This document shows positions 1 through 64,000 of a stretch of 64,000 nt of DNA, piece by piece. The position numbers were made by a program, and so were the translations under genes. Source of the DNA: Acidobacteria bacterium SCN 69-37 (GTDB lineage: Bacteria > Acidobacteriota > Vicinamibacteria > Vicinamibacterales > SCN-69-37). The notes under the pieces are model-generated. The model saw only the letters and a list, made by a program, of their open reading frames with translations, was not told the DNA's origin and ran no database searches. Location: contig MEDJ01000009.1 of assembly GCA_001724025.1 (NCBI GenBank), forward strand, positions 41,777-105,776, written 5' to 3'. How positions within the stretch are numbered: the stretch's first letter is position 1; the number at the start of each line of letters is the position of its first letter.

Positions 1-608
1 TCGAGGCTGACCTCGATGTAGTCGTCGGCCCGTCCCTGTTGGCGCAGCATGTTGCGGACCTGCAGACAGAAGTCGCCCTTCACCTCCAAGACGAGGCCGG
101 CGGCCTTACGGGCCGGGTCGGTCGCACGCGACCCGAGCACCTGCTCGACGTACGGATACATGCAGGCCGACGTCTTGCCCGAGCCGATGGCACCGACGAT
201 CAACATGCCGGTGTAGAGGCCGCGCTCCGGGATCACGAGCCACGTCGGTGCGCTGGCGCGGCCCGGTCGCGTCGCGTGATGCTGCTCGCCGAGGACCACG
301 AACAGATCCTCGCGATCCGCCACGGGGAGATACGGCGGCAACGGCCGGCGCGTGGGGGCCTGGTCCCACCGCGCGACGAAGATGTACACGAAGGAAAGCA
401 CGATACTCGACAGCACGAAGGGCGTGCTGAACCACAGCGCCGTGTAGGTGTACGCGACGCCGGCGAAGACGACCGGCCGGTGCACGTCGATCAGTCCGAG
501 GAGCGGATGTGTGCCAGGAAAGGGATAGGCCTGCACCCCCATCGTGCCCACGATCGCACTGCAGGCCAGACTCAGCAGGACCCGATGTGCCACCAACGCG
601 CGTATCAC
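1..608 (-). CDS. Type IV coupling protein (VirD4/TraG/TraD-like ATPase), N-terminal part only; the 3' end runs off the window
   Basis: My own minus-strand translation from GTG 606-608 gives hydrophobic N-terminal helices, then LVIPERGLYTGMLIVGAIGSGKTSACMYPY (Walker A). GTGA start/stop overlap with the upstream RHH gene. Absent from the ORF track because there is no in-window stop. Confidence 0.75.
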   Translation of the reverse strand, partial: MIRALVAHRVLLSLACSAIVGTMGVQAYPFPGTHPLLGLIDVHRPVVFAGVAYTYTALWFSTPFVLSSIVLSFVYIFVARWDQAPTRRPLPPYLPVADREDLFVVLGEQHHATRPGRASAPTWLVIPERGLYTGMLIVGAIGSGKTSACMYPYVEQVLGSRATDPARKAAGLVLEVKGDFCLQVRNMLRQQGRADDYIEVSL

Positions 609-886
609 TGCCCGTCTCCACCCGGGCGCGCCGACGAATTCCTCCGTGTCGAACCGGCTGATGCGTGCGTGACCGGCGCTGCGCTCTCAGCCGTGTGCTC
701 CGCGCGCCACGCCAGGAACTCGCGGTCTTTCGCGAGCGTGCTTTCAATGAGCTGATTCGTGACGTAGTCGGCGGTATCCCCGATGAACCGCGCATAGAGC
801 GCGAGCGTGTCGCGATTCGGTTCGAGCAGGCGGCAGATATGGCGCACGGTTCGGACACGGTTGGTGCGCGCTTTGATCAATGGCAT
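605..886 (-). CDS. Small CopG/ribbon-helix-helix-like DNA-binding protein (transfer accessory protein, tentative)
   Basis: 93-aa ORF (MPLIKARTNRVRTVRHICRLLEPNRDTLALYARFIG...). Its stop overlaps the coupling-protein start by 4 nt. This position is typical of RHH accessory genes next to T4CP genes. Confidence 0.55.
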   Translation of the reverse strand: MPLIKARTNRVRTVRHICRLLEPNRDTLALYARFIGDTADYVTNQLIESTLAKDREFLAWRAEHTAESAAPVTHASAGSTRRNSSARPGGDGQ

Positions 887-993
887 GACTCCTCTCCTCT
901 CTCCCCTCGGCGATCCGGCGTCGTCCTCACCGCGTGCCGCGACTCAGGCCTGCCTCGCGTCGTCTCGGCGGCACGCCTCGGATACGCGCATGG

Positions 994-1094
994 GCGGGCC
1001 AAGGGGGAGCGACCCCACCGGGTCGCGGCCAGCGCCGCGAGGCGACTGGGCGCGCGCGGGGGCTTCCGCAGGGGGTCGCTCCCCCTTGGCCCGC
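994..1094. repeat. Perfect 23-bp inverted repeat (994-1016 / 1072-1094, 55-nt spacer) followed by T6 (1098-1103); candidate oriT hairpin or plus-strand terminator
   Basis: GCGGGCCAAGGGGGAGCGACCCC and its exact reverse complement. It lies in the only large gap (887-1238) of the transfer operon. Imperfect direct repeats GCGAATCCG...GGGCCAGCGC occur at 1155-1206. Confidence 0.4.
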
Positions 1095-1238
1095 TGGTTT
1101 TTTGGATTTCACCTGCGTGCTGCGCGTCGTGCGCGACGCCCGCCTGCCACCGCGGCGAATCCGCGCGCGCGGGGCCAGCGCTCGCCGCGAATCCGGGGCC
1201 AGCGCCGGGGCCACCGACCGGCGGACGACGCTGGCCCC

Positions 1239-2240
1239 TCATGCGACCCCCGGCAGCGATCCGAACTGGCTGTAGTCGAACGGCAGCACGGCGGTGATCA
1301 ACCGGCCGGCGCTCCCACCCGAGCCGGAGGCGCTCGTCTGCAGGGCGGCCTCCCCACGGACCAGCCAGTCGCGGTAGAGCGCGTCGACATCGGCGGATTC
1401 GAGGCGCTGCCGTTCCCCGCGAAACCGATCGAGGTCGGCGACGGAGAGCCGCGCCCATTCGCCGTGCTCCACTGCGCGTCGGGTTGTGAAGTGCCAGCGG
1501 ATGTCGTCGATGCGGCTGCCCACGGTCGAGCGCGGACGGGCGAGGAACCGTTGAAGCGTGTCGTGGCACGTCGCCAGCGCCGTCGAGGTCTTCGGCGCCA
1601 CCGCGACCACGGTCCACACCGGCAGAGATCCCAGTAGAGCTGCGTGGTCGGCGAGAAAACGCTCCAGCGTCCGACCGAGCGCGTCAGTCACCAGCGCGAC
1701 GAACTGGACCACGGGCGGCTGACCCACCGCGGCGATGGGCCACCGATGCGGGAAGTAGCGGACGCCCGTCGTGCCGCCCGTGCGCGCCGCCGGACACACC
1801 TGCTGGGGCAGCGCGCTCGGCGCCATCCCGAGGTGTTCCACGAAGAACGCCACTTTGTCCGCGTCCGTGGCGAGCCACTCGGTGCCCGGCGTGGCGAGCA
1901 CGTGGTCGAGCACCATCAGCCGGCGGGCCACTCCCGCGGCGCTGACGCGCCGACGGTGACGGCTGGAGTCGAGGCCGATGAGGCGATAGAGCCGACGCTC
2001 GTGCAGGTGGTACACGTGGCCGCGGTCGGCGCGGCGGACAGAGCGCTCCGCCAGACGGCGCGCGACCAGGTCGTCGAGAAAGGCGCGGACGTTCTTGCCG
2101 TAGCGCACGCCCGCACTGACCTCGTATTGCCGCCGTAGACAGTAGCCGCTGTGCAGGGCGACGGTCGCGAGGAATCGCGCCTGTCGCGGCGAGAAGCCGA
2201 TCGGTTCGAGCGCCCGGGCGCGGTCCGCGAGCGTCGTCAC
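1239..2240 (-). CDS. Hypothetical winged-helix protein, replication-relaxation-family-like (tentative)
   Basis: 333-aa ORF with protein-like composition and a wHTH-like N-terminus (FSPRQARFLATVALHSGYCLRRQY...FLDDLVARRLAER...YHLHERRLYRLIG). ATGA overlap with the upstream gene. Confidence 0.6.
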   Translation of the reverse strand: MTTLADRARALEPIGFSPRQARFLATVALHSGYCLRRQYEVSAGVRYGKNVRAFLDDLVARRLAERSVRRADRGHVYHLHERRLYRLIGLDSSRHRRRVSAAGVARRLMVLDHVLATPGTEWLATDADKVAFFVEHLGMAPSALPQQVCPAARTGGTTGVRYFPHRWPIAAVGQPPVVQFVALVTDALGRTLERFLADHAALLGSLPVWTVVAVAPKTSTALATCHDTLQRFLARPRSTVGSRIDDIRWHFTTRRAVEHGEWARLSVADLDRFRGERQRLESADVDALYRDWLVRGEAALQTSASGSGGSAGRLITAVLPFDYSQFGSLPGVA

Positions 2241-3118
2241 AGCCGCTCCAGATGGTGCGGGTCGAACGGCGTCCCGCCGCGTCGCCCCGACCCACCGCGC
2301 GCGCGACTCGCGCCGGCCGCCCGATAGAGCGCGAAGCCGGCGGCGCTCTTCCCCGCCATTTGACCGCGCGAATAGTGCTCGGTGACCAGCTCGACATCAC
2401 GAGACTCGAGACGCCCCTCGGCCGATTCGTACTCGATGCGCAGGTCGGGAAGTTCCAGATGACCCTCGACGATCGGCAGGCCGGAGGCCGCCGCGAACGC
2501 GCGCATATCGTCCTCGTGGGTAACGTCCGCCGGCCGGTCCGCGCGATGAAGGAACCGTTGATAGTCGCGCTTCAACTCATAGTCGAGGACGACGCGGGAG
2601 ACGCGCCCGCCGTCGGCCTCGATGCAGGCGGCCTCGGCCTGGTAGAGGCGATAGATCTGCGCGTCGTGGGCGATTTCGCGCGGCTTCACCAGGCCGGCAT
2701 GAAACTCCTGACGGCGGCCGTCCCCGTCGGTGCGATGGGCCTCGAGCACGTCTTTCCCTTCGCGCGTCAGGACGACCACGGCGACCGACGCCCGATTCAC
2801 CTCGACGGTGCGGATCTGGACGAGGCCCTGCTCCGTCAGGGCGCGGAGGTCGCCTGTCCGCGCGTCGCGAGACGTGCGGACGGTTTGCACGTCGTCGGCG
2901 CGGACCACGCGAAACGTGCCGACGGTGGCGAGCGTGCGGGCCTCGGACTCCCGGAGGTGGAACACCTGGTCGCGCCCGCGCACCGGCTGCCGCTCGTGCC
3001 CACGGGGCAGCGACAGCCGGTCCATGGGAATGCCGGATGGGCGCCCCGACGGCGCCGTCCGATCGGGCCCGGGCTCCTGGCTCTCGCTGCGCGTGTCGGT
3101 GGTGTCGAAGCGGGACAT
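2237..3118 (-). CDS. Hypothetical winged-helix protein, replication-relaxation-family-like (tentative)
   Basis: 293-aa ORF with a wHTH-like segment (LRALTEQGLVQIRTVEVNRASVAVVVLTREGKDVLE) followed by EIAHDAQIYRLYQ. Tightly coupled to both neighbouring genes. Confidence 0.6.
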   Translation of the reverse strand: MSRFDTTDTRSESQEPGPDRTAPSGRPSGIPMDRLSLPRGHERQPVRGRDQVFHLRESEARTLATVGTFRVVRADDVQTVRTSRDARTGDLRALTEQGLVQIRTVEVNRASVAVVVLTREGKDVLEAHRTDGDGRRQEFHAGLVKPREIAHDAQIYRLYQAEAACIEADGGRVSRVVLDYELKRDYQRFLHRADRPADVTHEDDMRAFAAASGLPIVEGHLELPDLRIEYESAEGRLESRDVELVTEHYSRGQMAGKSAAGFALYRAAGASRARGGSGRRGGTPFDPHHLERL

Positions 3119-3120
3119 CG

Positions 3121-3417
3121 TTATTCGTCCTTCGCGAGACGTTCAGACAGTCCGTGGGCGACCGTGTCCGGCGTGTGCAGTAGCTTTTCGACGTGCGCTA
3201 GCTTCCGGCCGGTGTCTTTGAGGAATAGTCCACGCCCGATGAGGTAGATGGCGCTGAACAGATTCAGAAACAGCACCACCAGCGATCCCACGATCACCCA
3301 GAGATACTCCGTGAGGATCAGCGACTTGAAGGGGGCGAGGAACTCCAGCTGGCCGAATACGACGAACACCACCAGCAGCAGGATCATGGCCGCGAGGAAC
3401 GCGCTGTTCGCGATCAT
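3121..3417 (-). CDS. Small two-TM membrane protein of the transfer operon (function unknown)
   Basis: 98-aa ORF with two strongly hydrophobic helices and a charged C-terminal tail. ATGA overlap with the virB8-like stop. Codons are AT-richer than the flanks. Confidence 0.6.
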   Translation of the reverse strand: MIANSAFLAAMILLLVVFVVFGQLEFLAPFKSLILTEYLWVIVGSLVVLFLNLFSAIYLIGRGLFLKDTGRKLAHVEKLLHTPDTVAHGLSERLAKDE

Positions 3418-4109
3418 CGGAAGGCCTGGTCGACGCGGAAGTAGGTGATGGTCAAGCCGAGTGGATTGACGAGCACCATGGCGTTCGGAATCTGGTCGCG
3501 CAGGACGAACGTCAGTTGGGCGACGAACGTCTCCCGTGTCTTCTCCTGCCGGTTACCGAGCCCGTAATAGACCTTCTCGAAGTCGACGCCGGCTTTGTAG
3601 GGCGGGCTCTTCAGCTCGTCGAGCGTGACGTTCTTGACGACGATTTCGACCTCGTCTTCCCCGCCCGCCAGGAACGTCTCGAGGCTCTGCGTGCGCTGGT
3701 TCTGGGCGATCGTGGCGTCCGCGATCGAGGCGTCGAGGAAGTACAGCGACTCGGCGTAGCGCTCCCGCAGGCTCGTCCGGAGCCGCGCGAAGTGCTTCGT
3801 CACGAACTGTGTCAGGAAGTACTTCAGCTCGGGCGCCTGTCCCTGCGGCACATACGTTAGCGCGTCGTACCGCAGCGCTTGCGCGCGGCCGACGTCGTCG
3901 ATCCGAATCACGAGCGGCTTCAGGTGCTCGTACTTCCGGACCGTGACGACATTGAGCGCCACGAGCCCGACCGCGATGACCGAGACGCACAGGAGGGCAA
4001 TTTTGAGATACGTGTTCATCACCAGCGCCGAGCCGAAGAGCTCGACATACTGCCGCTTCGCGTCCTCCAACGGCGGCAATTGATACGGGGGCATACCTGT
4101 TTCGCGCAT
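3414..4109 (-). CDS. VirB8/TrbF-like T4SS inner-membrane protein
   Basis: ORF-track entry 3414..4742 trimmed to ATG 4107-4109 (MRETGMPPYQ...), giving 231 aa with one N-terminal TM helix (YLKIALLCVSVIAVGLVALNVV) and a VirB8-like periplasmic domain. The upstream part of the ORF is Arg/Pro-rich junk. Confidence 0.8.
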   Translation of the reverse strand: MRETGMPPYQLPPLEDAKRQYVELFGSALVMNTYLKIALLCVSVIAVGLVALNVVTVRKYEHLKPLVIRIDDVGRAQALRYDALTYVPQGQAPELKYFLTQFVTKHFARLRTSLRERYAESLYFLDASIADATIAQNQRTQSLETFLAGGEDEVEIVVKNVTLDELKSPPYKAGVDFEKVYYGLGNRQEKTRETFVAQLTFVLRDQIPNAMVLVNPLGLTITYFRVDQAFR

Positions 4110-4122
4110 GCGAGCACCTCGG

Positions 4123-4260
4123 TCAGAAGGGAGCGACGACGTAGAACCCGCCGACGAGGGCGGCAAACAACAGCATGGCCAGCGCCATGGCGGCGTAGAA
4201 CCGGCCGGTGAAACGCAGACGGGCGCGACGCACCTCGCGTCGGGAACGCAGTAGCGGCAT
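4123..4260 (-). CDS. 45-aa single-TM peptide between the virB6-like and virB8-like genes
   Basis: My own translation gives MPLLRSRREVRRARLRFTGRFYAAMALAMLLFAALVGGFYVVAPF. AGGAGG lies 5 nt upstream of the ATG (4258-4260). It is too short for the ORF track. Confidence 0.4.
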   Translation of the reverse strand: MPLLRSRREVRRARLRFTGRFYAAMALAMLLFAALVGGFYVVAPF

Positions 4261-4279
4261 GAGACCTCCTGGGGACGAG

Positions 4280-5104
4280 TTACCAGATCCGGCCCGGCGT
4301 GGTGGCTTCGCCTGACCGTCCCGAGAAGATCGAGGCGGTCAGCGAAGGCACTAGCAGCACACCGACGGTGAATGTGACCAGTATCATCACGGCGTGGACG
4401 CCGTACAAGAGCTGTTCTTCGAAGCGCAGTCCGGGGGGGAGCGTCTGCAGATAGCGGCTGAGAAACCGCTCGAAGATGAAGATGAACGCGTTGGCCACCA
4501 CCGGCAGAAATGAGTATTGGACGAAGGCCTTCAGCCAGCCCCAGAACAACCACTCGAGCGTCGGGACGATGAAGAACGGCACGAACAGTGGGCCTAGCAA
4601 TGCGCACACGGCGCTGGCGATGAGGCCGAAGCAGATGACGAACAACAGCGCGAACTGCGCCAGTCCGATGACGATTAGCATTAGCCAATAGAGCAGGTTC
4701 GCGAGAATCGACCAGGCGTCGGGCTGCTCCAGCGCGTTCCACAGTTCATTGAGCGTCTGCTGCGCGGCCTGGACTGAGCGGGTGCCGATCAGGCTGGCGA
4801 GATACGACGTCTGGTCCGTGATCAGGTTCGAGAACGAGACGCCGAATCCTGGAATCGGCGCCTCGTAGTAGACGATCATCGCGTAGCCAAAGGCGATGAT
4901 CAGAATCAGCTTCGCGAAGCTGAACATGTCCTCGCCGGACTGCCGGCCGGCGAGCATCATGCGGATACCCTGCCACGCCACCATGATGGCGGCGAAGGCG
5001 AGAAACATCCGTTGCCCCATGGCGATAAACGCGGGCTCCTGTGTCATCAGGAGCGCCATGATGGCCTGTTGCACCGTTCCGATTGGGTCGTAGCCGCTGG
5101 GCAC
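4280..5104 (-). CDS. VirB6/TrbL-like polytopic T4SS membrane protein
   Basis: 274 aa with multiple hydrophobic helices (…LILIIAFGYAMIVYYEAPIPGFG…, …LLYWLMLIVIGLAQFALLFVICFGLIASAVCALLGPLFVPFFIVP…). Its position in the T4SS operon fits. Confidence 0.8.
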   Translation of the reverse strand: MPSGYDPIGTVQQAIMALLMTQEPAFIAMGQRMFLAFAAIMVAWQGIRMMLAGRQSGEDMFSFAKLILIIAFGYAMIVYYEAPIPGFGVSFSNLITDQTSYLASLIGTRSVQAAQQTLNELWNALEQPDAWSILANLLYWLMLIVIGLAQFALLFVICFGLIASAVCALLGPLFVPFFIVPTLEWLFWGWLKAFVQYSFLPVVANAFIFIFERFLSRYLQTLPPGLRFEEQLLYGVHAVMILVTFTVGVLLVPSLTASIFSGRSGEATTPGRIW

Positions 5105-5123
5105 GTGGGTCTCCTTCCCGCCG

Positions 5124-5912
5124 TCAGTACGGGCGCCAGCCGTCGAGGGCGGCGGCCGTGTTCCGAAACAGGTCCGCCCCGTAGTCGCGGCCGTATTGCC
5201 ACTGGTGCAACGTGGCGTTGAGGAGCGCGGCCTCGCTGTCGCGCTGCCGCCGATTGGCCACGAGCAGTTGCTCCAACGTGCTCATGAGGGACTGCTGCAT
5301 ATGGTCCTGCATGCGCAGTTGCAAGACCGCCGCCGCGTTGATCTTGTTGAGCACCGACGTCTGCGTCTGCAAGTCGTCGTTCGTCGAGGCTGCGTCGCGT
5401 TCCATGGTCGCGGCCACCAGGAGGTTCTTGGCGCCTTCCGTCCGCAGGCGCCCCATCTGATCTACGGCCAAGGCGGACGCGCTATCCGCGAGTTCAATCC
5501 CGGCGTACGCGTTCGCAACGCGGCGTTGCAGATTCGGCGGCATCCGCGCCACCGCTCCGGCCGGCACCTCAAGCGATTGGATCACTTGCCGGTAGGCACT
5601 GCCCGTCGCATCGCCGGTGTTGAGCGCGGCCAGAATCCGCTGGGCGTATTGCAGTCGGGCGTCGAGGGCGTGCACGGACCAATTGACGGAGTACCCGCGA
5701 TAGCGCGTGACCATGTCGAGCGGGAGCCGGCGCGCGTCGCGCGCCAGGATCCGCACCTGCTGGACCATCTGGATGAATTGGAGCAGCGCTTGATACCAGT
5801 TGGTGTCGTCGTAGACCAGATAGTCATAGGCCTGAGCGCGCGCCCGCACCGGGGCGGCGAGCATGACGGCCACCAGCAGCGCAGCGACGGGACGCAGTGC
5901 ACGACGGCTCAT
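5124..5912 (-). CDS. TrbJ/VirB5-like secreted helical T4SS protein
   Basis: ORF trimmed to ATG 5910-5912 (MSRRALRPVAALLVAVMLAAPVRARAQA...), giving 262 aa with a signal peptide and a Q/L/A-rich helical body. ATGA overlap with the virB10 stop, and GGAGG upstream. Confidence 0.65.
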   Translation of the reverse strand: MSRRALRPVAALLVAVMLAAPVRARAQAYDYLVYDDTNWYQALLQFIQMVQQVRILARDARRLPLDMVTRYRGYSVNWSVHALDARLQYAQRILAALNTGDATGSAYRQVIQSLEVPAGAVARMPPNLQRRVANAYAGIELADSASALAVDQMGRLRTEGAKNLLVAATMERDAASTNDDLQTQTSVLNKINAAAVLQLRMQDHMQQSLMSTLEQLLVANRRQRDSEAALLNATLHQWQYGRDYGADLFRNTAAALDGWRPY

Positions 5913-7168
5913 CGGACACCTCCTCGCGCCGCCGTCAGAACGCGCGGCAGTTCGAGATCGTTCGTGAGATAAACCTTGATGCGGACGCCCTCGCGAATCG
6001 TGATTGTGGGCAGCACGTTGAGATACCGATCGAGCACGCGGCCGGCGGAGGTCGCGAGACTCGAGCCGGCCGATTGCCGGAACTCCGTGCCGAAGTCGGC
6101 GGACCCGAAGCCGCCTCGCGTGCCGTACTGCGCGAGGCCCGACAGCGCGCCGATGGCGAGCGAGGCGCCGAAGACCTGCAGGTAGTGCCGGTTCACCTGG
6201 TCCCGCAGGCCCGCCTGCCCGATCTGATTCAGGCCGCTGAACTGATTGAGGCTGTACGTGTGCCCATCGGGCATCACCAGGCGGTGAAAGCTGACGGCCA
6301 GCCGGGAGTCCCCCCACGACTGGACCGGCGCGGCGGATCCGATCAGCCGCGCCCCGGCCGGAATGACCACGGCCTGTCGGTCCTCGGAGTACACCGGCGT
6401 CGTCACGAGGACCAGCACGGGGCCGGCGAAGGTCCCATCGAGCCGATTGATCAACGTGGTCTCGATGACGGTGCCTTCGAGTAACCGCAGACGTGGGCCC
6501 AGCGCGGGATACTGGGGCGGCGCGGAGATCGCGGCCGTCGTTTCGGCACGGGTCGCGTCCGATCCGGAGGGCGCGGCTGGTGGCGGGAGCGGCGCGGACG
6601 GGACGGGCGGTGGTGGCATCCGCGACAGCGCGCGATCGAGCAGCGCGAGCCCGTCGTCCGTGCTGTCCGCGTGGGCACTTGGCGCAGGCGATCCAGCCCT
6701 CGCCGAAGGCGCGGCAAAGGGTTGCTCGCCCGTCGGGCGCCGACTCTGGACGACGTTGTCGGCGAAGAGACTCTGCGTCGCCGCTGTCGGCGCCGCGGCG
6801 TGGGCGCCGACGCGCGTCCCGGCTGCCGCGGCGCCTGTGACGATCGCGGCGTCGTCAGCGCGTCGGGCCGCGGTGTCTCGCTGACGCGCTTCTTCCTGCG
6901 CGAGCTGCTGCTCGTAGCTCCGGATGCGATCGGCCGGCGCCACCATCGGCTCCACCTGTCGTCCGATGACGCTGGATCGCTCCGGCGGGTTCGAGTAGCC
7001 GGTGATGAGAATGATCAGGACGATGACGAGCGCGATGCCGATCATCAACCAGGTCTGGATGTGGCGCGGAAGCACGCCGCGTGGCGCTACACGCAGGTCA
7101 CGCACGTGGGGTCGGTGCGTGGCGGACCGATCAGGGGGCGGCGAATCGGGAGTCGGGGTGTCCATCAT
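5909..7168 (-). CDS. VirB10/TrbI-like T4SS protein
   Basis: 419 aa with an N-terminal TM helix, a Pro/Ala-rich linker and a conserved C-terminal region (GTVIETTLINRLDGTFAGPVLVLVTTPVYSEDRQAVVIPAGARLIG). Confidence 0.85.
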   Translation of the reverse strand: MMDTPTPDSPPPDRSATHRPHVRDLRVAPRGVLPRHIQTWLMIGIALVIVLIILITGYSNPPERSSVIGRQVEPMVAPADRIRSYEQQLAQEEARQRDTAARRADDAAIVTGAAAAGTRVGAHAAAPTAATQSLFADNVVQSRRPTGEQPFAAPSARAGSPAPSAHADSTDDGLALLDRALSRMPPPPVPSAPLPPPAAPSGSDATRAETTAAISAPPQYPALGPRLRLLEGTVIETTLINRLDGTFAGPVLVLVTTPVYSEDRQAVVIPAGARLIGSAAPVQSWGDSRLAVSFHRLVMPDGHTYSLNQFSGLNQIGQAGLRDQVNRHYLQVFGASLAIGALSGLAQYGTRGGFGSADFGTEFRQSAGSSLATSAGRVLDRYLNVLPTITIREGVRIKVYLTNDLELPRVLTAARGGVR

Positions 7169-7176
7169 CGCTCCTC

Positions 7177-7995
7177 CTACTGGACGCGTTCGAACAGGAG
7201 GTGCTTCTTCCCGATAGCCAGGTAGCCGTCGTCGAGCACCTTGGGCACGATGAAGAGGCCGTCCTGCACCTGGAAGTTCACGAGGTTCGGCATGCGGTCA
7301 CGAATCTCGTAGAGCGTGGGCAGTTCGGTCCCATGCGTGCGGATGTAGGTGAACCGGTCATCGTGAAAGATCGCGGACACGAGGAACGGACGCTCCCCCG
7401 CCTTGAAGCGGTACGGGAACTGGAGCGTGCCCGGATAGGCGGCGCGGAAGGTGTCGATACGCGTGTCCGCGTCGGCCGATGCGCGTTCCGCCGCCAGCCG
7501 GGCCGCCTCCATCGACTCGCCCGCGGCGTCACGGGCGGCCACCGCCTCTTGCGTCGCCGCCGCGACCTCCCTTCGGAGCGCCTCGACGTCGGTTTCTGTA
7601 TAGAAACGCCGCCGGCCCGACGACGCCCGTGTCGTGTCGTCTGACGTCACGAACACTTTCAGGTCGGCGTTGGCGGCGCCTTCCGTCAGCACGAACGAGT
7701 AGATCCGTCCCGACGCGGTAACGAGATTCACGTTGGTCGTCGCGCCGGCCTTGGCCGGCTTCACGTAGGCCAGATTCTGGACGGCGGAGATGACCCAGAA
7801 GTCCTTGTCCCCGCAGACGACGTCCAGAATCTCTTCCGTCTCGGGTAGGACGATCATCGTGGTGAAGCGCACCTTGGTGTGCACCTGCGGGACCGTCCGT
7901 TCGTCATAGGTCACGTCACGTGTGCCCTGCGCCCACGCCGAAGTGACAACCGAGACACAGAGGGCGAGCACGAGAAACGGGATCGATGGACGCAT
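7177..7995 (-). CDS. VirB9/TrbG-like T4SS outer-membrane core protein
   Basis: 272 aa with a signal peptide (…VVTSAWAQG) and VirB9-type motifs (VRFTTMIVLPETEEILDVVCGDKDFWVISA; NVNLVTASGRIYSFVL). It directly abuts the virB4 stop. Confidence 0.85.
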   Translation of the reverse strand: MRPSIPFLVLALCVSVVTSAWAQGTRDVTYDERTVPQVHTKVRFTTMIVLPETEEILDVVCGDKDFWVISAVQNLAYVKPAKAGATTNVNLVTASGRIYSFVLTEGAANADLKVFVTSDDTTRASSGRRRFYTETDVEALRREVAAATQEAVAARDAAGESMEAARLAAERASADADTRIDTFRAAYPGTLQFPYRFKAGERPFLVSAIFHDDRFTYIRTHGTELPTLYEIRDRMPNLVNFQVQDGLFIVPKVLDDGYLAIGKKHLLFERVQ

Positions 7996-10434
7996 TTACG
8001 CTTCTCCCTTCGGATGGGCCAGGATGGTGTCGAGGGCGCCGCGCAGGCTGCGGCCGGCGCCGGCCAGTGACAGCCGGTCGTTGTCGAGCGGCGTGTTGGT
8101 GTAAATCCAGTACGACTGCGGGTCGACGTGGAGGTTGATGACTTTCGCGAGATCAGGGCGCTTCAGAAGCGCCTGCCGGCGCGGCTGCAGGCGCGTGATG
8201 AGCTCGGCCTCGGTGTGGTTCAGGTGGAACAACTCCCGCGCGCGGTCGAGGTCCATGCCGGGATTGGCGAGGAAGAACTTCGTCGGGCAACTCTCGACAA
8301 CGGTCCGGAGCAGATCGGCGTCGAGGAAGTCGTCACTGCTCTGCGTCGCCAGCACCATGGCCGCATTGCGTTTGCGCCAGGTCTTGAGCGCCTCGGTGAT
8401 GTAGGCCTTCACCGTGCGGTCCCGGGCGAAGCGCCACGCCTCGTCGAGCACGAACAGCTTCAGTTGAGCCGTCGTCGTCCGGTCGAGGATGGCGGCGCTG
8501 GCGCGGTGCAGCACGTAGAACAATAGCGGCTCGAGGACGAGGGGAAAGTTCTCGAGCCCCTCGAAGTCAAAACACTGGATGCGCTGAAACGTCAGCGTGT
8601 CCTCCGCGTTGTCGAACAGCGACGCATAGGGACCGCCCTGGACCCAGCGATGGAGGTGCTCCGCCACCCCACGCGGGAGGATGTTCGCCAGCGTGATCAG
8701 GCGGCGTTGGGGCGGGTCGAGGGCGTAGACGTTCTCGACCGCCTCATAGAGGTCCCGGTCCTCCTGCATCGTGAGCTGGTATTGCCCACTCGACTGGATC
8801 AACACCCGCACGAACGAGAACAGGAAGTGCAGGTTCTCCTGGGTGGGCTCCAGGCAGAACGGGTTGATCGTGAACGTCCGATGCGCCAGTCCCAGCCGCC
8901 AGGTGCTGCCGCCCAGCAGGGTGACGAGCTTCTCGTAGCTGCCGCCCAGATCGAAGATGCACGTGAACGGATCGTACTTCTGCGCGTGCGTCACGAGGAA
9001 GTTCGACAGGAACGACTTCCCCGACCCTGTCGCTCCTTGAATGAGCGTGTGCCCGATGTCCTGGTAGTGGAGATTCCAGAAGTACGGCGTCTGGTGTTCC
9101 GTCTCGAAGACGGCGAGGCAGGGGCGGTCGCCGAGGTGGGCGCTGGTCCGCTGTCCGGTGTGCAGCGTGAACAACAGGCTGAGATCCGCGACGTTCGTAT
9201 TCAGCAGGGCCAACCGCCGCACATTGTGCGACGCGTTGCCGGGCACGACCGCGAGCCAGGCGTTCAAGAGGTTGTAACTCTCCTCGAAGAGGGCTCCGTC
9301 GTGCCCGGCAAACACCTTCACGCACTCCGCCACGCTGGTGCGCAACCGCTCCGGGTCGCGGTCGTAGGCCACGAGACTCAACGAACAGGCGCCGAAGAAC
9401 CGGCCGTGGACCTCGAGTTCCGTCAGGCTCTGGCCCAGTTCGTGGACGGTGGCGGCGGCCGAGTCGTCGACGAGCATGTCCTCCGGCCGCGTCTCGCTGC
9501 TGACGTAGTTCATCAGGGAGACGCGCTTGTTGAAGAAGTGCCGGCGGCGGGCGTGGAGCTCGCGGCGAATCGTCGCGTTCGGAACGCGCTGCCACTCGAG
9601 GCACGCGATGAACGTGCTCGGGATCGCGCAGAGATCCTGGAGCATGTTCGCGAACGTTTTCGACGGCGGCTCCTTCATCGTGAGCACCTTGACGTCGTAG
9701 CCATCGACGTGGAGGTGGTCCCGATGGCAGTCGATCGCGGAGTCCGCCACGTAGTAGTCGAGGTGTGTGTCGTACTTGAGCGAGACCCCATCGACCTTGT
9801 GCGGCGCGTAGTTGAGCAACTGCCGAAAAAACCGGAACGCCTGCGCTTTGTCGAGCAAGATGGGGGCGGCCGTGTCCGACAGATGCGAGGCAAAGGCCTG
9901 CGCTTTCTGGTGCAACTCGGTGGTCGCGTCCAGAATCTGACGCGCCATCTTGGCGGATAGACTCCGCAGCGACAGCCGTTGCCGCAGGCCGTCAACGTGA
10001 CCGTCGAGGGCAGGATGCGAGGTCCCCGACCGCGCGGTGAGGCCGTCGTAGACCACAACCAGATAGAGTTCGAGCTCGAACAGACGATCGGACCGCGACT
10101 GCAGGTAGGCCGCGCGTTGCTGCAGGGCCTCATCCACGACGGCGTGCGCGTGTCGCTCGAGAGCGACCGGGGTCGCCGGTCGCTTGATGAGGTACTGATA
10201 CACCCGGAAGGATTCGTTCAGCTGGCGGAGCGCCTGCTCGAACCGTTGGGTGATCGCCCGCCGCTCGTCGTGGTCGAGGCATTCGAAGTCGACGCCCCGT
10301 AGCCGGTAGACCTGCCCGACGGCACCGGCCTTGGTCATGAACGCGTGGTCGTCGACAAAGCCCCACAGCGCGATGAGACTATTGACGGCGCCGGCGTCGC
10401 GGTAGTCCTTCAGAATGCGACCGAGCTTTACCAT
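7996..10434 (-). CDS. VirB4/TrbE-like T4SS ATPase
   Basis: ORF trimmed to ATG 10432-10434 (MVKLGRILKDYRDAGAVNSLIALWGFVDD...), giving 812 aa with Walker A LIQGATGSGKSF and Walker B-like KLFVLDEAW. Confidence 0.9.
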   Translation of the reverse strand: MVKLGRILKDYRDAGAVNSLIALWGFVDDHAFMTKAGAVGQVYRLRGVDFECLDHDERRAITQRFEQALRQLNESFRVYQYLIKRPATPVALERHAHAVVDEALQQRAAYLQSRSDRLFELELYLVVVYDGLTARSGTSHPALDGHVDGLRQRLSLRSLSAKMARQILDATTELHQKAQAFASHLSDTAAPILLDKAQAFRFFRQLLNYAPHKVDGVSLKYDTHLDYYVADSAIDCHRDHLHVDGYDVKVLTMKEPPSKTFANMLQDLCAIPSTFIACLEWQRVPNATIRRELHARRRHFFNKRVSLMNYVSSETRPEDMLVDDSAAATVHELGQSLTELEVHGRFFGACSLSLVAYDRDPERLRTSVAECVKVFAGHDGALFEESYNLLNAWLAVVPGNASHNVRRLALLNTNVADLSLLFTLHTGQRTSAHLGDRPCLAVFETEHQTPYFWNLHYQDIGHTLIQGATGSGKSFLSNFLVTHAQKYDPFTCIFDLGGSYEKLVTLLGGSTWRLGLAHRTFTINPFCLEPTQENLHFLFSFVRVLIQSSGQYQLTMQEDRDLYEAVENVYALDPPQRRLITLANILPRGVAEHLHRWVQGGPYASLFDNAEDTLTFQRIQCFDFEGLENFPLVLEPLLFYVLHRASAAILDRTTTAQLKLFVLDEAWRFARDRTVKAYITEALKTWRKRNAAMVLATQSSDDFLDADLLRTVVESCPTKFFLANPGMDLDRARELFHLNHTEAELITRLQPRRQALLKRPDLAKVINLHVDPQSYWIYTNTPLDNDRLSLAGAGRSLRGALDTILAHPKGEA

Positions 10435-10736
10435 CCGTGTACCCTCCCCGTCGCCCTGAGTCGGTGATGCTGCGCGGCGTCGTAGCGCGCGTGAAGGCGG
10501 CCTGAGCGCAGCAGGATCTGGAGCATCTGCGGATCCCGTGTCGTGCTCCACCACGCGACGCCGTAGAGCCCGCTGAACAACAAGCAGCCCGCCAGGAAGC
10601 TGTAGAAGAGATTGAAGGCCGCTGCCCCGACGAGCAGCGCGAGGAAGAACAGGCGACGGTCGACACCCCACACCGTCAGCGGCCGATGCAGGCTGCGGTA
10701 GACGGGGCGGTACTCAGGCAGATGGGCAGCGTTCAT
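10428..10736 (-). CDS. VirB3/TrbD-like small T4SS membrane protein
   Basis: ORF trimmed to ATG 10734-10736, giving 102 aa with RPLTVWGVDRRLFFLALLVGAAAFNLFYSFLAGCLLFSGLYGVAWW. It overlaps the virB4 start by 7 nt. Confidence 0.75.
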   Translation of the reverse strand: MNAAHLPEYRPVYRSLHRPLTVWGVDRRLFFLALLVGAAAFNLFYSFLAGCLLFSGLYGVAWWSTTRDPQMLQILLRSGRLHARYDAAQHHRLRATGRVHGW

Positions 10737-10749
10737 CAGGATCCGCCTT

Positions 10750-11061
10750 TCAGAACAGCCACGCCAAGAACTGCGCCGCGAACAGCGCCAGGCCGCCCCC
10801 GAACACGATGCCGCTGATCTGGCGCTTGGCGCCGCCCTCACCGAACATGAACATCAAGCCGCCGATGACGATCGCGACCAAGGCCAGCGATCGCGCGAGC
10901 GGCCCTGTGAAGGTGGTTTCGAGATTGGTGGCGGCTCGCTCCCACGGCGCTTGCGCGAAGGTGAGGGCGGGAGTCAGCAGGAGCGTGAAGAGCAGCATCC
11001 CTGCGGCACGGAACACGCGAGCGAGAGAGGAACGATACGAGCGGACGGGAGTGCGGGACAT
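10750..11061 (-). CDS. VirB2/TrbC-like pilin precursor
   Basis: ORF trimmed to ATG 11059-11061, which is preceded by GGAGG. 103 aa with a long leader, TFAQAPW and two hydrophobic Gly-rich helices (LALVAIVIGGLMFMFGEGG…IVFGGGLALFAAQFLAWLF). Confidence 0.7.
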   Translation of the reverse strand: MSRTPVRSYRSSLARVFRAAGMLLFTLLLTPALTFAQAPWERAATNLETTFTGPLARSLALVAIVIGGLMFMFGEGGAKRQISGIVFGGGLALFAAQFLAWLF

Positions 11062-11139
11062 GGGAACCTCCGGGATGCGCACAGCGCGGAAGAGCGAGCC
11101 TGGAGTGAGGATAGGGATCCGCGCGCGCGCGATCTGCGC

Positions 11140-11168
11140 GGTTCCAGACAGTGTCTGGAACCAGACAC
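11140..11168. promoter_or_regulatory. Compound palindrome GGTTCCAGACA-G-TGTCTGGAACC-AGACAC, containing TGTCT-N6-AGACA (11152-11167); candidate operator or terminator between the Crp-like gene and trbC
   Basis: Perfect 11+11 inverted repeat plus an overlapping 18-bp palindrome GTGTCTGGAACCAGACAC. It lies 7 nt downstream of the regulator stop and about 80 nt upstream of the pilin start. Confidence 0.4.
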
Positions 11169-11174
11169 TACGCG

Positions 11175-11903
11175 TTACGGGATCGGGCGCACGGACGGGA
11201 GCACGCGGGTATCGCCGGGTGGCGGCGTCAACCTGAAGTCCTCTCGGTCGGCGGCGTAGCACGAACACGCGGACACTTCGAGACGTCGACGATTCACGAT
11301 CACGATCGAGCCGCGCCGACAGCGAATCGCCTCGGCCCGTTGCAGGTCACCCGCGGCCATGCTGACTGCCGTCCGTGGCACGCCGAGCACCTGCGCCAGG
11401 TTCTCGTGTGTCAGCGCCAGCGTGTCGGAATGCACCCGGTCGCTGGCACTGAGCAGCCACCGACAGAGCCGCTCGGACAGCGGATGGAAGTGGTGGCAGA
11501 CCGTTGACTGCCCGACCTCTCGGAGTGATTGACTGGCGTAGCGCAAGCACGCGTCCCGCAACGCGGGGCTGTCGCCGAGTTCCGCCGTGAGGAGATCGGC
11601 ACGCAGCCGCCGGGCCGCGCCGCTGATCTGCACGACCGCCTGGTACGGCGTGCGCGACGTCTGCAAGATGACCGGGACCCCGACCACCCCATCGTGGCCG
11701 ACGGACGCCAGCTCGAGCGTCGGACCTTCCGCCGTCAACGCGAGCAGCGAGACCAGCCCACTCGTGGGGAAGTACGCGAACCGGGTCGGCTCTTCGGCTC
11801 GTTGAAGGACTTGGCCCCGCAGCAGATCGACCGGTTCCAAGCGACGGTCCAGGCGATCACGGGCTGCGGTCGGCAGACGGGCCAGTAAGAGGTTGGCGTG
11901 CAC
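11175..11903 (-). CDS. Crp/Fnr-family transcriptional regulator
   Basis: ORF trimmed to GTG 11901-11903 (AAGGAG 10 nt upstream), giving 242 aa with a cNMP-binding-like N-domain (…FAYFPTSGLVSLLALTAEGPTLELASVGHDGVVG…) and a C-terminal HTH (LTHENLAQVLGVPRTAVSMAAGDLQRAEAI). Confidence 0.75.
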   Translation of the reverse strand: MHANLLLARLPTAARDRLDRRLEPVDLLRGQVLQRAEEPTRFAYFPTSGLVSLLALTAEGPTLELASVGHDGVVGVPVILQTSRTPYQAVVQISGAARRLRADLLTAELGDSPALRDACLRYASQSLREVGQSTVCHHFHPLSERLCRWLLSASDRVHSDTLALTHENLAQVLGVPRTAVSMAAGDLQRAEAIRCRRGSIVIVNRRRLEVSACSCYAADREDFRLTPPPGDTRVLPSVRPIP

Positions 11904-12180
11904 GATGGTGGATCTCCTTGAGCCGCGGTCGATGGGCGTGAGACCCGACGCACGGACGCTGGACGCCGCGCGTCCCGCTCCCCTTTTTGGCAAGATGGCG
12001 GCCAAGTCGACGCGGCCTGCCCCCACGGAGGCTCGTATCGATGAACGGGCTCACTTTTCGAGGAAATTGGTGAACTCGACAGTCAGGGGGCCTAGCTGCA
12101 TCCCAAGCAGGCGAGGCCCCAAATGGCGAGATCGCGGGTAGTCGCTACCCGTGGTCCCGACGGCGGGAGGTCGTGGAGGA

Positions 12181-12209
12181 GGCGGAGCGCCCGGCGCGGG
12201 CGCCCCGCC
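12181..12209 (-). terminator. GC-rich hairpin immediately after the SpoVG-like gene (no U-tract)
   Basis: GGCGGAGCGCCCG-GCG-CGGGCGCCCCGCC is a 13-bp stem (one G:U on the minus-strand RNA) that ends 8 nt from the stop codon. Confidence 0.35.
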
Positions 12210-12217
12210 GGTGAGCG

Positions 12218-12544
12218 TCACGCCGACTCGGCCAGCGCGAGTTCGTAGTCGTTGTAGGCATCGATGATCGCATCGCGCAGCGCGTCCTGCGTGGCGGGGT
12301 CCGTGATTGGCCGCAGCAGCGCGAAGCTGCGGCGTTCGCCGTTGACCGAGTACTGCCGTGCCGGGAACGTCACGTTGCGGCCGCCGGCCTTGCGCTCCCA
12401 GACGGCGAAGCCGATCAGCTTGAGGCCGCCGAGCGGGCCGCCGGTGAAGTGGATCTCAGCGTCGGCGAGTTTGCCGGGAGGGTTGCCCTTGTCGTTCGGG
12501 AAGAACTTGACGGTCATCTGCGCGGGCGTTCTGGTCGTAGCCAT
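12218..12544 (-). CDS. SpoVG-like small nucleic-acid-binding protein (tentative), ICE gene
   Basis: ORF trimmed to ATG 12542-12544 (AAGGAG 9 nt upstream), giving 108 aa. The pattern KLADAEIHF…LGGLKLIGFAVWERKAGGRNVTFPARQYSVNGERRSFALLRPITDPATQDALRDAIIDAY resembles the SpoVG fold signature. Confidence 0.55.
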   Translation of the reverse strand: MATTRTPAQMTVKFFPNDKGNPPGKLADAEIHFTGGPLGGLKLIGFAVWERKAGGRNVTFPARQYSVNGERRSFALLRPITDPATQDALRDAIIDAYNDYELALAESA

Positions 12545-12551
12545 GTGTCTG

Positions 12552-12660
12552 TGCTCCTTCTGTGTGAGAACCGCGTCGTGCGGTTCCTTCGCAGCCAAAG
12601 GAACCCACTGATCGCGGTTACAGAAGGAGCAGGAGGACCGCCGGGGCGCGGCGAGGCGCC
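12552..12660 (-). promoter_or_regulatory. Structured 5' leader, copy 1 (upstream of the SpoVG-like gene): an anti-SD/SD helix enclosing a GGTTCCTT…AAGGAACC hairpin
   Basis: 12-nt perfect inverted repeat 12552-12563 / 12620-12631 that includes the AAGGAG SD. Inner hairpin 12582-12589 / 12598-12605. Conserved blocks GGAGGACC (12632-12639) and GCGAGGCGCC (12651-12660) are shared with copy 2. Confidence 0.45.
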
Positions 12661-13346
12661 GGACCCTATGGCGCGGACGTGACCAGCACGCATTCCCGCT
12701 GGCGCGGCTGTGCCGTCCGGCGCCGGTTCCGAAGGAACGCCACGCCCCGGTGGGACGGTTGGCGAAGACCGTGTGGCCGTCGCGATGACCACGAATTCGG
12801 ACGCTCAGGGTGGCCCGTCACACGTTCGCCGCTGGACACGCTCACTCGCCGGCACGCGGGGCAACGGCACGCGAGACGCATACAGGGCCGAGGTCGACGT
12901 GAGATCGGCTCGGGAATGAGCGGACAGAACGCCTCCGTCGTGCTGGCCGACGGACGACGCATGATGAACCTGGGGAGACGAACAAATGTTCCGACAACAA
13001 CGACGATGTGATTCGGTCAGCAGATCGGACGACCGGAGTCACGGGCGGGAATCGACGGGTAGGCGCGACTCAGCATTCACGCCTGTTTGGCGGCGGTACG
13101 CGGACATCCCGGCGGGCCTGGTCGCCACTGCGGCGTCAGTCAGGACCTAGCGGCTGGCCGCTGAGCCGCAGCCCGTCACCGATTCTAAGTCTCACGCCGT
13201 CGGTCGGACTGTCGAGCGCCCCCGGCCTCGCTGGCGCGATCGACACCGTTCGGACTAACCTATCCCGGCTAATCCGATTCTAGTTCCTAGAGGGCGCCTC
13301 CGAGTGGGCGTTCAGACCGTCGGACTGGCGTGCTCTGAGGGGCCGA

Positions 13347-14528
13347 ATGCCTTCCCGTTCACCAAACGCCGCAGCCCAGTCGAAGACTGACCATTCGGCC
13401 TCCGCCTCAGCCGCAGGCATCCTCTTTCAAGTGGAGCGCGCGTTGCTGCACTTGGCATCGGCTACCAGCGACACGGCCGTCGTCGGCGTCGAGACTCTCG
13501 ACGATGTCGTCGTGATGGAGGGAGACCGGCTCGCAATTCGCGAGCAAGACAAGCACTCAGTCGGGGCAGGCCGTTTGACCGAGCGCGATCCCAACTTGTG
13601 GAAGACGCTCGCAATTTGGCTTGACGACGGTCGAATAGCCGACCGATGTCTGTTGGCAACGAACAGGACTGTCTCGTCAGAATTCCTCAAAGAGCTAATG
13701 CGATCGCCGAGCGAGCGACAGCGCCCAGTGCCTCTTCTGAAGCGACTAGAGGCCATTGCGAAGCGTGGCTCATCTGAGGCCGGGATTCAGCAGACGATCG
13801 ACAGGGTGATGTCAGCGACTCGTTCTCAGTTGCGACAGCTAATAGGCAGCGTCCAGATCGTCTCTGTGAACACAGATGCCGGCACCGTCCGTGAAGACGT
13901 CTGCGTTCGCCTCGGCGTGCCAACGAGCGTGGACCGACACGCTCTGTTCCGCAATCTCATGGGCTGGATCGTGACCAGGTTACTTAGCGATTGGCGTGAA
14001 GCGAGACCTGCAAGAATCGCGCGGACAGAAGTTGTAAATCAGTGCAGAGCAATTGAGGCGGCAATCGCTAAGCAGCGCATCCTTCCACAACCTGCGGCTC
14101 AGGTGCTGGTGTCTGCCTCCGCAAGAGCTGCCGCTCGCACGAAACGCTTTACTCATCACCTCAGTCTTGTCGCCGCCGGTGACGACGACGTAGCGCAAGC
14201 CATCGACCATTTCATTCGATTCAACATCGAGAAACATCGTCTTACACGAGTCGGCGAGGTGCCCGAAGGCGAATGGACATCGCGAAGCGATCGCCTGCGT
14301 GAAAGGTGGTCGAATATTCTTCGGAAGCAGAGCCGAGACGTCGCGAAGAAGCGTGCGGCGCGAGTCGGTCTTGGCATACTTGAGGAGACGACCTATTTTC
14401 ACCGCGAGCCGCTCGACGGTAGTCCTTGCGATGAACTGTACATGACCGCTGGCCACTATCACCGTCTAGCGGATGACGATGCGGTGTGGTGGCACCCCCA
14501 CTTCCGCGTCCCGTCAAAGCGGAGATAG
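13347..14528 (+). CDS. lmuA: Lamassu/ABC-3C-type effector: N-terminal Cap4-like (DUF4297) PD-(D/E)xK nuclease domain plus a C-terminal ABC-3C-type helical domain
   Basis: 393 aa with GILFQ…VVGVETLDDVVVMEGDRLAIREQDKH (GxxFQ, E..DD, ExxK-type motifs). GAGGGG lies 4 nt upstream of the ATG. A 3-nt gap separates it from the next gene. AT-richer than the surrounding ICE. Confidence 0.7.
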   Translation: MPSRSPNAAAQSKTDHSASASAAGILFQVERALLHLASATSDTAVVGVETLDDVVVMEGDRLAIREQDKHSVGAGRLTERDPNLWKTLAIWLDDGRIADRCLLATNRTVSSEFLKELMRSPSERQRPVPLLKRLEAIAKRGSSEAGIQQTIDRVMSATRSQLRQLIGSVQIVSVNTDAGTVREDVCVRLGVPTSVDRHALFRNLMGWIVTRLLSDWREARPARIARTEVVNQCRAIEAAIAKQRILPQPAAQVLVSASARAAARTKRFTHHLSLVAAGDDDVAQAIDHFIRFNIEKHRLTRVGEVPEGEWTSRSDRLRERWSNILRKQSRDVAKKRAARVGLGILEETTYFHREPLDGSPCDELYMTAGHYHRLADDDAVWWHPHFRVPSKRR

Positions 14529-14531
14529 ACG

Positions 14532-15026
14532 ATGCAGCTAGATTTCGAAAACAAGATCGTGCGGAATCCTGTGCTTGGAGCGACTCTCATTTGGCGGTTC
14601 TGTTCTGAGTATGAGGCAGCGGCGTCCAGGAAGCGGCATGCCAGCCTCGCCGAGATTGTCCTCGCGTCTTCGCTGGTCGCCCACTCTCCAACAGTGGCTC
14701 GCCTGCATGGACTCCAATTCGACACGGGCCTTGCCCGAGCATTGGACGGTTACCCCGAGCTTCTTATCGACCTCCAAGCGCGCCTCCAGACCTCGACAGT
14801 GACGTGTCTTCGCGCGTTGGCAGTTGCTATCGCCGCAGGCCTTGTGGCTCGCACTGACCAGCAAGCTCCCGGCCAATTCGCCACCCGGCTCTCTGCTCTG
14901 CCTTCGGCCGTCGCGTCAGAGCACCCTTCCGTAGTGGACATGCACCACGCCATGAAACGAGTGGCAATCTGGATTGCTCGCGATGGCCTTACACCCGCGT
15001 GCCTGCGCCTCCAAGTGACGTTCTGA
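14532..15026 (+). CDS. lmuC: Small all-helical middle component of the three-gene module (LmuC / ABC-3C MC-like)
   Basis: 164-aa ORF sandwiched between the effector and ATPase genes. Its TGA shares one nt with the ATG of the ATPase gene (TGATG). Confidence 0.6.
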   Translation: MQLDFENKIVRNPVLGATLIWRFCSEYEAAASRKRHASLAEIVLASSLVAHSPTVARLHGLQFDTGLARALDGYPELLIDLQARLQTSTVTCLRALAVAIAAGLVARTDQQAPGQFATRLSALPSAVASEHPSVVDMHHAMKRVAIWIARDGLTPACLRLQVTF

Positions 15027-17071
15027 TGCATCTCCACATCCGACAGCTCATTCTGTGGCCACATCGTGCGGACCTGTCGCCGCGTGTGCTGAAGTTCCCT
15101 TCCCAGCGGATAGGTGTTGTGACCGGCTGGAGTAACACAGGCAAGTCAGCCGTTATCAGGATCATTGACTACGTGCTCGGGAGCAGCTCTTGCGCGATTC
15201 CGATTGGGCCTCTGCGGGAACTCGTCTCCTGGTACGGTCTCGATCTTGAAACTGACGACGGGCTATTGCGAGTCGCTCGCCAAAGACCCACCAGTCGTCA
15301 GGTAAGCGACGACTACATGGTGTTTCCCTTGATGGACGATGCCTCTCAAGGCGACATCCCGCCAGAACCTCGGAGAAACGCAACGACTGACGAATTTAAG
15401 GTTCGCATGAACCGTTTGGCCGGCCTCTCTGACCTTCGGCTCAGTCCAATTGATGATGCCGGCTGGAATCAGCGAGCATCTTTCCGCGACATGGCGTCGT
15501 TTACGCTTCAGCCGCAGCACATCGTAGCGAATCCTCACACTCTGTTCTTCAAGGCGGATTCATCTCGACATCGTGAAAAGCTCAAGCGAGTCATTCCCGT
15601 TGCCCTTGGCGTGCTAACCAACGATCACCTCGTGCTCCAGCACAGGGCAGAGTTGTTGCGAAACGAACTGCGCGACCTGGAAGCCCAGCAGCGACGTCGG
15701 CTCGCATCCTTGGAGACATGGCGTACCACTGCGACATCTCAGTATGTCCGGGCCCAGGAACTGGGCCTATTGGCGGCCAAAGAGCCGCCAGCTGAGGTGG
15801 GGGCAATCAACAGAGAGTTGTCTGCCCTTCTAACGAAAGCGCCTGAAGCTACCAGCGTCGGAAATCTGACCCGCGATGCGCTGACACGCCTGCAAGCTAC
15901 AAGAGACGGAGAGCTGCGATTGGACCGGCGAGTATCTGACCTGCGCCGAAAGCTCAAACGGCTGAGATCCATGAGCGCGAGCTTCACGCAATACGCGGAC
16001 GTCATCAGCGAGCAGCAGGCCATGGTTTCTGGTGTCGGTTGGTTTGCCCGACGCATAACAGGTGCGAACGAATGTCCTATTTGCGGCAGTGAGTCGACAA
16101 GCGCAAAGCAGGCGCTAGCCGAGTTGCGAGCGCCTCTAGCCGCCTTGGAAGATATCGCCGGGGCAGCCAGGCATGATCGCCCGATGGTCGATCGGGATGC
16201 TATAGCGACGGAACGGGCCTTGTATGAAGCGGAACGTCTACTGATGCAGCAGCGCCGTTTGCGGATTGAGCTTGAAACTGCGGTGCCCAAGGAGGGAGGC
16301 CAGCGCCTCGAAGACGTCTACCGGTTCCTCGGCAACGTCGAGCACGCCCTGCGAACGGCTAGCGAACCCGACGCAGGCCTGACAACGCGCATCGTCGATC
16401 TTACGATCGAGCTTCGCGGTGTGACATCAGACCTGAACGAGGGGGCAAGGCGCGAAGCCGAGAAGGAAGCTCTGAAACAGGTCGGCGAGTTAATAGCTGA
16501 CTATGCCAAAGCGTTCGGTGTCGAGGCCGTCGAGGGCCAACCCGTTCTTGACGTTCGAGAGCTTACGGTCCGTTTCGACCCCGAGCAAGAAGATCGAACG
16601 GCCTCGTTCCTGTGGGAGATTGGAAGTGGCGCGAACTGGATGGGTTACCACATCGCGACCCTTCTCGCGATTCACGACTACCTCTACAGACGCGTTCCGG
16701 CAAGCCCGGTACCGACGTTCCTAGTCATTGACCAGCCGAGTCAAGTGTTCTTTCCCAGCGACACATACGATCAGCTGCTCGGTCGTGGCGCCGAGGCCTC
16801 GCGCTCGACAGACGCCGCGGCGTCACCGAAACTTGATCGAGATCTGCAGCGAACGCGGCAAATTTTCGAAACCCTTGCTCGCGGCTTCAGGAGGCTCGGC
16901 GGACATTTGCAGATCGTAGTGCTAGAACACGCTGATCAGGCCGCTTGGGGACACTTGGAAGAATTTGAGCTTGTCGCCGACTGGCACAAATCGGACGACG
17001 CTCTCCTCCCACCGCCGTGGTTCGCGCCGCCAGATCCGGGAGAGACGACTACCCCTTCGACCACTCCATGA
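15026..17071 (+). CDS. lmuB: Rad50/SMC-like ABC ATPase (DUF3732-type; LmuB-like) with a mid-coiled-coil CxxC
   Basis: ORF trimmed to ATG 15026-15028 (MHLHIRQLILWP…). Walker A GWSNTGKS (15125-15148), a long heptad-like R/E/L-rich middle, ECPICGS at its centre (Cys codons 16073-16075 and 16082-16084), a signature-like WEIGSGANW, and Walker B FLVIDQPSQVFFP (from 16718). Confidence 0.8.
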   Translation: MHLHIRQLILWPHRADLSPRVLKFPSQRIGVVTGWSNTGKSAVIRIIDYVLGSSSCAIPIGPLRELVSWYGLDLETDDGLLRVARQRPTSRQVSDDYMVFPLMDDASQGDIPPEPRRNATTDEFKVRMNRLAGLSDLRLSPIDDAGWNQRASFRDMASFTLQPQHIVANPHTLFFKADSSRHREKLKRVIPVALGVLTNDHLVLQHRAELLRNELRDLEAQQRRRLASLETWRTTATSQYVRAQELGLLAAKEPPAEVGAINRELSALLTKAPEATSVGNLTRDALTRLQATRDGELRLDRRVSDLRRKLKRLRSMSASFTQYADVISEQQAMVSGVGWFARRITGANECPICGSESTSAKQALAELRAPLAALEDIAGAARHDRPMVDRDAIATERALYEAERLLMQQRRLRIELETAVPKEGGQRLEDVYRFLGNVEHALRTASEPDAGLTTRIVDLTIELRGVTSDLNEGARREAEKEALKQVGELIADYAKAFGVEAVEGQPVLDVRELTVRFDPEQEDRTASFLWEIGSGANWMGYHIATLLAIHDYLYRRVPASPVPTFLVIDQPSQVFFPSDTYDQLLGRGAEASRSTDAAASPKLDRDLQRTRQIFETLARGFRRLGGHLQIVVLEHADQAAWGHLEEFELVADWHKSDDALLPPPWFAPPDPGETTTPSTTP

Positions 17072-17228
17072 GTGGTGCGAAGACCTGCCGCCTCAGGACT
17101 CGGCCTGGCAATTGGGCCTCGATCTATGCCGATACAACAGCGACTCAAGAAGAGCTTGTCGGGATCGGAGATGTCGCGTGCAGGCTCGGGCGTGTCGTCA
17201 ACTTGGATCCTCTGACCGACGGGCGCCA

Positions 17229-18017
17229 TCACCCGATCGGCTCGACCGCGCCGAGAATGGTCGCGGCCGCGCGTCGGATTCGATCAAGCGATGAGGCGAG
17301 CGCCTCTCGGTCACCTCGATAGAGGTGGATGTAGTCGCGCGAGGACTGCGACACGTCCAGGCCGACGGCATCACCGACGACGAACGCGACCGCCTCGGCC
17401 TCGAGTTCACGCGTGTCACGGGATGCGGGGCGGTCCGCCGATCGGTGCAGCAACTCGTGCGCGAACTCGTGGACCAGGACGACGAACTCCTCCGCTGGTG
17501 CGAGTCCCGTGAGGAGTTGGATGCGGCCACCGGTGGACGTGCCCAGCGCTCCGCCGAGGTCATCAGACGCCTTGATGGCGATGGCGTGCGAGAGGATCGC
17601 ATCCCGCAGCTGCGCCGTACGCACACCCGGGTCACCGGTCGCCATCGAAGGCTCGGGCAGCGGGTCGCCATCAGTCTGGGTCACATCAAACACGTGCGCG
17701 GCACGAAATCCGGCGACGTGCTTCGCATCGTCGTCGCAGGCGTCGACTCTCCTACGGACGATGGGGGCCAGAATCCCGATGCCCTTCTCGCCCTTCCGCA
17801 CACACCGCCCCAGAGCGCGCCAGGTGTGGAACCCAGCGACGCGCGTGGCGGTCGGGCACTGGCTGGTGATGAGGCAGATGTTGTTGAAGCTGTAGTGGTG
17901 AAAGCGGCCCATAGTCTTGAGCAGCGCGGTGAGCTGGTCGCTGTGTCCGGTATCGAGCAGAGCGGCGAGTCGGTCGAGGGCGTCGGTCGTGAGTTGCTTG
18001 AGATCGTCGGCGTTCAT
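17229..18017 (-). CDS. ardC: ArdC-like anti-restriction protein (ssDNA-binding N-domain plus metalloprotease domain)
   Basis: ORF trimmed to ATG 18015-18017 (GGAGGAC upstream), giving 262 aa with HHYSFNNICLI…GFHTWRALGRCVRKGEKGI and the HExxH motif VHEFAHELLH. Confidence 0.8.
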   Translation of the reverse strand: MNADDLKQLTTDALDRLAALLDTGHSDQLTALLKTMGRFHHYSFNNICLITSQCPTATRVAGFHTWRALGRCVRKGEKGIGILAPIVRRRVDACDDDAKHVAGFRAAHVFDVTQTDGDPLPEPSMATGDPGVRTAQLRDAILSHAIAIKASDDLGGALGTSTGGRIQLLTGLAPAEEFVVLVHEFAHELLHRSADRPASRDTRELEAEAVAFVVGDAVGLDVSQSSRDYIHLYRGDREALASSLDRIRRAAATILGAVEPIG

Positions 18018-18020
18018 GGT

Positions 18021-18105
18021 GTCCTCCGAAATGACGGGCAGTGCGTGGTTCCTTCGCACTCGAGGAACCCGACCGCCCGTCCGGAGGACCCACTAGCGAG
18101 GCGCC
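18021..18105 (-). promoter_or_regulatory. Structured 5' leader, copy 2 (upstream of ardC)
   Basis: 8-nt inverted repeat 18021-18028 (covers the SD) / 18082-18089. Inner hairpin GGTTCCT 18047-18053 / AGGAACC 18063-18069. Blocks GGAGGACC (18083-18090) and GCGAGGCGCC (18096-18105) match copy 1. Confidence 0.45.
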
Positions 18106-18280
18106 ACCCGGCGAGTGCCTCCTCACCGGGCGTGACGGCCGCGGTCAGACGGCACGAAGCGCAGCGGCCGGTGAGTACGCGCCGGGATCTATTGCCGCCG
18201 AGCGCCACGCCGATGCAGCAGCGACGACGCGCCATGAAGCGCGACGTTCGCCGGTCAAGTGCCCTGATGGGCGATCCCGA

Positions 18281-18500
18281 TCACCGCAGCAGGCCCGCCT
18301 CCCGGAAGCTCACCCAGCGCCCATCACCGATGGCGAGGTGGTCCGCCACGTCCGCGCCGGAGATTCGGTCGGCGTTGAGGCGGCGTTGCGTCAGGATGAC
18401 GTCGTCTCGGCTCGGGGGGCCGTACCGACAGCTGGGGCGATTTCAACCGTGCAATCGAAAACAGGTGCGCCCACCACTGCGCCCACCATTCGCGAGACAT
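18281..18500 (-). pseudogene. Possible small ORF interrupted by a frameshift at a homopolymer (G6 on the plus strand, 18414-18419)
   Basis: Minus strand: ATG 18498-18500 gives MSREWWAQWWAHLFSIARLKSPQLSVR…. The +1 frame then continues with protein-like SRDDVILTQRRLNADRISGADVADHLAIGDGRWVSFREAGLLR and a stop at 18281-18283. One C fewer would fuse them into 72 aa. Confidence 0.25.
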
Positions 18501-19153
18501 GGTGAGATTTACTGAGCATTTCTGCGATTTCTAGAGACAGCGCGACGACGTCAGGAATCGCCTTTCCTCAATAAAGACGGACCTGAACGTGCGTTTTCCA
18601 GAATATCCTCGATATTCTTGAAGACGACGTTCTATGCCAAGGTTTTCGCACACCGCGAGCACCTCACGCTGTCGAAGAATCAGAACAGGTCGAGTGCCCT
18701 CTCGCAGAGGCAATTGACACGCGCACTTCGCCGGCGTAGCCTTGGCGCATACCGTCCTTGGCGCTGCGCGCCTTCCCCTCCACCGGTCTCAGGCCGGTGA
18801 AGGCAGCCACTTTCCCGTCCTCCAACCGATCCGGGAACAGGCTCTAAACATCTGAATAGCGAATCCCTCGGCGCATCCGTCCCGCTGGGCACGAGAGTCC
18901 CCATCAGGGCACCAGCCAACCGGAACGCCAGTGTTTCAGATGGTCACGATCGCAACGTCATCGGCACCTTACGGCGGGCTCCGCGCCCTGCGACGGTCCT
19001 GCCGAGTTCGCGGGCAATGCCGTGCTGACCCAACACACATTGGCCCGTCGCTCGCCGCTCTACTCCTCACCGGACGACTTCGGCCAACAGGCCGTGCGGC
19101 ACGCCCCAGATCGTACCCAATGTTCGCCGTTCCAGCTCTTCTGTGGGGGTATC

Positions 19154-19362
19154 ATGCGAGGACGGAAGCACACTCGTTCCCAGGAACCGACGCGCGGACG
19201 CCATGCGTTCGAACGTGGCCGACGCGTATCGGCCGAGACCGATGCTCAGGTCGACGAATCCTTCCGTGCGCTCGCGCGATTGCTCGGGCGACAAGCTGCG
19301 CGTGAAGTGTTCAACCGCGCCATGACCCGAGCAGTCGACCGATCAGCCGAAGAGGGTCACCA

Positions 19363-19366
<4 letters not shown>
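19154..19366 (+). CDS. Small basic protein translationally coupled to the recombinase (possible directionality or accessory factor; speculative)
   Basis: 70 aa from ATG 19154 (MRGRKHTRSQ…FRALARLLGRQAAREVFNRAMTRAVDRS…). Its TGA overlaps the recombinase ATG (ATGA at 19363-19366). Confidence 0.35.
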
Positions 19367-21042
<1,676 letters not shown>

Positions 21043-21172
21043 CCATGTGTGCCGCCGATGTGGCCATCAGCGTCGTTCGACGAGAACGACGAACATCGTC
21101 TCGCGAACAGACAGCCATCATACCCTCTGCCTCATAAACAGTCAACCGGCACGACGACGCGGGCGAGCCGAT

Positions 21173-22798
21173 TCATCGCATCGGCTGCTCGGCCACCACC
21201 ACCTTCCTGATCATGCCGTCCGCCTTCGTGGTGATGTAGATCTCTCCGGCCGCATCCACGGCAAACCGGATGTCCACGCGCCCGGGCGCCCTCGCCCCCT
21301 TCCCCGCCGGGTCGGCGTCGCGGCGGGCCTCGTATGCCGCCGCCGTCATCGGACGCATCGTCTCGATCAGTTCGGTCACCCCACCGTCCGCCCCCGCTGG
21401 GCGACGCCACCGCACGCGCACCTCCCGGAACGGCGCCACCGTCTCCGGCCGGCCATCGTCGGCCGCGATCATGTCGGCGAGATCGGCCAGCCACAGCCGG
21501 CCCGTCAGCAGATCGCCGAACAGGAACTTGCCGCGCAACTCCGGCAGGCTCATGCCGCGATAGACGACGCCGCCGGCAATCGCGAAGCCGCCAGGCCGGG
21601 TGTATTGCAGCACCGGATACGTCGGCGCCATGGTTCCACGCGTCCCGGTCGGGCCGATGCGAATCGGCAACGTGTCGTCCCCCGCAAGCGGCGCAGCGAG
21701 ATTCGTCTCCGGATCGAGAAACTGATTGCCTTCGCGCTCCGAATACCCGAAGTTCGCCCCCTTCCTGACGATGTAGACCGACTCCCACGATCGGAGACCG
21801 ATCGACATGACGATCAGCCTGTTGTCCCGCGGATTTAACGGGTCGACGTCCCAGATCAACCGATGCGGATTGCGCAGACCAAGCGCCCAGATTTCCTTCA
21901 ACGCACCAGGAATCTCGACAAAGGGGTTGTCATCCGGAATGCGGTACCGGCCATTCGCACTGATCGTGCTCGACGACGAGCGCAACGCGAGGTCGGGAAT
22001 GATGCGCAGCACCTTGCCCACCATCATGTCGAGCCGCTGCGGCGCGCTGCGCCGCTCGTCCTTCTGCTCGCCAGCCCCGCCATCGCCCACCGTGAGATAC
22101 ATGACGCGCCAGTCCGCATCGCCCGGCTTCGCCGTCGGATCGAAGATCATGTCCCCCGTCGGGTGCAGCTGCAGGTTCAACTGCATCCGGAGGAGCTCAC
22201 GCGCGGTGCCCTCGAACGTACTGTTGGTGATGTCCGTGTCTGTCCACTCGACGACCACGCCCTCGCGCAGCGCTTCGCCGACGACAGGCACGGGCGCCGT
22301 AGTGGTGTAGCCCGTCAGGTCGAGCCCGGGCACACTCGTCCCGCGCGGCTGCGGCGATCCGCCGGCCGCCAGTTCCTCGACGTGCACGGTATAGAAACGG
22401 CCGTTGTGGCGGTAGTCGGGATCGAACTGGAAACTGACGAAGCCCTGCCCCAACCCCGTCGGAAACCCGAGCCGCTCGAACAGCCCCGGCGCACCGTCGC
22501 GACCGTTCAGATTCAGGTAGAGCGTCGGTGCCTTCGTCGCACGATCGAGGACGTAGAGCGGCCCATTCAGATCATTGACGAAGAAGCGCCCGTCGGGCAC
22601 CGGCTCCTGCCGCATGAAGTTGACGCGCGCAATGACGCTGAGATTGCCGCTGGCGCCCCACTGGCCGGTCATCGGCAGCGTGGCGTCATCGGCCAGTTCG
22701 ATGACGAATGGCGGCGGTTCCTGCGCCGCGCCCCCGGCCGCAGACACCGCCACCATCGCCAGAAGCATCACCAGAACGTGCCGGATATGACGTCGCAT
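21173..22798 (-). CDS. Secreted PQQ-dependent sugar (glucose/sorbosone) dehydrogenase-like beta-propeller protein
   Basis: 541 aa with a signal peptide and the motifs GLGQGFVSFQFDPDY, WALGLRNPHRLIWD and GGFAIAGGVVYRG. Confidence 0.7.
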   Translation of the reverse strand: MRRHIRHVLVMLLAMVAVSAAGGAAQEPPPFVIELADDATLPMTGQWGASGNLSVIARVNFMRQEPVPDGRFFVNDLNGPLYVLDRATKAPTLYLNLNGRDGAPGLFERLGFPTGLGQGFVSFQFDPDYRHNGRFYTVHVEELAAGGSPQPRGTSVPGLDLTGYTTTAPVPVVGEALREGVVVEWTDTDITNSTFEGTARELLRMQLNLQLHPTGDMIFDPTAKPGDADWRVMYLTVGDGGAGEQKDERRSAPQRLDMMVGKVLRIIPDLALRSSSSTISANGRYRIPDDNPFVEIPGALKEIWALGLRNPHRLIWDVDPLNPRDNRLIVMSIGLRSWESVYIVRKGANFGYSEREGNQFLDPETNLAAPLAGDDTLPIRIGPTGTRGTMAPTYPVLQYTRPGGFAIAGGVVYRGMSLPELRGKFLFGDLLTGRLWLADLADMIAADDGRPETVAPFREVRVRWRRPAGADGGVTELIETMRPMTAAAYEARRDADPAGKGARAPGRVDIRFAVDAAGEIYITTKADGMIRKVVVAEQPMR

Positions 22799-22897
22799 GA
22801 AGACGCCATTATCGATCGTCTGCCGTCGCGCGACCGCCGATCCGCCGCAGACACAACGGGCCGGGCGTGATGCCCGGCCCGCCGGATGGTGCGTCTT

Positions 22898-22982
22898 CCC
22901 CGGGGCTGAAGCCCCGGGGCTCCGTTCTCCATGCGCCCCGGGACTCCGTCTAACATGCGCCCCGGGGCTCCGTTCTACGTGC
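22898..22982. repeat. CCCCGGGGC hairpin (22898-22919, loop TGAA) plus three tandem 24-nt units (22911-22982); REP-like/terminator element
   Basis: Perfect 9-bp stem. The units GCCCCGGGGCTCCGTTCTCCATGC, GCCCCGGGACTCCGTCTAACATGC and GCCCCGGGGCTCCGTTCTACGTGC lie directly after the stop of the 1038-aa gene. Confidence 0.7.
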
Positions 22983-25900
22983 TACTTGCCCGGCGCGAAC
23001 AGGCGGAGACGCTGCATCGTGAACGGCGGGAGATCGGCGCCCGAGCCGGTCTGCGTGAGGCGCACGAACTTCGTCTGCACCGGCGCAAACGCGATATGCG
23101 TGTTGCCGCCCGTGCCGGCGCCCTTCGTCACGGTCCGCCACGACTGCCCGTCGTTCGAGACCTGCACCTCGAACGCGCGCGGGAAGCCGATCTGCGGCGC
23201 GTCACCGCCGCCGCGCCCGAAGACGCTGCGCGACGGCATGCCCGGCGTGATCGGCTCCTCGACCACCTCGGCCGGCCCGGATTCGAACTCGATCTCCGAC
23301 ACCGTGATCACCGACGGGAACTCGACCTGCCACCACATCCCCGGCGCCTGGCGCAGGCCCGTCGTCCACGGCTGGATGCCGAGCGCGTACGGGGCGATGC
23401 CCGGGTTGTGGCTGGCCGCGAACTTCCACGAGGGATCCGAGACGACCTGCTGCGGCAGCGAGGCCAGCAGTTCGTCGCTCGTCCACACGCTGGTCCGGGC
23501 CTTCGTCGCCGCGCGCACGCGCGCCACGTCGGCCGGCGTCACCAGCGACGCACTGTTGCCGAAGTCGTTGCGCACGTACGACGCCACGGCGGCAATCCAT
23601 TCGTCGGACTGCATCCCCATCGGCACCATCACGTCCGTGTAGGTCTGCCCCGCCAGCGGTCCGGTCAATCCCTGCAGCAGCACCTTGACGACGTAATCCT
23701 GATGCCCGAGGACGCGCGGCGACGCCGCCAGCGCCGGGGCTCGCATCGTGGACTCCCCGGGCACCGTTTCGCCCAGGCCGGCGTCGCCGTGGCACGCGAA
23801 ACACACCTCGCGATACGCGGTCTGCCCGCGCTCGAGCACGGCCAACTCGTCGGCCGACAGCGTCCGCGTGGCCTCGAGCGCCCCACCACGGCCCACCGAC
23901 ACCCCGGCGCTGGCCACGGCCTTGGCCACGATCTGCACACCCCGCGCCTGGTTGGACGCCAGGGTGCCCTCGGCCACGGTCTTCACGTCAGGCGTCTTCA
24001 ACGCATTGAGCGTCATCAGCGCCTGCATCACCACGTCGACGTCCGCATCCCCCACCAGCCGTTTCACGTCGTCGGCCATCGTGCGATCGCCGGCCTTGAA
24101 GAGCGTCTCACTCGCGCGGATGGCCTGCAGTCGAATCTGCGGATCGGCATCCTTCATCAGATCGCGCACCAGTGCGGCGTCCGTCGCGGCCAGCCCGTCG
24201 AGCGTCCAGAGCGCGTGGATGCGCGCGAGCGGATTCGCGTGCGTCCGCGCCATCGTCGTGAGCGCTGGTACAACTGACGTGTCCTGCCGAAGGACGAGCA
24301 ACTGCTGCGCGGTGTCGCGCCACCAGCCGTTTGGATCGGCCAGGTGCGCCACGAGCTGCGTGGCCGTCTCGTCGTGCATGCGCGGCTGATCGGTGCGCCG
24401 GCCCATGCCCTCGTACGTCAGCCGCCAGATGCGGCCGTGCCGGACGATCTTGTCGAGTTGATACTGATCGATGCGCGCCCGCAGGTACGTCCCCGGCCCG
24501 GACCACTGGGACTCCTGGATGATCCCGCGGTACATGTCCGTGATGTACATCGTCCCGTCCGGCGCCGTGGTCATGTCGACCGGCCGGAAGAGCGGATCGG
24601 TCGAACGGATGAACTCGGACAGCGGATAGACGTTGCGCAACTGCGTCATCCCGTCGGTCTTCACGGGCCGCAGCCGGCGCACGACGCGCCCGACGGTCTC
24701 GCCATAGAAGTAGTCGCCGACCATGTCGGCCGGCAGGCGATCGCCGCGGTAGATGTCGTTACCCGCGGCCCCTGTCGCGCGTGCGAGCGAGCCGTCGGGC
24801 ATGCGCACCGCGGCCATCCCGCCCTGCATGTCGGCAATCAGCACCGGCGCACCCCAGATGATGTTCAGGTCCGATTCGAACTGATCGGGGTTGTTGAAAT
24901 TGCCGTACGCCACCGGCGTCTGGAAGTAGCCGGGCATGCCGCTCGCCCCGGCCTGGAACCACGTCTTGCCGTAGTTGTCCTGCGTGACGCCCCACTGGCC
25001 GCCGTTCGATCCGGTCGGTTCACGCAGCACCCCGTTCGGCGTCCAGCGCAGGCGGACCAGGTTGATGGTGCTGTAGATCCAGTTGTCCATCGCCCACATC
25101 AGGCCGCTCTCCTGATGCTCGACGTTCATCAACCGGCCCATGCCGGTGGCGAACAGCTCCTTGCGATCGGCCACGCCGTCGCCGTTCGTGTCCGTGAACT
25201 TCCAGAGCTCGTCGGCGTTGGATTCCTTCGCGAGAATGGCGTTGGGCCCGAACGGCATGACGAACCGCGGGAACACGAGGTTGTCGACGAAGACGCTGTG
25301 CGTCTCGTAGACGCCGTCGCCATCCCTGTCCTCGTGCACCGAGATGCGCCCGTTCGGATCGAGCGTGCCACCGCCATCGGCGTCCTGCATGTAGCCACGC
25401 AACTCGAGCACGAACATGCGGCCGTTGCCGTCGAACGCAATCTGTGCCGGTTCCTCGATCTGCGGCTCAGTCAAGACCGGCTCGAGCTTGAAGCCGGGCG
25501 GCAGCAGGAAGCGCGCCTGTTCCTCGGCCACGCTCAGCGGCTGCACCGGCGGCTTCGGCGAGAAATCGGGCTCGAGCATCGCCGCGCGGCCCGGGCCGGG
25601 ACCACCGCCCCGCTGACCGGCAGGACCACCGCGGCCAGCGTCGGCCGCCTGTCGCCGCACGGCGGTGCCCTGCATCTGCATGGCGCCACCGGCAAGGTCG
25701 AGCATCGCGGCCATCCTGTCGGCCTCGCCCGGTGTCAGATAGAGCACCGCGCTCAGCTGGTTGCCTTCGTAGGCAAAGTCGTAACTGATGGCCAGCCGCT
25801 CGCCGGCCATCGACACATCCTTCACCGTTCCGGTCGGGAAGGCATCGGCGCTCAGTTGCGCCGCCACCGCGTCGCCATCGGCAGCCACGCGTACCGCGAG

Positions 25901-26098
25901 TGCACCTGCCTCGAGCGTGACAGTCCAATCGCCGAGGAATGCCTTGGCTGTGGTCGGTGTGGCCTTCGTCGCGGCCGACGACGGAGAGGAGGGATTCGTC
26001 ACCGGCGCCTGCGCCAGGAGCGACATGGTCGTGAGCACTGCCACGCCAAGGACGACGGGGAGAAACATGCGAAATCGCGAACGTACGGATGCGGACAT
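22982..26098 (-). CDS. Large secreted haem-binding protein (membrane-bound-dehydrogenase-like domain, HEAT repeats, cytochrome c CxxCH, C-terminal discoidin/F5-8 type C-like domain)
   Basis: 1038 aa with a signal peptide, CFACHGDAG (CxxCH), HEAT-like helical repeats (…LADPNGWWRDTAQQLLV…NPLARIHALWTL…) and a beta-rich C-terminus. Confidence 0.75.
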   Translation of the reverse strand: MSASVRSRFRMFLPVVLGVAVLTTMSLLAQAPVTNPSSPSSAATKATPTTAKAFLGDWTVTLEAGALAVRVAADGDAVAAQLSADAFPTGTVKDVSMAGERLAISYDFAYEGNQLSAVLYLTPGEADRMAAMLDLAGGAMQMQGTAVRRQAADAGRGGPAGQRGGGPGPGRAAMLEPDFSPKPPVQPLSVAEEQARFLLPPGFKLEPVLTEPQIEEPAQIAFDGNGRMFVLELRGYMQDADGGGTLDPNGRISVHEDRDGDGVYETHSVFVDNLVFPRFVMPFGPNAILAKESNADELWKFTDTNGDGVADRKELFATGMGRLMNVEHQESGLMWAMDNWIYSTINLVRLRWTPNGVLREPTGSNGGQWGVTQDNYGKTWFQAGASGMPGYFQTPVAYGNFNNPDQFESDLNIIWGAPVLIADMQGGMAAVRMPDGSLARATGAAGNDIYRGDRLPADMVGDYFYGETVGRVVRRLRPVKTDGMTQLRNVYPLSEFIRSTDPLFRPVDMTTAPDGTMYITDMYRGIIQESQWSGPGTYLRARIDQYQLDKIVRHGRIWRLTYEGMGRRTDQPRMHDETATQLVAHLADPNGWWRDTAQQLLVLRQDTSVVPALTTMARTHANPLARIHALWTLDGLAATDAALVRDLMKDADPQIRLQAIRASETLFKAGDRTMADDVKRLVGDADVDVVMQALMTLNALKTPDVKTVAEGTLASNQARGVQIVAKAVASAGVSVGRGGALEATRTLSADELAVLERGQTAYREVCFACHGDAGLGETVPGESTMRAPALAASPRVLGHQDYVVKVLLQGLTGPLAGQTYTDVMVPMGMQSDEWIAAVASYVRNDFGNSASLVTPADVARVRAATKARTSVWTSDELLASLPQQVVSDPSWKFAASHNPGIAPYALGIQPWTTGLRQAPGMWWQVEFPSVITVSEIEFESGPAEVVEEPITPGMPSRSVFGRGGGDAPQIGFPRAFEVQVSNDGQSWRTVTKGAGTGGNTHIAFAPVQTKFVRLTQTGSGADLPPFTMQRLRLFAPGK

Positions 26099-26238
26099 GC
26101 GAACCGAAACCTTTCGCCTGAAAAAAGGGGCGACAGGATCCTAACAGTGCATGCAATCAGGCACAAGACACTGAAAAACACAGGGACGACGAGTACGACA
26201 GCAACAGGAGCTATTATCGTGGCCGACTTCGCCTCCGC

Positions 26239-26260
26239 CCCCGGGGCTGAAGCCCCGGGG
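26239..26260. repeat. Single CCCCGGGGC-TGAA-GCCCCGGGG hairpin downstream of dcd (same family as 22898, 38560 and 44797)
   Basis: Perfect 9-bp stem with a 4-nt loop, followed by CTCCG and then an A-run (a U-run on the minus-strand transcript side). It is intergenic. Confidence 0.65.
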
Positions 26261-26347
26261 CTCCGAAAAACGAGAGACGTTCGTCTCGCCAGGAATCAAA
26301 AAGTCGGCGCGAAGCGCCCTCCTGTCGCCCGTCGTCCCTGATCTCTT

Positions 26348-26902
26348 CTATATCTTCGGCAGCGTGACGCCGCTCTGCTTCAGGTACTTGCCCTTCTTGT
26401 CGGCGTAGGACTGCTCGCAGTCCTCGTCACTCTCGAGGAACAGCACCTGCGCGATGCCCTCGTTGGCGTAGATCTTCGCGGGCAGCGGCGTGGTGTTCGA
26501 GATCTCGAGCGTCACATAGCCTTCCCACTCGGGCTCGAACGGCGTGACGTTCACGATGATGCCGCACCGGGCATAAGTGGATTTGCCCAGGCAGATGGTG
26601 AGGATGTTGCGGGGAATCTTGAAGTACTCGATCGTCCTCGCCAGAGCGAACGAGTTGGGCGGTACGATGCAGACGTCGGCCGTGATGTCCACGAACGCGC
26701 GGGGATCGAAGTTCTTGGGATCGATCACCGTGTTGTTCACGTTCGTGAAGACCTTGAACTCGTCGGCCACGCGGATGTCGTACCCGTACGACGACACGCC
26801 GTACGACACCACCCCGGCCCGCACCTGTGTGTCGACGAACGGCGCGATCATGCCCTTCTCGAGGGCCATCCGGCGAATCCACCTGTCCGACTTGATCGGC
26901 AT
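26348..26902 (-). CDS. dcd: dCTP deaminase
   Basis: 184 aa: [21 protein letters not shown]…SYGYDIRV…[18 protein letters not shown]…[30 protein letters not shown]. Confidence 0.9.
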
Positions 26903-26932
26903 ACCTGCGTCCCCGTCCGCGCGGCGCGTGCG

Positions 26933-27127
26933 TCAGCGCCGGAAGATCCACCCGATCAGCGAGAGCACCACGCTCACGACAATGCAGGTGACGATGGGAA
27001 AGTAGAACGTTGCGCCGCCGCGCCTGATGACGATATCGCCCGGCAGCCGGCCGAACGGCACGCCCGCCTTCACGAGCAGGCCCACGGCCACCAGGACGAC
27101 ACCGGCGAGAATCAGGAGGCGGGCCAT
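26933..27127 (-). CDS. DUF2905-like small membrane protein
   Basis: ORF trimmed to ATG 27125-27127, giving 64 aa: MARLLILAGVVLVAVGLLVKAGVPFGRLPGDIVIRRGGATFYFPIVTCIVVSVVLSLIGWIFRR. Confidence 0.6.
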   Translation of the reverse strand: MARLLILAGVVLVAVGLLVKAGVPFGRLPGDIVIRRGGATFYFPIVTCIVVSVVLSLIGWIFRR

Positions 27128-27182
27128 GTCGCGGTCCAGCGGACGCCGGGCGTGCACTGTCGCACGCCGGGCGCCCGGCGTG

Positions 27183-27599
27183 TCACAACTCCATGCCGCG
27201 GAAGAAGTAGCCGAGTTCGAACGCCGCCGTCTCGGGCGCGTCCGAGCCGTGCGTCGCGTTCTCGCCGATCGACGCGCCGAACTCCTTGCGCAGCGTGCCG
27301 GCCTCGGCCTTGGCGGGATCGGTCGCGCCCATCAGCGCGCGCCACTTCTTGATGGCATCGGGCGCCTCGAGCGCCAGCACCACGCACGGTCCCGACGACA
27401 TGAAGTCCGTCAGCCCGCCGAAGAACGGCCGCTCGCGATGGACGGCGTAGAAGCCCTCGGCTTCACGCTTCGAGAGGTAGGTCAACCGCATGGCCCGGAT
27501 GGTGAAGCCTTCCTGCTCGATGCGGGCGAGAATCCGACCGGTATAGCCGCTCTTGTACGCGTCCGGCTTGATGATGGCGAAGGTACGTTCCGTGGACAT
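27183..27599 (-). CDS. ndk: Nucleoside diphosphate kinase
   Basis: 138 aa: [11 protein letters not shown]…[18 protein letters not shown]…NATHGSD. Confidence 0.95.
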
Positions 27600-27656
27600 A
27601 TCCGGACGATTCTATAAGAGCCCGCTGAAAAACGCAGGCGCAAACAGCGGCCGGGC

Positions 27657-28712
27657 CTATCGCAGCTGGTCCATCAACTGGTCGAGCACCGCCCTGGGCG
27701 GACGCACGCGCGACTCGGGCAATTGTCCGAGCGGCTCATCGACCAGGTTGAGCAGCTGCAGGAAGTCGTCCTTGTCGGGCTCGATGTAAATCACGCCGGT
27801 CGCGAACTCGCCGCGGGCCAGCGTCTCGTGCAGCAGGCGCGCCGCCGCCAGCTTGTCCGTCGGGTTGTAGGTTTCTTCGAGCTTCCGCAGGAACAGGTGC
27901 GATCCATCGTGCATCCGCACCCGCGTCGTCGATCCCGGCTCGTATTCCACCGAGATGTCCTCGAAGAACGGAACGAAGCTCACCTCGCCGAGCGGATCGT
28001 CGTGCGCCTTGACGTAGGCGTAGCTCTTCGTCGATCCCTCGTGATCGTTGAACGTCACGCACGGCGAGATGACGTCGATGAGCGACGTGCCCTTGTGCGC
28101 GATCGCCGCCTTGAGGATCGAGAGCAGCTGTTTCTTGTCGCCCGAGAACGACCGCGCCACGAACGTCGCGCCCAGCTCGATCGCCATCGCGCAGAGATCG
28201 ATTGGCGGCAGGTCGTTGACCACGCCGTTCTTCGCCTTGGTCCCGAAGTCGGCCGTCGGCGAGAACTGCCCCTTGGTCAGGCCGTAGCAGCCGTTGTCCT
28301 CGACCAGGTAAATCAGCGGCAGATTGCGGCGCATGGCGTGCACGAACTGGCCGATCCCGATGGCGCCCGTGTCCCCGTCGCCGCTCACCCCGATTGCCAG
28401 CAGCCCGCGGTTGGCGAGCATCGCGCCGGTGGCCACCGACGGCATGCGTCCGTGCACGGAGTTGAAGCCGTGCGCCGGGTTCAGGAAGTACGCCGGGCTC
28501 TTGCTCGAGCAGCCGATGCCCGAGAGCTTGATCACGCGGTGCGGATCGACGCCCATCTCGAAGAACGCGTCGATGATGCGCTCCGAGATCGCGTTGTGCC
28601 CGCAGCCGGCACAGAGCGTCGTCTTGCTGCCCCTGTAGCTCGAGACGTCGAGCTGGAGGCGGTTGACCTTCTTCAGAGGTGCCGGGGCTGGAGCCTGTGC
28701 GTCCGTGCTCAT
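27657..28712 (-). CDS. korB: 2-oxoacid (2-oxoglutarate):ferredoxin oxidoreductase, beta subunit
   Basis: ORF trimmed to ATG 28710-28712, giving 351 aa with CAGCGH, the TPP-binding GDGD…GIG segment and LIYLVEDNGCYGLTKGQ. The long upstream extension in the track is Arg/Gly-rich shadow overlapping korA. Confidence 0.9.
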   Translation of the reverse strand: MSTDAQAPAPAPLKKVNRLQLDVSSYRGSKTTLCAGCGHNAISERIIDAFFEMGVDPHRVIKLSGIGCSSKSPAYFLNPAHGFNSVHGRMPSVATGAMLANRGLLAIGVSGDGDTGAIGIGQFVHAMRRNLPLIYLVEDNGCYGLTKGQFSPTADFGTKAKNGVVNDLPPIDLCAMAIELGATFVARSFSGDKKQLLSILKAAIAHKGTSLIDVISPCVTFNDHEGSTKSYAYVKAHDDPLGEVSFVPFFEDISVEYEPGSTTRVRMHDGSHLFLRKLEETYNPTDKLAAARLLHETLARGEFATGVIYIEPDKDDFLQLLNLVDEPLGQLPESRVRPPRAVLDQLMDQLR

Positions 28713-30553
28713 GCGTTGCCTGCCTTTTCCTGCGCGAGAATGCCGTCGGTGATGCTGCGGGCGTCGATCGGCAGCCCGTTGTAATGCAGGACCGACCGCA
28801 GCCGCACGGCCGACGCCGGCTCGCCCTCGATCCGGAGCAGGCCCAGCATCTGGCCGTCGCGGTTCTGCTCGACGACATACACCCGATCGTACCGGCGGAT
28901 GAACTCGTGGACGGTCGCGGGGAACGGGTAGGCGCGCAGGCGGAGGTACGCCACCTCGACGCCGTGTTCCTCGCGCAGCTGATCGCGCGACTCCTCGACG
29001 GCGAAATGCGTCGTGCCGTAAGCGATGATCGCGATTTGCGTGCCGGCCACGTCCTCGACGACGGGCTGCGGCACGAGCGACTTCGCCGTCTCGAACTTGC
29101 GCGCGAGCCGGTCCACGTTCTTCGTGTAGTCGTCGGGCCGCTCGGTGTAGAGCGCCATGTCGTTGTGGCCCGATCCGCGCGTGAAGTACGCGGGCGCGCC
29201 GCTGCCGGGCAGCGTCCGGTACGGGATGCCGTCGCCGTCGAGATCGCGGTAGCGGCCCCACGTGCCGCCCAGCGCCTTCACGCCCTCGGCATCGAGCACC
29301 TTGCCGCGATCGATCGGCTTCTCGGGATAGTCGAACGGCTTCGACATCCAGGTGTTCATGCCCAGGTCGAGATCGCTCAGCACGAAGACGACGGTCTGCA
29401 GCCGCTCCGCCAGATCGAAGGACGCCATCGACATCTCGTAGCACTCCTCGACCGATCCCGGCAGGAGCACCACGTTCTTCGTGTCGCCGTGCGAGTTGAA
29501 CGCGGCAAACAGGATGTCGCCCTGCGCCGTGCGTGTCGGCAGGCCGGTGGACGGCCCGACGCGCTGCACGTCGAACACGACGGCCGGCACCTCGGCGTAG
29601 TACGCGAGGCCCGCGAACTCCGACATCAGCGAAATTCCGGGCCCCGACGTCGAGGTCATCGCACGTGCGCCGGCCCAGCTCGCGCCAATCACCATGCCGA
29701 GCGACGCGATCTCGTCCTCGGCCTGGACCACCGCGAACGTCGCCTTCCCCGTTTCCGGATCCATCCGGTACTTGCGCAGGTAGCGGATCAACGTTTCGGG
29801 CAGCGATGATGACGGCGTGATGGGATACCACGCGACCACGGTGACGCCGGCAAACAGGCACCCCATGGCCGCAGCCGTGTTGCCCTCGATGAGAATCTGC
29901 CCGGTGGTCTTGTCCATCCGCTCGACGCGGAACGGGTCGGCCTTGGTCAGGTGCTCGCTCGCCCACGTCCGGCCGGCCTCGAGCGCGGCCTGGTTCAGCG
30001 CCAGCGCCTTCGGCTTCTTCCCGAGCTGACGCGCGAGCGCCTGCTGCATCTCGCCCGCATCCATCGAGAGCAGTTCGGCCAGCACGCCGTCGTAGACCAT
30101 GTTCTTGACGAGGCGCCGCAGCTTCGCGTCGGTGCAGACCTCGGCCACGATCTTGTCGAACGGCACGGCGTAGAACACGAGATCCGACCGCAGGGTGTCG
30201 AGCCGCAGCGGTGCGTCGTAGACGACCGCACACCCCGGCTCGAGGCCCATGACGTCGTCGCGCGCCGTTTCCGGGTTCATCGCGACGAGCAGGTCGATTT
30301 CCTTCTTGCGGCTGATGTATCCGCGACGGTTCGCGCGGATCGTGTACCAGGTGGGCAGGCCGGCAATGTTCGACGGGAACATGTTCTTGCCCGACACCGG
30401 GATGCCCATCTGGAAGAGAGTACGCAGCAGCACCAGGTTGGCCGTCTGACTGCCTGACCCGTTGACGGTCGCGATCTGGATGCTGAAATCGTTCGTGACG
30501 CTGGCAGACGCCTGCGCCTGTTGAGGCTCACTCGCCGGTAGGGTTGAACTCAT
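28709..30553 (-). CDS. korA: 2-oxoacid (2-oxoglutarate):ferredoxin oxidoreductase, alpha subunit
   Basis: ORF trimmed to ATG 30551-30553, giving 614 aa: IQIATVNGSGSQTANLVLLRTLFQMGIPVSGKNMFPSNI.G.PTW…YPITPSS…. ATGA overlap with korB. Confidence 0.9.
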   Translation of the reverse strand: MSSTLPASEPQQAQASASVTNDFSIQIATVNGSGSQTANLVLLRTLFQMGIPVSGKNMFPSNIAGLPTWYTIRANRRGYISRKKEIDLLVAMNPETARDDVMGLEPGCAVVYDAPLRLDTLRSDLVFYAVPFDKIVAEVCTDAKLRRLVKNMVYDGVLAELLSMDAGEMQQALARQLGKKPKALALNQAALEAGRTWASEHLTKADPFRVERMDKTTGQILIEGNTAAAMGCLFAGVTVVAWYPITPSSSLPETLIRYLRKYRMDPETGKATFAVVQAEDEIASLGMVIGASWAGARAMTSTSGPGISLMSEFAGLAYYAEVPAVVFDVQRVGPSTGLPTRTAQGDILFAAFNSHGDTKNVVLLPGSVEECYEMSMASFDLAERLQTVVFVLSDLDLGMNTWMSKPFDYPEKPIDRGKVLDAEGVKALGGTWGRYRDLDGDGIPYRTLPGSGAPAYFTRGSGHNDMALYTERPDDYTKNVDRLARKFETAKSLVPQPVVEDVAGTQIAIIAYGTTHFAVEESRDQLREEHGVEVAYLRLRAYPFPATVHEFIRRYDRVYVVEQNRDGQMLGLLRIEGEPASAVRLRSVLHYNGLPIDARSITDGILAQEKAGNA

Positions 30554-30736
30554 GCGTGTCGATGTGCGGCGGTAAGCGGATGGGGTCGCCGTACAACCCG
30601 ACAAGTATACATGAGGGCGATGCCGGCCCTACCGCCGGACAGGGGATCGGGCGGCAGCGCCGGCCGAACTGGCGAAGGCGGCGGCTGAAGGGGCGCGGGG
30701 ACCGACACCGAGGTCGGCCCCTGCGACCGTCCCTAC

Positions 30737-31609
30737 TCAGTTCTTGAGCGACTCGACCACGGCCCTGCCGATGTCGGCCGGGCTCTTGACGACGCGGACG
30801 CCCGCACCCGACAACGCCGCCATCTTCTCGGCGGCCGTGCCCTTGCCACCCGAGATGATGGCCCCGGCGTGGCCCATCCGTCGTCCGGCCGGCGCGGTCT
30901 GGCCGGCGATGAACCCGACGACCGGCTTCGTGAACGACGTCTTGATGAACGCCGCCGCGTCTTCCTCGGCGCTGCCGCCGATCTCGCCGATCAGCACCAC
31001 CGCCTCGGTCTCATCGTCGGCGGCAAACAGCGTCAGTGCGTCGATGAACGAGGTGCCGATCAGCGGATCGCCACCAATGCCGATGCAGGTCGTCTGGCCG
31101 AGCCCGAGGCCGGTCAGTTGGTGGATCGCCTCGTAGGTCAGCGTGCCGCTCTTCGACACGATGCCGACCTTGCCCGGCGTGCAGATGTGGCCGGGAATGA
31201 TGCCGGCCTTGGCCTGGCCGGCCGTGATCAGGCCCGGGCAGTTCGGACCGATGACGCGCGTCTGGCGCCCTTCGAGGAACGCGAACGCGCGCATCATGTC
31301 GATGGTCGGGATGCCCTCGGTGATGCAGACGACGAGCGGAATGCCGGCGTCGGCCGCTTCCATGACGGCGTCGGCACCGCCGGGCGGCGGCACGAAGACG
31401 ACCGACGCGTTGGCCCCCGTCTTCTCCACCGCTTCGGCGACCGTGTTGAACACGGGCCAGCCTTCGTGCGTGGTGCCACCCTTGCCCGGCGTCACACCGC
31501 CGACGACGGTTGTGCCGTAGTCCTGGGCCTGCTTGGCGTGAAAGGTGCCCTCGCGGCCGGTAATGCCCTGCACGAGCAGGCGCGTGGATTTGTCGATGAG
31601 TACTGCCAT
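30737..31609 (-). CDS. sucD: Succinyl-CoA ligase, alpha subunit
   Basis: ORF trimmed to ATG 31607-31609, giving 290 aa: [24 protein letters not shown]…GPNCPG…SKSGTLTYE…RMGHAGAII. Confidence 0.95.
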
Positions 31610-31685
31610 GTGATCTCGTCTTTGGGATTGCAGATTCCGTCTGCGACGCCGCCGCAGGGGCGAGACATGCCTCGCCCCTACGTGG

Positions 31686-32846
31686 TTAACCTGCCAGCGC
31701 CACGACACGCTCGGCGCCTTCGCCCATCGTGTCCGCGGTGGTGAAATTGAGCCCGCTCTCCTGGAGCATCTGCTTGCCGAGCTCGACGTTGGTGCCTTCC
31801 ATCCGGATGACGATCGGGATGTTCACGCCCAGCTCGGTGACGGCCGCGATGACGCCCTGCGCGAGCACGTCGCATCGCAGGATGCCGCCGAAGATGTTGA
31901 TGAACACGGCCTTGACGGCCGCGTCCGACGTCAGGATGCGGAACGCGTTGCGGATCTGCTCCGCGTTGGCGCCGCCACCGACGTCCAGGAAGTTGGCCGG
32001 TTCGCCGCCCGCCAGCTTGATGATGTCCATCGTCGCCATGGCGAGGCCGGCGCCGTTGACCATGCAGCCGATCGTGCCGTCGAGCTTGATGTAGTTGAGC
32101 GAGAACTTCGAGGCATCGATCTCGAGCGGATCTTCCTCGCTGAGATCGCGCAGATCCTTCAGGTCCGCGTGCCGATAGAGCGCGTTGTCGTCGAAGGCCA
32201 CCTTCGCGTCGAGCGCGAGCAGGTTGCCCTCGCCGGTGACGATGAGCGGGTTGATCTCGACCATCGACGCATCGGTGGCGACGAAGGCGTTGTAGACGCC
32301 GGTCATCAGCTTGACGGCCTGGCCGACCTGCGGGCCCGCGAGGCCGAGGCTGAAGGCCAGCTGCCGCGCCTGGAAGGGCTGGAGGCCGACGGCCGGATCG
32401 ATGAACACCTTGAAGATGCGATCGGGCGTCTCTTCGGCGACCTTCTCGATCTCGACGCCGCCGTCCGGGCTGACCATCAGCACCGGCTGCTTCGTGGCGC
32501 GATCGATGACGAGCCCCAGGTAGAGTTCGCGGGCGATCGCGAGGCCCTCCTCCACGAGCACGCGGCCGACGACGCGGCCTTCGGGACCGGTCTGATAGGT
32601 GACGAGCGTCATGCCGAGCAGCGCGGACGCGGCCTCGGCCGCTGCCGCCGCTCCCTTGACGACCTTCACGCCGCCGCCCTTGCCCCGACCGCCCGCGTGA
32701 ATCTGCGCCTTCACGACGACGGTGCCGCCGCCGAGGGTCTTGGCGGCCGCTTCGGCCTCGGCCGGCGTGAAGACCACCTCGCCGCGGGGAACCGGCACGC
32801 CGAACTTCGCCAGAATGGTTTTGCCTTGGTACTCGTGAATCTTCAT
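31686..32846 (-). CDS. sucC: Succinyl-CoA ligase, beta subunit
   Basis: 386 aa: [21 protein letters not shown]…[18 protein letters not shown]…NIFGGI.RCD. Confidence 0.95.
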
Positions 32847-32915
32847 CGCGCGAAGAGTCTACGGGGTTGTGGCGATGCGATCAAGAAACGATATACTTCG
32901 TGCTTGGAGTCACGC

Positions 32916-33574
32916 ATGAAAGTGCTGCAGGCACTCAGCACATCAACTGGGTCAAAGATTCTCGTCGCGCTCACCGGGCTGGCCATGGTGGGCTTCCTCG
33001 TCGGCCACCTGGCCGGTAACCTCCTCGCTCTCTTCGGTCCCGACATCTACAACGAATATTCCCATGCGCTGATCAGCAATCCGCTGCTCGTGCCTGTGGA
33101 AATCGGGCTCGTGGCGATTCTGGTGATGCACATGGGGACGGCCGTCCGCATGGTGCTGCGGGCCCGGCAGGCTCGTCCCACGCGCTACGCCGTGAAGAAG
33201 TGGGCCGGCGGCGCGAGCCGCAAGTCGGTCGCCTCCACGTCGATGATCGTGACCGGCGTGCTCATCCTGCTGTTCCTGATTTCGCACCTGTGGACGTTCA
33301 AGTACGGCGCGTGGTACACCGACCCCACCACCGGGTATCGCGACCTGTACACGCTGCTCGTCGAAGTGTTCCGGAGTCCGTTCAACGTCGTCTTCTACGT
33401 GATCTGCATGCTGCTCGTGGGGATGCACCTGCGGCACGGCATCTCGAGCGCGTTCCAGTCGCTCGGCCTGATGCCACGCAGCTGGACGGCCCGGATCCTC
33501 CGGGCGGGTGCTGCGCTCGCCCTCATCCTGGGCATCGGCTTCGCGCTGATCCCGATCTACGTCTACTTCGTCCT

Positions 33575-33578
<4 letters not shown>
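32916..33578 (+). CDS. sdhC: Succinate dehydrogenase/fumarate reductase cytochrome b subunit (single 5-TM b558-type)
   Basis: ORF trimmed to ATG 32916, giving 220 aa with five hydrophobic helices and conserved His residues ([26 protein letters not shown]). ATGA overlap with sdhA. Confidence 0.8.
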
Positions 33579-35488
<1,910 letters not shown>

Positions 35489-35490
35489 TC

Positions 35491-36234
35491 ATGCGCATCC
35501 ACCTTCGTATCTGGCGTCAGAACGGCCCGACCGATCAGGGCCGCTTCGAGAACCACACGGTCGAGTCGGTCTCCCCCGACATGTCCTTCCTGGAGATGCT
35601 GGATACGCTCAACGAGACGCTCATCCGCCAGGGACAGGAGCCGGTGGCGTTCGATTCGGACTGCCGCGAAGGCATCTGCGGCACGTGCGGCTTCCTGGTC
35701 GACGGCCAGCCCCACGGCCCCGATCCGTGCACGACCGTCTGCCAGCTGCACATGCGGCGGTTCAAGGATGGCGATCACCTGACGCTCGAGCCGTGGCGCG
35801 CGAAGGCCTTCCCGGTGCTGCGCGATCTCGTCGTCGATCGCAGCGCGTTCGACCGCATCATCCAGGCCGGCGGCTACACCTCGGTCAACACCGGCGGCGC
35901 GCCTGACGGCAACGCTGTCCCGATCGCGAAGCAGACGGCGGAAGCGGCCTTCGATTCAGCGCAGTGCATCGGGTGCGGCGCCTGCGTCGCGGCGTGCAAG
36001 AATGCCTCGGCGGTCCTGTTCACCTCGGCCAAGGTCACGCACATGGCCCTGCTGCCCCAGGGGCAGGTCGAACGCCACACGCGTGTGCTGAACATGGTCG
36101 CGCGCATGGATCTCGAGGGCTTCGGCCCGTGCTCGAACGAAGGCGAATGCGAAGCGGTCTGCCCGAAGGGGATCTCGCTCGCCAATATCGCGACGCTGAA
36201 CCGCGAGTGGTGGAAGGCGACGCTGCTGAAGTAG
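35491..36234 (+). CDS. sdhB: Succinate dehydrogenase/fumarate reductase iron-sulfur subunit
   Basis: From ATG 35491, 247 aa with Cys clusters [21 protein letters not shown] and [15 protein letters not shown]. Confidence 0.95.
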
Positions 36235-36644
36235 TCAGCGACCGCCGTCACGGCCCATCGTGACGGCCGATCCAACCACACCGACGGCAATCAGCACGAG
36301 GCCGGCGACGCTCAGGAATACGCCCATGTGTGACTCCTGATCCGGCCTGTGAGCAAGGGACGTACCGGGTCGTCGCGCACCCCGGCTTGCTCGCCGTCCG
36401 TCCCGCCATTCGCCGTCGACTGCTCACCGCTGCCCCGCACTGCACGGCCCCGCAGTGCCGCACCGCCCACCACCGATCGCGTCGTGCCCATAGCTGGACA
36501 ACCGTGTGCGTCGGCGGAGCCACGGAAGTGTCGCCCGAGCGACAGGGCCCGACAGCCTCGCGGTGCCAGCGCCAACCGCGGCGAACCGGTGTCCAATCCG
36601 TACATCCGGCGATTTCGCCCATTTACAACGTGAGGGATTCCCGC

Positions 36645-38528
36645 ATGTGGTCCTCCCGCGTCGTTGTCGCGTGCAGCCTGGTGATGTCGGCCGTTGTTGG
36701 TGCGCAGGGTCCGCCGCCACCGCCGCCGCTGCCTGTTCCGTCGGCGCCCGGGGCGCGGGCCGAGTGGCTCGCCCCGGCCCACGCGGTCGCCGTCAGTGGC
36801 GTCGTCGTCGACGCGGCGACAGGGGCGCCGATTGCCGACGCCGTGGTCGAAGTGTCGGTGGGCGGCCGGCTCATCCGCACCGATGCCGGACGGCCCCGCA
36901 CGAGCGATGCGCGCGGCCGCTTCGTCTTCGAGGGCCTGCCGCCTGGCGATCTCGCGGTCCACGCGAGCGCCACGGGTTTCCTCAGCAGCGGATTTTCCCC
37001 GGAAAGCCGGGCTTCGGTCGATCGGTTCCCGGCACGCGCGGGCGAGTGGGTGTCCGACCTGCGGATCGCACTGGTCAGACCCGCGGTCCTGGCCGGCCGG
37101 GTGATCGACGAGCGCGGCGATCCCGTGGTGGGCGTCAACGTCGGCGTCCTCGAACGCGTGCGCGTCGCGGGCGCCGACCACTACATGTCGGGCCGCGCGG
37201 CCGTCACCGATGACCGCGGCGCATTCCGCATCATCGATCTGACGCCCGGGACGTATCTCGTGCTCGTGCCAGGGGCCGAGGCCGCAGTTCCCGTGACGCC
37301 GGCTCGCCTGCCGTTTCCCGGGCAGCCGCCGACGCCGCCACCGGATATGGATGGCCTGCGGCGAACCTACGCCCCCACGTTTCATCCGGCCGCGCGCGAC
37401 GTCCCGGCCGCGCAGACGGTTACGCTGCACGCCGGCGAGACGCGCGAGGGTATCGACGTGCACCTCGACCCGGTGCGCGCGACGCGTCTGTCCGGCGCGA
37501 TCGAAGGCCCGACGGACTGGATCGCCAACATCGCCGTGCGTCTCATTCCGACCGGTGGCACGGGCACCTCGACGGACGTCATCGAGACGCGCACCGATGG
37601 CCAGGGGCGATTCACGTTCGACAGGATCGCCGAGGGCGCCTACACGCTCGTGGCCACCCGCCGCTGGAGCGAACTGACACGCGGCGCGCGGCTCGGCGAG
37701 CCCGCGCTGCGACCGCTGGTCTCTCCCGGTGTGGGCAACGCGACGACGGATCTCGAGTCAGGACCGCCAGGCGTGCGTCTCAGCACGAGCACGATGGCCG
37801 GTTCGCACGCGCTCGTCGCAACCCAGCCGCTCGTCGTCAGTGGAGACGCGATGTCCGGCGTGGTCGTGACGGCGCGACCGCTGGCAGCGCTGCGAGGTCA
37901 CCTCACGCGAGAGATCGACGCCAGGCACCCGACGCCGACCCTGCAGCCGGCGGGTGGACTCCTCGTCGATCCGGCCGATGGTTCGGTGCAGGCTGGGATG
38001 CCGCGCAGTGACGTGAAGCCCGACGATCCGGCGACGACGTTCACGATCGCCGGGATTTCCCCGGGCCCCTTTCACCTGCGGTCGTCATTCGGCTGGCTGA
38101 TCAAGTCCGTGATGTGGAACGGTCGCGACTACACGTACCGGCCTTTCGATCCCGAGGGAGACGGAGACGTCAACGACGTCCAGGTGGTGGTGACGAACGC
38201 GGTGGCGACGATCAGCGGCACTGTTCGCGGCCTGGACGACGTCGCGGCGGGTGCAACCGTCGTGCTCTTCCCCACCGCCCCGGCGCGATGGACGCACTAC
38301 GGACTGATACCTGTCGAGATCCGGCGCGCGCAGACGGCCGCGGAGGGACGCTACACCTTCACCGGCCTGCCGGCGGGCTCCTACGCCCTGGCGGCCGTTC
38401 CGGCGTCGAGTCCGATCGAACTGCACGAAGACACGTTCAGGCGTCTGCAACCGCAGGCGGCCACCATCACGATCGACTGGGGCGAATCGCGTCCGCTCGA
38501 TCTGCGCGCGATCGGAGGCCAGCCATGA
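36645..38528 (+). CDS. Secreted protein with repeated carboxypeptidase-regulatory-like (CarboxypepD_reg) domains
   Basis: ORF trimmed to ATG 36645 (MWSSRVVVACSLVMSAVVGAQG…). It has recurrent V.G.V.D…G.P….A.V…….T.D..G.F.F..L..G.Y modules. Confidence 0.7.
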   Translation: MWSSRVVVACSLVMSAVVGAQGPPPPPPLPVPSAPGARAEWLAPAHAVAVSGVVVDAATGAPIADAVVEVSVGGRLIRTDAGRPRTSDARGRFVFEGLPPGDLAVHASATGFLSSGFSPESRASVDRFPARAGEWVSDLRIALVRPAVLAGRVIDERGDPVVGVNVGVLERVRVAGADHYMSGRAAVTDDRGAFRIIDLTPGTYLVLVPGAEAAVPVTPARLPFPGQPPTPPPDMDGLRRTYAPTFHPAARDVPAAQTVTLHAGETREGIDVHLDPVRATRLSGAIEGPTDWIANIAVRLIPTGGTGTSTDVIETRTDGQGRFTFDRIAEGAYTLVATRRWSELTRGARLGEPALRPLVSPGVGNATTDLESGPPGVRLSTSTMAGSHALVATQPLVVSGDAMSGVVVTARPLAALRGHLTREIDARHPTPTLQPAGGLLVDPADGSVQAGMPRSDVKPDDPATTFTIAGISPGPFHLRSSFGWLIKSVMWNGRDYTYRPFDPEGDGDVNDVQVVVTNAVATISGTVRGLDDVAAGATVVLFPTAPARWTHYGLIPVEIRRAQTAAEGRYTFTGLPAGSYALAAVPASSPIELHEDTFRRLQPQAATITIDWGESRPLDLRAIGGQP

Positions 38529-38559
38529 ACCTGCTCGTTGGTACATCCGGATGCCTGTC

Positions 38560-38709
38560 CCCCGGGGCTGAAGCCCCGGGGCTCCGACCGTCCATGAATG
38601 GCGCCCTTCCAACGCTCTTCGGCGCCCTTCCGCAACTCCTCGGAGCCCTTCCAACGCTCTTCGGAGCGCGTCCACAGATCTTCGGAGCCCCGGGGCTTCA
38701 GCCCCGGGG
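38560..38709. repeat. Composite element: two inverted copies of the CCCCGGGGC hairpin (38560-38581, 38688-38709) flanking four tandem 21-nt repeats (38600-38683)
   Basis: The hairpin loops are TGAA and TTCA, so the hairpins are in opposite orientation. The units GGCGCCCTTCCAACGCTCTTC, GGCGCCCTTCCGCAACTCCTC, GGAGCCCTTCCAACGCTCTTC and GGAGCGCGTCCACAGATCTTC lie between two paralogous genes. Confidence 0.75.
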
Positions 38710-38725
38710 AATCGGGTTTGCACTG

Positions 38726-40531
38726 ATGCTCTGCCTCGCCGCGTCGTCGTCGCTGCACGCGCAGCGCGACGGCGCAGCAGTCCTGGCACCAACACCAGTC
38801 GACGCCACCATCGCCGGACGAATCGTCGCGGCGGCGTCCTCGGCGCCTGTGCCTGTGGCCCGCGCCATCGTGACGCTGTCGGGTGCCGGCATCGAGCACG
38901 CCGCCATTGCGGATGACGATGGCCGCTTCGTGTTCGCGGACCTGCCGGCCGGACGCTACGTGATTGGCGCGCGGAAGGTGGCCTGGATCGACACCGCGTA
39001 CGGCGCCACGCGCGCGGGTGGCGCCGGAACGCCTGTCGCGCTTGCCGGGGGCGAACGCCGCGAACTGACGATGACGATGGCACGCGGAGCCGCGATCAAG
39101 GGACGCCTCACGATGTCGACGGGCGTGCCGGCTACCCGCACCTCGGTGCGCGCCGTGCCTGCCGACGGGCGGCCGTCGCCGCGCGGTGTCGATCCGGCGA
39201 TCACCGACGATCGCGGCGTCTATCGAATCTACGGTCTGCCGCCGGGCGAGTACGTCGTCCAGGCCAGTCCTCCCGGCATACCCGCGATGATGCAGGCGCT
39301 GCTGCGCCCGTCGGCGCAGGAGGTCGACAACACATTCGCGCAACTGAACAGTCGCCACGCCGCGGCTCGAGCCGGCACGATTCGCTCCGCGGCCTCGCCT
39401 GTCCCGACGCCGGCGCGCCAGACCGTCTACGCGCCGGTCTTCTACCCGGGCACCTCGATCCGCGATCAGGCGGCCGTCGTCGCCGTGAGCGCCGGCGACG
39501 AACGTGCAGGCGTCGACTTCACCTTCTCTGCGACGGAAATGAGCCGCGTGGCCGGTCGCGTCGCTGGATCCGCCACGTCTTCTGCCGGCGCGCAGATCCG
39601 GCTGCAGGCACGCACGGGGGTCGCCGTCCAGAGCACCGCGGCGGCGACTGACGGCACGTTCGCGTTCGCCGCCGTCGCACCGGGCACCTACGAGGTAATC
39701 GCGCGGCTCGATCCTCATCGTCGTGTGCCGGGACCGAACGAACCGGCGATCGCCCGCGTCGGTCCCGTGACGGCCGCGGACGGTTCGAGTGCCGACACGC
39801 TCTGGGCCCGCAGCGACGTGGTCGCCAGCGGCCAGGACGTCGAGGGACTCGGCCTGACACTGCTGCCCGGCAGCGCCATGAGCGGACGCGTGCAGTTTGC
39901 GACGGATCGCGGTGCGCCCGTGCCTGCCGGCGTGTCCGTCCGCCTGACGCCCGTGGGCGTGCGGCAGATGCCTGTGGTCACGTCGAGCAGCTTCACGACC
40001 TTCCGTCAGACCGACGTTGCGCCCGACGGGCACTTCGATGCGGTGGGCGTGGCGCCCGGGACGTATCAACTGTCGCTGCTCCTGCCGCCTGCTCTGACGG
40101 CCGACGGCTGGTGGGCCCGATCGGCCGTGGCTGACGGCATCGATCTGCTCGACGTGACGACGGACATGACGCCGGGCGTCGACGTGCGGGATGTCGACGT
40201 GCGGCTCTCGCAGCAGCACGCCGCATTGACCGGCCGCCTACAGTTGCCCGATGGCCGGCCGGGCTCGGCGTACTTCATCATCGCGTTTTCCGCCGACCCG
40301 CGCGCCCGGCGTGTCGACGCCCGACGCACGCACGCCACGCGCCCGGCCGATGACGGCGTGTTCGTCCTGGATGACGTGCCGCCGGGCGATTACCTGCTCG
40401 CGGTCCTGTGGGACTTCGAGCCCGCGATGCTGCAGGCGCCCGGCTTCTTCGAGCAGGCCGCTGCGGTGGCGGTACCGTTCTCGCTCGCGGAGGGCGAACG
40501 ACGCGACCAGCGCTTCGAGATCGGACGATGA
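38726..40531 (+). CDS. Second secreted carboxypeptidase-regulatory-like repeat protein (paralogue of 36645..38528); start uncertain
   Basis: This uses the first ATG after the repeat element (MLCLAASSSLHAQ…). The same module pattern is present (IAGRIV…ARAIVTLSG…DDDGRFVFADLPAGRYVIGARK). The upstream part of the track ORF is translated repeat sequence. Confidence 0.65.
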   Translation: MLCLAASSSLHAQRDGAAVLAPTPVDATIAGRIVAAASSAPVPVARAIVTLSGAGIEHAAIADDDGRFVFADLPAGRYVIGARKVAWIDTAYGATRAGGAGTPVALAGGERRELTMTMARGAAIKGRLTMSTGVPATRTSVRAVPADGRPSPRGVDPAITDDRGVYRIYGLPPGEYVVQASPPGIPAMMQALLRPSAQEVDNTFAQLNSRHAAARAGTIRSAASPVPTPARQTVYAPVFYPGTSIRDQAAVVAVSAGDERAGVDFTFSATEMSRVAGRVAGSATSSAGAQIRLQARTGVAVQSTAAATDGTFAFAAVAPGTYEVIARLDPHRRVPGPNEPAIARVGPVTAADGSSADTLWARSDVVASGQDVEGLGLTLLPGSAMSGRVQFATDRGAPVPAGVSVRLTPVGVRQMPVVTSSSFTTFRQTDVAPDGHFDAVGVAPGTYQLSLLLPPALTADGWWARSAVADGIDLLDVTTDMTPGVDVRDVDVRLSQQHAALTGRLQLPDGRPGSAYFIIAFSADPRARRVDARRTHATRPADDGVFVLDDVPPGDYLLAVLWDFEPAMLQAPGFFEQAAAVAVPFSLAEGERRDQRFEIGR

Positions 40532-40678
40532 CCGCGGCCTCACCGTCGCGTACACGACTCCGCTGACGCCGATGACACGCGCTGCGCTTCGACGGTACGC
40601 GTGCGTGGCTCTGACAGCCGGGACGATGCTGTGGGGAGCCTGCTCGCATGCGCGCGACACTGTTTCAGCAACCTGCTG

Positions 40679-40721
40679 GACGCCGATGACCTTTGCCAGT
40701 TCCTTGACCGCGGCGGCCGAC
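40679..40721. repeat. 43-bp duplicate (1 mismatch) of the 3' end of mdh; left flank of the vapBC cassette
   Basis: GACGCCGATGACCTTTGCCAGTTCCTTGACCGCGGCGGCCGAC compared with 41569-41611. Its minus-strand translation …[14 protein letters not shown] equals the Mdh C-terminus. Confidence 0.85.
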
Positions 40722-40782
40722 CTGTCCGGCCTGGCCGGCCGGGCGCCTTGACGCCCCACCGGGAAAGCATCATGATGCCGGC

Positions 40783-41046
40783 ATGCGGACCACCTTGACG
40801 CTCGATCCAGACGTCGCTCGACTCCTTGAAGAGGAGGTGCATCGCCAGCGGAAGCCCTTCAAGCATGTCGTCAATGACGCGATCCGCAAGGGCCTGGCGT
40901 CGGGTGCGAAGCGGACCGGCCGACCGTACCGGGTCCGGCCACACAAGACGACGCTTCGCCCCGGCATCGACGCCCACGCGTTCAACCGACTCGCTGACGA
41001 ACTCGAGGAAGAAGCCTCTCTGCTCAGGATGCGCTTGGACCGATGA
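40783..41046 (+). CDS. vapB: Type II antitoxin (VapB-like)
   Basis: 87 aa (MRTTLTLDPDVARLLEEEVHRQRKPFKHVVNDAIRKGL…). A 4-nt overlap with the PIN toxin gene. Confidence 0.75.
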   Translation: MRTTLTLDPDVARLLEEEVHRQRKPFKHVVNDAIRKGLASGAKRTGRPYRVRPHKTTLRPGIDAHAFNRLADELEEEASLLRMRLDR

Positions 41047-41471
41047 TCGTCCCCGATATCAACCTGCTGCTGTACGCCGAAATCGACGCCCATCCCCTGC
41101 ATGCGGTCGCGCGCCGCTGGTGGGAGGCCGCGCTCAGCGATGACAGGCAGGTCGGACTTGCCCCGGTGTGCCTGTTCGGCTTCCTGCGGCTCAGCACGAG
41201 CCGACACGTCTTCACGGATCCGCTGGACGTCGGCCAGGCTGTCGAACGCGTGGAACGCTGGCTCGAACAGCCGAACGTCGTGACGCTCTCGCCGGGACCG
41301 GCGCACCTCCACACCGCGTTTCGGCTCCTCCGACAACTCGGGACAGCGGCCAATCTCACAACAGACGTGCAGGTCGCGGCGCACGCTATCGAGGTGAACG
41401 GCGATGTGTATTCGAACGACGGCGACTTTGCGCGATTCGACGGCCTTCGCTGGGTGAATCCGCTGCGCTGA
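41043..41471 (+). CDS. vapC: PIN-domain toxin (VapC-like ribonuclease)
   Basis: 142 aa: MIVPDINLLLYA (Asp near the N-terminus), …TTDVQVAAHAIEVNGDVYSNDGDFARF. Confidence 0.85.
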   Translation: MIVPDINLLLYAEIDAHPLHAVARRWWEAALSDDRQVGLAPVCLFGFLRLSTSRHVFTDPLDVGQAVERVERWLEQPNVVTLSPGPAHLHTAFRLLRQLGTAANLTTDVQVAAHAIEVNGDVYSNDGDFARFDGLRWVNPLR

Positions 41472-41496
41472 CCCGAGGCCGGTCCTCACAAACGAC

Positions 41497-41521
41497 AACG
41501 CCCGGCACAGGGCCGGGCGTT
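41497..41521. terminator. Hairpin AACGCCCGGC-ACAGG-GCCGGGCGTT after vapC
   Basis: Perfect 10-bp stem, followed by a T-rich stretch (GCTTCGATCTTCT). Confidence 0.5.
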
Positions 41522-41541
41522 GCTTCGATCTTCTGGCTTGA

Positions 41542-41565
41542 GAGCCTGCGCTCTCCAGCAGGCTC
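41542..41565 (-). terminator. Hairpin GAGCCTGC-N8-GCAGGCTC immediately after the mdh stop
   Basis: Perfect 8-bp stem that abuts the mdh stop codon (41566-41568). Confidence 0.4.
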
Positions 41566-42507
41566 CTAGACGCCGATGACCTTCGCCAGTTCCTTGACCG
41601 CGGCGGCCGACTTGGCCAGGGCGGCCTGTTCGTCGGCCGTCAGCGTGATCTGGATCACCTGCTCCGCGCCGCCCTTGCCGAGCTTCACGGGCACGCCGAG
41701 GAACTGATCGTTCACGCCGTATTCGCCCGTCAGGAACACCGAGCACGGGACGATCAGCTTCTTGTCCTTGAGGATGGCCTCGACCATCACGGCCGCCGAG
41801 GCGCCCGGCGCGTACCAGGCGCTCGTGCCCACGAGCTTCGTGATCTCCGCCCCGCCGTTCGCCGTGCGCGTGACGATGGCGTCGAGCCGTTCCTGCGAGA
41901 GGTAGCCGAGCGTCACCATCTCGGTCAGCGGGATGCCGGCGACCGTCGAGTAGCGCGGCAGCGGCACCATCGTGTCGCCGTGTCCGCCGAGCACGAACGC
42001 GTGGACGTTCTCGACCGACACCTGGAGTTCTTCGGCGATGAACGCGCGGAACCGCGCCGAGTCGAGCACGCCGGCCATGCCGACCACGCGCTCGCGCGGG
42101 AAGCCGCTGATCCGGTAGACCGCCTGCGCCATCGCGTCGAGCGGGTTGGCCACCGGCACGATGATCGCGTTCGGCGAATACTTCACCACCTGCTCGGTCA
42201 CCGTCTGCATGATCTTGTAGTTGACCTGCAGCAGGTCGTCGCGGCTCATGCCCGGCTTGCGCGGCACGCCCGACGTGATGACGACGACATCCGAGTCCGC
42301 GGTGGCCGCGTAATCCGACGTGCCGAGGAGCCGCGTATCCGATCCGTCGATCGGACACGACTGGAAGATGTCGAGCGCGATGCCCGCGGCCTTCTCGGCG
42401 TTGATGTCGACGATGACGACGTCGGCGAGTTCCTTGATGGCGACGGCGCGGGCAACAGTGGCGCCGACGTTGCCGGCGCCTCCCACCACGGTGACTTTGC
42501 GATTCAT
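41566..42507 (-). CDS. mdh: Malate dehydrogenase (LDH-like family)
   Basis: 313 aa: [14 protein letters not shown]…[18 protein letters not shown]…GGHGD.MVP. Confidence 0.9.
41569..41611. repeat. Partner of the 43-bp direct repeat (inside the functional mdh 3' end)
   Basis: See 40679-40721. It begins right after the mdh stop codon. Confidence 0.85.
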
Positions 42508-42561
42508 GACGTTCTCTCTCCTGTTGGGACGCAGGGGCTGACGCCCCTGCGCTCCGACGAA

Positions 42562-43785
<1,224 letters not shown>

Positions 43786-44092
43786 GCTGCTGTCGTCACC
43801 CTTCTCGCGCGCACTGTTTCCGCGCATCGCTGTGGTTTAGGTCACGTCCCTGACCGCGTTACGAGTTCTTCACAGAATCTGTGGAAAACCGTGTTGAAAA
43901 GTGGGTGCCGCAGGGCCGATTCCCGAGGGATTCTGGCCGTTGCTGCGCTTTGCACCAAGTTGGTGCGAACCACCCCACCGAGCGAACGGCACATTATACC
44001 GGCCGGGGCCGTCGCGCGTCCGCGTCCTGTCGGGAAACCGGCGTCACGTCGCGATTGGCGGCACGAATGCCCTGCTGGGCGTCGGTCAGACG

Positions 44093-44641
44093 TCAGCGCA
44101 GTGTCAGACGTGTCGAGACTCCGGTGCCCTGATGAACGAGCGTCACCTCGTCGGCCGTGACGGCCTCGACAACGACGAGGCCGAGTGATTCGCCCGCCGC
44201 TCGCACTTGTACGAGATCCGCCGCGTCGAGGAGCGCAGCGCGATACGTGGGGGCATCCGCCCCACCGGTCGCCAGGATGGCGACGAGCACGGGCCACGCC
44301 ACTACCGGTTCCGCTGCGGACTCCGTCTCCCGTACCAACCGGGCCTCGTCACCAACGGACGATGCCGGGGCGCGTCCCGGGTGTGGCCGTGCATCGGCGA
44401 ACTGGAACGGATCGCGGCGCGGCGCGTCCGCGCGCGCAGGCGCGGCGAGCCTGTCGCGCAGACGGTCGACTTCGCGATCGATGGCCTCGAGTTCCGGCAG
44501 CGCGGCCAGCGGGGCGATGGTCTCGGCCGGCGCTGGCGGCGAGGCCTGCGACGCGGGCGACGAAGACAGCGTCCCGCCCACGCGCAGTGCCACGATCAGG
44601 GCACCGAGCAGGAGCAGCAGGCGGGGAGAGACGCGGGACAT
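44093..44641 (-). CDS. Secreted hypothetical protein with a PilP/GspC-like C-terminal beta domain (tentative)
   Basis: 182 aa with a signal-anchor MSRVSPRLLLLLGALIVALRV, a Pro/Ala-rich linker, and the C-terminus …YRAALLDAADLVQVRAAGESLGLVVVEAVTADEVTLVHQG…. Confidence 0.5.
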   Translation of the reverse strand: MSRVSPRLLLLLGALIVALRVGGTLSSSPASQASPPAPAETIAPLAALPELEAIDREVDRLRDRLAAPARADAPRRDPFQFADARPHPGRAPASSVGDEARLVRETESAAEPVVAWPVLVAILATGGADAPTYRAALLDAADLVQVRAAGESLGLVVVEAVTADEVTLVHQGTGVSTRLTLR

Positions 44642-44731
44642 AGCGGCGACAGGGGGAATCGTAGGCTACACGGCGGCGGGCGGCAAGGCGACGGGCCGAC
44701 ACGGCGGCGGGCGGCTGGCGGCACGGCGGTC

Positions 44732-44818
44732 GAGCTTCGGAGCCCTGGCGCGGCGGCCGAGCATCGGAGCCCTGGGGCCGCGGCCGGGTTTCGGAGCCCT
44801 GGGGCTTCAGCCCCAGGG
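44732..44818. repeat. Variant member of the hairpin family: tandem ~27-nt units ending in CCCTGGGGC-TTCA-GCCCCAGGG (44797-44818)
   Basis: The units GAGCTTCGGAGCCCTGGCGCGGCGGCC, GAGCATCGGAGCCCTGGGGCCGCGGCC and GGGTTTCGGAGCCCTGGGGCTTCAGCCCCAGGG lie in a divergent intergenic region. Confidence 0.65.
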
Positions 44819-44832
44819 AGACACACATCCCT

Positions 44833-47320
<2,488 letters not shown>

Positions 47321-47321
47321 C

Positions 47322-48161
47322 GTGCTGACTCTGGCCCCGGTCCGGGAGGTCGCCGTCGGCGACGCAGTGGTCTTCGGGCGCTCACCGCTCGTGCTCGTGG
47401 CCGGCCCGTGCGTGATCGAGAGCGAGGCGCACGCCCTCGAGCTCGGCCGCACGATTGCCGCCGCCGCCAGTGCCGCGGGACTCCCCTACATCTTCAAGGC
47501 GTCGTTCGACAAGGCGAACCGCACGTCACTCACGTCGTACCGTGGCCCCGGCCTCGACGAGGGCGTCGCCATCCTCGGCCGGCTCCGACGGGCGCTCGGC
47601 GTGCCCGTGCTGACCGATATCCACGAGCCCGCGCAGGCCGCCCGCGTGGCCGACGTCGCCGACGTCATCCAGATCCCGGCCTTCCTCTCGCGCCAGACGG
47701 ACCTGCTGGTCGAGGCCGCGCGCACGGGGCGCGTGGTCAACATCAAGAAGGGTCAGTTCCTCGCGCCGAACGACATGCGGCACGCGATCCAGAAAGTCCG
47801 CGCGTCGGGCAACGATCGGATCACGCTGACCGAACGCGGGTTCTCGTTCGGCTACAACAACCTGGTAGTGGACATGCGCGCGTTCCCGATGATGCGCGAA
47901 CTCGGCGTGCCCGTCATCTTCGACGTCACGCACAGCCTGCAGCTGCCGGGCGCGGGCAACGGCGTGACCGCCGGCCTCTCGCAGTACATCGAGCCGCTGG
48001 CCAGCGCGGGCGTGGGTGCCGGCGTCGACGGCGTGTTCCTCGAGGTGCACGACAATCCCGCACAGGCCAAGAGCGACGGCCCCAACGCGCTGCCGCTCGA
48101 CAGGCTCCCGGCGCTGCTCGATCACCTGGTGCGCGTCAACGCCGTGGTGAAGGGACGGTAG
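47322..48161 (+). CDS. kdsA: 2-dehydro-3-deoxyphosphooctonate aldolase (KDO-8-P synthase)
   Basis: 279 aa: LVAGPCVIESE…YIFKASFDKANRTS..SYRGPG…IQIPAFLSRQTDL…NIKKGQF. Confidence 0.9.
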   Translation: MLTLAPVREVAVGDAVVFGRSPLVLVAGPCVIESEAHALELGRTIAAAASAAGLPYIFKASFDKANRTSLTSYRGPGLDEGVAILGRLRRALGVPVLTDIHEPAQAARVADVADVIQIPAFLSRQTDLLVEAARTGRVVNIKKGQFLAPNDMRHAIQKVRASGNDRITLTERGFSFGYNNLVVDMRAFPMMRELGVPVIFDVTHSLQLPGAGNGVTAGLSQYIEPLASAGVGAGVDGVFLEVHDNPAQAKSDGPNALPLDRLPALLDHLVRVNAVVKGR

Positions 48162-48167
48162 TCACCG

Positions 48168-49151
48168 ATGGACGCCCCATCGTCATCCCCGTTCGACGCC
48201 CAGGACTTCGCGCGCCGTGTGCTCCGGACCGAGGCCGACGCGATCCTCGGGCTGATTCCGACCATCGACGCCCGGTTCGATCGCGCGCTCGACCTGCTGC
48301 AGCACGGCACGGGCCGGGTCGTCGTGACGGGCATGGGCAAGTCCGGCATCATCGCGCACAAGCTGGCGGCCACGTTCTCGAGCACCGGCACGCCGGCGAT
48401 GTTCCTGCACGCGGCCGAGGCCGTGCACGGCGATCTCGGCATGGTGCAGGCCGATGACGTCGTCGTCGCCCTGTCGTACAGCGGCGAGACCGAGGAACTG
48501 CTCCGCCTGCTCGAAGCGATCCGCCGCATCGGCGCGCGCCTGATCGCCCTGACCGGCGCGCCCGAGTCGACGCTCGGCACGGCCGCCGACGTGACGCTCG
48601 CCTGCGCGGTCACGGAAGAAGCCTGCCCCATGAACCTGGCGCCGACAGCCAGCACCACGGCCACGCTCGCGATGGGGGATGCCCTGGCTATGGCGCTGGC
48701 GCAGCGCAAGGGCTTCCAGGCCGAGCACTTCGCCCACCTCCACCCGGGCGGACGGCTCGGGCGACGCCTGATGCGCGTCGATACGGCGATGCACGCCGGC
48801 GACGCCCTGCCGACCGTGGGCCGCGACGCGGGGATGGCGGACGTCATCCAGGAAATCTCCAGCAAGCGCCTCGGCATGACCTGCGTCGTCGATGACGAGG
48901 GCAGACTGATCGGCGTGGTGACCGATGGCGACCTGCGACGTCACCTGACCGCGCGGATGGACCTGCTCGCCCACCGCGCCTCGGACGTGATGACACCGCA
49001 GCCGGTGAGCATCCAGACCGGCACGCTCGCCGTCGAGGCGCTGCACCTGATGGAAGCGCGCAAGATCACCGCCGTCGTCGTGGTCGACGCCGAGCACGTC
49101 GTCCGCGGCGTCATTCACCTGCACGACCTGTGGCGCACGCAGATGGTCTGA
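48168..49151 (+). CDS. kdsD: Arabinose-5-phosphate isomerase (SIS plus tandem CBS domains)
   Basis: 327 aa: VVVTGMGKSGIIA.K.AAT.SSTGTPA.FLH.AEA.HGDLG…, and C-terminal CBS repeats. Confidence 0.9.
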   Translation: MDAPSSSPFDAQDFARRVLRTEADAILGLIPTIDARFDRALDLLQHGTGRVVVTGMGKSGIIAHKLAATFSSTGTPAMFLHAAEAVHGDLGMVQADDVVVALSYSGETEELLRLLEAIRRIGARLIALTGAPESTLGTAADVTLACAVTEEACPMNLAPTASTTATLAMGDALAMALAQRKGFQAEHFAHLHPGGRLGRRLMRVDTAMHAGDALPTVGRDAGMADVIQEISSKRLGMTCVVDDEGRLIGVVTDGDLRRHLTARMDLLAHRASDVMTPQPVSIQTGTLAVEALHLMEARKITAVVVVDAEHVVRGVIHLHDLWRTQMV

Positions 49152-49177
49152 CGCGCGCCAGACGTTTCCGAGTCCCG

Positions 49178-49723
49178 ATGCCCCTCCCTGCCGACCAGAT
49201 TCCCGAACGGGCGCGCCGCGTCCGGTTGATCCTCCTCGACGTCGATGGCGTACTCACCGACGGCACCGTCGACATCCACGGCGCCGGCGGCGAGTCGAAG
49301 CCGTTCTTCATCCGCGACGGCCTCGGCATGGTGTGGGCCCGGCGCGTGGGGATCGAGGTCGGGCTGCTGAGCGGCCGGCCGTCAGAGGCCACCACGCGCC
49401 GCGCGGCAGAACTCGGGCTGCGCATTGTCTCGCAGGGCGGCCACGACAAGCGCGAAGCGTTCGCGACGCTGCTGGCCACGCACGGCTTCACCACCGGCGA
49501 CGTCGCATACATGGGCGACGACCTCGTCGACCTGCCCGTGCTCGGCCAGGTGGGGCTGTCGACGGCTCCGGCCGACGCGGTGGAGGACGTGCGATCGCGG
49601 GTGCACTGGGTCAGTCGCCACCCGGGCGGACGCGGCGCGGTCCGCGAACTCGTCGAGCTCGTGCTGTCGGCGCAGGGGCGCTGGGCTGATATCGTGGACG
49701 AACATCTGGTCCGGGAATCGTGA
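49178..49723 (+). CDS. kdsC: KDO-8-phosphate phosphatase (HAD-IIIA); an alternative GTG start lies at 49130
   Basis: LILLDVDGVLTDG…F..RDG.G…G…GLLSGR…HDK…GDD..D. Confidence 0.8.
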   Translation: MPLPADQIPERARRVRLILLDVDGVLTDGTVDIHGAGGESKPFFIRDGLGMVWARRVGIEVGLLSGRPSEATTRRAAELGLRIVSQGGHDKREAFATLLATHGFTTGDVAYMGDDLVDLPVLGQVGLSTAPADAVEDVRSRVHWVSRHPGGRGAVRELVELVLSAQGRWADIVDEHLVRES

Positions 49724-50958
49724 TGCAGGGGTACGGCATCGTCCTGATTGGCCTCCTGGCCTTGTTGATCGGTCTGACCGCCGGCAAGGCGTGGGAGCGC
49801 TACAAGCTCGTCGAGGGACGCTGGGTCGACAGGCGGCGCGTCCGCCAGTCGCCCCACTTCATCCTCGGTCTCAATCACCTGGTCGCCGGCCAGGTCGACC
49901 TCGCCATCGACGAACTCGAGCGGGCGGCCAAACTCGATCCGGGTGCGCTCGAATTACGCCTGGTGCTCGGCAACCTGCATCGCGAGAAGGGCCAGGTCGG
50001 CCGCGCGATCCAGGAACACCAGGCGCTCCTGCAGCGACCGCGCCTGAACAAGATCGAACACGCGAACGTCCTGCTGTGCCTCGGCCTCGACTACCGCCGC
50101 GGCGGGTTCGTCGACCGGGCAGTTGCTGCGTTCCAGGACGTGCTGAAGCTGGATCCGGACAACGAGGCCGCGCTCGTCAACCTCGAGAAACTCCAGGAAG
50201 ATCAACACCAGTGGCAGGAGGCGTACGTGACGCGGCGCCGCCTCGCCCGGATTGCCGGTCCGCCCGATCAGCCGAATTCCCAGCTCATCCTGGCCTTCCT
50301 CGAAAACGAGCTCGGCCTGCAGGCGCTCAAGGAAGGGCGGCTCGACGATGCGATCGCGCGCTTCGAGGCGGCGATCGACCTCGACTCGCGGGTCGTTCCG
50401 GCGTATCTGCACCTCGGCGATGCCCAGCACCAGCGCGGGGATCTCGCGGCGGCCACGGCCACGTGGGAGCGCGCCATTGCCGTGGCGCCCGATCGCGCGT
50501 ACCTCTCGCTCGCACGCCTGGAAGAGACGTACGACACGCTCGGGCAGCCCGATCGCTTCGCCGAACGCTGTCGCGCGCTGACCGCGGCGTCTCCGCGCGA
50601 GTGGCGTGCCCGCGTCGCCCTGGCCCGGCACCTGACGCACGGTGGCGAACCGAGCCTGGCGCTGGAGTTGCTGTTCGACGCACTCGAACACAACCCGCAC
50701 GCGATCGCGATCCACCAGGCGATCTGGGCCACGCTCTCGCTGCTCGACCTGCCGAAGCAGCTCGTTGCCCGCTACATCGACATCACGCGCCAGTCGGTCT
50801 TCTATCTCGACCCGCACGTGTGCCTGCGCTGCCGCTACCGCAGCACGGAGCTGATCTGGCAGTGCCCGCACTGCCACGAATGGAACACGTTCGTCGAGGA
50901 GCGGATCACGCCGGCCACCGATACCGAGGCCGAAATCCCGGCAGCGCTGGTGCAGTAG
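49720..50958 (+). CDS. lapB: LPS assembly protein LapB/YciM-like (N-terminal TM, TPR repeats, C-terminal rubredoxin-type zinc finger); ATG at 49723
   Basis: 412 aa with TPR-like repeats, then CLRCRYRSTELIWQCPHCHEWNTF. Confidence 0.8.
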   Translation: MMQGYGIVLIGLLALLIGLTAGKAWERYKLVEGRWVDRRRVRQSPHFILGLNHLVAGQVDLAIDELERAAKLDPGALELRLVLGNLHREKGQVGRAIQEHQALLQRPRLNKIEHANVLLCLGLDYRRGGFVDRAVAAFQDVLKLDPDNEAALVNLEKLQEDQHQWQEAYVTRRRLARIAGPPDQPNSQLILAFLENELGLQALKEGRLDDAIARFEAAIDLDSRVVPAYLHLGDAQHQRGDLAAATATWERAIAVAPDRAYLSLARLEETYDTLGQPDRFAERCRALTAASPREWRARVALARHLTHGGEPSLALELLFDALEHNPHAIAIHQAIWATLSLLDLPKQLVARYIDITRQSVFYLDPHVCLRCRYRSTELIWQCPHCHEWNTFVEERITPATDTEAEIPAALVQ

Positions 50959-50968
50959 GAACGGCGCC

Positions 50969-52561
50969 GTGCCCGAGCCACTGCGACGCGTCGCGCTCAC
51001 CGGGGGCATTGCCACGGGCAAGTCGGCCTGTCTCCGCCGATTCGCGGCCCTGGGTGCCCCGACCATCGACGCCGACGTGATCGCGCGCGACGTGGTCGCG
51101 CCCGGCACGCCGGCCCTCGGCGCCATCGTCGAGCGCTTCGGCGCGGCGGTCGCGCGGGCCGACGGCACGCTCGACCGCGCGCACCTGGCTCGCCTCGTCT
51201 TCGCCGACGCGGACGCCCGCGCCGATCTCGAACGGATCGTGCACCCGGCCGTGTATGCGGCCATCGCCACCTGGTTCGAGACGCGGCGCGACGAGGCCGC
51301 GCGCGGTGGTCCGCGCGTGGCCATCGCCGATATCCCACTCCTCTACGAAACCGGACGCGCCGGCGACTTCGACACCGTCATCGTGGCCGCGTGCCCGTCC
51401 GCGCTCCAGTTGACACGACTCATGGCCCGCGACGGTCTGTCCGAGATCGAGGCCCGCCGCCGCCTGGCCGCCCAGTGGCCCATCGACGACAAGCGCACCT
51501 GCGCCGACATCGTCATCGACACCTCGGGCACAATCGAGGAGACCGAGCGGCAGGTGGATGACGTGTGGAAAAAGCTGCACGAGCCGCCGCCTGTTACTCT
51601 TATCCGCATGTCTGCACGACGACTCGATGGCAGTGCGGTGGCGACGGCCATTCGCGGGGAGTTGGCGAACGATGTAGCGGCGGTCACCCGCGCGCTGGGA
51701 CGGCCGCCGGCGCTGTCGATCGTGCTCGTGGGCGACGATCCGGCATCACACGTCTACGTGCGCAACAAGGAACGCGCCGGGGCCGAGGCCGGGCTCGCAG
51801 TGACCGTCCACCGGCTGCCGGCCACCGCGTCACTCGACGAGGTACTGGCCCTCGTACAGCGGCTCAATGACGACGAGTTGTGTGACGGCATCCTGGTGCA
51901 GGCGCCGCTGCCGGCGGCCATGGGAAAAACGGCCGGCGAGCAGGTGTTCGACGCGATTGCCCCGGACAAGGACGTGGACGGATTCCACCCGATCAACGTC
52001 GGCCGGCTCGCGCAGGGACGCCCATCGATGCCGCCCTGCACGCCGACAGGCGTGATCGAACTGTTGCGGCGCGGGGGGATCGAGATCGCCGGCCGGGAGG
52101 CCGTGGTCCTCGGGCGCAGCGAGATTGTCGGCAAGCCGATGGCCTTGCTGCTGCTGCAGGCCAACGCGACGGTGACCATCTGTCATTCGCGGACCAGGGA
52201 CCTGGCGGCTGTCGTCTCGCGCGGCGACATTGTCGTGTCGGCGATCGGCCGGCCGGGCTTCGTCACCGCTGACATGGTCAAGCCCGGCGCCGTGGTGGTG
52301 GACGTGGGCACGACGCCGGTGTCGGATCGCGATCTGGTGGCGCGCCTGTTCGGGGCCGACAGCCCGCGACTCGCCACGATCGAGACCAGGGGCGCGACGG
52401 TGGTCGGCGACGTTCACCCCGGCGTCCTCGCCGTCGCCTCGGCCGTCTCCCCCGTGCCCGGCGGTGTCGGCCCGCTCACGATCGTGATGCTGCTGAAGAA
52501 CACGCTCGAAGCCGCGAGGAAGCGGACCGGACCGAAGTCAGAAGTACGAAGTCAGAAGTAA
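50969..52561 (+). CDS. In-frame dephospho-CoA kinase (CoaE) and methylene-THF dehydrogenase/cyclohydrolase (FolD) fusion ORF
   Basis: 530 aa. CoaE part: VALTGGIATGKSA (P-loop) … to ~WKKLHE. Linker: PPPVTLIR. FolD part from Met at 51608: MSARRLDGSAVA…VGDDPAS.VYVRNK…ILVQ.PLP…GRS.IVGKP…. I read no stop codon between the two parts. Confidence 0.8.
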   Translation: MPEPLRRVALTGGIATGKSACLRRFAALGAPTIDADVIARDVVAPGTPALGAIVERFGAAVARADGTLDRAHLARLVFADADARADLERIVHPAVYAAIATWFETRRDEAARGGPRVAIADIPLLYETGRAGDFDTVIVAACPSALQLTRLMARDGLSEIEARRRLAAQWPIDDKRTCADIVIDTSGTIEETERQVDDVWKKLHEPPPVTLIRMSARRLDGSAVATAIRGELANDVAAVTRALGRPPALSIVLVGDDPASHVYVRNKERAGAEAGLAVTVHRLPATASLDEVLALVQRLNDDELCDGILVQAPLPAAMGKTAGEQVFDAIAPDKDVDGFHPINVGRLAQGRPSMPPCTPTGVIELLRRGGIEIAGREAVVLGRSEIVGKPMALLLLQANATVTICHSRTRDLAAVVSRGDIVVSAIGRPGFVTADMVKPGAVVVDVGTTPVSDRDLVARLFGADSPRLATIETRGATVVGDVHPGVLAVASAVSPVPGGVGPLTIVMLLKNTLEAARKRTGPKSEVRSQK

Positions 52562-52658
52562 GAAGTCAGAAGTTCGGGGAAGTTCGAACTTCGAAGTTCT
52601 CACTTCGACCTTCGCGAGAATTCGAACTTCTGACTTCTTACTTCTGACTTCGTACTTC
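52541..52658. terminator. 36-bp perfect inverted repeat (52541-52576 / 52623-52658, 46-nt loop with an inner palindrome GAAGTTCGAACTTC) between convergent folD and thiE
   Basis: The arm is GAAGTACGAAGTCAGAAGTAAGAAGTCAGAAGTTCG, AT-rich relative to the surroundings and built from GAAGT(N)AGAAGT sub-repeats. Both convergent ORFs read into the arms (KSEVRSQK in both C-termini). Confidence 0.7.
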
Positions 52659-53292
52659 CGACCTGCCGCGCAGCGGCCAGAAACGCCCGGGCTCGCGGGC
52701 CGGCCTCGGCGTGCAGCACATCGCCAATCACGGCCATCGACGACGCACCGGCGGCGAGGACGTCGGAGACCCGGTCCAGGGTAATCCCGCCAATCGCGAC
52801 GACGGGCCGGCCGGCGGCGAGGGCGACGGCTTGGCGTACGCCCTCGAGTCCCACGACCGGATCGGGCTGCGCCTTCGAGCGCGTTTCGAACACCGGGCCG
52901 ATCGCGACGTAGTCGATCGGCATCGCGGCCGCGGCCTCCAGTTGCGCGGGCGTGTGCGTGGACCAGCCCACGAGCGCCGGTGCCGGCAGCAGGCGCCTGA
53001 CGGCTGCCGGCGGCAGGTCGTCCTGCCCCACGTGTACTCCGTCCGCGCCCGACAGCACCGCCACGTCCACGCGGTCGTTGACGATGAGCCTGGCGCCAGC
53101 AGCGCGCGTTGCCTGGCTGCACTGGTCGGCGAGCGCGAGCAGGTCGGCGGCGTCCAGCGACTTGGCGCGCAGTTGCACGAGCGTCACGCCCGCGTCGAGC
53201 CAGGCCGTGAGCACGTCGAGCGGCCGGAGCGCGCGGGCGCGGGCGACGTCAATATCGAGAATCGGATAGAACGCCGGCAGGACGAGCGACAC
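52600..53292 (-). CDS. thiE: Thiamine-phosphate synthase
   Basis: 230 aa: YPILD…LVQLR.K…LIVND…GVHVGQDD…DY.AIGPVF.T.SK…GL…PVVAIGGI. Confidence 0.85.
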   Translation of the reverse strand: MSLVLPAFYPILDIDVARARALRPLDVLTAWLDAGVTLVQLRAKSLDAADLLALADQCSQATRAAGARLIVNDRVDVAVLSGADGVHVGQDDLPPAAVRRLLPAPALVGWSTHTPAQLEAAAAMPIDYVAIGPVFETRSKAQPDPVVGLEGVRQAVALAAGRPVVAIGGITLDRVSDVLAAGASSMAVIGDVLHAEAGPRARAFLAAARQVGSTKSEVRSQKFEFSRRSK

Positions 53293-53299
53293 GGCTCGA

Positions 53300-54676
53300 T
53301 CAGGCGGTCTCGGCGAGCCGGCCGCCGGCCTTCTTCTTTTCCGGCATGTACCGCTCCATGAAGCTCGTATCGAACTTCCCGCCGATGAAGTCGGGATCGG
53401 CGAGCACCTTCAGGTGCAGCGGGATCGACGTCTTGATGCCCTCGACCACCGTCATCTCCAGCGTGCGGCGCATCCGGGCCAGCGCCTCGGTGCGGTCGCG
53501 GCCGTAGGTGATGATCTTCGCGATCAGCGAGTCGTAGTACGGCGTGACCGTGCAGTCCGAGTGCGCGAACGTGTCGACGCGCACGCCGGGGCCGCCGGGC
53601 ACGCTGAAGGCCTGAATCACGCCGGGGCTCGGCACGAACGTCACCGGGTCCTCCGCGTTGATCCGACACTCTATCGCGTGGCCGCGGACCTCGATGTCGC
53701 TCTGCTTCATCGACAGACGTCGTCCGGCCGCCACCAGGATCTGCTCCTTGACGATGTCGACGCCGGTGATGAATTCGGTGACGGGGTGCTCGACCTGCAG
53801 GCGGGTGTTGGCTTCGAGGAAGTAGAAGTGCCCGGACGGGTCCATCAGGAACTCGAACGTGCCGGCGTTCGCGTACTGGACCGCCTTGGCGGCATCGACC
53901 ACCGTCGCGCCCAGCTTGCGGCGCTGCTTCTCGGTCAGCGCGACCGACGGCGCCTCCTCGATCAGCTTCTGGTGCCGCCGCTGGATCGAGCACTCGCGCT
54001 CGCCGAGGTGCACGACGTTGCCGTGGTGATCGCCGAGCACCTGGATCTCGATGTGCCGCGGCTGCTCGACGTACTTCTCGAGGTAGACGTCGCCGACGCC
54101 GAAGGCGGCCTCGGCCTCGCGCATCGCGGTCTTGAACGCCTTCGGCAGTTCGTCGGCGCTCCGGACCACGCGCATCCCGCGTCCGCCGCCGCCGGCCACG
54201 GCCTTGATGATGACCGGATAGCCGAGATCCTTCGCGATCGTGATCGCCTGGTCTTCCCCCGACACCGGCCCGTCGCTGCCTGGCAGAACCGGGACGCCGG
54301 CCTTCTTCATGGCGCGGCGCGCGCGCGCCTTGTCGCCCATCAGCCGGATGACGTTCGGGTACGGCCCGATGAACTTGATGTGGCACGCCTCGCACACTTC
54401 CGCGAGGTACGCACTCTCGGAGAGAAACCCGTAGCCGGGGTGAATGGCATCGGCGCCCGTGATCTCCGCGGCGCTGATGATGGCCGGGACGTTCAGGTAG
54501 CTGTCGAGGCTCCGGGCCGGACCGATGCAGACGTCCTCGTCGGCGAACCGGACGTGCAGCGAATTCTCGTCGGCCTCGGAGTACACGGCCACGGTCTTGA
54601 TGCCGAGTTCGCGACACGCGCAGATGATGCGCAGCGCGATCTCCCCGCGATTGGCGATTAACACCTTGTTGAACAT
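53300..54676 (-). CDS. accC: Acetyl-CoA carboxylase biotin carboxylase subunit (ATG 54676 preferred over TTG 54691)
   Basis: [36 protein letters not shown]…[10 protein letters not shown]…. Confidence 0.95.
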
Positions 54677-54718
54677 GCGGATCTCGCTCAAGCCGGCCGC
54701 GAGGCGGCCGGCAGGTCG

Positions 54719-55198
54719 TCAGCCGACCTTGATCGCAAACAGCCGATCGCCGAACTGGACCGGCTTGCCGTTTTCGACGTAGACCGCGGCGACCTCGCCG
54801 TCGCAATCGCTCTCGATCTCGTTCATCAGCTTCATCGCTTCGATGATGCAGAGCACCTGGCCCTTGCTGACCATGTCGCCCACCTTCACGAACGCGGCAG
54901 CCGTCGGTTCGGGCGACCGATAGAACGTGCCGACGATCGGCGACTTGATGACGGCGAGATTGACGGAATCGCCCTCATCGGCCGGGGCCGGCCCCGGGGT
55001 GCCTGGCAGAGGACCGGGCGCGGTCGACGCCGGGACCGGGGCAAGGCCCGGTGCGGCGGGGGGCGGGGCCGCGACATACGCGACCTCATGGCCGGCCTTG
55101 CGGATACGTACCTTCAACCCGTCGCGTTCGAGTTCGAATTCCGCCAGCTCGTGTTCGCGAACGAGGTCGAGGATCTGCTTGATATCGTCGAGATTCAT
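54719..55198 (-). CDS. accB: Biotin carboxyl carrier protein
   Basis: 159 aa with a Pro/Ala linker and the biotinylation motif CIIEAMKLMNEIE. Confidence 0.9.
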   Translation of the reverse strand: MNLDDIKQILDLVREHELAEFELERDGLKVRIRKAGHEVAYVAAPPPAAPGLAPVPASTAPGPLPGTPGPAPADEGDSVNLAVIKSPIVGTFYRSPEPTAAAFVKVGDMVSKGQVLCIIEAMKLMNEIESDCDGEVAAVYVENGKPVQFGDRLFAIKVG

Positions 55199-55202
55199 AG
55201 GA

Positions 55203-56318
55203 TCAGACAGTGATCAGCTCCCGGGGCGCCGTGGTCAGCAGTTCCGCGCCGGTTTCCGTGACAAGCACGTCATCTTCCACACGGACACCCCCGACGTGTT
55301 CGACGTATGCCCCGGGTTCGATGGTGAAGACCATGCCCGGCGTGAACACGGATGGAGCGTCTGGGTCGATACGCCCGATGCGGGGGGCCTCGTGGATCTC
55401 GAGGCCCAGGCCATGGCCCGTCGAGTGCACGAACGCGTCACCCAGGTTCCGGGCCTCGAGTGCCGCTCGAGCCGCCCGGTCGACCTTCCACGTTTCGAGC
55501 CCCGGTCGGACCGTCGCGACAGCGGCCGCGTGCGCCGCCAGTACCCCGTCGACGAGCGCCTGAGCCGCAGATCCGATCGCCCCGACCGCGGCCATCCGCG
55601 TGAGGTCGACGCAGTATCCGTCTAATACCCCGCCAAAGTCCAGCACGACGAGGTCGCCGGCGGCCAGCCGACGGTCGCCCGGCCTGGCGTGCGGGTGGGC
55701 ACTGTGGGGGCCCGATGCCACGATCGTCTCGAACGCGGGACGACTGAATCCCGCATCCCGCATCGCCCGATCGATGGCATCGGCGACCTCGCGCTCGGCG
55801 ACGTCGGCGCGCACGATCGTGCCCAGCCGCGCGGCCACCTCGCTGACGCGTTGGCCCCCGCGCCGCAGGATGTCGAGTTCGTGCGCGTCCTTGACCTCGC
55901 GGTGGCGCTCCACCACCCCATCGGTCTCCACCCACTCGGACGCGGAGGCCGCCCGTTTCCAGGCACGGAGCGTGGCCACCGTGACCTGCGCGGCCTCGAA
56001 GCCGACCCGACGCGGCGCGAGCCACGTGATCGTCTGCCCCAGCGCCTGGTCGTACCGGCCATCGACCCGGCTGACCATCACCGGTGCCATGCGCCCGGCC
56101 TCGACGGTCTGACGCGCGACGAGCTCGTACCGGCCATCGAGCAGCAGGCGGGTCTCGTCACGCGTGATCAGCAGCAGCCCGGCCGACCCGGAGAATCCTG
56201 TGAGATAGAAGATGTTGGTGCCGCTCGAAATCACGAGGGCGCCAAGGGCCTGCGCCTCGAGTTCGGCCTGCACACGCCGCAGACGCCCGGTCCAGTCCGG
56301 GCCCGACGAGGGGTCCAT
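55203..56318 (-). CDS. Xaa-Pro aminopeptidase / M24 family peptidase
   Basis: ORF trimmed to ATG 56316-56318, giving 371 aa: …GDLVVLDFGGVLDGYCVDLTR…HSTGHGLGLEIHE.P…GMVFTIEPG.Y…GGVRVED. Confidence 0.85.
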   Translation of the reverse strand: MDPSSGPDWTGRLRRVQAELEAQALGALVISSGTNIFYLTGFSGSAGLLLITRDETRLLLDGRYELVARQTVEAGRMAPVMVSRVDGRYDQALGQTITWLAPRRVGFEAAQVTVATLRAWKRAASASEWVETDGVVERHREVKDAHELDILRRGGQRVSEVAARLGTIVRADVAEREVADAIDRAMRDAGFSRPAFETIVASGPHSAHPHARPGDRRLAAGDLVVLDFGGVLDGYCVDLTRMAAVGAIGSAAQALVDGVLAAHAAAVATVRPGLETWKVDRAARAALEARNLGDAFVHSTGHGLGLEIHEAPRIGRIDPDAPSVFTPGMVFTIEPGAYVEHVGGVRVEDDVLVTETGAELLTTAPRELITV

Positions 56319-56325
56319 GGCCGGA

Positions 56326-58596
56326 TTAGGCCACAGGTTCGCCGCGCAGTGCCAGTTGACGCGCCTGGACCTGCCGCAGGAAGCGCTCGAGCGCCGCAAC
56401 CGTCGCGCGCGTCGACGTCGCCCCGGAGACCGGCGAGACGGCCTGCACCGTCCCCTGCTCGAGCGGCGGCGCCCCGGACACGACGTCCGCTGCCCCAAGT
56501 GCCAGCTCGACGGCCGGCAACGCATCGATCAGGCCGAAGACCGGGACGTCGTAGACCGCGCGCGGCGTGGGCACATCGAGATCCGCATCCGCCGACAGCG
56601 CCGGCGTTTCGGTCAGGGCCGCGATCGGCAGGTCATCCATTGCCGCGTCAGGCTCGCCCGCGACCTCCGGCTCGGACTCGGCCGCACACTCGTCGTCGAC
56701 AGGCACCACGCTGATGTCCGCCGCGTTCGCGTCGGCGTCATCGTGCAGGTCCAGTTCGTCCAGTTCCAGTTCGTCGGGCAGATCGAGGACCGCCGCGGCC
56801 TCGCCCGCGTCCTCCTCGAGTTCGACGGCCTCGACGATCTCGTCGATCTCGACGGCCTCGACGAACGATTCGGACAGTTCGGGCTCCAGTTCCGCTTCGA
56901 CAGCCGCTGTCGTGGCGGCCTCGTCGGTCTCACGCTCGACGATCGCTGGCAGCACATCGATGCCGAGGGGCTCGGACACCGCCTCGTCGATCGCGTCGAT
57001 TGCCGCGTCCGTCTCCGACGCGACATCGAATCCAGGCATCGCGGCAAACAGATCCGGCTCGGCGATGTCGGACTCCCCCGCCGGGTCGCCCAGTCCGGTC
57101 ACTTCGTCGGTGGCCTCGTCGGGTCCGAACGTCACGTCCGACAGGTCGGGTGCGACGAGTTCGAACGCCGCGTCAGCGCCGGCGTCGGTCGTCGCTGACG
57201 CCTCGTCGGCGTCGAGGGCCTCGTCGACCGGTGTCACGAGATCGAATGCCGCGAGTTCGTCCGGCGCCGCCGGTTCGTACTGCTGGACGGGTGGGGCCAG
57301 CCGGGCCTCGACTCGGCGGGCCGCGGCCTCGAGCGCACGAATCGCCTCGGCCAGGTCCTCGCCGGCCTGCGCATCGATATCCTCGAGCGCTTCGGGCGTC
57401 TCGAATCCGGAGAGCGCCTCGCCGTGCTCGTCGAGCATCGTGATGGCCGACGACTCATCGAAATCCGCCACGGCCTCGAACGCGATCGTGACGTCGGCTT
57501 CGGCAGCCGCGTCGACGTCCACGCCGGGTGCGTCGACCTCGATCATCGCCAGCGTCTCGTTCACCGTCGCGTCATCGGTCACCTCGCCCGCGTCTGCCGC
57601 GGAGGTCAACTGAGGCTCGATGGCGGCCGGCGCGTTCCCCTCGACGAACGCCGTCAACCCGGCCCAGTCGAGATCCTGATCGAGCGTGGCCTCCGATGTC
57701 GTTGGTCCCGCGTGCTGTTGCGCCGCGTCGTCTGGCGCCGTCGCCCAGGCGAGCATGCCCGCGTCTGGCCCCACGAGATCGAGCGGCGTCTCGTCGACCG
57801 TCGCGTCGTCGGACCCGGCTGTCGCCAGCGTCATCAACGCGTCGAGCTCGAGATCGCCGGTCTCGAACGGCGCGTCCTGGACGTGCGCCAGCGCCGCGGC
57901 CACCGGGGATTCGAGTTCGATGGCGGCGGGTGCCGGCGATGCCACCTCGAACGGGACGGGCGAGATCGCGTCGAGAGTCGCCGCCGCCTCCTCGGTTTCG
58001 AGCGACTCCGTCGGCCCCACCACGAAGAACGGCGTCGGCTCCTGCGCCGGGTCGACGGCCGCCATACTGGCCGCCGCCGGCGCTTCCAGTTCGATCGGGG
58101 TGATCTCGATGTCCGCCGGATGGAGGCTCGTCCCGGCAGCCGCAACCGCCACGTGCTCGGCCTCGGCGGCGGTGTGCACGATCTCCGGTGCTGCTTCGAC
58201 GAGCGGCGTCGGAACCTCGACGACGGCGTCCGCCGGTGCCGTCGCGGGCGCGACGACGTCCTCGGTTCGCCAGGACGCATCATCGGCGGGCAGCGCGCCC
58301 TCGGTCCTGTCGTGTAACTCGGCCAGGCCGCGGATGGCCGCGAGGTTGTCGGGCGCCTTGCGGAGCACGTACTCGAGTTCGGAGCGCGCCGCGTCGTACT
58401 GCCCCTTGTCGAGCAGCGCCCAGCCCAGCGTGACCCTGGCCGACAACTGATCGGGGAAGCGCTTCAGGCCATCACGACAGAGCGCGATGGCCCGGTCGAG
58501 ATCCCCGGCCCGGCGGAACCGCTCTGCGATGCCGCCGAACGCCGGGGTTTCTTCGGCCGGCACCTGCCGGTGACGATTGAGGAGGATTCCCGCCAT
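56326..58596 (-). CDS. N-terminal TPR protein with a ~600-aa extremely acidic, Ala/Asp/Glu/Thr/Pro-rich low-complexity region
   Basis: 756 aa. It has TPR-like repeats in the first ~110 aa (…RAGDLDRAIALCRDGLKRFPDQLSARVTLGWALLDKGQYDAARSELEYVLRKAPDN…). Almost no basic residues follow until the last ~35 aa. Confidence 0.7.
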   Translation of the reverse strand: MAGILLNRHRQVPAEETPAFGGIAERFRRAGDLDRAIALCRDGLKRFPDQLSARVTLGWALLDKGQYDAARSELEYVLRKAPDNLAAIRGLAELHDRTEGALPADDASWRTEDVVAPATAPADAVVEVPTPLVEAAPEIVHTAAEAEHVAVAAAGTSLHPADIEITPIELEAPAAASMAAVDPAQEPTPFFVVGPTESLETEEAAATLDAISPVPFEVASPAPAAIELESPVAAALAHVQDAPFETGDLELDALMTLATAGSDDATVDETPLDLVGPDAGMLAWATAPDDAAQQHAGPTTSEATLDQDLDWAGLTAFVEGNAPAAIEPQLTSAADAGEVTDDATVNETLAMIEVDAPGVDVDAAAEADVTIAFEAVADFDESSAITMLDEHGEALSGFETPEALEDIDAQAGEDLAEAIRALEAAARRVEARLAPPVQQYEPAAPDELAAFDLVTPVDEALDADEASATTDAGADAAFELVAPDLSDVTFGPDEATDEVTGLGDPAGESDIAEPDLFAAMPGFDVASETDAAIDAIDEAVSEPLGIDVLPAIVERETDEAATTAAVEAELEPELSESFVEAVEIDEIVEAVELEEDAGEAAAVLDLPDELELDELDLHDDADANAADISVVPVDDECAAESEPEVAGEPDAAMDDLPIAALTETPALSADADLDVPTPRAVYDVPVFGLIDALPAVELALGAADVVSGAPPLEQGTVQAVSPVSGATSTRATVAALERFLRQVQARQLALRGEPVA

Positions 58597-58624
58597 GAAC
58601 GTGTCGTACCCGTCGTGTCCGTGC

Positions 58625-59641
58625 CTACGGGGTCACCGTCGTCACGGTCACGTTCTGTGTCGCCACTCCCACACGCCCCACGTCGTCTTTCACCCGGAGC
58701 GTGACAATGTAGGTCTGGACCGTCCCGTAGCGGTGCTGGGCCAGCGGGCTCGAGCCCGAGACGATCGGGCTGCCATCACCGAAGTCGAACGTGTACTCGA
58801 CAATCTGGTGTCCGGCCGCGGCCTTCGACGCACTCGCGTTGAAGTTCACGACATCCAGGTGAATCCGCGGCGACGACGGCGAGGCGACGAACGAGGCGAC
58901 CGGGTCGGTCAACGCCGCCACCGTGACGGATTTCGAGACCGACGTGCTGCGCCCCAGCGTGTCGGTGACCGTCAGCGTCACGAGGTACTGGCCGACGAGC
59001 CCGTAATGATGACGTGTCGTCGGGCTGGCCGACGTGCTGCTCCGGCCGTCGCCGAAGGCCCACGTGTAGGACGCGATTCCCGCATCGGCCGACGATGCCG
59101 ACGCATCGAAGAACACATCGTCATCCTCGCGCGGCGACGCGGGCGAAACCGAAAACTCCGCGCGCGGTCCCTGGCCGGGCGGAATGATCACGCCCGGACG
59201 CGCCAGGCGCAGTTCGGCCTGCCGCGAGATGGTGCCCGCATAGTTCCCACCGACAGGTGTGGCGACGATCGTCACGACCGTATCGGCGGCCTGCGTCGGT
59301 GGCGGAGCCGCCGGCGCCCTGTAGGTGAGACGCGCTTCACCGCTTGCCGTGTCGATGTTGACGACCTTCGTCGACAGCACGCCGAAATCGACGGGCGTGC
59401 CGCCAACGTAGGTCTCGACGCGGACCGTGAGTGGATCGCGCCGCGGCTGCCCGTTGGCGTCCTTCGCGCGCACGGTGACCGTGGCCACCGACGCACCGTC
59501 CTGCGTGATGATGTCCGGGGTCACCTCGACCGCCAGCGACAGGCCCAGTTCCGACGGCCCGGCCAGCGGCGGTGCGGTCTGCTTGTCGAGTGAACAGGCC
59601 GCCAGGCTCAGTACGGCGACCAGCGCGACCAGGTGTCTCAT
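58625..59641 (-). CDS. Lipoprotein with two PKD domains
   Basis: ORF trimmed to ATG 59639-59641 with the lipobox LSLAAC. PKD signatures: FDASASSADAGIASYTWAFGDG…HHYGLVGQYLVTLTVTD and FNASASKAA…YTFDFGDGS…HRYGTVQTYIVTLRVKD. Confidence 0.8.
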   Translation of the reverse strand: MRHLVALVAVLSLAACSLDKQTAPPLAGPSELGLSLAVEVTPDIITQDGASVATVTVRAKDANGQPRRDPLTVRVETYVGGTPVDFGVLSTKVVNIDTASGEARLTYRAPAAPPPTQAADTVVTIVATPVGGNYAGTISRQAELRLARPGVIIPPGQGPRAEFSVSPASPREDDDVFFDASASSADAGIASYTWAFGDGRSSTSASPTTRHHYGLVGQYLVTLTVTDTLGRSTSVSKSVTVAALTDPVASFVASPSSPRIHLDVVNFNASASKAAAGHQIVEYTFDFGDGSPIVSGSSPLAQHRYGTVQTYIVTLRVKDDVGRVGVATQNVTVTTVTP

Positions 59642-59701
59642 CCCCACGGGTGTGCTCCCCTTCAACGGTGCAAATCGAAACGTCTTCACCTTGGCCTCCG
59701 G

Positions 59702-60340
59702 TCAGTCGGGATCGCCCCAGTCGGCGAAGGTGACCGAGATGCGGCCCGTGGCCGACACCTCGTGGCCGGCCTGGTCGGCGCCGTAGAACGTGACCTCGGC
59801 CAGGGTGGAAATGGCCAGTGCGCCGCCGCCGCCCACGAGCGGCCGCAGTGGATTCTCGAGCTTCGACTGGAGACGCACGAGCGTCAGGCCCACCGTCGTC
59901 GGCTCATCGGTGATGGTCGCCGTGATGGCGCCATCGAACGGATACGGCACGTCGACGCCCGGCGTGTTGCGGCCGTCGGTCCGGATGTAGGTCACGCGGT
60001 ACCTGTTGAACGTGACGAGATTCGTGGTCGTGGGCGCGGCGCCTACCGGATCCTTCATCGCCAGCAGGAGGACCGCGCGGCCGGGATCCTCGTAGATGGT
60101 GGGCGACTTGACCTGCTGGCCGTTGACCGTGGCGTCGACGAGCGTCTGCACGTCCGAGGCCAGGGTGGTGCCGAACGCATCGGGTTTCGCCCCCGAGGCG
60201 CCCTGCAGGCTCTGGATGATCACGTAGGACGACCCGTTCCCGGGCAGGTTGGCCCCGCAGCCCGACAACGGCAGCAACAGGGCGCCGAGCGCCAGGGCCG
60301 GCACGGACGACGACAGACGACGGAGGGCAAGCGATCTCAT
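59702..60340 (-). CDS. Lipoprotein of unknown function, 2 nt downstream of pilQ
   Basis: ORF trimmed to ATG 60338-60340, giving 212 aa with the lipobox LLPLSGC and a beta-rich body. Confidence 0.65.
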   Translation of the reverse strand: MRSLALRRLSSSVPALALGALLLPLSGCGANLPGNGSSYVIIQSLQGASGAKPDAFGTTLASDVQTLVDATVNGQQVKSPTIYEDPGRAVLLLAMKDPVGAAPTTTNLVTFNRYRVTYIRTDGRNTPGVDVPYPFDGAITATITDEPTTVGLTLVRLQSKLENPLRPLVGGGGALAISTLAEVTFYGADQAGHEVSATGRISVTFADWGDPD

Positions 60341-60342
60341 GA

Positions 60343-61719
60343 CTATCCTCGGATGATGCGCGGCGTGATGAAGATCAACAGTTCCTGCGCGCGGTTGGTC
60401 TCCGCCTCGTTCTTGAACAACCACCCGAGCAGCGGCACACGGCTCAGGCCGGGCGTGCGCGATCGATCGTTCTGATCGGTCGTGGCGAGAATGCCGCCGA
60501 TGACGGTGGTGGCGCCGTCGGCCACCTGCACGCTCGTGCGGGCGCGATCGGTGCGGATCGACGGGCCGGCGGCCTCGGAACCGAGAATGTCGCTCGGCGT
60601 GCCGTTCTCGAGCGCGATGCTCATGATGACGGTGTCGGCCGCGGTGATCTTCGGCGTGACGAGCAGCTTCAGGGCGGCGTCCTTGAACTGGATCGACGTG
60701 CTGGTCACGCCGCCGGTGGTGGTGACGACCTGGTATGGAATCTCGACGCCCTGTGTGACCTCGGCTTCCATGTTGTTCTGCGTCGTGATGCGCGGCGTGG
60801 AGATGACGCGCAGGGCGCCCTCCGTCTCGAGCGCGCGGAGCGCCACGTCGATATTGAGGGCGCCGTTGAGCGCGCCCATCGCGAGACCGATGGCCGATCC
60901 GGCCGCGCCGTTGGGCAGCAGGTTCCCGACCTCGCTGGTGGCGAAGTTGTTCGCGGTCTCGAGCACGCCGTTGTTGGGAAACGCGAGATTCGTGGTGTTG
61001 CCGAGCGCCGAGCTCGCTTCACCGCTCGCGCCCCACCGCACGCCCAGGTTGCGGACGGTCGTGTTGAGCGTCTGGACCACGCGCGCCTCGATCTCGACCT
61101 GCGGCTCGGGCCTGTCGAGATCAGCCACCAGTCCCTTGATCTGCTCGAGATCCGACGGACTGGCCTGCACGATCAGCATGTTGGTGCGCGGTTCGAAGTG
61201 CACCGCGCCGCGGTCGGCCTCGGCGTATTTGAGCGCCGTCAGGAGCTTCGCCACGTCCTCGGCATCGGCGTAGCTCAGGCGGAACCGCTCGGTGGGCAGG
61301 TCGGCGAGCACCACCTTCGAGGCTTCGGCGGCCGTGGCGTTGCGCTCGCGCCGCTCGGACATCTGCTGCGTCAGCGCCAGCACCCGCACCACGGGCCCTT
61401 CCTGCTCGTAGGTCAGCCCCCCGGATCGCAGGATCACGTCCATCACCTGGTACCAGGGCACCTGCGCCAGCCGGAGATCGACGCTGGCGTCGGGCGGCAC
61501 GCTGGGGTCGATCACCAGGTTCACGCCGCCGATCTCGGCCAGTTGACGCAGCACGGTGCGCAGGTTGGCGGCCTGATAGTCGACGTCGATCGGGCTCGCG
61601 CTGAACTGCTGCAGACTCGACGCGACCGATGGGGCCTGCCCGGGCGCCGCTCCGAGACCGACGAGTGTCGTTGCGGCCGCCAGCGCCGCCGCCACCACCC
61701 AGTTCCGCATGTTCCTCAT
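60343..61719 (-). CDS. pilQ: Type IV pilus secretin PilQ
   Basis: ORF trimmed to ATG 61717-61719 (AGGAGAAG upstream), giving 458 aa with the secretin C-domain …GGILATTDQNDRSRTPGLSRVPLLGWLFKNEAETNRAQELLIFITPRII. Confidence 0.9.
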   Translation of the reverse strand: MRNMRNWVVAAALAAATTLVGLGAAPGQAPSVASSLQQFSASPIDVDYQAANLRTVLRQLAEIGGVNLVIDPSVPPDASVDLRLAQVPWYQVMDVILRSGGLTYEQEGPVVRVLALTQQMSERRERNATAAEASKVVLADLPTERFRLSYADAEDVAKLLTALKYAEADRGAVHFEPRTNMLIVQASPSDLEQIKGLVADLDRPEPQVEIEARVVQTLNTTVRNLGVRWGASGEASSALGNTTNLAFPNNGVLETANNFATSEVGNLLPNGAAGSAIGLAMGALNGALNIDVALRALETEGALRVISTPRITTQNNMEAEVTQGVEIPYQVVTTTGGVTSTSIQFKDAALKLLVTPKITAADTVIMSIALENGTPSDILGSEAAGPSIRTDRARTSVQVADGATTVIGGILATTDQNDRSRTPGLSRVPLLGWLFKNEAETNRAQELLIFITPRIIRG

Positions 61720-62213
61720 TGGACTTCTTCTCCTGACGGGCGCAGGGACTTGCGCAGATGATTGGGAGCCACGCCGCGCTCGACGCGCTCGGCGAAGATG
61801 ACGCCATTGGCGTCGATGCGGGACACCGTGGCGTCGAGCAGCTGGTCGTTGACGTGGCTGACGAACGACTGCCGGTTCGGTCCCTCGAGAATGGCCAGCA
61901 TCGTGTCGCCGTTGCGCACGACGCCGCGGACGAGCACGTCGGCCAGCGCGACACCGGCCAGGCCCGCCGGCCGCGGACGTGCGCCCTCGGCGCCACTGCC
62001 CGTCCGTTTGGCCGTCACCAGGCTCGCAAACGGATCCCGTCGTCCGCCCGAGTCGTAGCTCGACAGGATCTCGCCGACGCGGCTGCCGACCGCGATGGGC
62101 GTGGCCGTCGCGGGAATAACCGGAGCCACCGGCGGCGCGGCCGAGGGCTCGGCCTGCTGCGCGGCCACGGGTGTGACCAGCAGCAGGCTCAGGATGACGC
62201 TGGGGGCCTTCAT
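61716..62213 (-). CDS. pilP: Type IV pilus assembly protein PilP-like
   Basis: ORF trimmed to ATG 62211-62213, giving 165 aa with a signal peptide, RDPF, and …LVRGVVRNGDTMLAILEGPNRQSFVSHVNDQLLDATVSRIDANGVIF. Confidence 0.7.
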   Translation of the reverse strand: MKAPSVILSLLLVTPVAAQQAEPSAAPPVAPVIPATATPIAVGSRVGEILSSYDSGGRRDPFASLVTAKRTGSGAEGARPRPAGLAGVALADVLVRGVVRNGDTMLAILEGPNRQSFVSHVNDQLLDATVSRIDANGVIFAERVERGVAPNHLRKSLRPSGEEVQ

Positions 62214-62797
62214 GGCCGTCCTCCAATGGGCGTGGGAATCGTCTTCTGGAACACGAAGGTGGTAGCCACACAGGTGGCCGAGACCGTGCCGCGGCCGTTG
62301 GCTTTGGTCTGCGTGCGAATCTGCAGGTCGCTGACCGACATCAATCGTTCCATGGCGGCAATGCGATCGAAGAAGCGGCCGAGGTCGTGGTAGCCGCCCT
62401 CGACGCCGAGTTCGATCGGCCACTCGGTGTACTGCGCACGGGCCACGGCGGCCTGCGGCTTGAAGCTGGCGATGTCGAGCAGCGACTCGCTCGCCATCTC
62501 GTGCAGGTTGCGCAGCACGTCCTGCGGGTCCTTCTCTTCCGGGATCACCGCTTCGGTCTCGCGCAGCTGCGCTTCGAGGGCGCGCACCTCGCGCTCGGCC
62601 GTCGGCAGCCGGGCGGCAACGCTCTGCGCCTTCAGCACGTCGCCCTGCAGGGTTTCGAGTTTGGCCTGCTGCGCGGCAATCTGGGCGCTGGCCGGTCCGA
62701 GCAGCGCCTGCCAGACCGCGCCGGCCACCAGCAGCGACAGCAGCACGAAGACGATCAGCTGCGCGCGCGGGGACAGTTCATTGAAGCTCTTCGCCAT
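62210..62797 (-). CDS. pilO: Type IV pilus assembly protein PilO-like
   Basis: ORF trimmed to ATG 62795-62797, giving 195 aa with one TM helix, a coiled coil, and a ferredoxin-like C-terminus (…WPIELGVEGGYHDLGRFFDRIAAMERLMSVSDL…). Confidence 0.75.
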   Translation of the reverse strand: MAKSFNELSPRAQLIVFVLLSLLVAGAVWQALLGPASAQIAAQQAKLETLQGDVLKAQSVAARLPTAEREVRALEAQLRETEAVIPEEKDPQDVLRNLHEMASESLLDIASFKPQAAVARAQYTEWPIELGVEGGYHDLGRFFDRIAAMERLMSVSDLQIRTQTKANGRGTVSATCVATTFVFQKTIPTPIGGRP

Positions 62798-62801
62798 CGC
62801 C

Positions 62802-63455
62802 TTACGCTCCGGGCACGGGGGCGCCGGCGTGGCCGGCGACAGTGGGGGTCGCGCCCTGCGCGACGGTGGCCGACGCGGCCGCATCGGCCGGCGACTGCGG
62901 CGGCACGACGTCGGCCTTGACGACGAACCGGACCACGGGGGTGTCGTCGATCGCTTCCGTCGCGGTCGAGAGAATCTCGACGGGCCGGAGGAAGTAGCCG
63001 GAGCTCTGGAGGCGCTCGGTGAAGTCGGTCACGGCGGTGATCGACGTCGCGCGGCCGTCGACCTGCACCGTGGCACCGGCCTGCTTGATTTCCATCAGCC
63101 ACAGTCCCTCGGGCACGCTGTAGCTGACCGTCTCGAGCAGGCTGACGGGCGCCCGTTTCGACGCGCGCAGCCGCTCGATCAGCGCCAGGCGCTCGGTCAG
63201 CTCGGTCCGTCGGGCATTGGTGCGCTCGACGAGATCGGCCGCATCTTTCAGCCGGGTCAGTTCGGCCTGCGCCGCGGCGATCTGCGTCTCGATCGCGGCG
63301 CGCTGCACGCCCTGGTAGTACCAGTAGCCCCCGAGCGCCAGGGCCGTGACGACGAGGACTCCCACGCCGCCGAGGGCCGAACGCTGTTCGCGCGGCAGCC
63401 ACTCGCGTGGCGCGGCCACGCCGGGATTGGTGGCGAGCAGGTTGACCTTGATCAT
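62802..63455 (-). CDS. pilN: Type IV pilus assembly protein PilN-like
   Basis: 217 aa: MIKVNLL…, a TM helix, a coiled coil, and …VSLLETVSYSVPEGLWLMEIKQ…V.VDGRA.S…V.DF…L. Confidence 0.8.
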   Translation of the reverse strand: MIKVNLLATNPGVAAPREWLPREQRSALGGVGVLVVTALALGGYWYYQGVQRAAIETQIAAAQAELTRLKDAADLVERTNARRTELTERLALIERLRASKRAPVSLLETVSYSVPEGLWLMEIKQAGATVQVDGRATSITAVTDFTERLQSSGYFLRPVEILSTATEAIDDTPVVRFVVKADVVPPQSPADAAASATVAQGATPTVAGHAGAPVPGA

Positions 63456-64000
63456 CGGTCGCCCTCCTGCCGCATCGCCAGGCCCACGGCCACGGCGTAG
63501 GACGGCCCCGGCGCCTCGACGCCGAGGGTCCGGCTCGAGCGCGTGACACGGCGGAACGGATCGAACACGTCGACCGGCGCGTCGAACTCCCCGGCCAGCA
63601 GATCCACCAGACCGACGGCCTGGTAGGCGCCGCCCGAGAGCACGATGCGCGAAATCTTCTCGATGGGAGCCGTGGCCCTGTAGAAGTCGACCGTCTTGCG
63701 GATCTCGAGGACCAGTTGCGCGCTGGCCTCGCGCAGCACGGCCGCCACCTGATCGGCGCTCATGTCGGGCGGCATCTGTCCGTGCAGCATGCGGCGCGCG
63801 GTAAGGTCGTCGATGCCCGACGGCCCGAGTTCGCGCAGCACCGACTCGAGGTGAATCTGTCCGCCAATCGAGATGTCGCGGGTGAAGACCGGCTCGCCGT
63901 TCTCGAGCAGGCAGACGATCGTGACGCCGCGGCCGACGTGGACGAGGACGGTCAGCGCGTCGGTGCGTTCCGGGTAATTCATGCGGTAGGCGTTGGCCAG
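63452..64000 (-). CDS. pilM: Type IV pilus assembly ATPase-fold protein PilM, C-terminal part (the 5' end lies beyond the window)
   Basis: The frame stays open to position 64000 (…LANAYRMNYPERTDALTVLVHVGRGVTIVCLLENGEPVFTRDISIGG…IVLSGGAYQAVGL..LL…). 4-nt overlap with pilN. Confidence 0.85.
   Translation of the reverse strand: MANAYRMNYPERTDALTVLVHVGRGVTIVCLLENGEPVFTRDISIGGQIHLESVLRELGPSGIDDLTARRMLHGQMPPDMSADQVAAVLREASAQLVLEIRKTVDFYRATAPIEKISRIVLSGGAYQAVGLVDLLAGEFDAPVDVFDPFRRVTRSSRTLGVEAPGPSYAVAVGLAMRQEGDR

Follow-up and report, generated by a model that had tools for sequence, protein, structure and literature searches.

Three tightly packed genes on the plus strand (lmuA-lmuC-lmuB, positions 13347-17071) of a 64,000-nt window from the Vicinamibacterales acidobacterium 'Acidobacteria bacterium SCN 69-37' very probably constitute a complete type II ('short') Lamassu of the Cap4-nuclease/CTD7/MC3/zinc-hook-LmuB class, which appears from its sequence to be functional and to be carried as horizontally acquired cargo in a variable slot of an integrated T4SS element. 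The Lamassu (LmuA/LmuC/LmuB) / ABC-3C architecture proposed by the sequence-only reading was recovered, with all three proteins matching chains of the solved S. enterica LmuACB. Profile HMM searches agreed, the Pfam matches to CTD7 (4e-10), MC3 (1.5e-12) and DUF3732 (8.5e-41) all lying above the gathering cut-offs and the PADLOC models for LmuA and LmuB matching at 2.7e-38 and 1.7e-93. The operon is an ordinary Lamassu and not a new kind of system, and both Lamassu on ICEs and the Lamassu zinc hook are already published. The term 'uncharacterised' used by the same reading had to be dropped, as the Cap4-CTD7 / MC3 / zinc-hook LmuB architecture already has solved structures and the hook was shown to be required. 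The features of the locus are as follows.

12218..12544, minus strand: p108 (108 aa), left bound of the slot; conserved backbone gene, adjoining ardC in relatives
12610..13346, no strand: stretch of the variable segment upstream of lmuA, present in this element only; similarity to related elements ends at 12609
13347..14528, plus strand: lmuA, effector; nuclease domain at the N-terminus (Cap4-like, PD-(D/E)xK), then a helical region and, at the C-terminus, CTD7 for oligomerisation/docking
13491..13553, plus strand: LmuA nuclease active-site motif E49-x2-D52-D53 ... E66-Q67-D68-K69, from conservation and the alignment of K69
14148..14507, plus strand: LmuA CTD7 domain, residues 268-387 (Pfam PF20283, E=4.1e-10, 40.4 bits vs cut-off 27.6)
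14532..15026, plus strand: lmuC, ABC-3C middle component MC3 (Pfam PF20131, 47.7 bits vs cut-off 23.2)
15026..17071, plus strand: lmuB, SMC/Rad50-like ABC ATPase sensor, from Pfam, PADLOC, PDB and Foldseek matches
15125..15148, plus strand: LmuB Walker A GWSNTGKS, residues 34-41; G34, G39, K40 and S41 invariant in 43 homologues
16073..16084, plus strand: LmuB CPIC zinc-hook motif, C350-C353 of 681; sole CxxC in the protein, at the coiled-coil apex
16622..16636, plus strand: LmuB signature (head-engagement) motif GSGAN, residues 533-537, from conservation
16718..16735, plus strand: LmuB variant Walker B FLVIDQ, residues 565-570; D569 and Q570 invariant
17072..17235, no strand: last part of the variable segment, the spacer separating the convergent lmuB and ardC; similarity resumes at 17236-17242
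17229..18017, minus strand: ardC-like gene, right bound of the slot, with ArdC_N (Pfam ArdcN 1.5e-9) and an HExxH/M78-like domain; conserved backbone, outside the system

Host element and cargo slot

The operon sits between ardC and p108 in a 4.6-kb variable slot (12610-17235) of a roughly 26-kb element, whose T4SS genes are TrbC/VirB2, VirB3, VirB4, VirB8, CagX/VirB9, TrbI/VirB10, TrbL/VirB6 and VirB11 and which also carries a T4CP, a tyrosine integrase, a serine recombinase and a tRNA-Met. Every T4SS gene is on the minus strand, as are the crp-like gene, p108 and ardC and, to the left of the window, T4CP, virB11 and the tyrosine integrase. The operon had been described as running opposite to every other ICE gene, which is incorrect, since the large serine recombinase (19363-21009), at the tRNA-Met end of the element, is on the plus strand as well. 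No Pfam or NCBIfam match was found for p108, and ArdC proteins 64-75% identical occur in Vicinamibacterales MAGs.

The slot is empty in five loci (L007, L016, L017, L049 and L057), where p108 adjoins ardC with gaps of about 480-900 bp, and in L005 it is occupied by GmrSD_N, TPR-CHAT and an S41 peptidase. DNA homology to related elements breaks at 12609 and resumes at 17236-17242, and the locus is shown to be horizontally acquired, swapped-in cargo. ICE and genomic-island defence hotspots that hold Lamassu have been described, for example GI-Hotspot 8 of Pseudomonas PAGI-2/3 / LESGI-3 (n=475, PMC12629846), in which variable cargo slots with alternative defence systems lie in a conserved island/ICE backbone, as here. 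What differs here is the backbone, from an undescribed T4SS element family of acidobacteria and planctomycetes, and the position of the slot next to ardC.

A true Lamassu in this position may have been selected for the benefit of the element, as a weapon against competing plasmids and mobile elements or as an addiction-like stabilisation of the ICE, with phage defence secondary; this reading is possible but the less probable one. In its favour, V. cholerae DdmABC eliminates plasmids and has been proposed not to see ICEs; the operon neighbours ardC on a conjugative element, and in relatives other conflict genes occur close to ardC; and a complete Lamassu adjoins ardC in another, distant ardC element as well (L036, Planctomyces). 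However, only 2 of the 56 ardC loci carry Lamassu, so that ardC and Lamassu are not specifically linked, and the sequence has nothing to tell the two roles apart. The same systems also confer phage protection through abortive infection, so one role does not preclude the other.

We consider it unlikely that the locus, instead of riding on a mobile ICE, is part of a chromosomal defence island that grew on the remains of a conjugative element now decayed and immobile. No relaxase was recognised among the element genes and no direct repeat of the tRNA-Met 3' half (no att repeats) was found at the far end of the element, so its present mobility is putative; in addition, none of the relatives has the serine recombinase near ardC. 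Against this, the full T4SS gene set, T4CP and VirB11 are intact with host-like GC3, recombinases lie at both element ends and adjoin chromosomal genes and the tRNA, and several element ORFs without an assigned family could include a divergent relaxase. Related elements, moreover, occur in several phyla, which implies transfer.

Operon layout and composition

The three ORFs encode proteins of 393 aa (LmuA), 164 aa (LmuC) and 681 aa (LmuB, counted from ATG, or 690 aa from an alternative GTG start at 14999). The lmuA/lmuC junction reads TAG-acg-ATG and the lmuC/lmuB junction ttcTGATGcat, so that the 3-nt gap and 1-nt TGATG overlap reported earlier are indeed seen in the sequence; through this overlap lmuB is predicted to be translationally coupled to lmuC. 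The operon is also more AT-rich than its flanks, as had been noted. GC was 0.59-0.61 in the three genes compared to 0.63-0.69 in virB4, ardC, the crp-like gene, p108 and the recombinase, GC3 was 0.63-0.64 compared to 0.79-0.87 in flanking element genes, and a 200-nt profile showed a dip in GC to 0.55-0.60 from about 13500 to about 17000.

No gene was called between p108 and lmuA, and 12610..13346 presumably holds the lmuA promoter/regulatory region. Three direct repeats with a TCGGACT core (13204, 13250 and 13320) were identified there, and of the 13 copies of this core in the window (both strands) these three fall within 117 nt upstream of lmuA. A scan of the same segment for the sigma-70-type consensus found no sigma-70-like promoter, and no terminator-like hairpin was found in 17072..17235.

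The missing sigma-70-type site, a GC3 of 0.63 compared to about 0.8, which suggests that the operon differs in codon usage from the element genes next to it, and the toxicity of over-expressed Lamassu, which could select for silencing, would all suit a horizontally acquired relic no longer expressed or functional in this host. Such a relic is nevertheless very improbable: none of the three reading frames is disrupted and their start and stop signals are coupled, every invariant catalytic and structural residue of the family is kept, and the identical protein was found on several independent assemblies.

The three proteins and their solved relatives

In PDB sequence searches, LmuA matched S. 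enterica LmuA (9hqu_C) over residues 18-391 at 4e-16 and a V. cholerae-type chain at 4.3e-9. Its AF2 model (pLDDT 91) was matched by Foldseek to LmuA structures (1.6e-19, 20% identity) and, after these, to Cap4, HerA-DUF4297 and Avs3 nuclease domains (5e-5 to 1e-3; Cap4 at about 2e-4). The assignment of gene 1 to Cap4/DUF4297-type nucleases thus stands for the fold but not at the profile level, as the Pfam Cap4_nuclease/DUF4297 HMM matched neither LmuA nor any of its 75 homologues among the matches listed; the Cap4 link is visible in the modelled fold only. GILFQ, ETLDD and REQDK were found as described, at residues 24-28, 49-53 and 65-69. E49, D52, D53, E66, Q67 and K69 are invariant across 41 homologues, including all members of the proposed catalytic set D52/E66/K69, although the lysine motif is better read as QxK (Q67-D68-K69) when aligned to the S. 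enterica QSK. K69 aligns with the lysine replaced by alanine in the LmuA(KA) chain 9hqx_A, described as K68A. The nearest LmuA homologues reach only 46% identity and come largely from Alphaproteobacteria.

The LmuA N-domain shares the PD-(D/E)xK fold with CBASS Cap4 (PDB 6VM5, 6WAN, 7YIB) and HerA-DUF4297 (Foldseek 2e-4 to 1e-3, probability 1.0, about 235 aligned columns), and has activation by oligomerisation in common with them. LmuA differs in lacking both a SAVED/CARF sensor and cyclic-nucleotide signalling.

Gene 2 had been called a small middle component, which the MC3 match at 1.5e-12 bears out. LmuC matched PDB 9hqu_D ('LmuC', S. enterica) at E=0.0024 and is 35% identical to LmuC of the nearest related operon; since the PADLOC LmuC models match only weakly (0.017), it is divergent.

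LmuB matched Pfam DUF3732/LmuB_C above the gathering cut-off, consistent with the DUF3732-like character proposed for gene 3, and in PDB sequence searches S. enterica LmuB (9hqu_A, 6.9e-96, residues 1-666) and the V. cholerae-type 9ny5_D (1.6e-81). Its model (pLDDT 82) was matched by Foldseek to LmuB structures at about 1e-37 to 3e-37 (27-28% identity), to type I Lamassu at 1.3e-10 and to Rad50/SMC at 1e-9 and weaker, the last confirming its Rad50-like nature. GWSNTGKS, GSGAN and FLVIDQPS were all found where expected, starting at 34, 533 and 565. K40 aligns with K40 of S. enterica LmuB and S534 with its S536; G533, G535 and N537 are invariant and S534 is kept in at least 90% of sequences, H635 is invariant, and FLVIDQ fits the short-Lamassu consensus hhhhD[Q/S/T/E]. 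The comparison of the mid-protein CPIC (350-353) with the Rad50 zinc hook was likewise upheld: C350 and C353 are invariant in 43 homologues, the motif has CPMC, the zinc hook in S. enterica LmuB, as its aligned counterpart, and the model places it in an apex loop (348-357) between the long antiparallel helices 280-347 and 358-418. Helix breaks at 246-257, 272-279 and 419-427 lie near the published folding point FP1 (266-276 and 416-432). The nearest LmuB homologues reach only 51% identity and are again largely alphaproteobacterial.

The ABC head, antiparallel coiled coil and CxxC zinc hook are common to Rad50-Mre11 / SbcCD, from which (SbcCD) Lamassu has been proposed to derive, yet a housekeeping Rad50/SbcC-type DNA-repair complex is hardly credible here: in place of an Mre11/SbcD phosphoesterase, LmuB is accompanied by an MC3 protein and a Cap4-like nuclease bearing CTD7, the Walker B is DQ and not DE, the coiled coil is short, Lamassu LmuB is the best match by 60 or more orders of magnitude, and the operon is cargo of foreign composition carried by a mobile element. 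Compared with Rad50-Mre11 / SbcCD, the coiled coil is also folded, besides being much shorter, and the effector is sequestered and then released instead of acting on the bound end.

The closest described system is S. enterica LmuACB (PDB 9HQU, 9HQX, 9HR5; Li et al., bioRxiv 10.1101/2025.03.14.643221), which shares the A-C-B gene order, a LmuA with Cap4-like NTD and CTD7, an MC3 LmuC and a LmuB of about 660-680 aa whose motifs include a single CPxC zinc hook, a DQ Walker B and a GSGxN signature. Mutants of that system show that defence needs the zinc hook, the nuclease lysine, Walker A and the signature serine: LmuA K68A is a dead mutant, LmuB K40I has no ATPase activity and S536R abolishes defence (bioRxiv 10.1101/2025.03.14.643221). 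Sequence alignment shows every catalytic and structural motif mutation-tested in the homologue to be conserved here, K68, K40, S536 and the hook corresponding to K69, K40, S534 and C350/C353. The sequences are nevertheless distant (LmuA about 20% and LmuB 27-28% identity, LmuC E=2.4e-3), and the S. enterica host is an enterobacterium, whereas the present locus lies on a T4SS element of a high-GC acidobacterium. V. cholerae DdmABC / Lamassu Vc-Cap4 (PDB 9NXX, 9NY5, 9UXL; PMC12663957; bioRxiv 10.1101/2025.06.23.660979) belongs to the same type II short family, has a Cap4-type LmuA and also sits on a mobile genomic island (VSP-II), but its LmuB no longer has the zinc hook that LmuB here retains, CxxC being absent from the stretch that aligns. 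Type I Lamassu (Bacillus LmuAB, PDB 9UX7) likewise combines an SMC-like LmuB sensor with a sequestered LmuA effector, but has two genes, no LmuC and much more distant sequences.

Proposed mechanism

The steps of the mechanism are taken over, on the basis of homology, from the systems solved in S. enterica and V. cholerae; as identity to these is low (LmuA 20%, LmuB 27-28%), trigger and stoichiometry details could differ here. In the resting complex, two LmuB (joined by the CxxC zinc hook, with folded coiled coils) and one LmuC would hold one LmuA monomer by its CTD7, keeping the nuclease inactive. The trigger would be the binding of dsDNA ends or hairpin-type structures from replicating phages or plasmids by the LmuB heads, upon which ATP-dependent head engagement (Walker A K40, signature S534 and a slow DQ Walker B) would open the complex and free LmuA. 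Freed LmuA would tetramerise via its CTD, and paired Cap4-like domains would form the active site (D52/D53, Q67, K69) and cut DNA without sequence specificity, leading to abortive infection or to the loss of plasmid-bearing cells. The integrated element itself would replicate as chromosome and offer no trigger to Lamassu; an escape of ICEs from DdmABC through replication with the chromosome has been suggested in the literature.

Operon layout and assignment to the Lamassu family

The cargo genes under study form a packed operon of three open reading frames on one strand, with the following coordinates in the window:

13347-14528, plus strand, gene 1, lmuA, ORF of 393 aa
14532-15026, plus strand, gene 2, lmuC, ORF of 164 aa
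15026-17071, plus strand, gene 3, lmuB, 681 aa counted from the ATG

The junction of genes 1 and 2 was read from the sequence as TAG-acg-ATG and the overlap of genes 2 and 3 as TGATG. The tight three-gene arrangement described in the sequence-only reading was thus recovered, and every motif quoted there was found in its place. The lower GC content noted for the operon was also borne out: the three genes have a GC of 0.59–0.61 and a GC3 of 0.63–0.64, compared to a GC of 0.63–0.69 and a GC3 of 0.79–0.87 in virB4, the crp-like gene, p108, ardC and the recombinase, and the operon genes are foreign by composition. The statement that the operon runs opposite to all other genes of the element was correct for the remaining element genes, which lie on the minus strand, except for a large serine recombinase (19363-21009), which is on the plus strand.

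A scan of 12500-17400 for promoters and terminators detected nothing promoter-like ahead of lmuA, nor a terminator in the lmuB-ardC spacer, and counts were close to the shuffle expectation. Three direct repeats with a TCGGACT core (GT[T]CGGACT[G/A]) were observed at 13204, 13250 and 13320 on the plus strand, within 117 nt, at distances of 20–145 nt ahead of lmuA. Counting both strands, the 64-kb window has only 13 copies of the 7-mer. The repeats could be candidate operator sites, and they were not conserved upstream of lmuA in the two related operons compared (loci L059 and L036). Rfam returned only a tRNA over the whole window and no known RNA element in the gaps 12610-13346 and 18175-19362. 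NCBIfam gave nothing useful for the three operon proteins.

Profile searches, named in the sequence-only reading as a check of the Lamassu or ABC-3C assignment, were positive for most families. CTD7 (PF20283) was found in gene 1 (E=4e-10, 40.4 bits against a cut-off of 27.6), MC3 (PF20131) in gene 2, encoded between lmuA and lmuB (1.5e-12), and DUF3732, now named LmuB_C, in gene 3 (8.5e-41), all exceeding the Pfam gathering cut-offs. The PADLOC models for LmuA (2.7e-38) and LmuB (1.7e-93) were matched, the best LmuC model was weak (0.017), and the Cap4_nuclease/DUF4297 profile was not recovered. In a search of PDB sequences, all three proteins matched chains of the Salmonella enterica LmuACB complex: LmuA at 4e-16 over residues 18-391, LmuC at 2.4e-3 and LmuB at 6.9e-96 over residues 1-666. 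The chains of the Vibrio cholerae-type Lamassu were matched by LmuA at 4.3e-9 and by LmuB at 1.6e-81.

From these sequence matches the system is assigned to type II/short Lamassu (ABC-3C), Cap4-CTD7/MC3 class, with one predicted zinc hook kept. The view that the family is not new was therefore upheld, and the operon is a divergent further example of an already known Lamassu architecture. The description of this representative as uncharacterised did not hold, as the architecture, the hook and the activation mechanism have been published. A CBASS module was rejected, as LmuA has no SAVED or CARF domain and no CD-NTase was present among the called genes around the operon.

Nuclease and ATPase subunits

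Gene 1 had been proposed to encode a PD-(D/E)xK nuclease of the Cap4/DUF4297 type. The Pfam Cap4_nuclease model (DUF4297, PF14130) gave no LmuA match at E<=1 and is annotated in none of the 75 listed homologues, while CTD7 is present in all but two of the same 75. E49, D52, D53, E66, Q67 and K69 are invariant in an alignment of 41 LmuA sequences, and K69 aligns with K68 of S. enterica, the lysine changed to alanine in the catalytically dead LmuA(KA) (K68A); the lysine-bearing motif is best read as QxK. The AlphaFold2 model of LmuA (pLDDT 91) was compared with known structures using Foldseek, where the top matches were LmuA structures (1.6e-19), followed beyond Lamassu by the Avs3 nuclease, Cap4 (6VM5, 6WAN, 7YIB) and HerA-DUF4297 (5e-5 to 1e-3, probability 1.0). 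Because the Foldseek matches and the invariant active site are positive where the Pfam HMM is negative, the Cap4-like assignment stands at the level of fold and active site and not by HMM. The model and the alignment thus support a Cap4-like PD-(D/E)xK nuclease fold with retained catalytic residues in the N-terminal domain.

Gene 3 had been read as a DUF3732-like, Rad50-like ABC ATPase, in agreement with its Pfam match and with the Foldseek search of the LmuB model, which returned Lamassu LmuB first (2.9e-37), type I LmuB next (1e-10), and then Rad50, SMC, MukB and JetC (E of 1e-9 or weaker). The Walker A motif GWSNTGKS occupies residues 34-41 and fits Gx4GK[S/T]; the Walker B motif FLVIDQ (residues 565-570) fits the short-Lamassu consensus hhhhD[Q/S/T/E], a variant which is a hallmark of short Lamassu. 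Invariant positions across 43 LmuB homologues are G34, G39, K40 and S41 (Walker A), D569 and Q570 (Walker B), G533, G535 and N537 (signature), H635, and the two cysteines of the hook, C350 and C353. K40 aligns with K40 of S. enterica LmuB, where K40I abolished ATPase activity, and the signature serine S534 in GSGAN aligns with S536, where S536R abolished phage defence.

The CPIC motif (residues 350-353 of 681) is the sole CxxC in LmuB and aligns with the CPMC zinc hook of S. enterica LmuB. In the AF2 model of LmuB (pLDDT 82) it lies in an apex loop (348-357) between two helices (280-347 and 358-418). Helix breaks in the model at 246-257, 272-279 and 419-427 are near folding point FP1 of S. enterica LmuB, which comprises residues 266-276 and 416-432 (bioRxiv 10.1101/2025.03.14.643221). 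CPIC is thus a predicted zinc hook at the coiled-coil apex, and the proposal of a Rad50-type hook near the middle of the protein was well founded, given the alignment, the invariance of the cysteines and the position in the model.

A Rad50-Mre11/SbcCD repair complex was rejected, as there is no Mre11/SbcD phosphoesterase partner, the partners being CTD7 and MC3 proteins, and Walker B reads DQ rather than DE.

The host element and its variable cargo slot

To the left of the operon are p108, a Crp-like regulator, TrbC/VirB2, VirB3, VirB4, CagX/VirB9, TrbI/VirB10, TrbL/VirB6 and VirB8, and beyond the window start a TraG-type (TraG-D_C) coupling protein, VirB11 (T2SSE), a 597-aa tyrosine integrase and then a TonB-receptor-like chromosomal gene. 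To the right, ardC is followed by ~1.2–1.3 kb without a called gene, a large serine recombinase abutting tRNA-Met, and then chromosomal genes:

19363-21009, plus strand, large serine recombinase, 548 aa, CcrB/XisF-like, 3' end inside tRNA-Met
20966-21042, minus strand, tRNA-Met, overlapped by the 3' end of the recombinase

Recombinases are thus present at both ends, the tyrosine integrase on the left and the serine recombinase on the right. Judged by its T4SS genes, coupling protein, boundary recombinases and chromosomal flanks, the element is ICE-like and ~26 kb in size. Since the recombinase ORF ends inside tRNA-Met, the tRNA itself is the apparent site of the element junction. No direct repeat of the 3' half of tRNA-Met was found at the far end of the element, and the 7.7 kb preceding the window start have no exact match of at least 12 nt in common with the tRNA-Met region; very short cores suffice for serine recombinases. 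None of the 55 related loci has a relative of the serine recombinase closer than 10 kb to ardC.

The unassigned ORFs of the element had no relaxase family match in Pfam or NCBIfam. ORFs of 333, 293, 262, 98, 93 and 78 aa without a family were observed at 10001-12514 of locus L003 (window 605-3118), at window 5124-5912 and at L003 15703-15939. The segment between ardC and the recombinase (window 18175-19362) is without called genes or Rfam matches and is not conserved in ardC relatives; an oriT, a regulatory region or an att remnant could be located there. The 108-aa p108 (window 12218-12544, minus strand) is conserved beside ardC in Vicinamibacterales elements (63–79% identity) and has no Pfam or NCBIfam family. 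ArdC relatives with 64–75% identity were found in Vicinamibacterales MAGs. The exact LmuB protein is deposited under 'Acidobacteria bacterium SCN 69-37', and the contig is also present in bioreactor metagenome assemblies.

DNA similarity between the window and its relatives ends at 12609 and restarts at 17236, which delimits a 4.6-kb variable segment with the operon and, upstream of it, 740 bp of unique sequence. Five related loci (L007, L016, L017, L049 and L057) have ardC and p108 as neighbours, ~480–900 bp apart. These comparisons place the Lamassu operon as cargo in a variable slot of the element. Repeats that might mark an insertion scar were sought on both sides of the cargo, and only short, chance-level matches were returned.

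The slot of one relative, L005, holds a GmrSD_N protein, a TPR-CHAT protein and an S41/PDZ peptidase, and TPR-CHAT, Mrr_cat-nSTAND3, SNF2-NOV_C and other genes surround ardC in two others, L004 and L006. Conflict-type genes were thus observed near ardC in these close relatives (L004 5985-16075, L005 10832-17503, L006 14646-18707), among them TPR-CHAT proteases of 838–939 aa, an Mrr_cat-nSTAND3 NTPase, an SNF2-NOV_C helicase, a GmrSD_N protein and S41/PDZ peptidases; in both L005 and L006 an S41 peptidase follows TPR-CHAT.

Lamassu and ardC were also found together, independently, in a second phylum. In a Planctomyces sp. MAG (L036 3992-10855), a distant ardC homologue with 47% identity has directly upstream of it an N6/N4 DNA methylase together with a complete Lamassu (CTD7/MC3/LmuB_C), and this Lamassu matches the same PADLOC LmuA and LmuB models, with MC3 at 7e-35. 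Lamassu is present at 2 of 56 ardC loci, most of the others having different cargo or none, so the arrangement looks like a shared cargo hotspot, and a specific ardC-Lamassu linkage was rejected.

The closest homologues of LmuA and LmuB are 46% and 51% identical, respectively, and the named ones are largely alphaproteobacterial. The nearest related operon (L059) has the order CTD7-MC3-LmuB_C and an LmuC with 35% identity, and its neighbours are a resolvase, a CHAT protein and a further SMC-like gene. Directly after its lmuB, at L059 9382-11475, there is another ATPase gene, of the SMC_N/AAA_23 type and accompanied by small ORFs, which suggests a further SMC-like system stacked on Lamassu.

Proposed mechanism, self-targeting and significance

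Three structural studies concur that an LmuB dimer and LmuC hold one LmuA monomer by its C-terminal domain. The complex senses dsDNA ends, and in vivo phage replication origins, with palindromic or hairpin DNA also implicated. ATP-dependent head engagement then releases LmuA, which forms a tetramer with paired Cap4 domains and cuts DNA non-specifically, leading to abortive infection or plasmid loss. Zinc hooks occur in 0, 1 or 2 copies in short Lamassu, some clades being without, and their distribution has been mapped; the requirement for the hook was tested in S. enterica LmuACB (bioRxiv 10.1101/2025.03.14.643221). Despite the large sequence distance to the solved systems, all mutation-tested residues are retained, with K40, S536, the CPMC hook and LmuA K68 of S. 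enterica having counterparts in K40, S534, CPIC and K69.

As every residue class behind the published model is present in this operon, the same mechanism was assigned to it by homology. An LmuB dimer and LmuC would sequester one LmuA monomer by its C-terminal domain (A1:B2:C1), and the complex would sense dsDNA ends. ATP-driven engagement of the LmuB heads would free LmuA, which would tetramerise and cut DNA non-specifically through paired Cap4 domains, and the outcome would be abortive infection or plasmid loss.

Hotspots of ICEs and genomic islands are known to carry Lamassu, with n=475 in one Pseudomonas island hotspot (PMC12629846), and DdmABC sits on the VSP-II island. The sequence-only reading had asked how the element avoids targeting itself, a question which has an answer in print, as a hypothesis: ICEs would be invisible to DdmABC since they are replicated with the chromosome. 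We consider it very improbable that the element uses Lamassu as an inter-element weapon together with a dedicated means, such as ArdC or another leading-region product, against self-triggering during excision, rolling-circle transfer and establishment. If this were true, Lamassu beside ardC in two phyla would be a functional pairing and not a shared cargo hotspot.

Overall, the initial observation was confirmed and its interpretation is supported, with minor corrections. No new mechanism is added, as the architecture, the hook, activation, ICE or island carriage and the likely reason for ICE tolerance are already in the literature. There is hardly any experimental work on defence in the Acidobacteriota, and with this operon from the Vicinamibacterales the phylum gains an intact Lamassu of the Cap4 type with a predicted zinc hook. 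In its T4SS element family, which Acidobacteriota share with Planctomycetota and other phyla, the cargo region beside ardC is variable and rich in defence genes. The operon is of use for cataloguing and comparison, and it draws attention to this cargo region in an element family that is so far undescribed.
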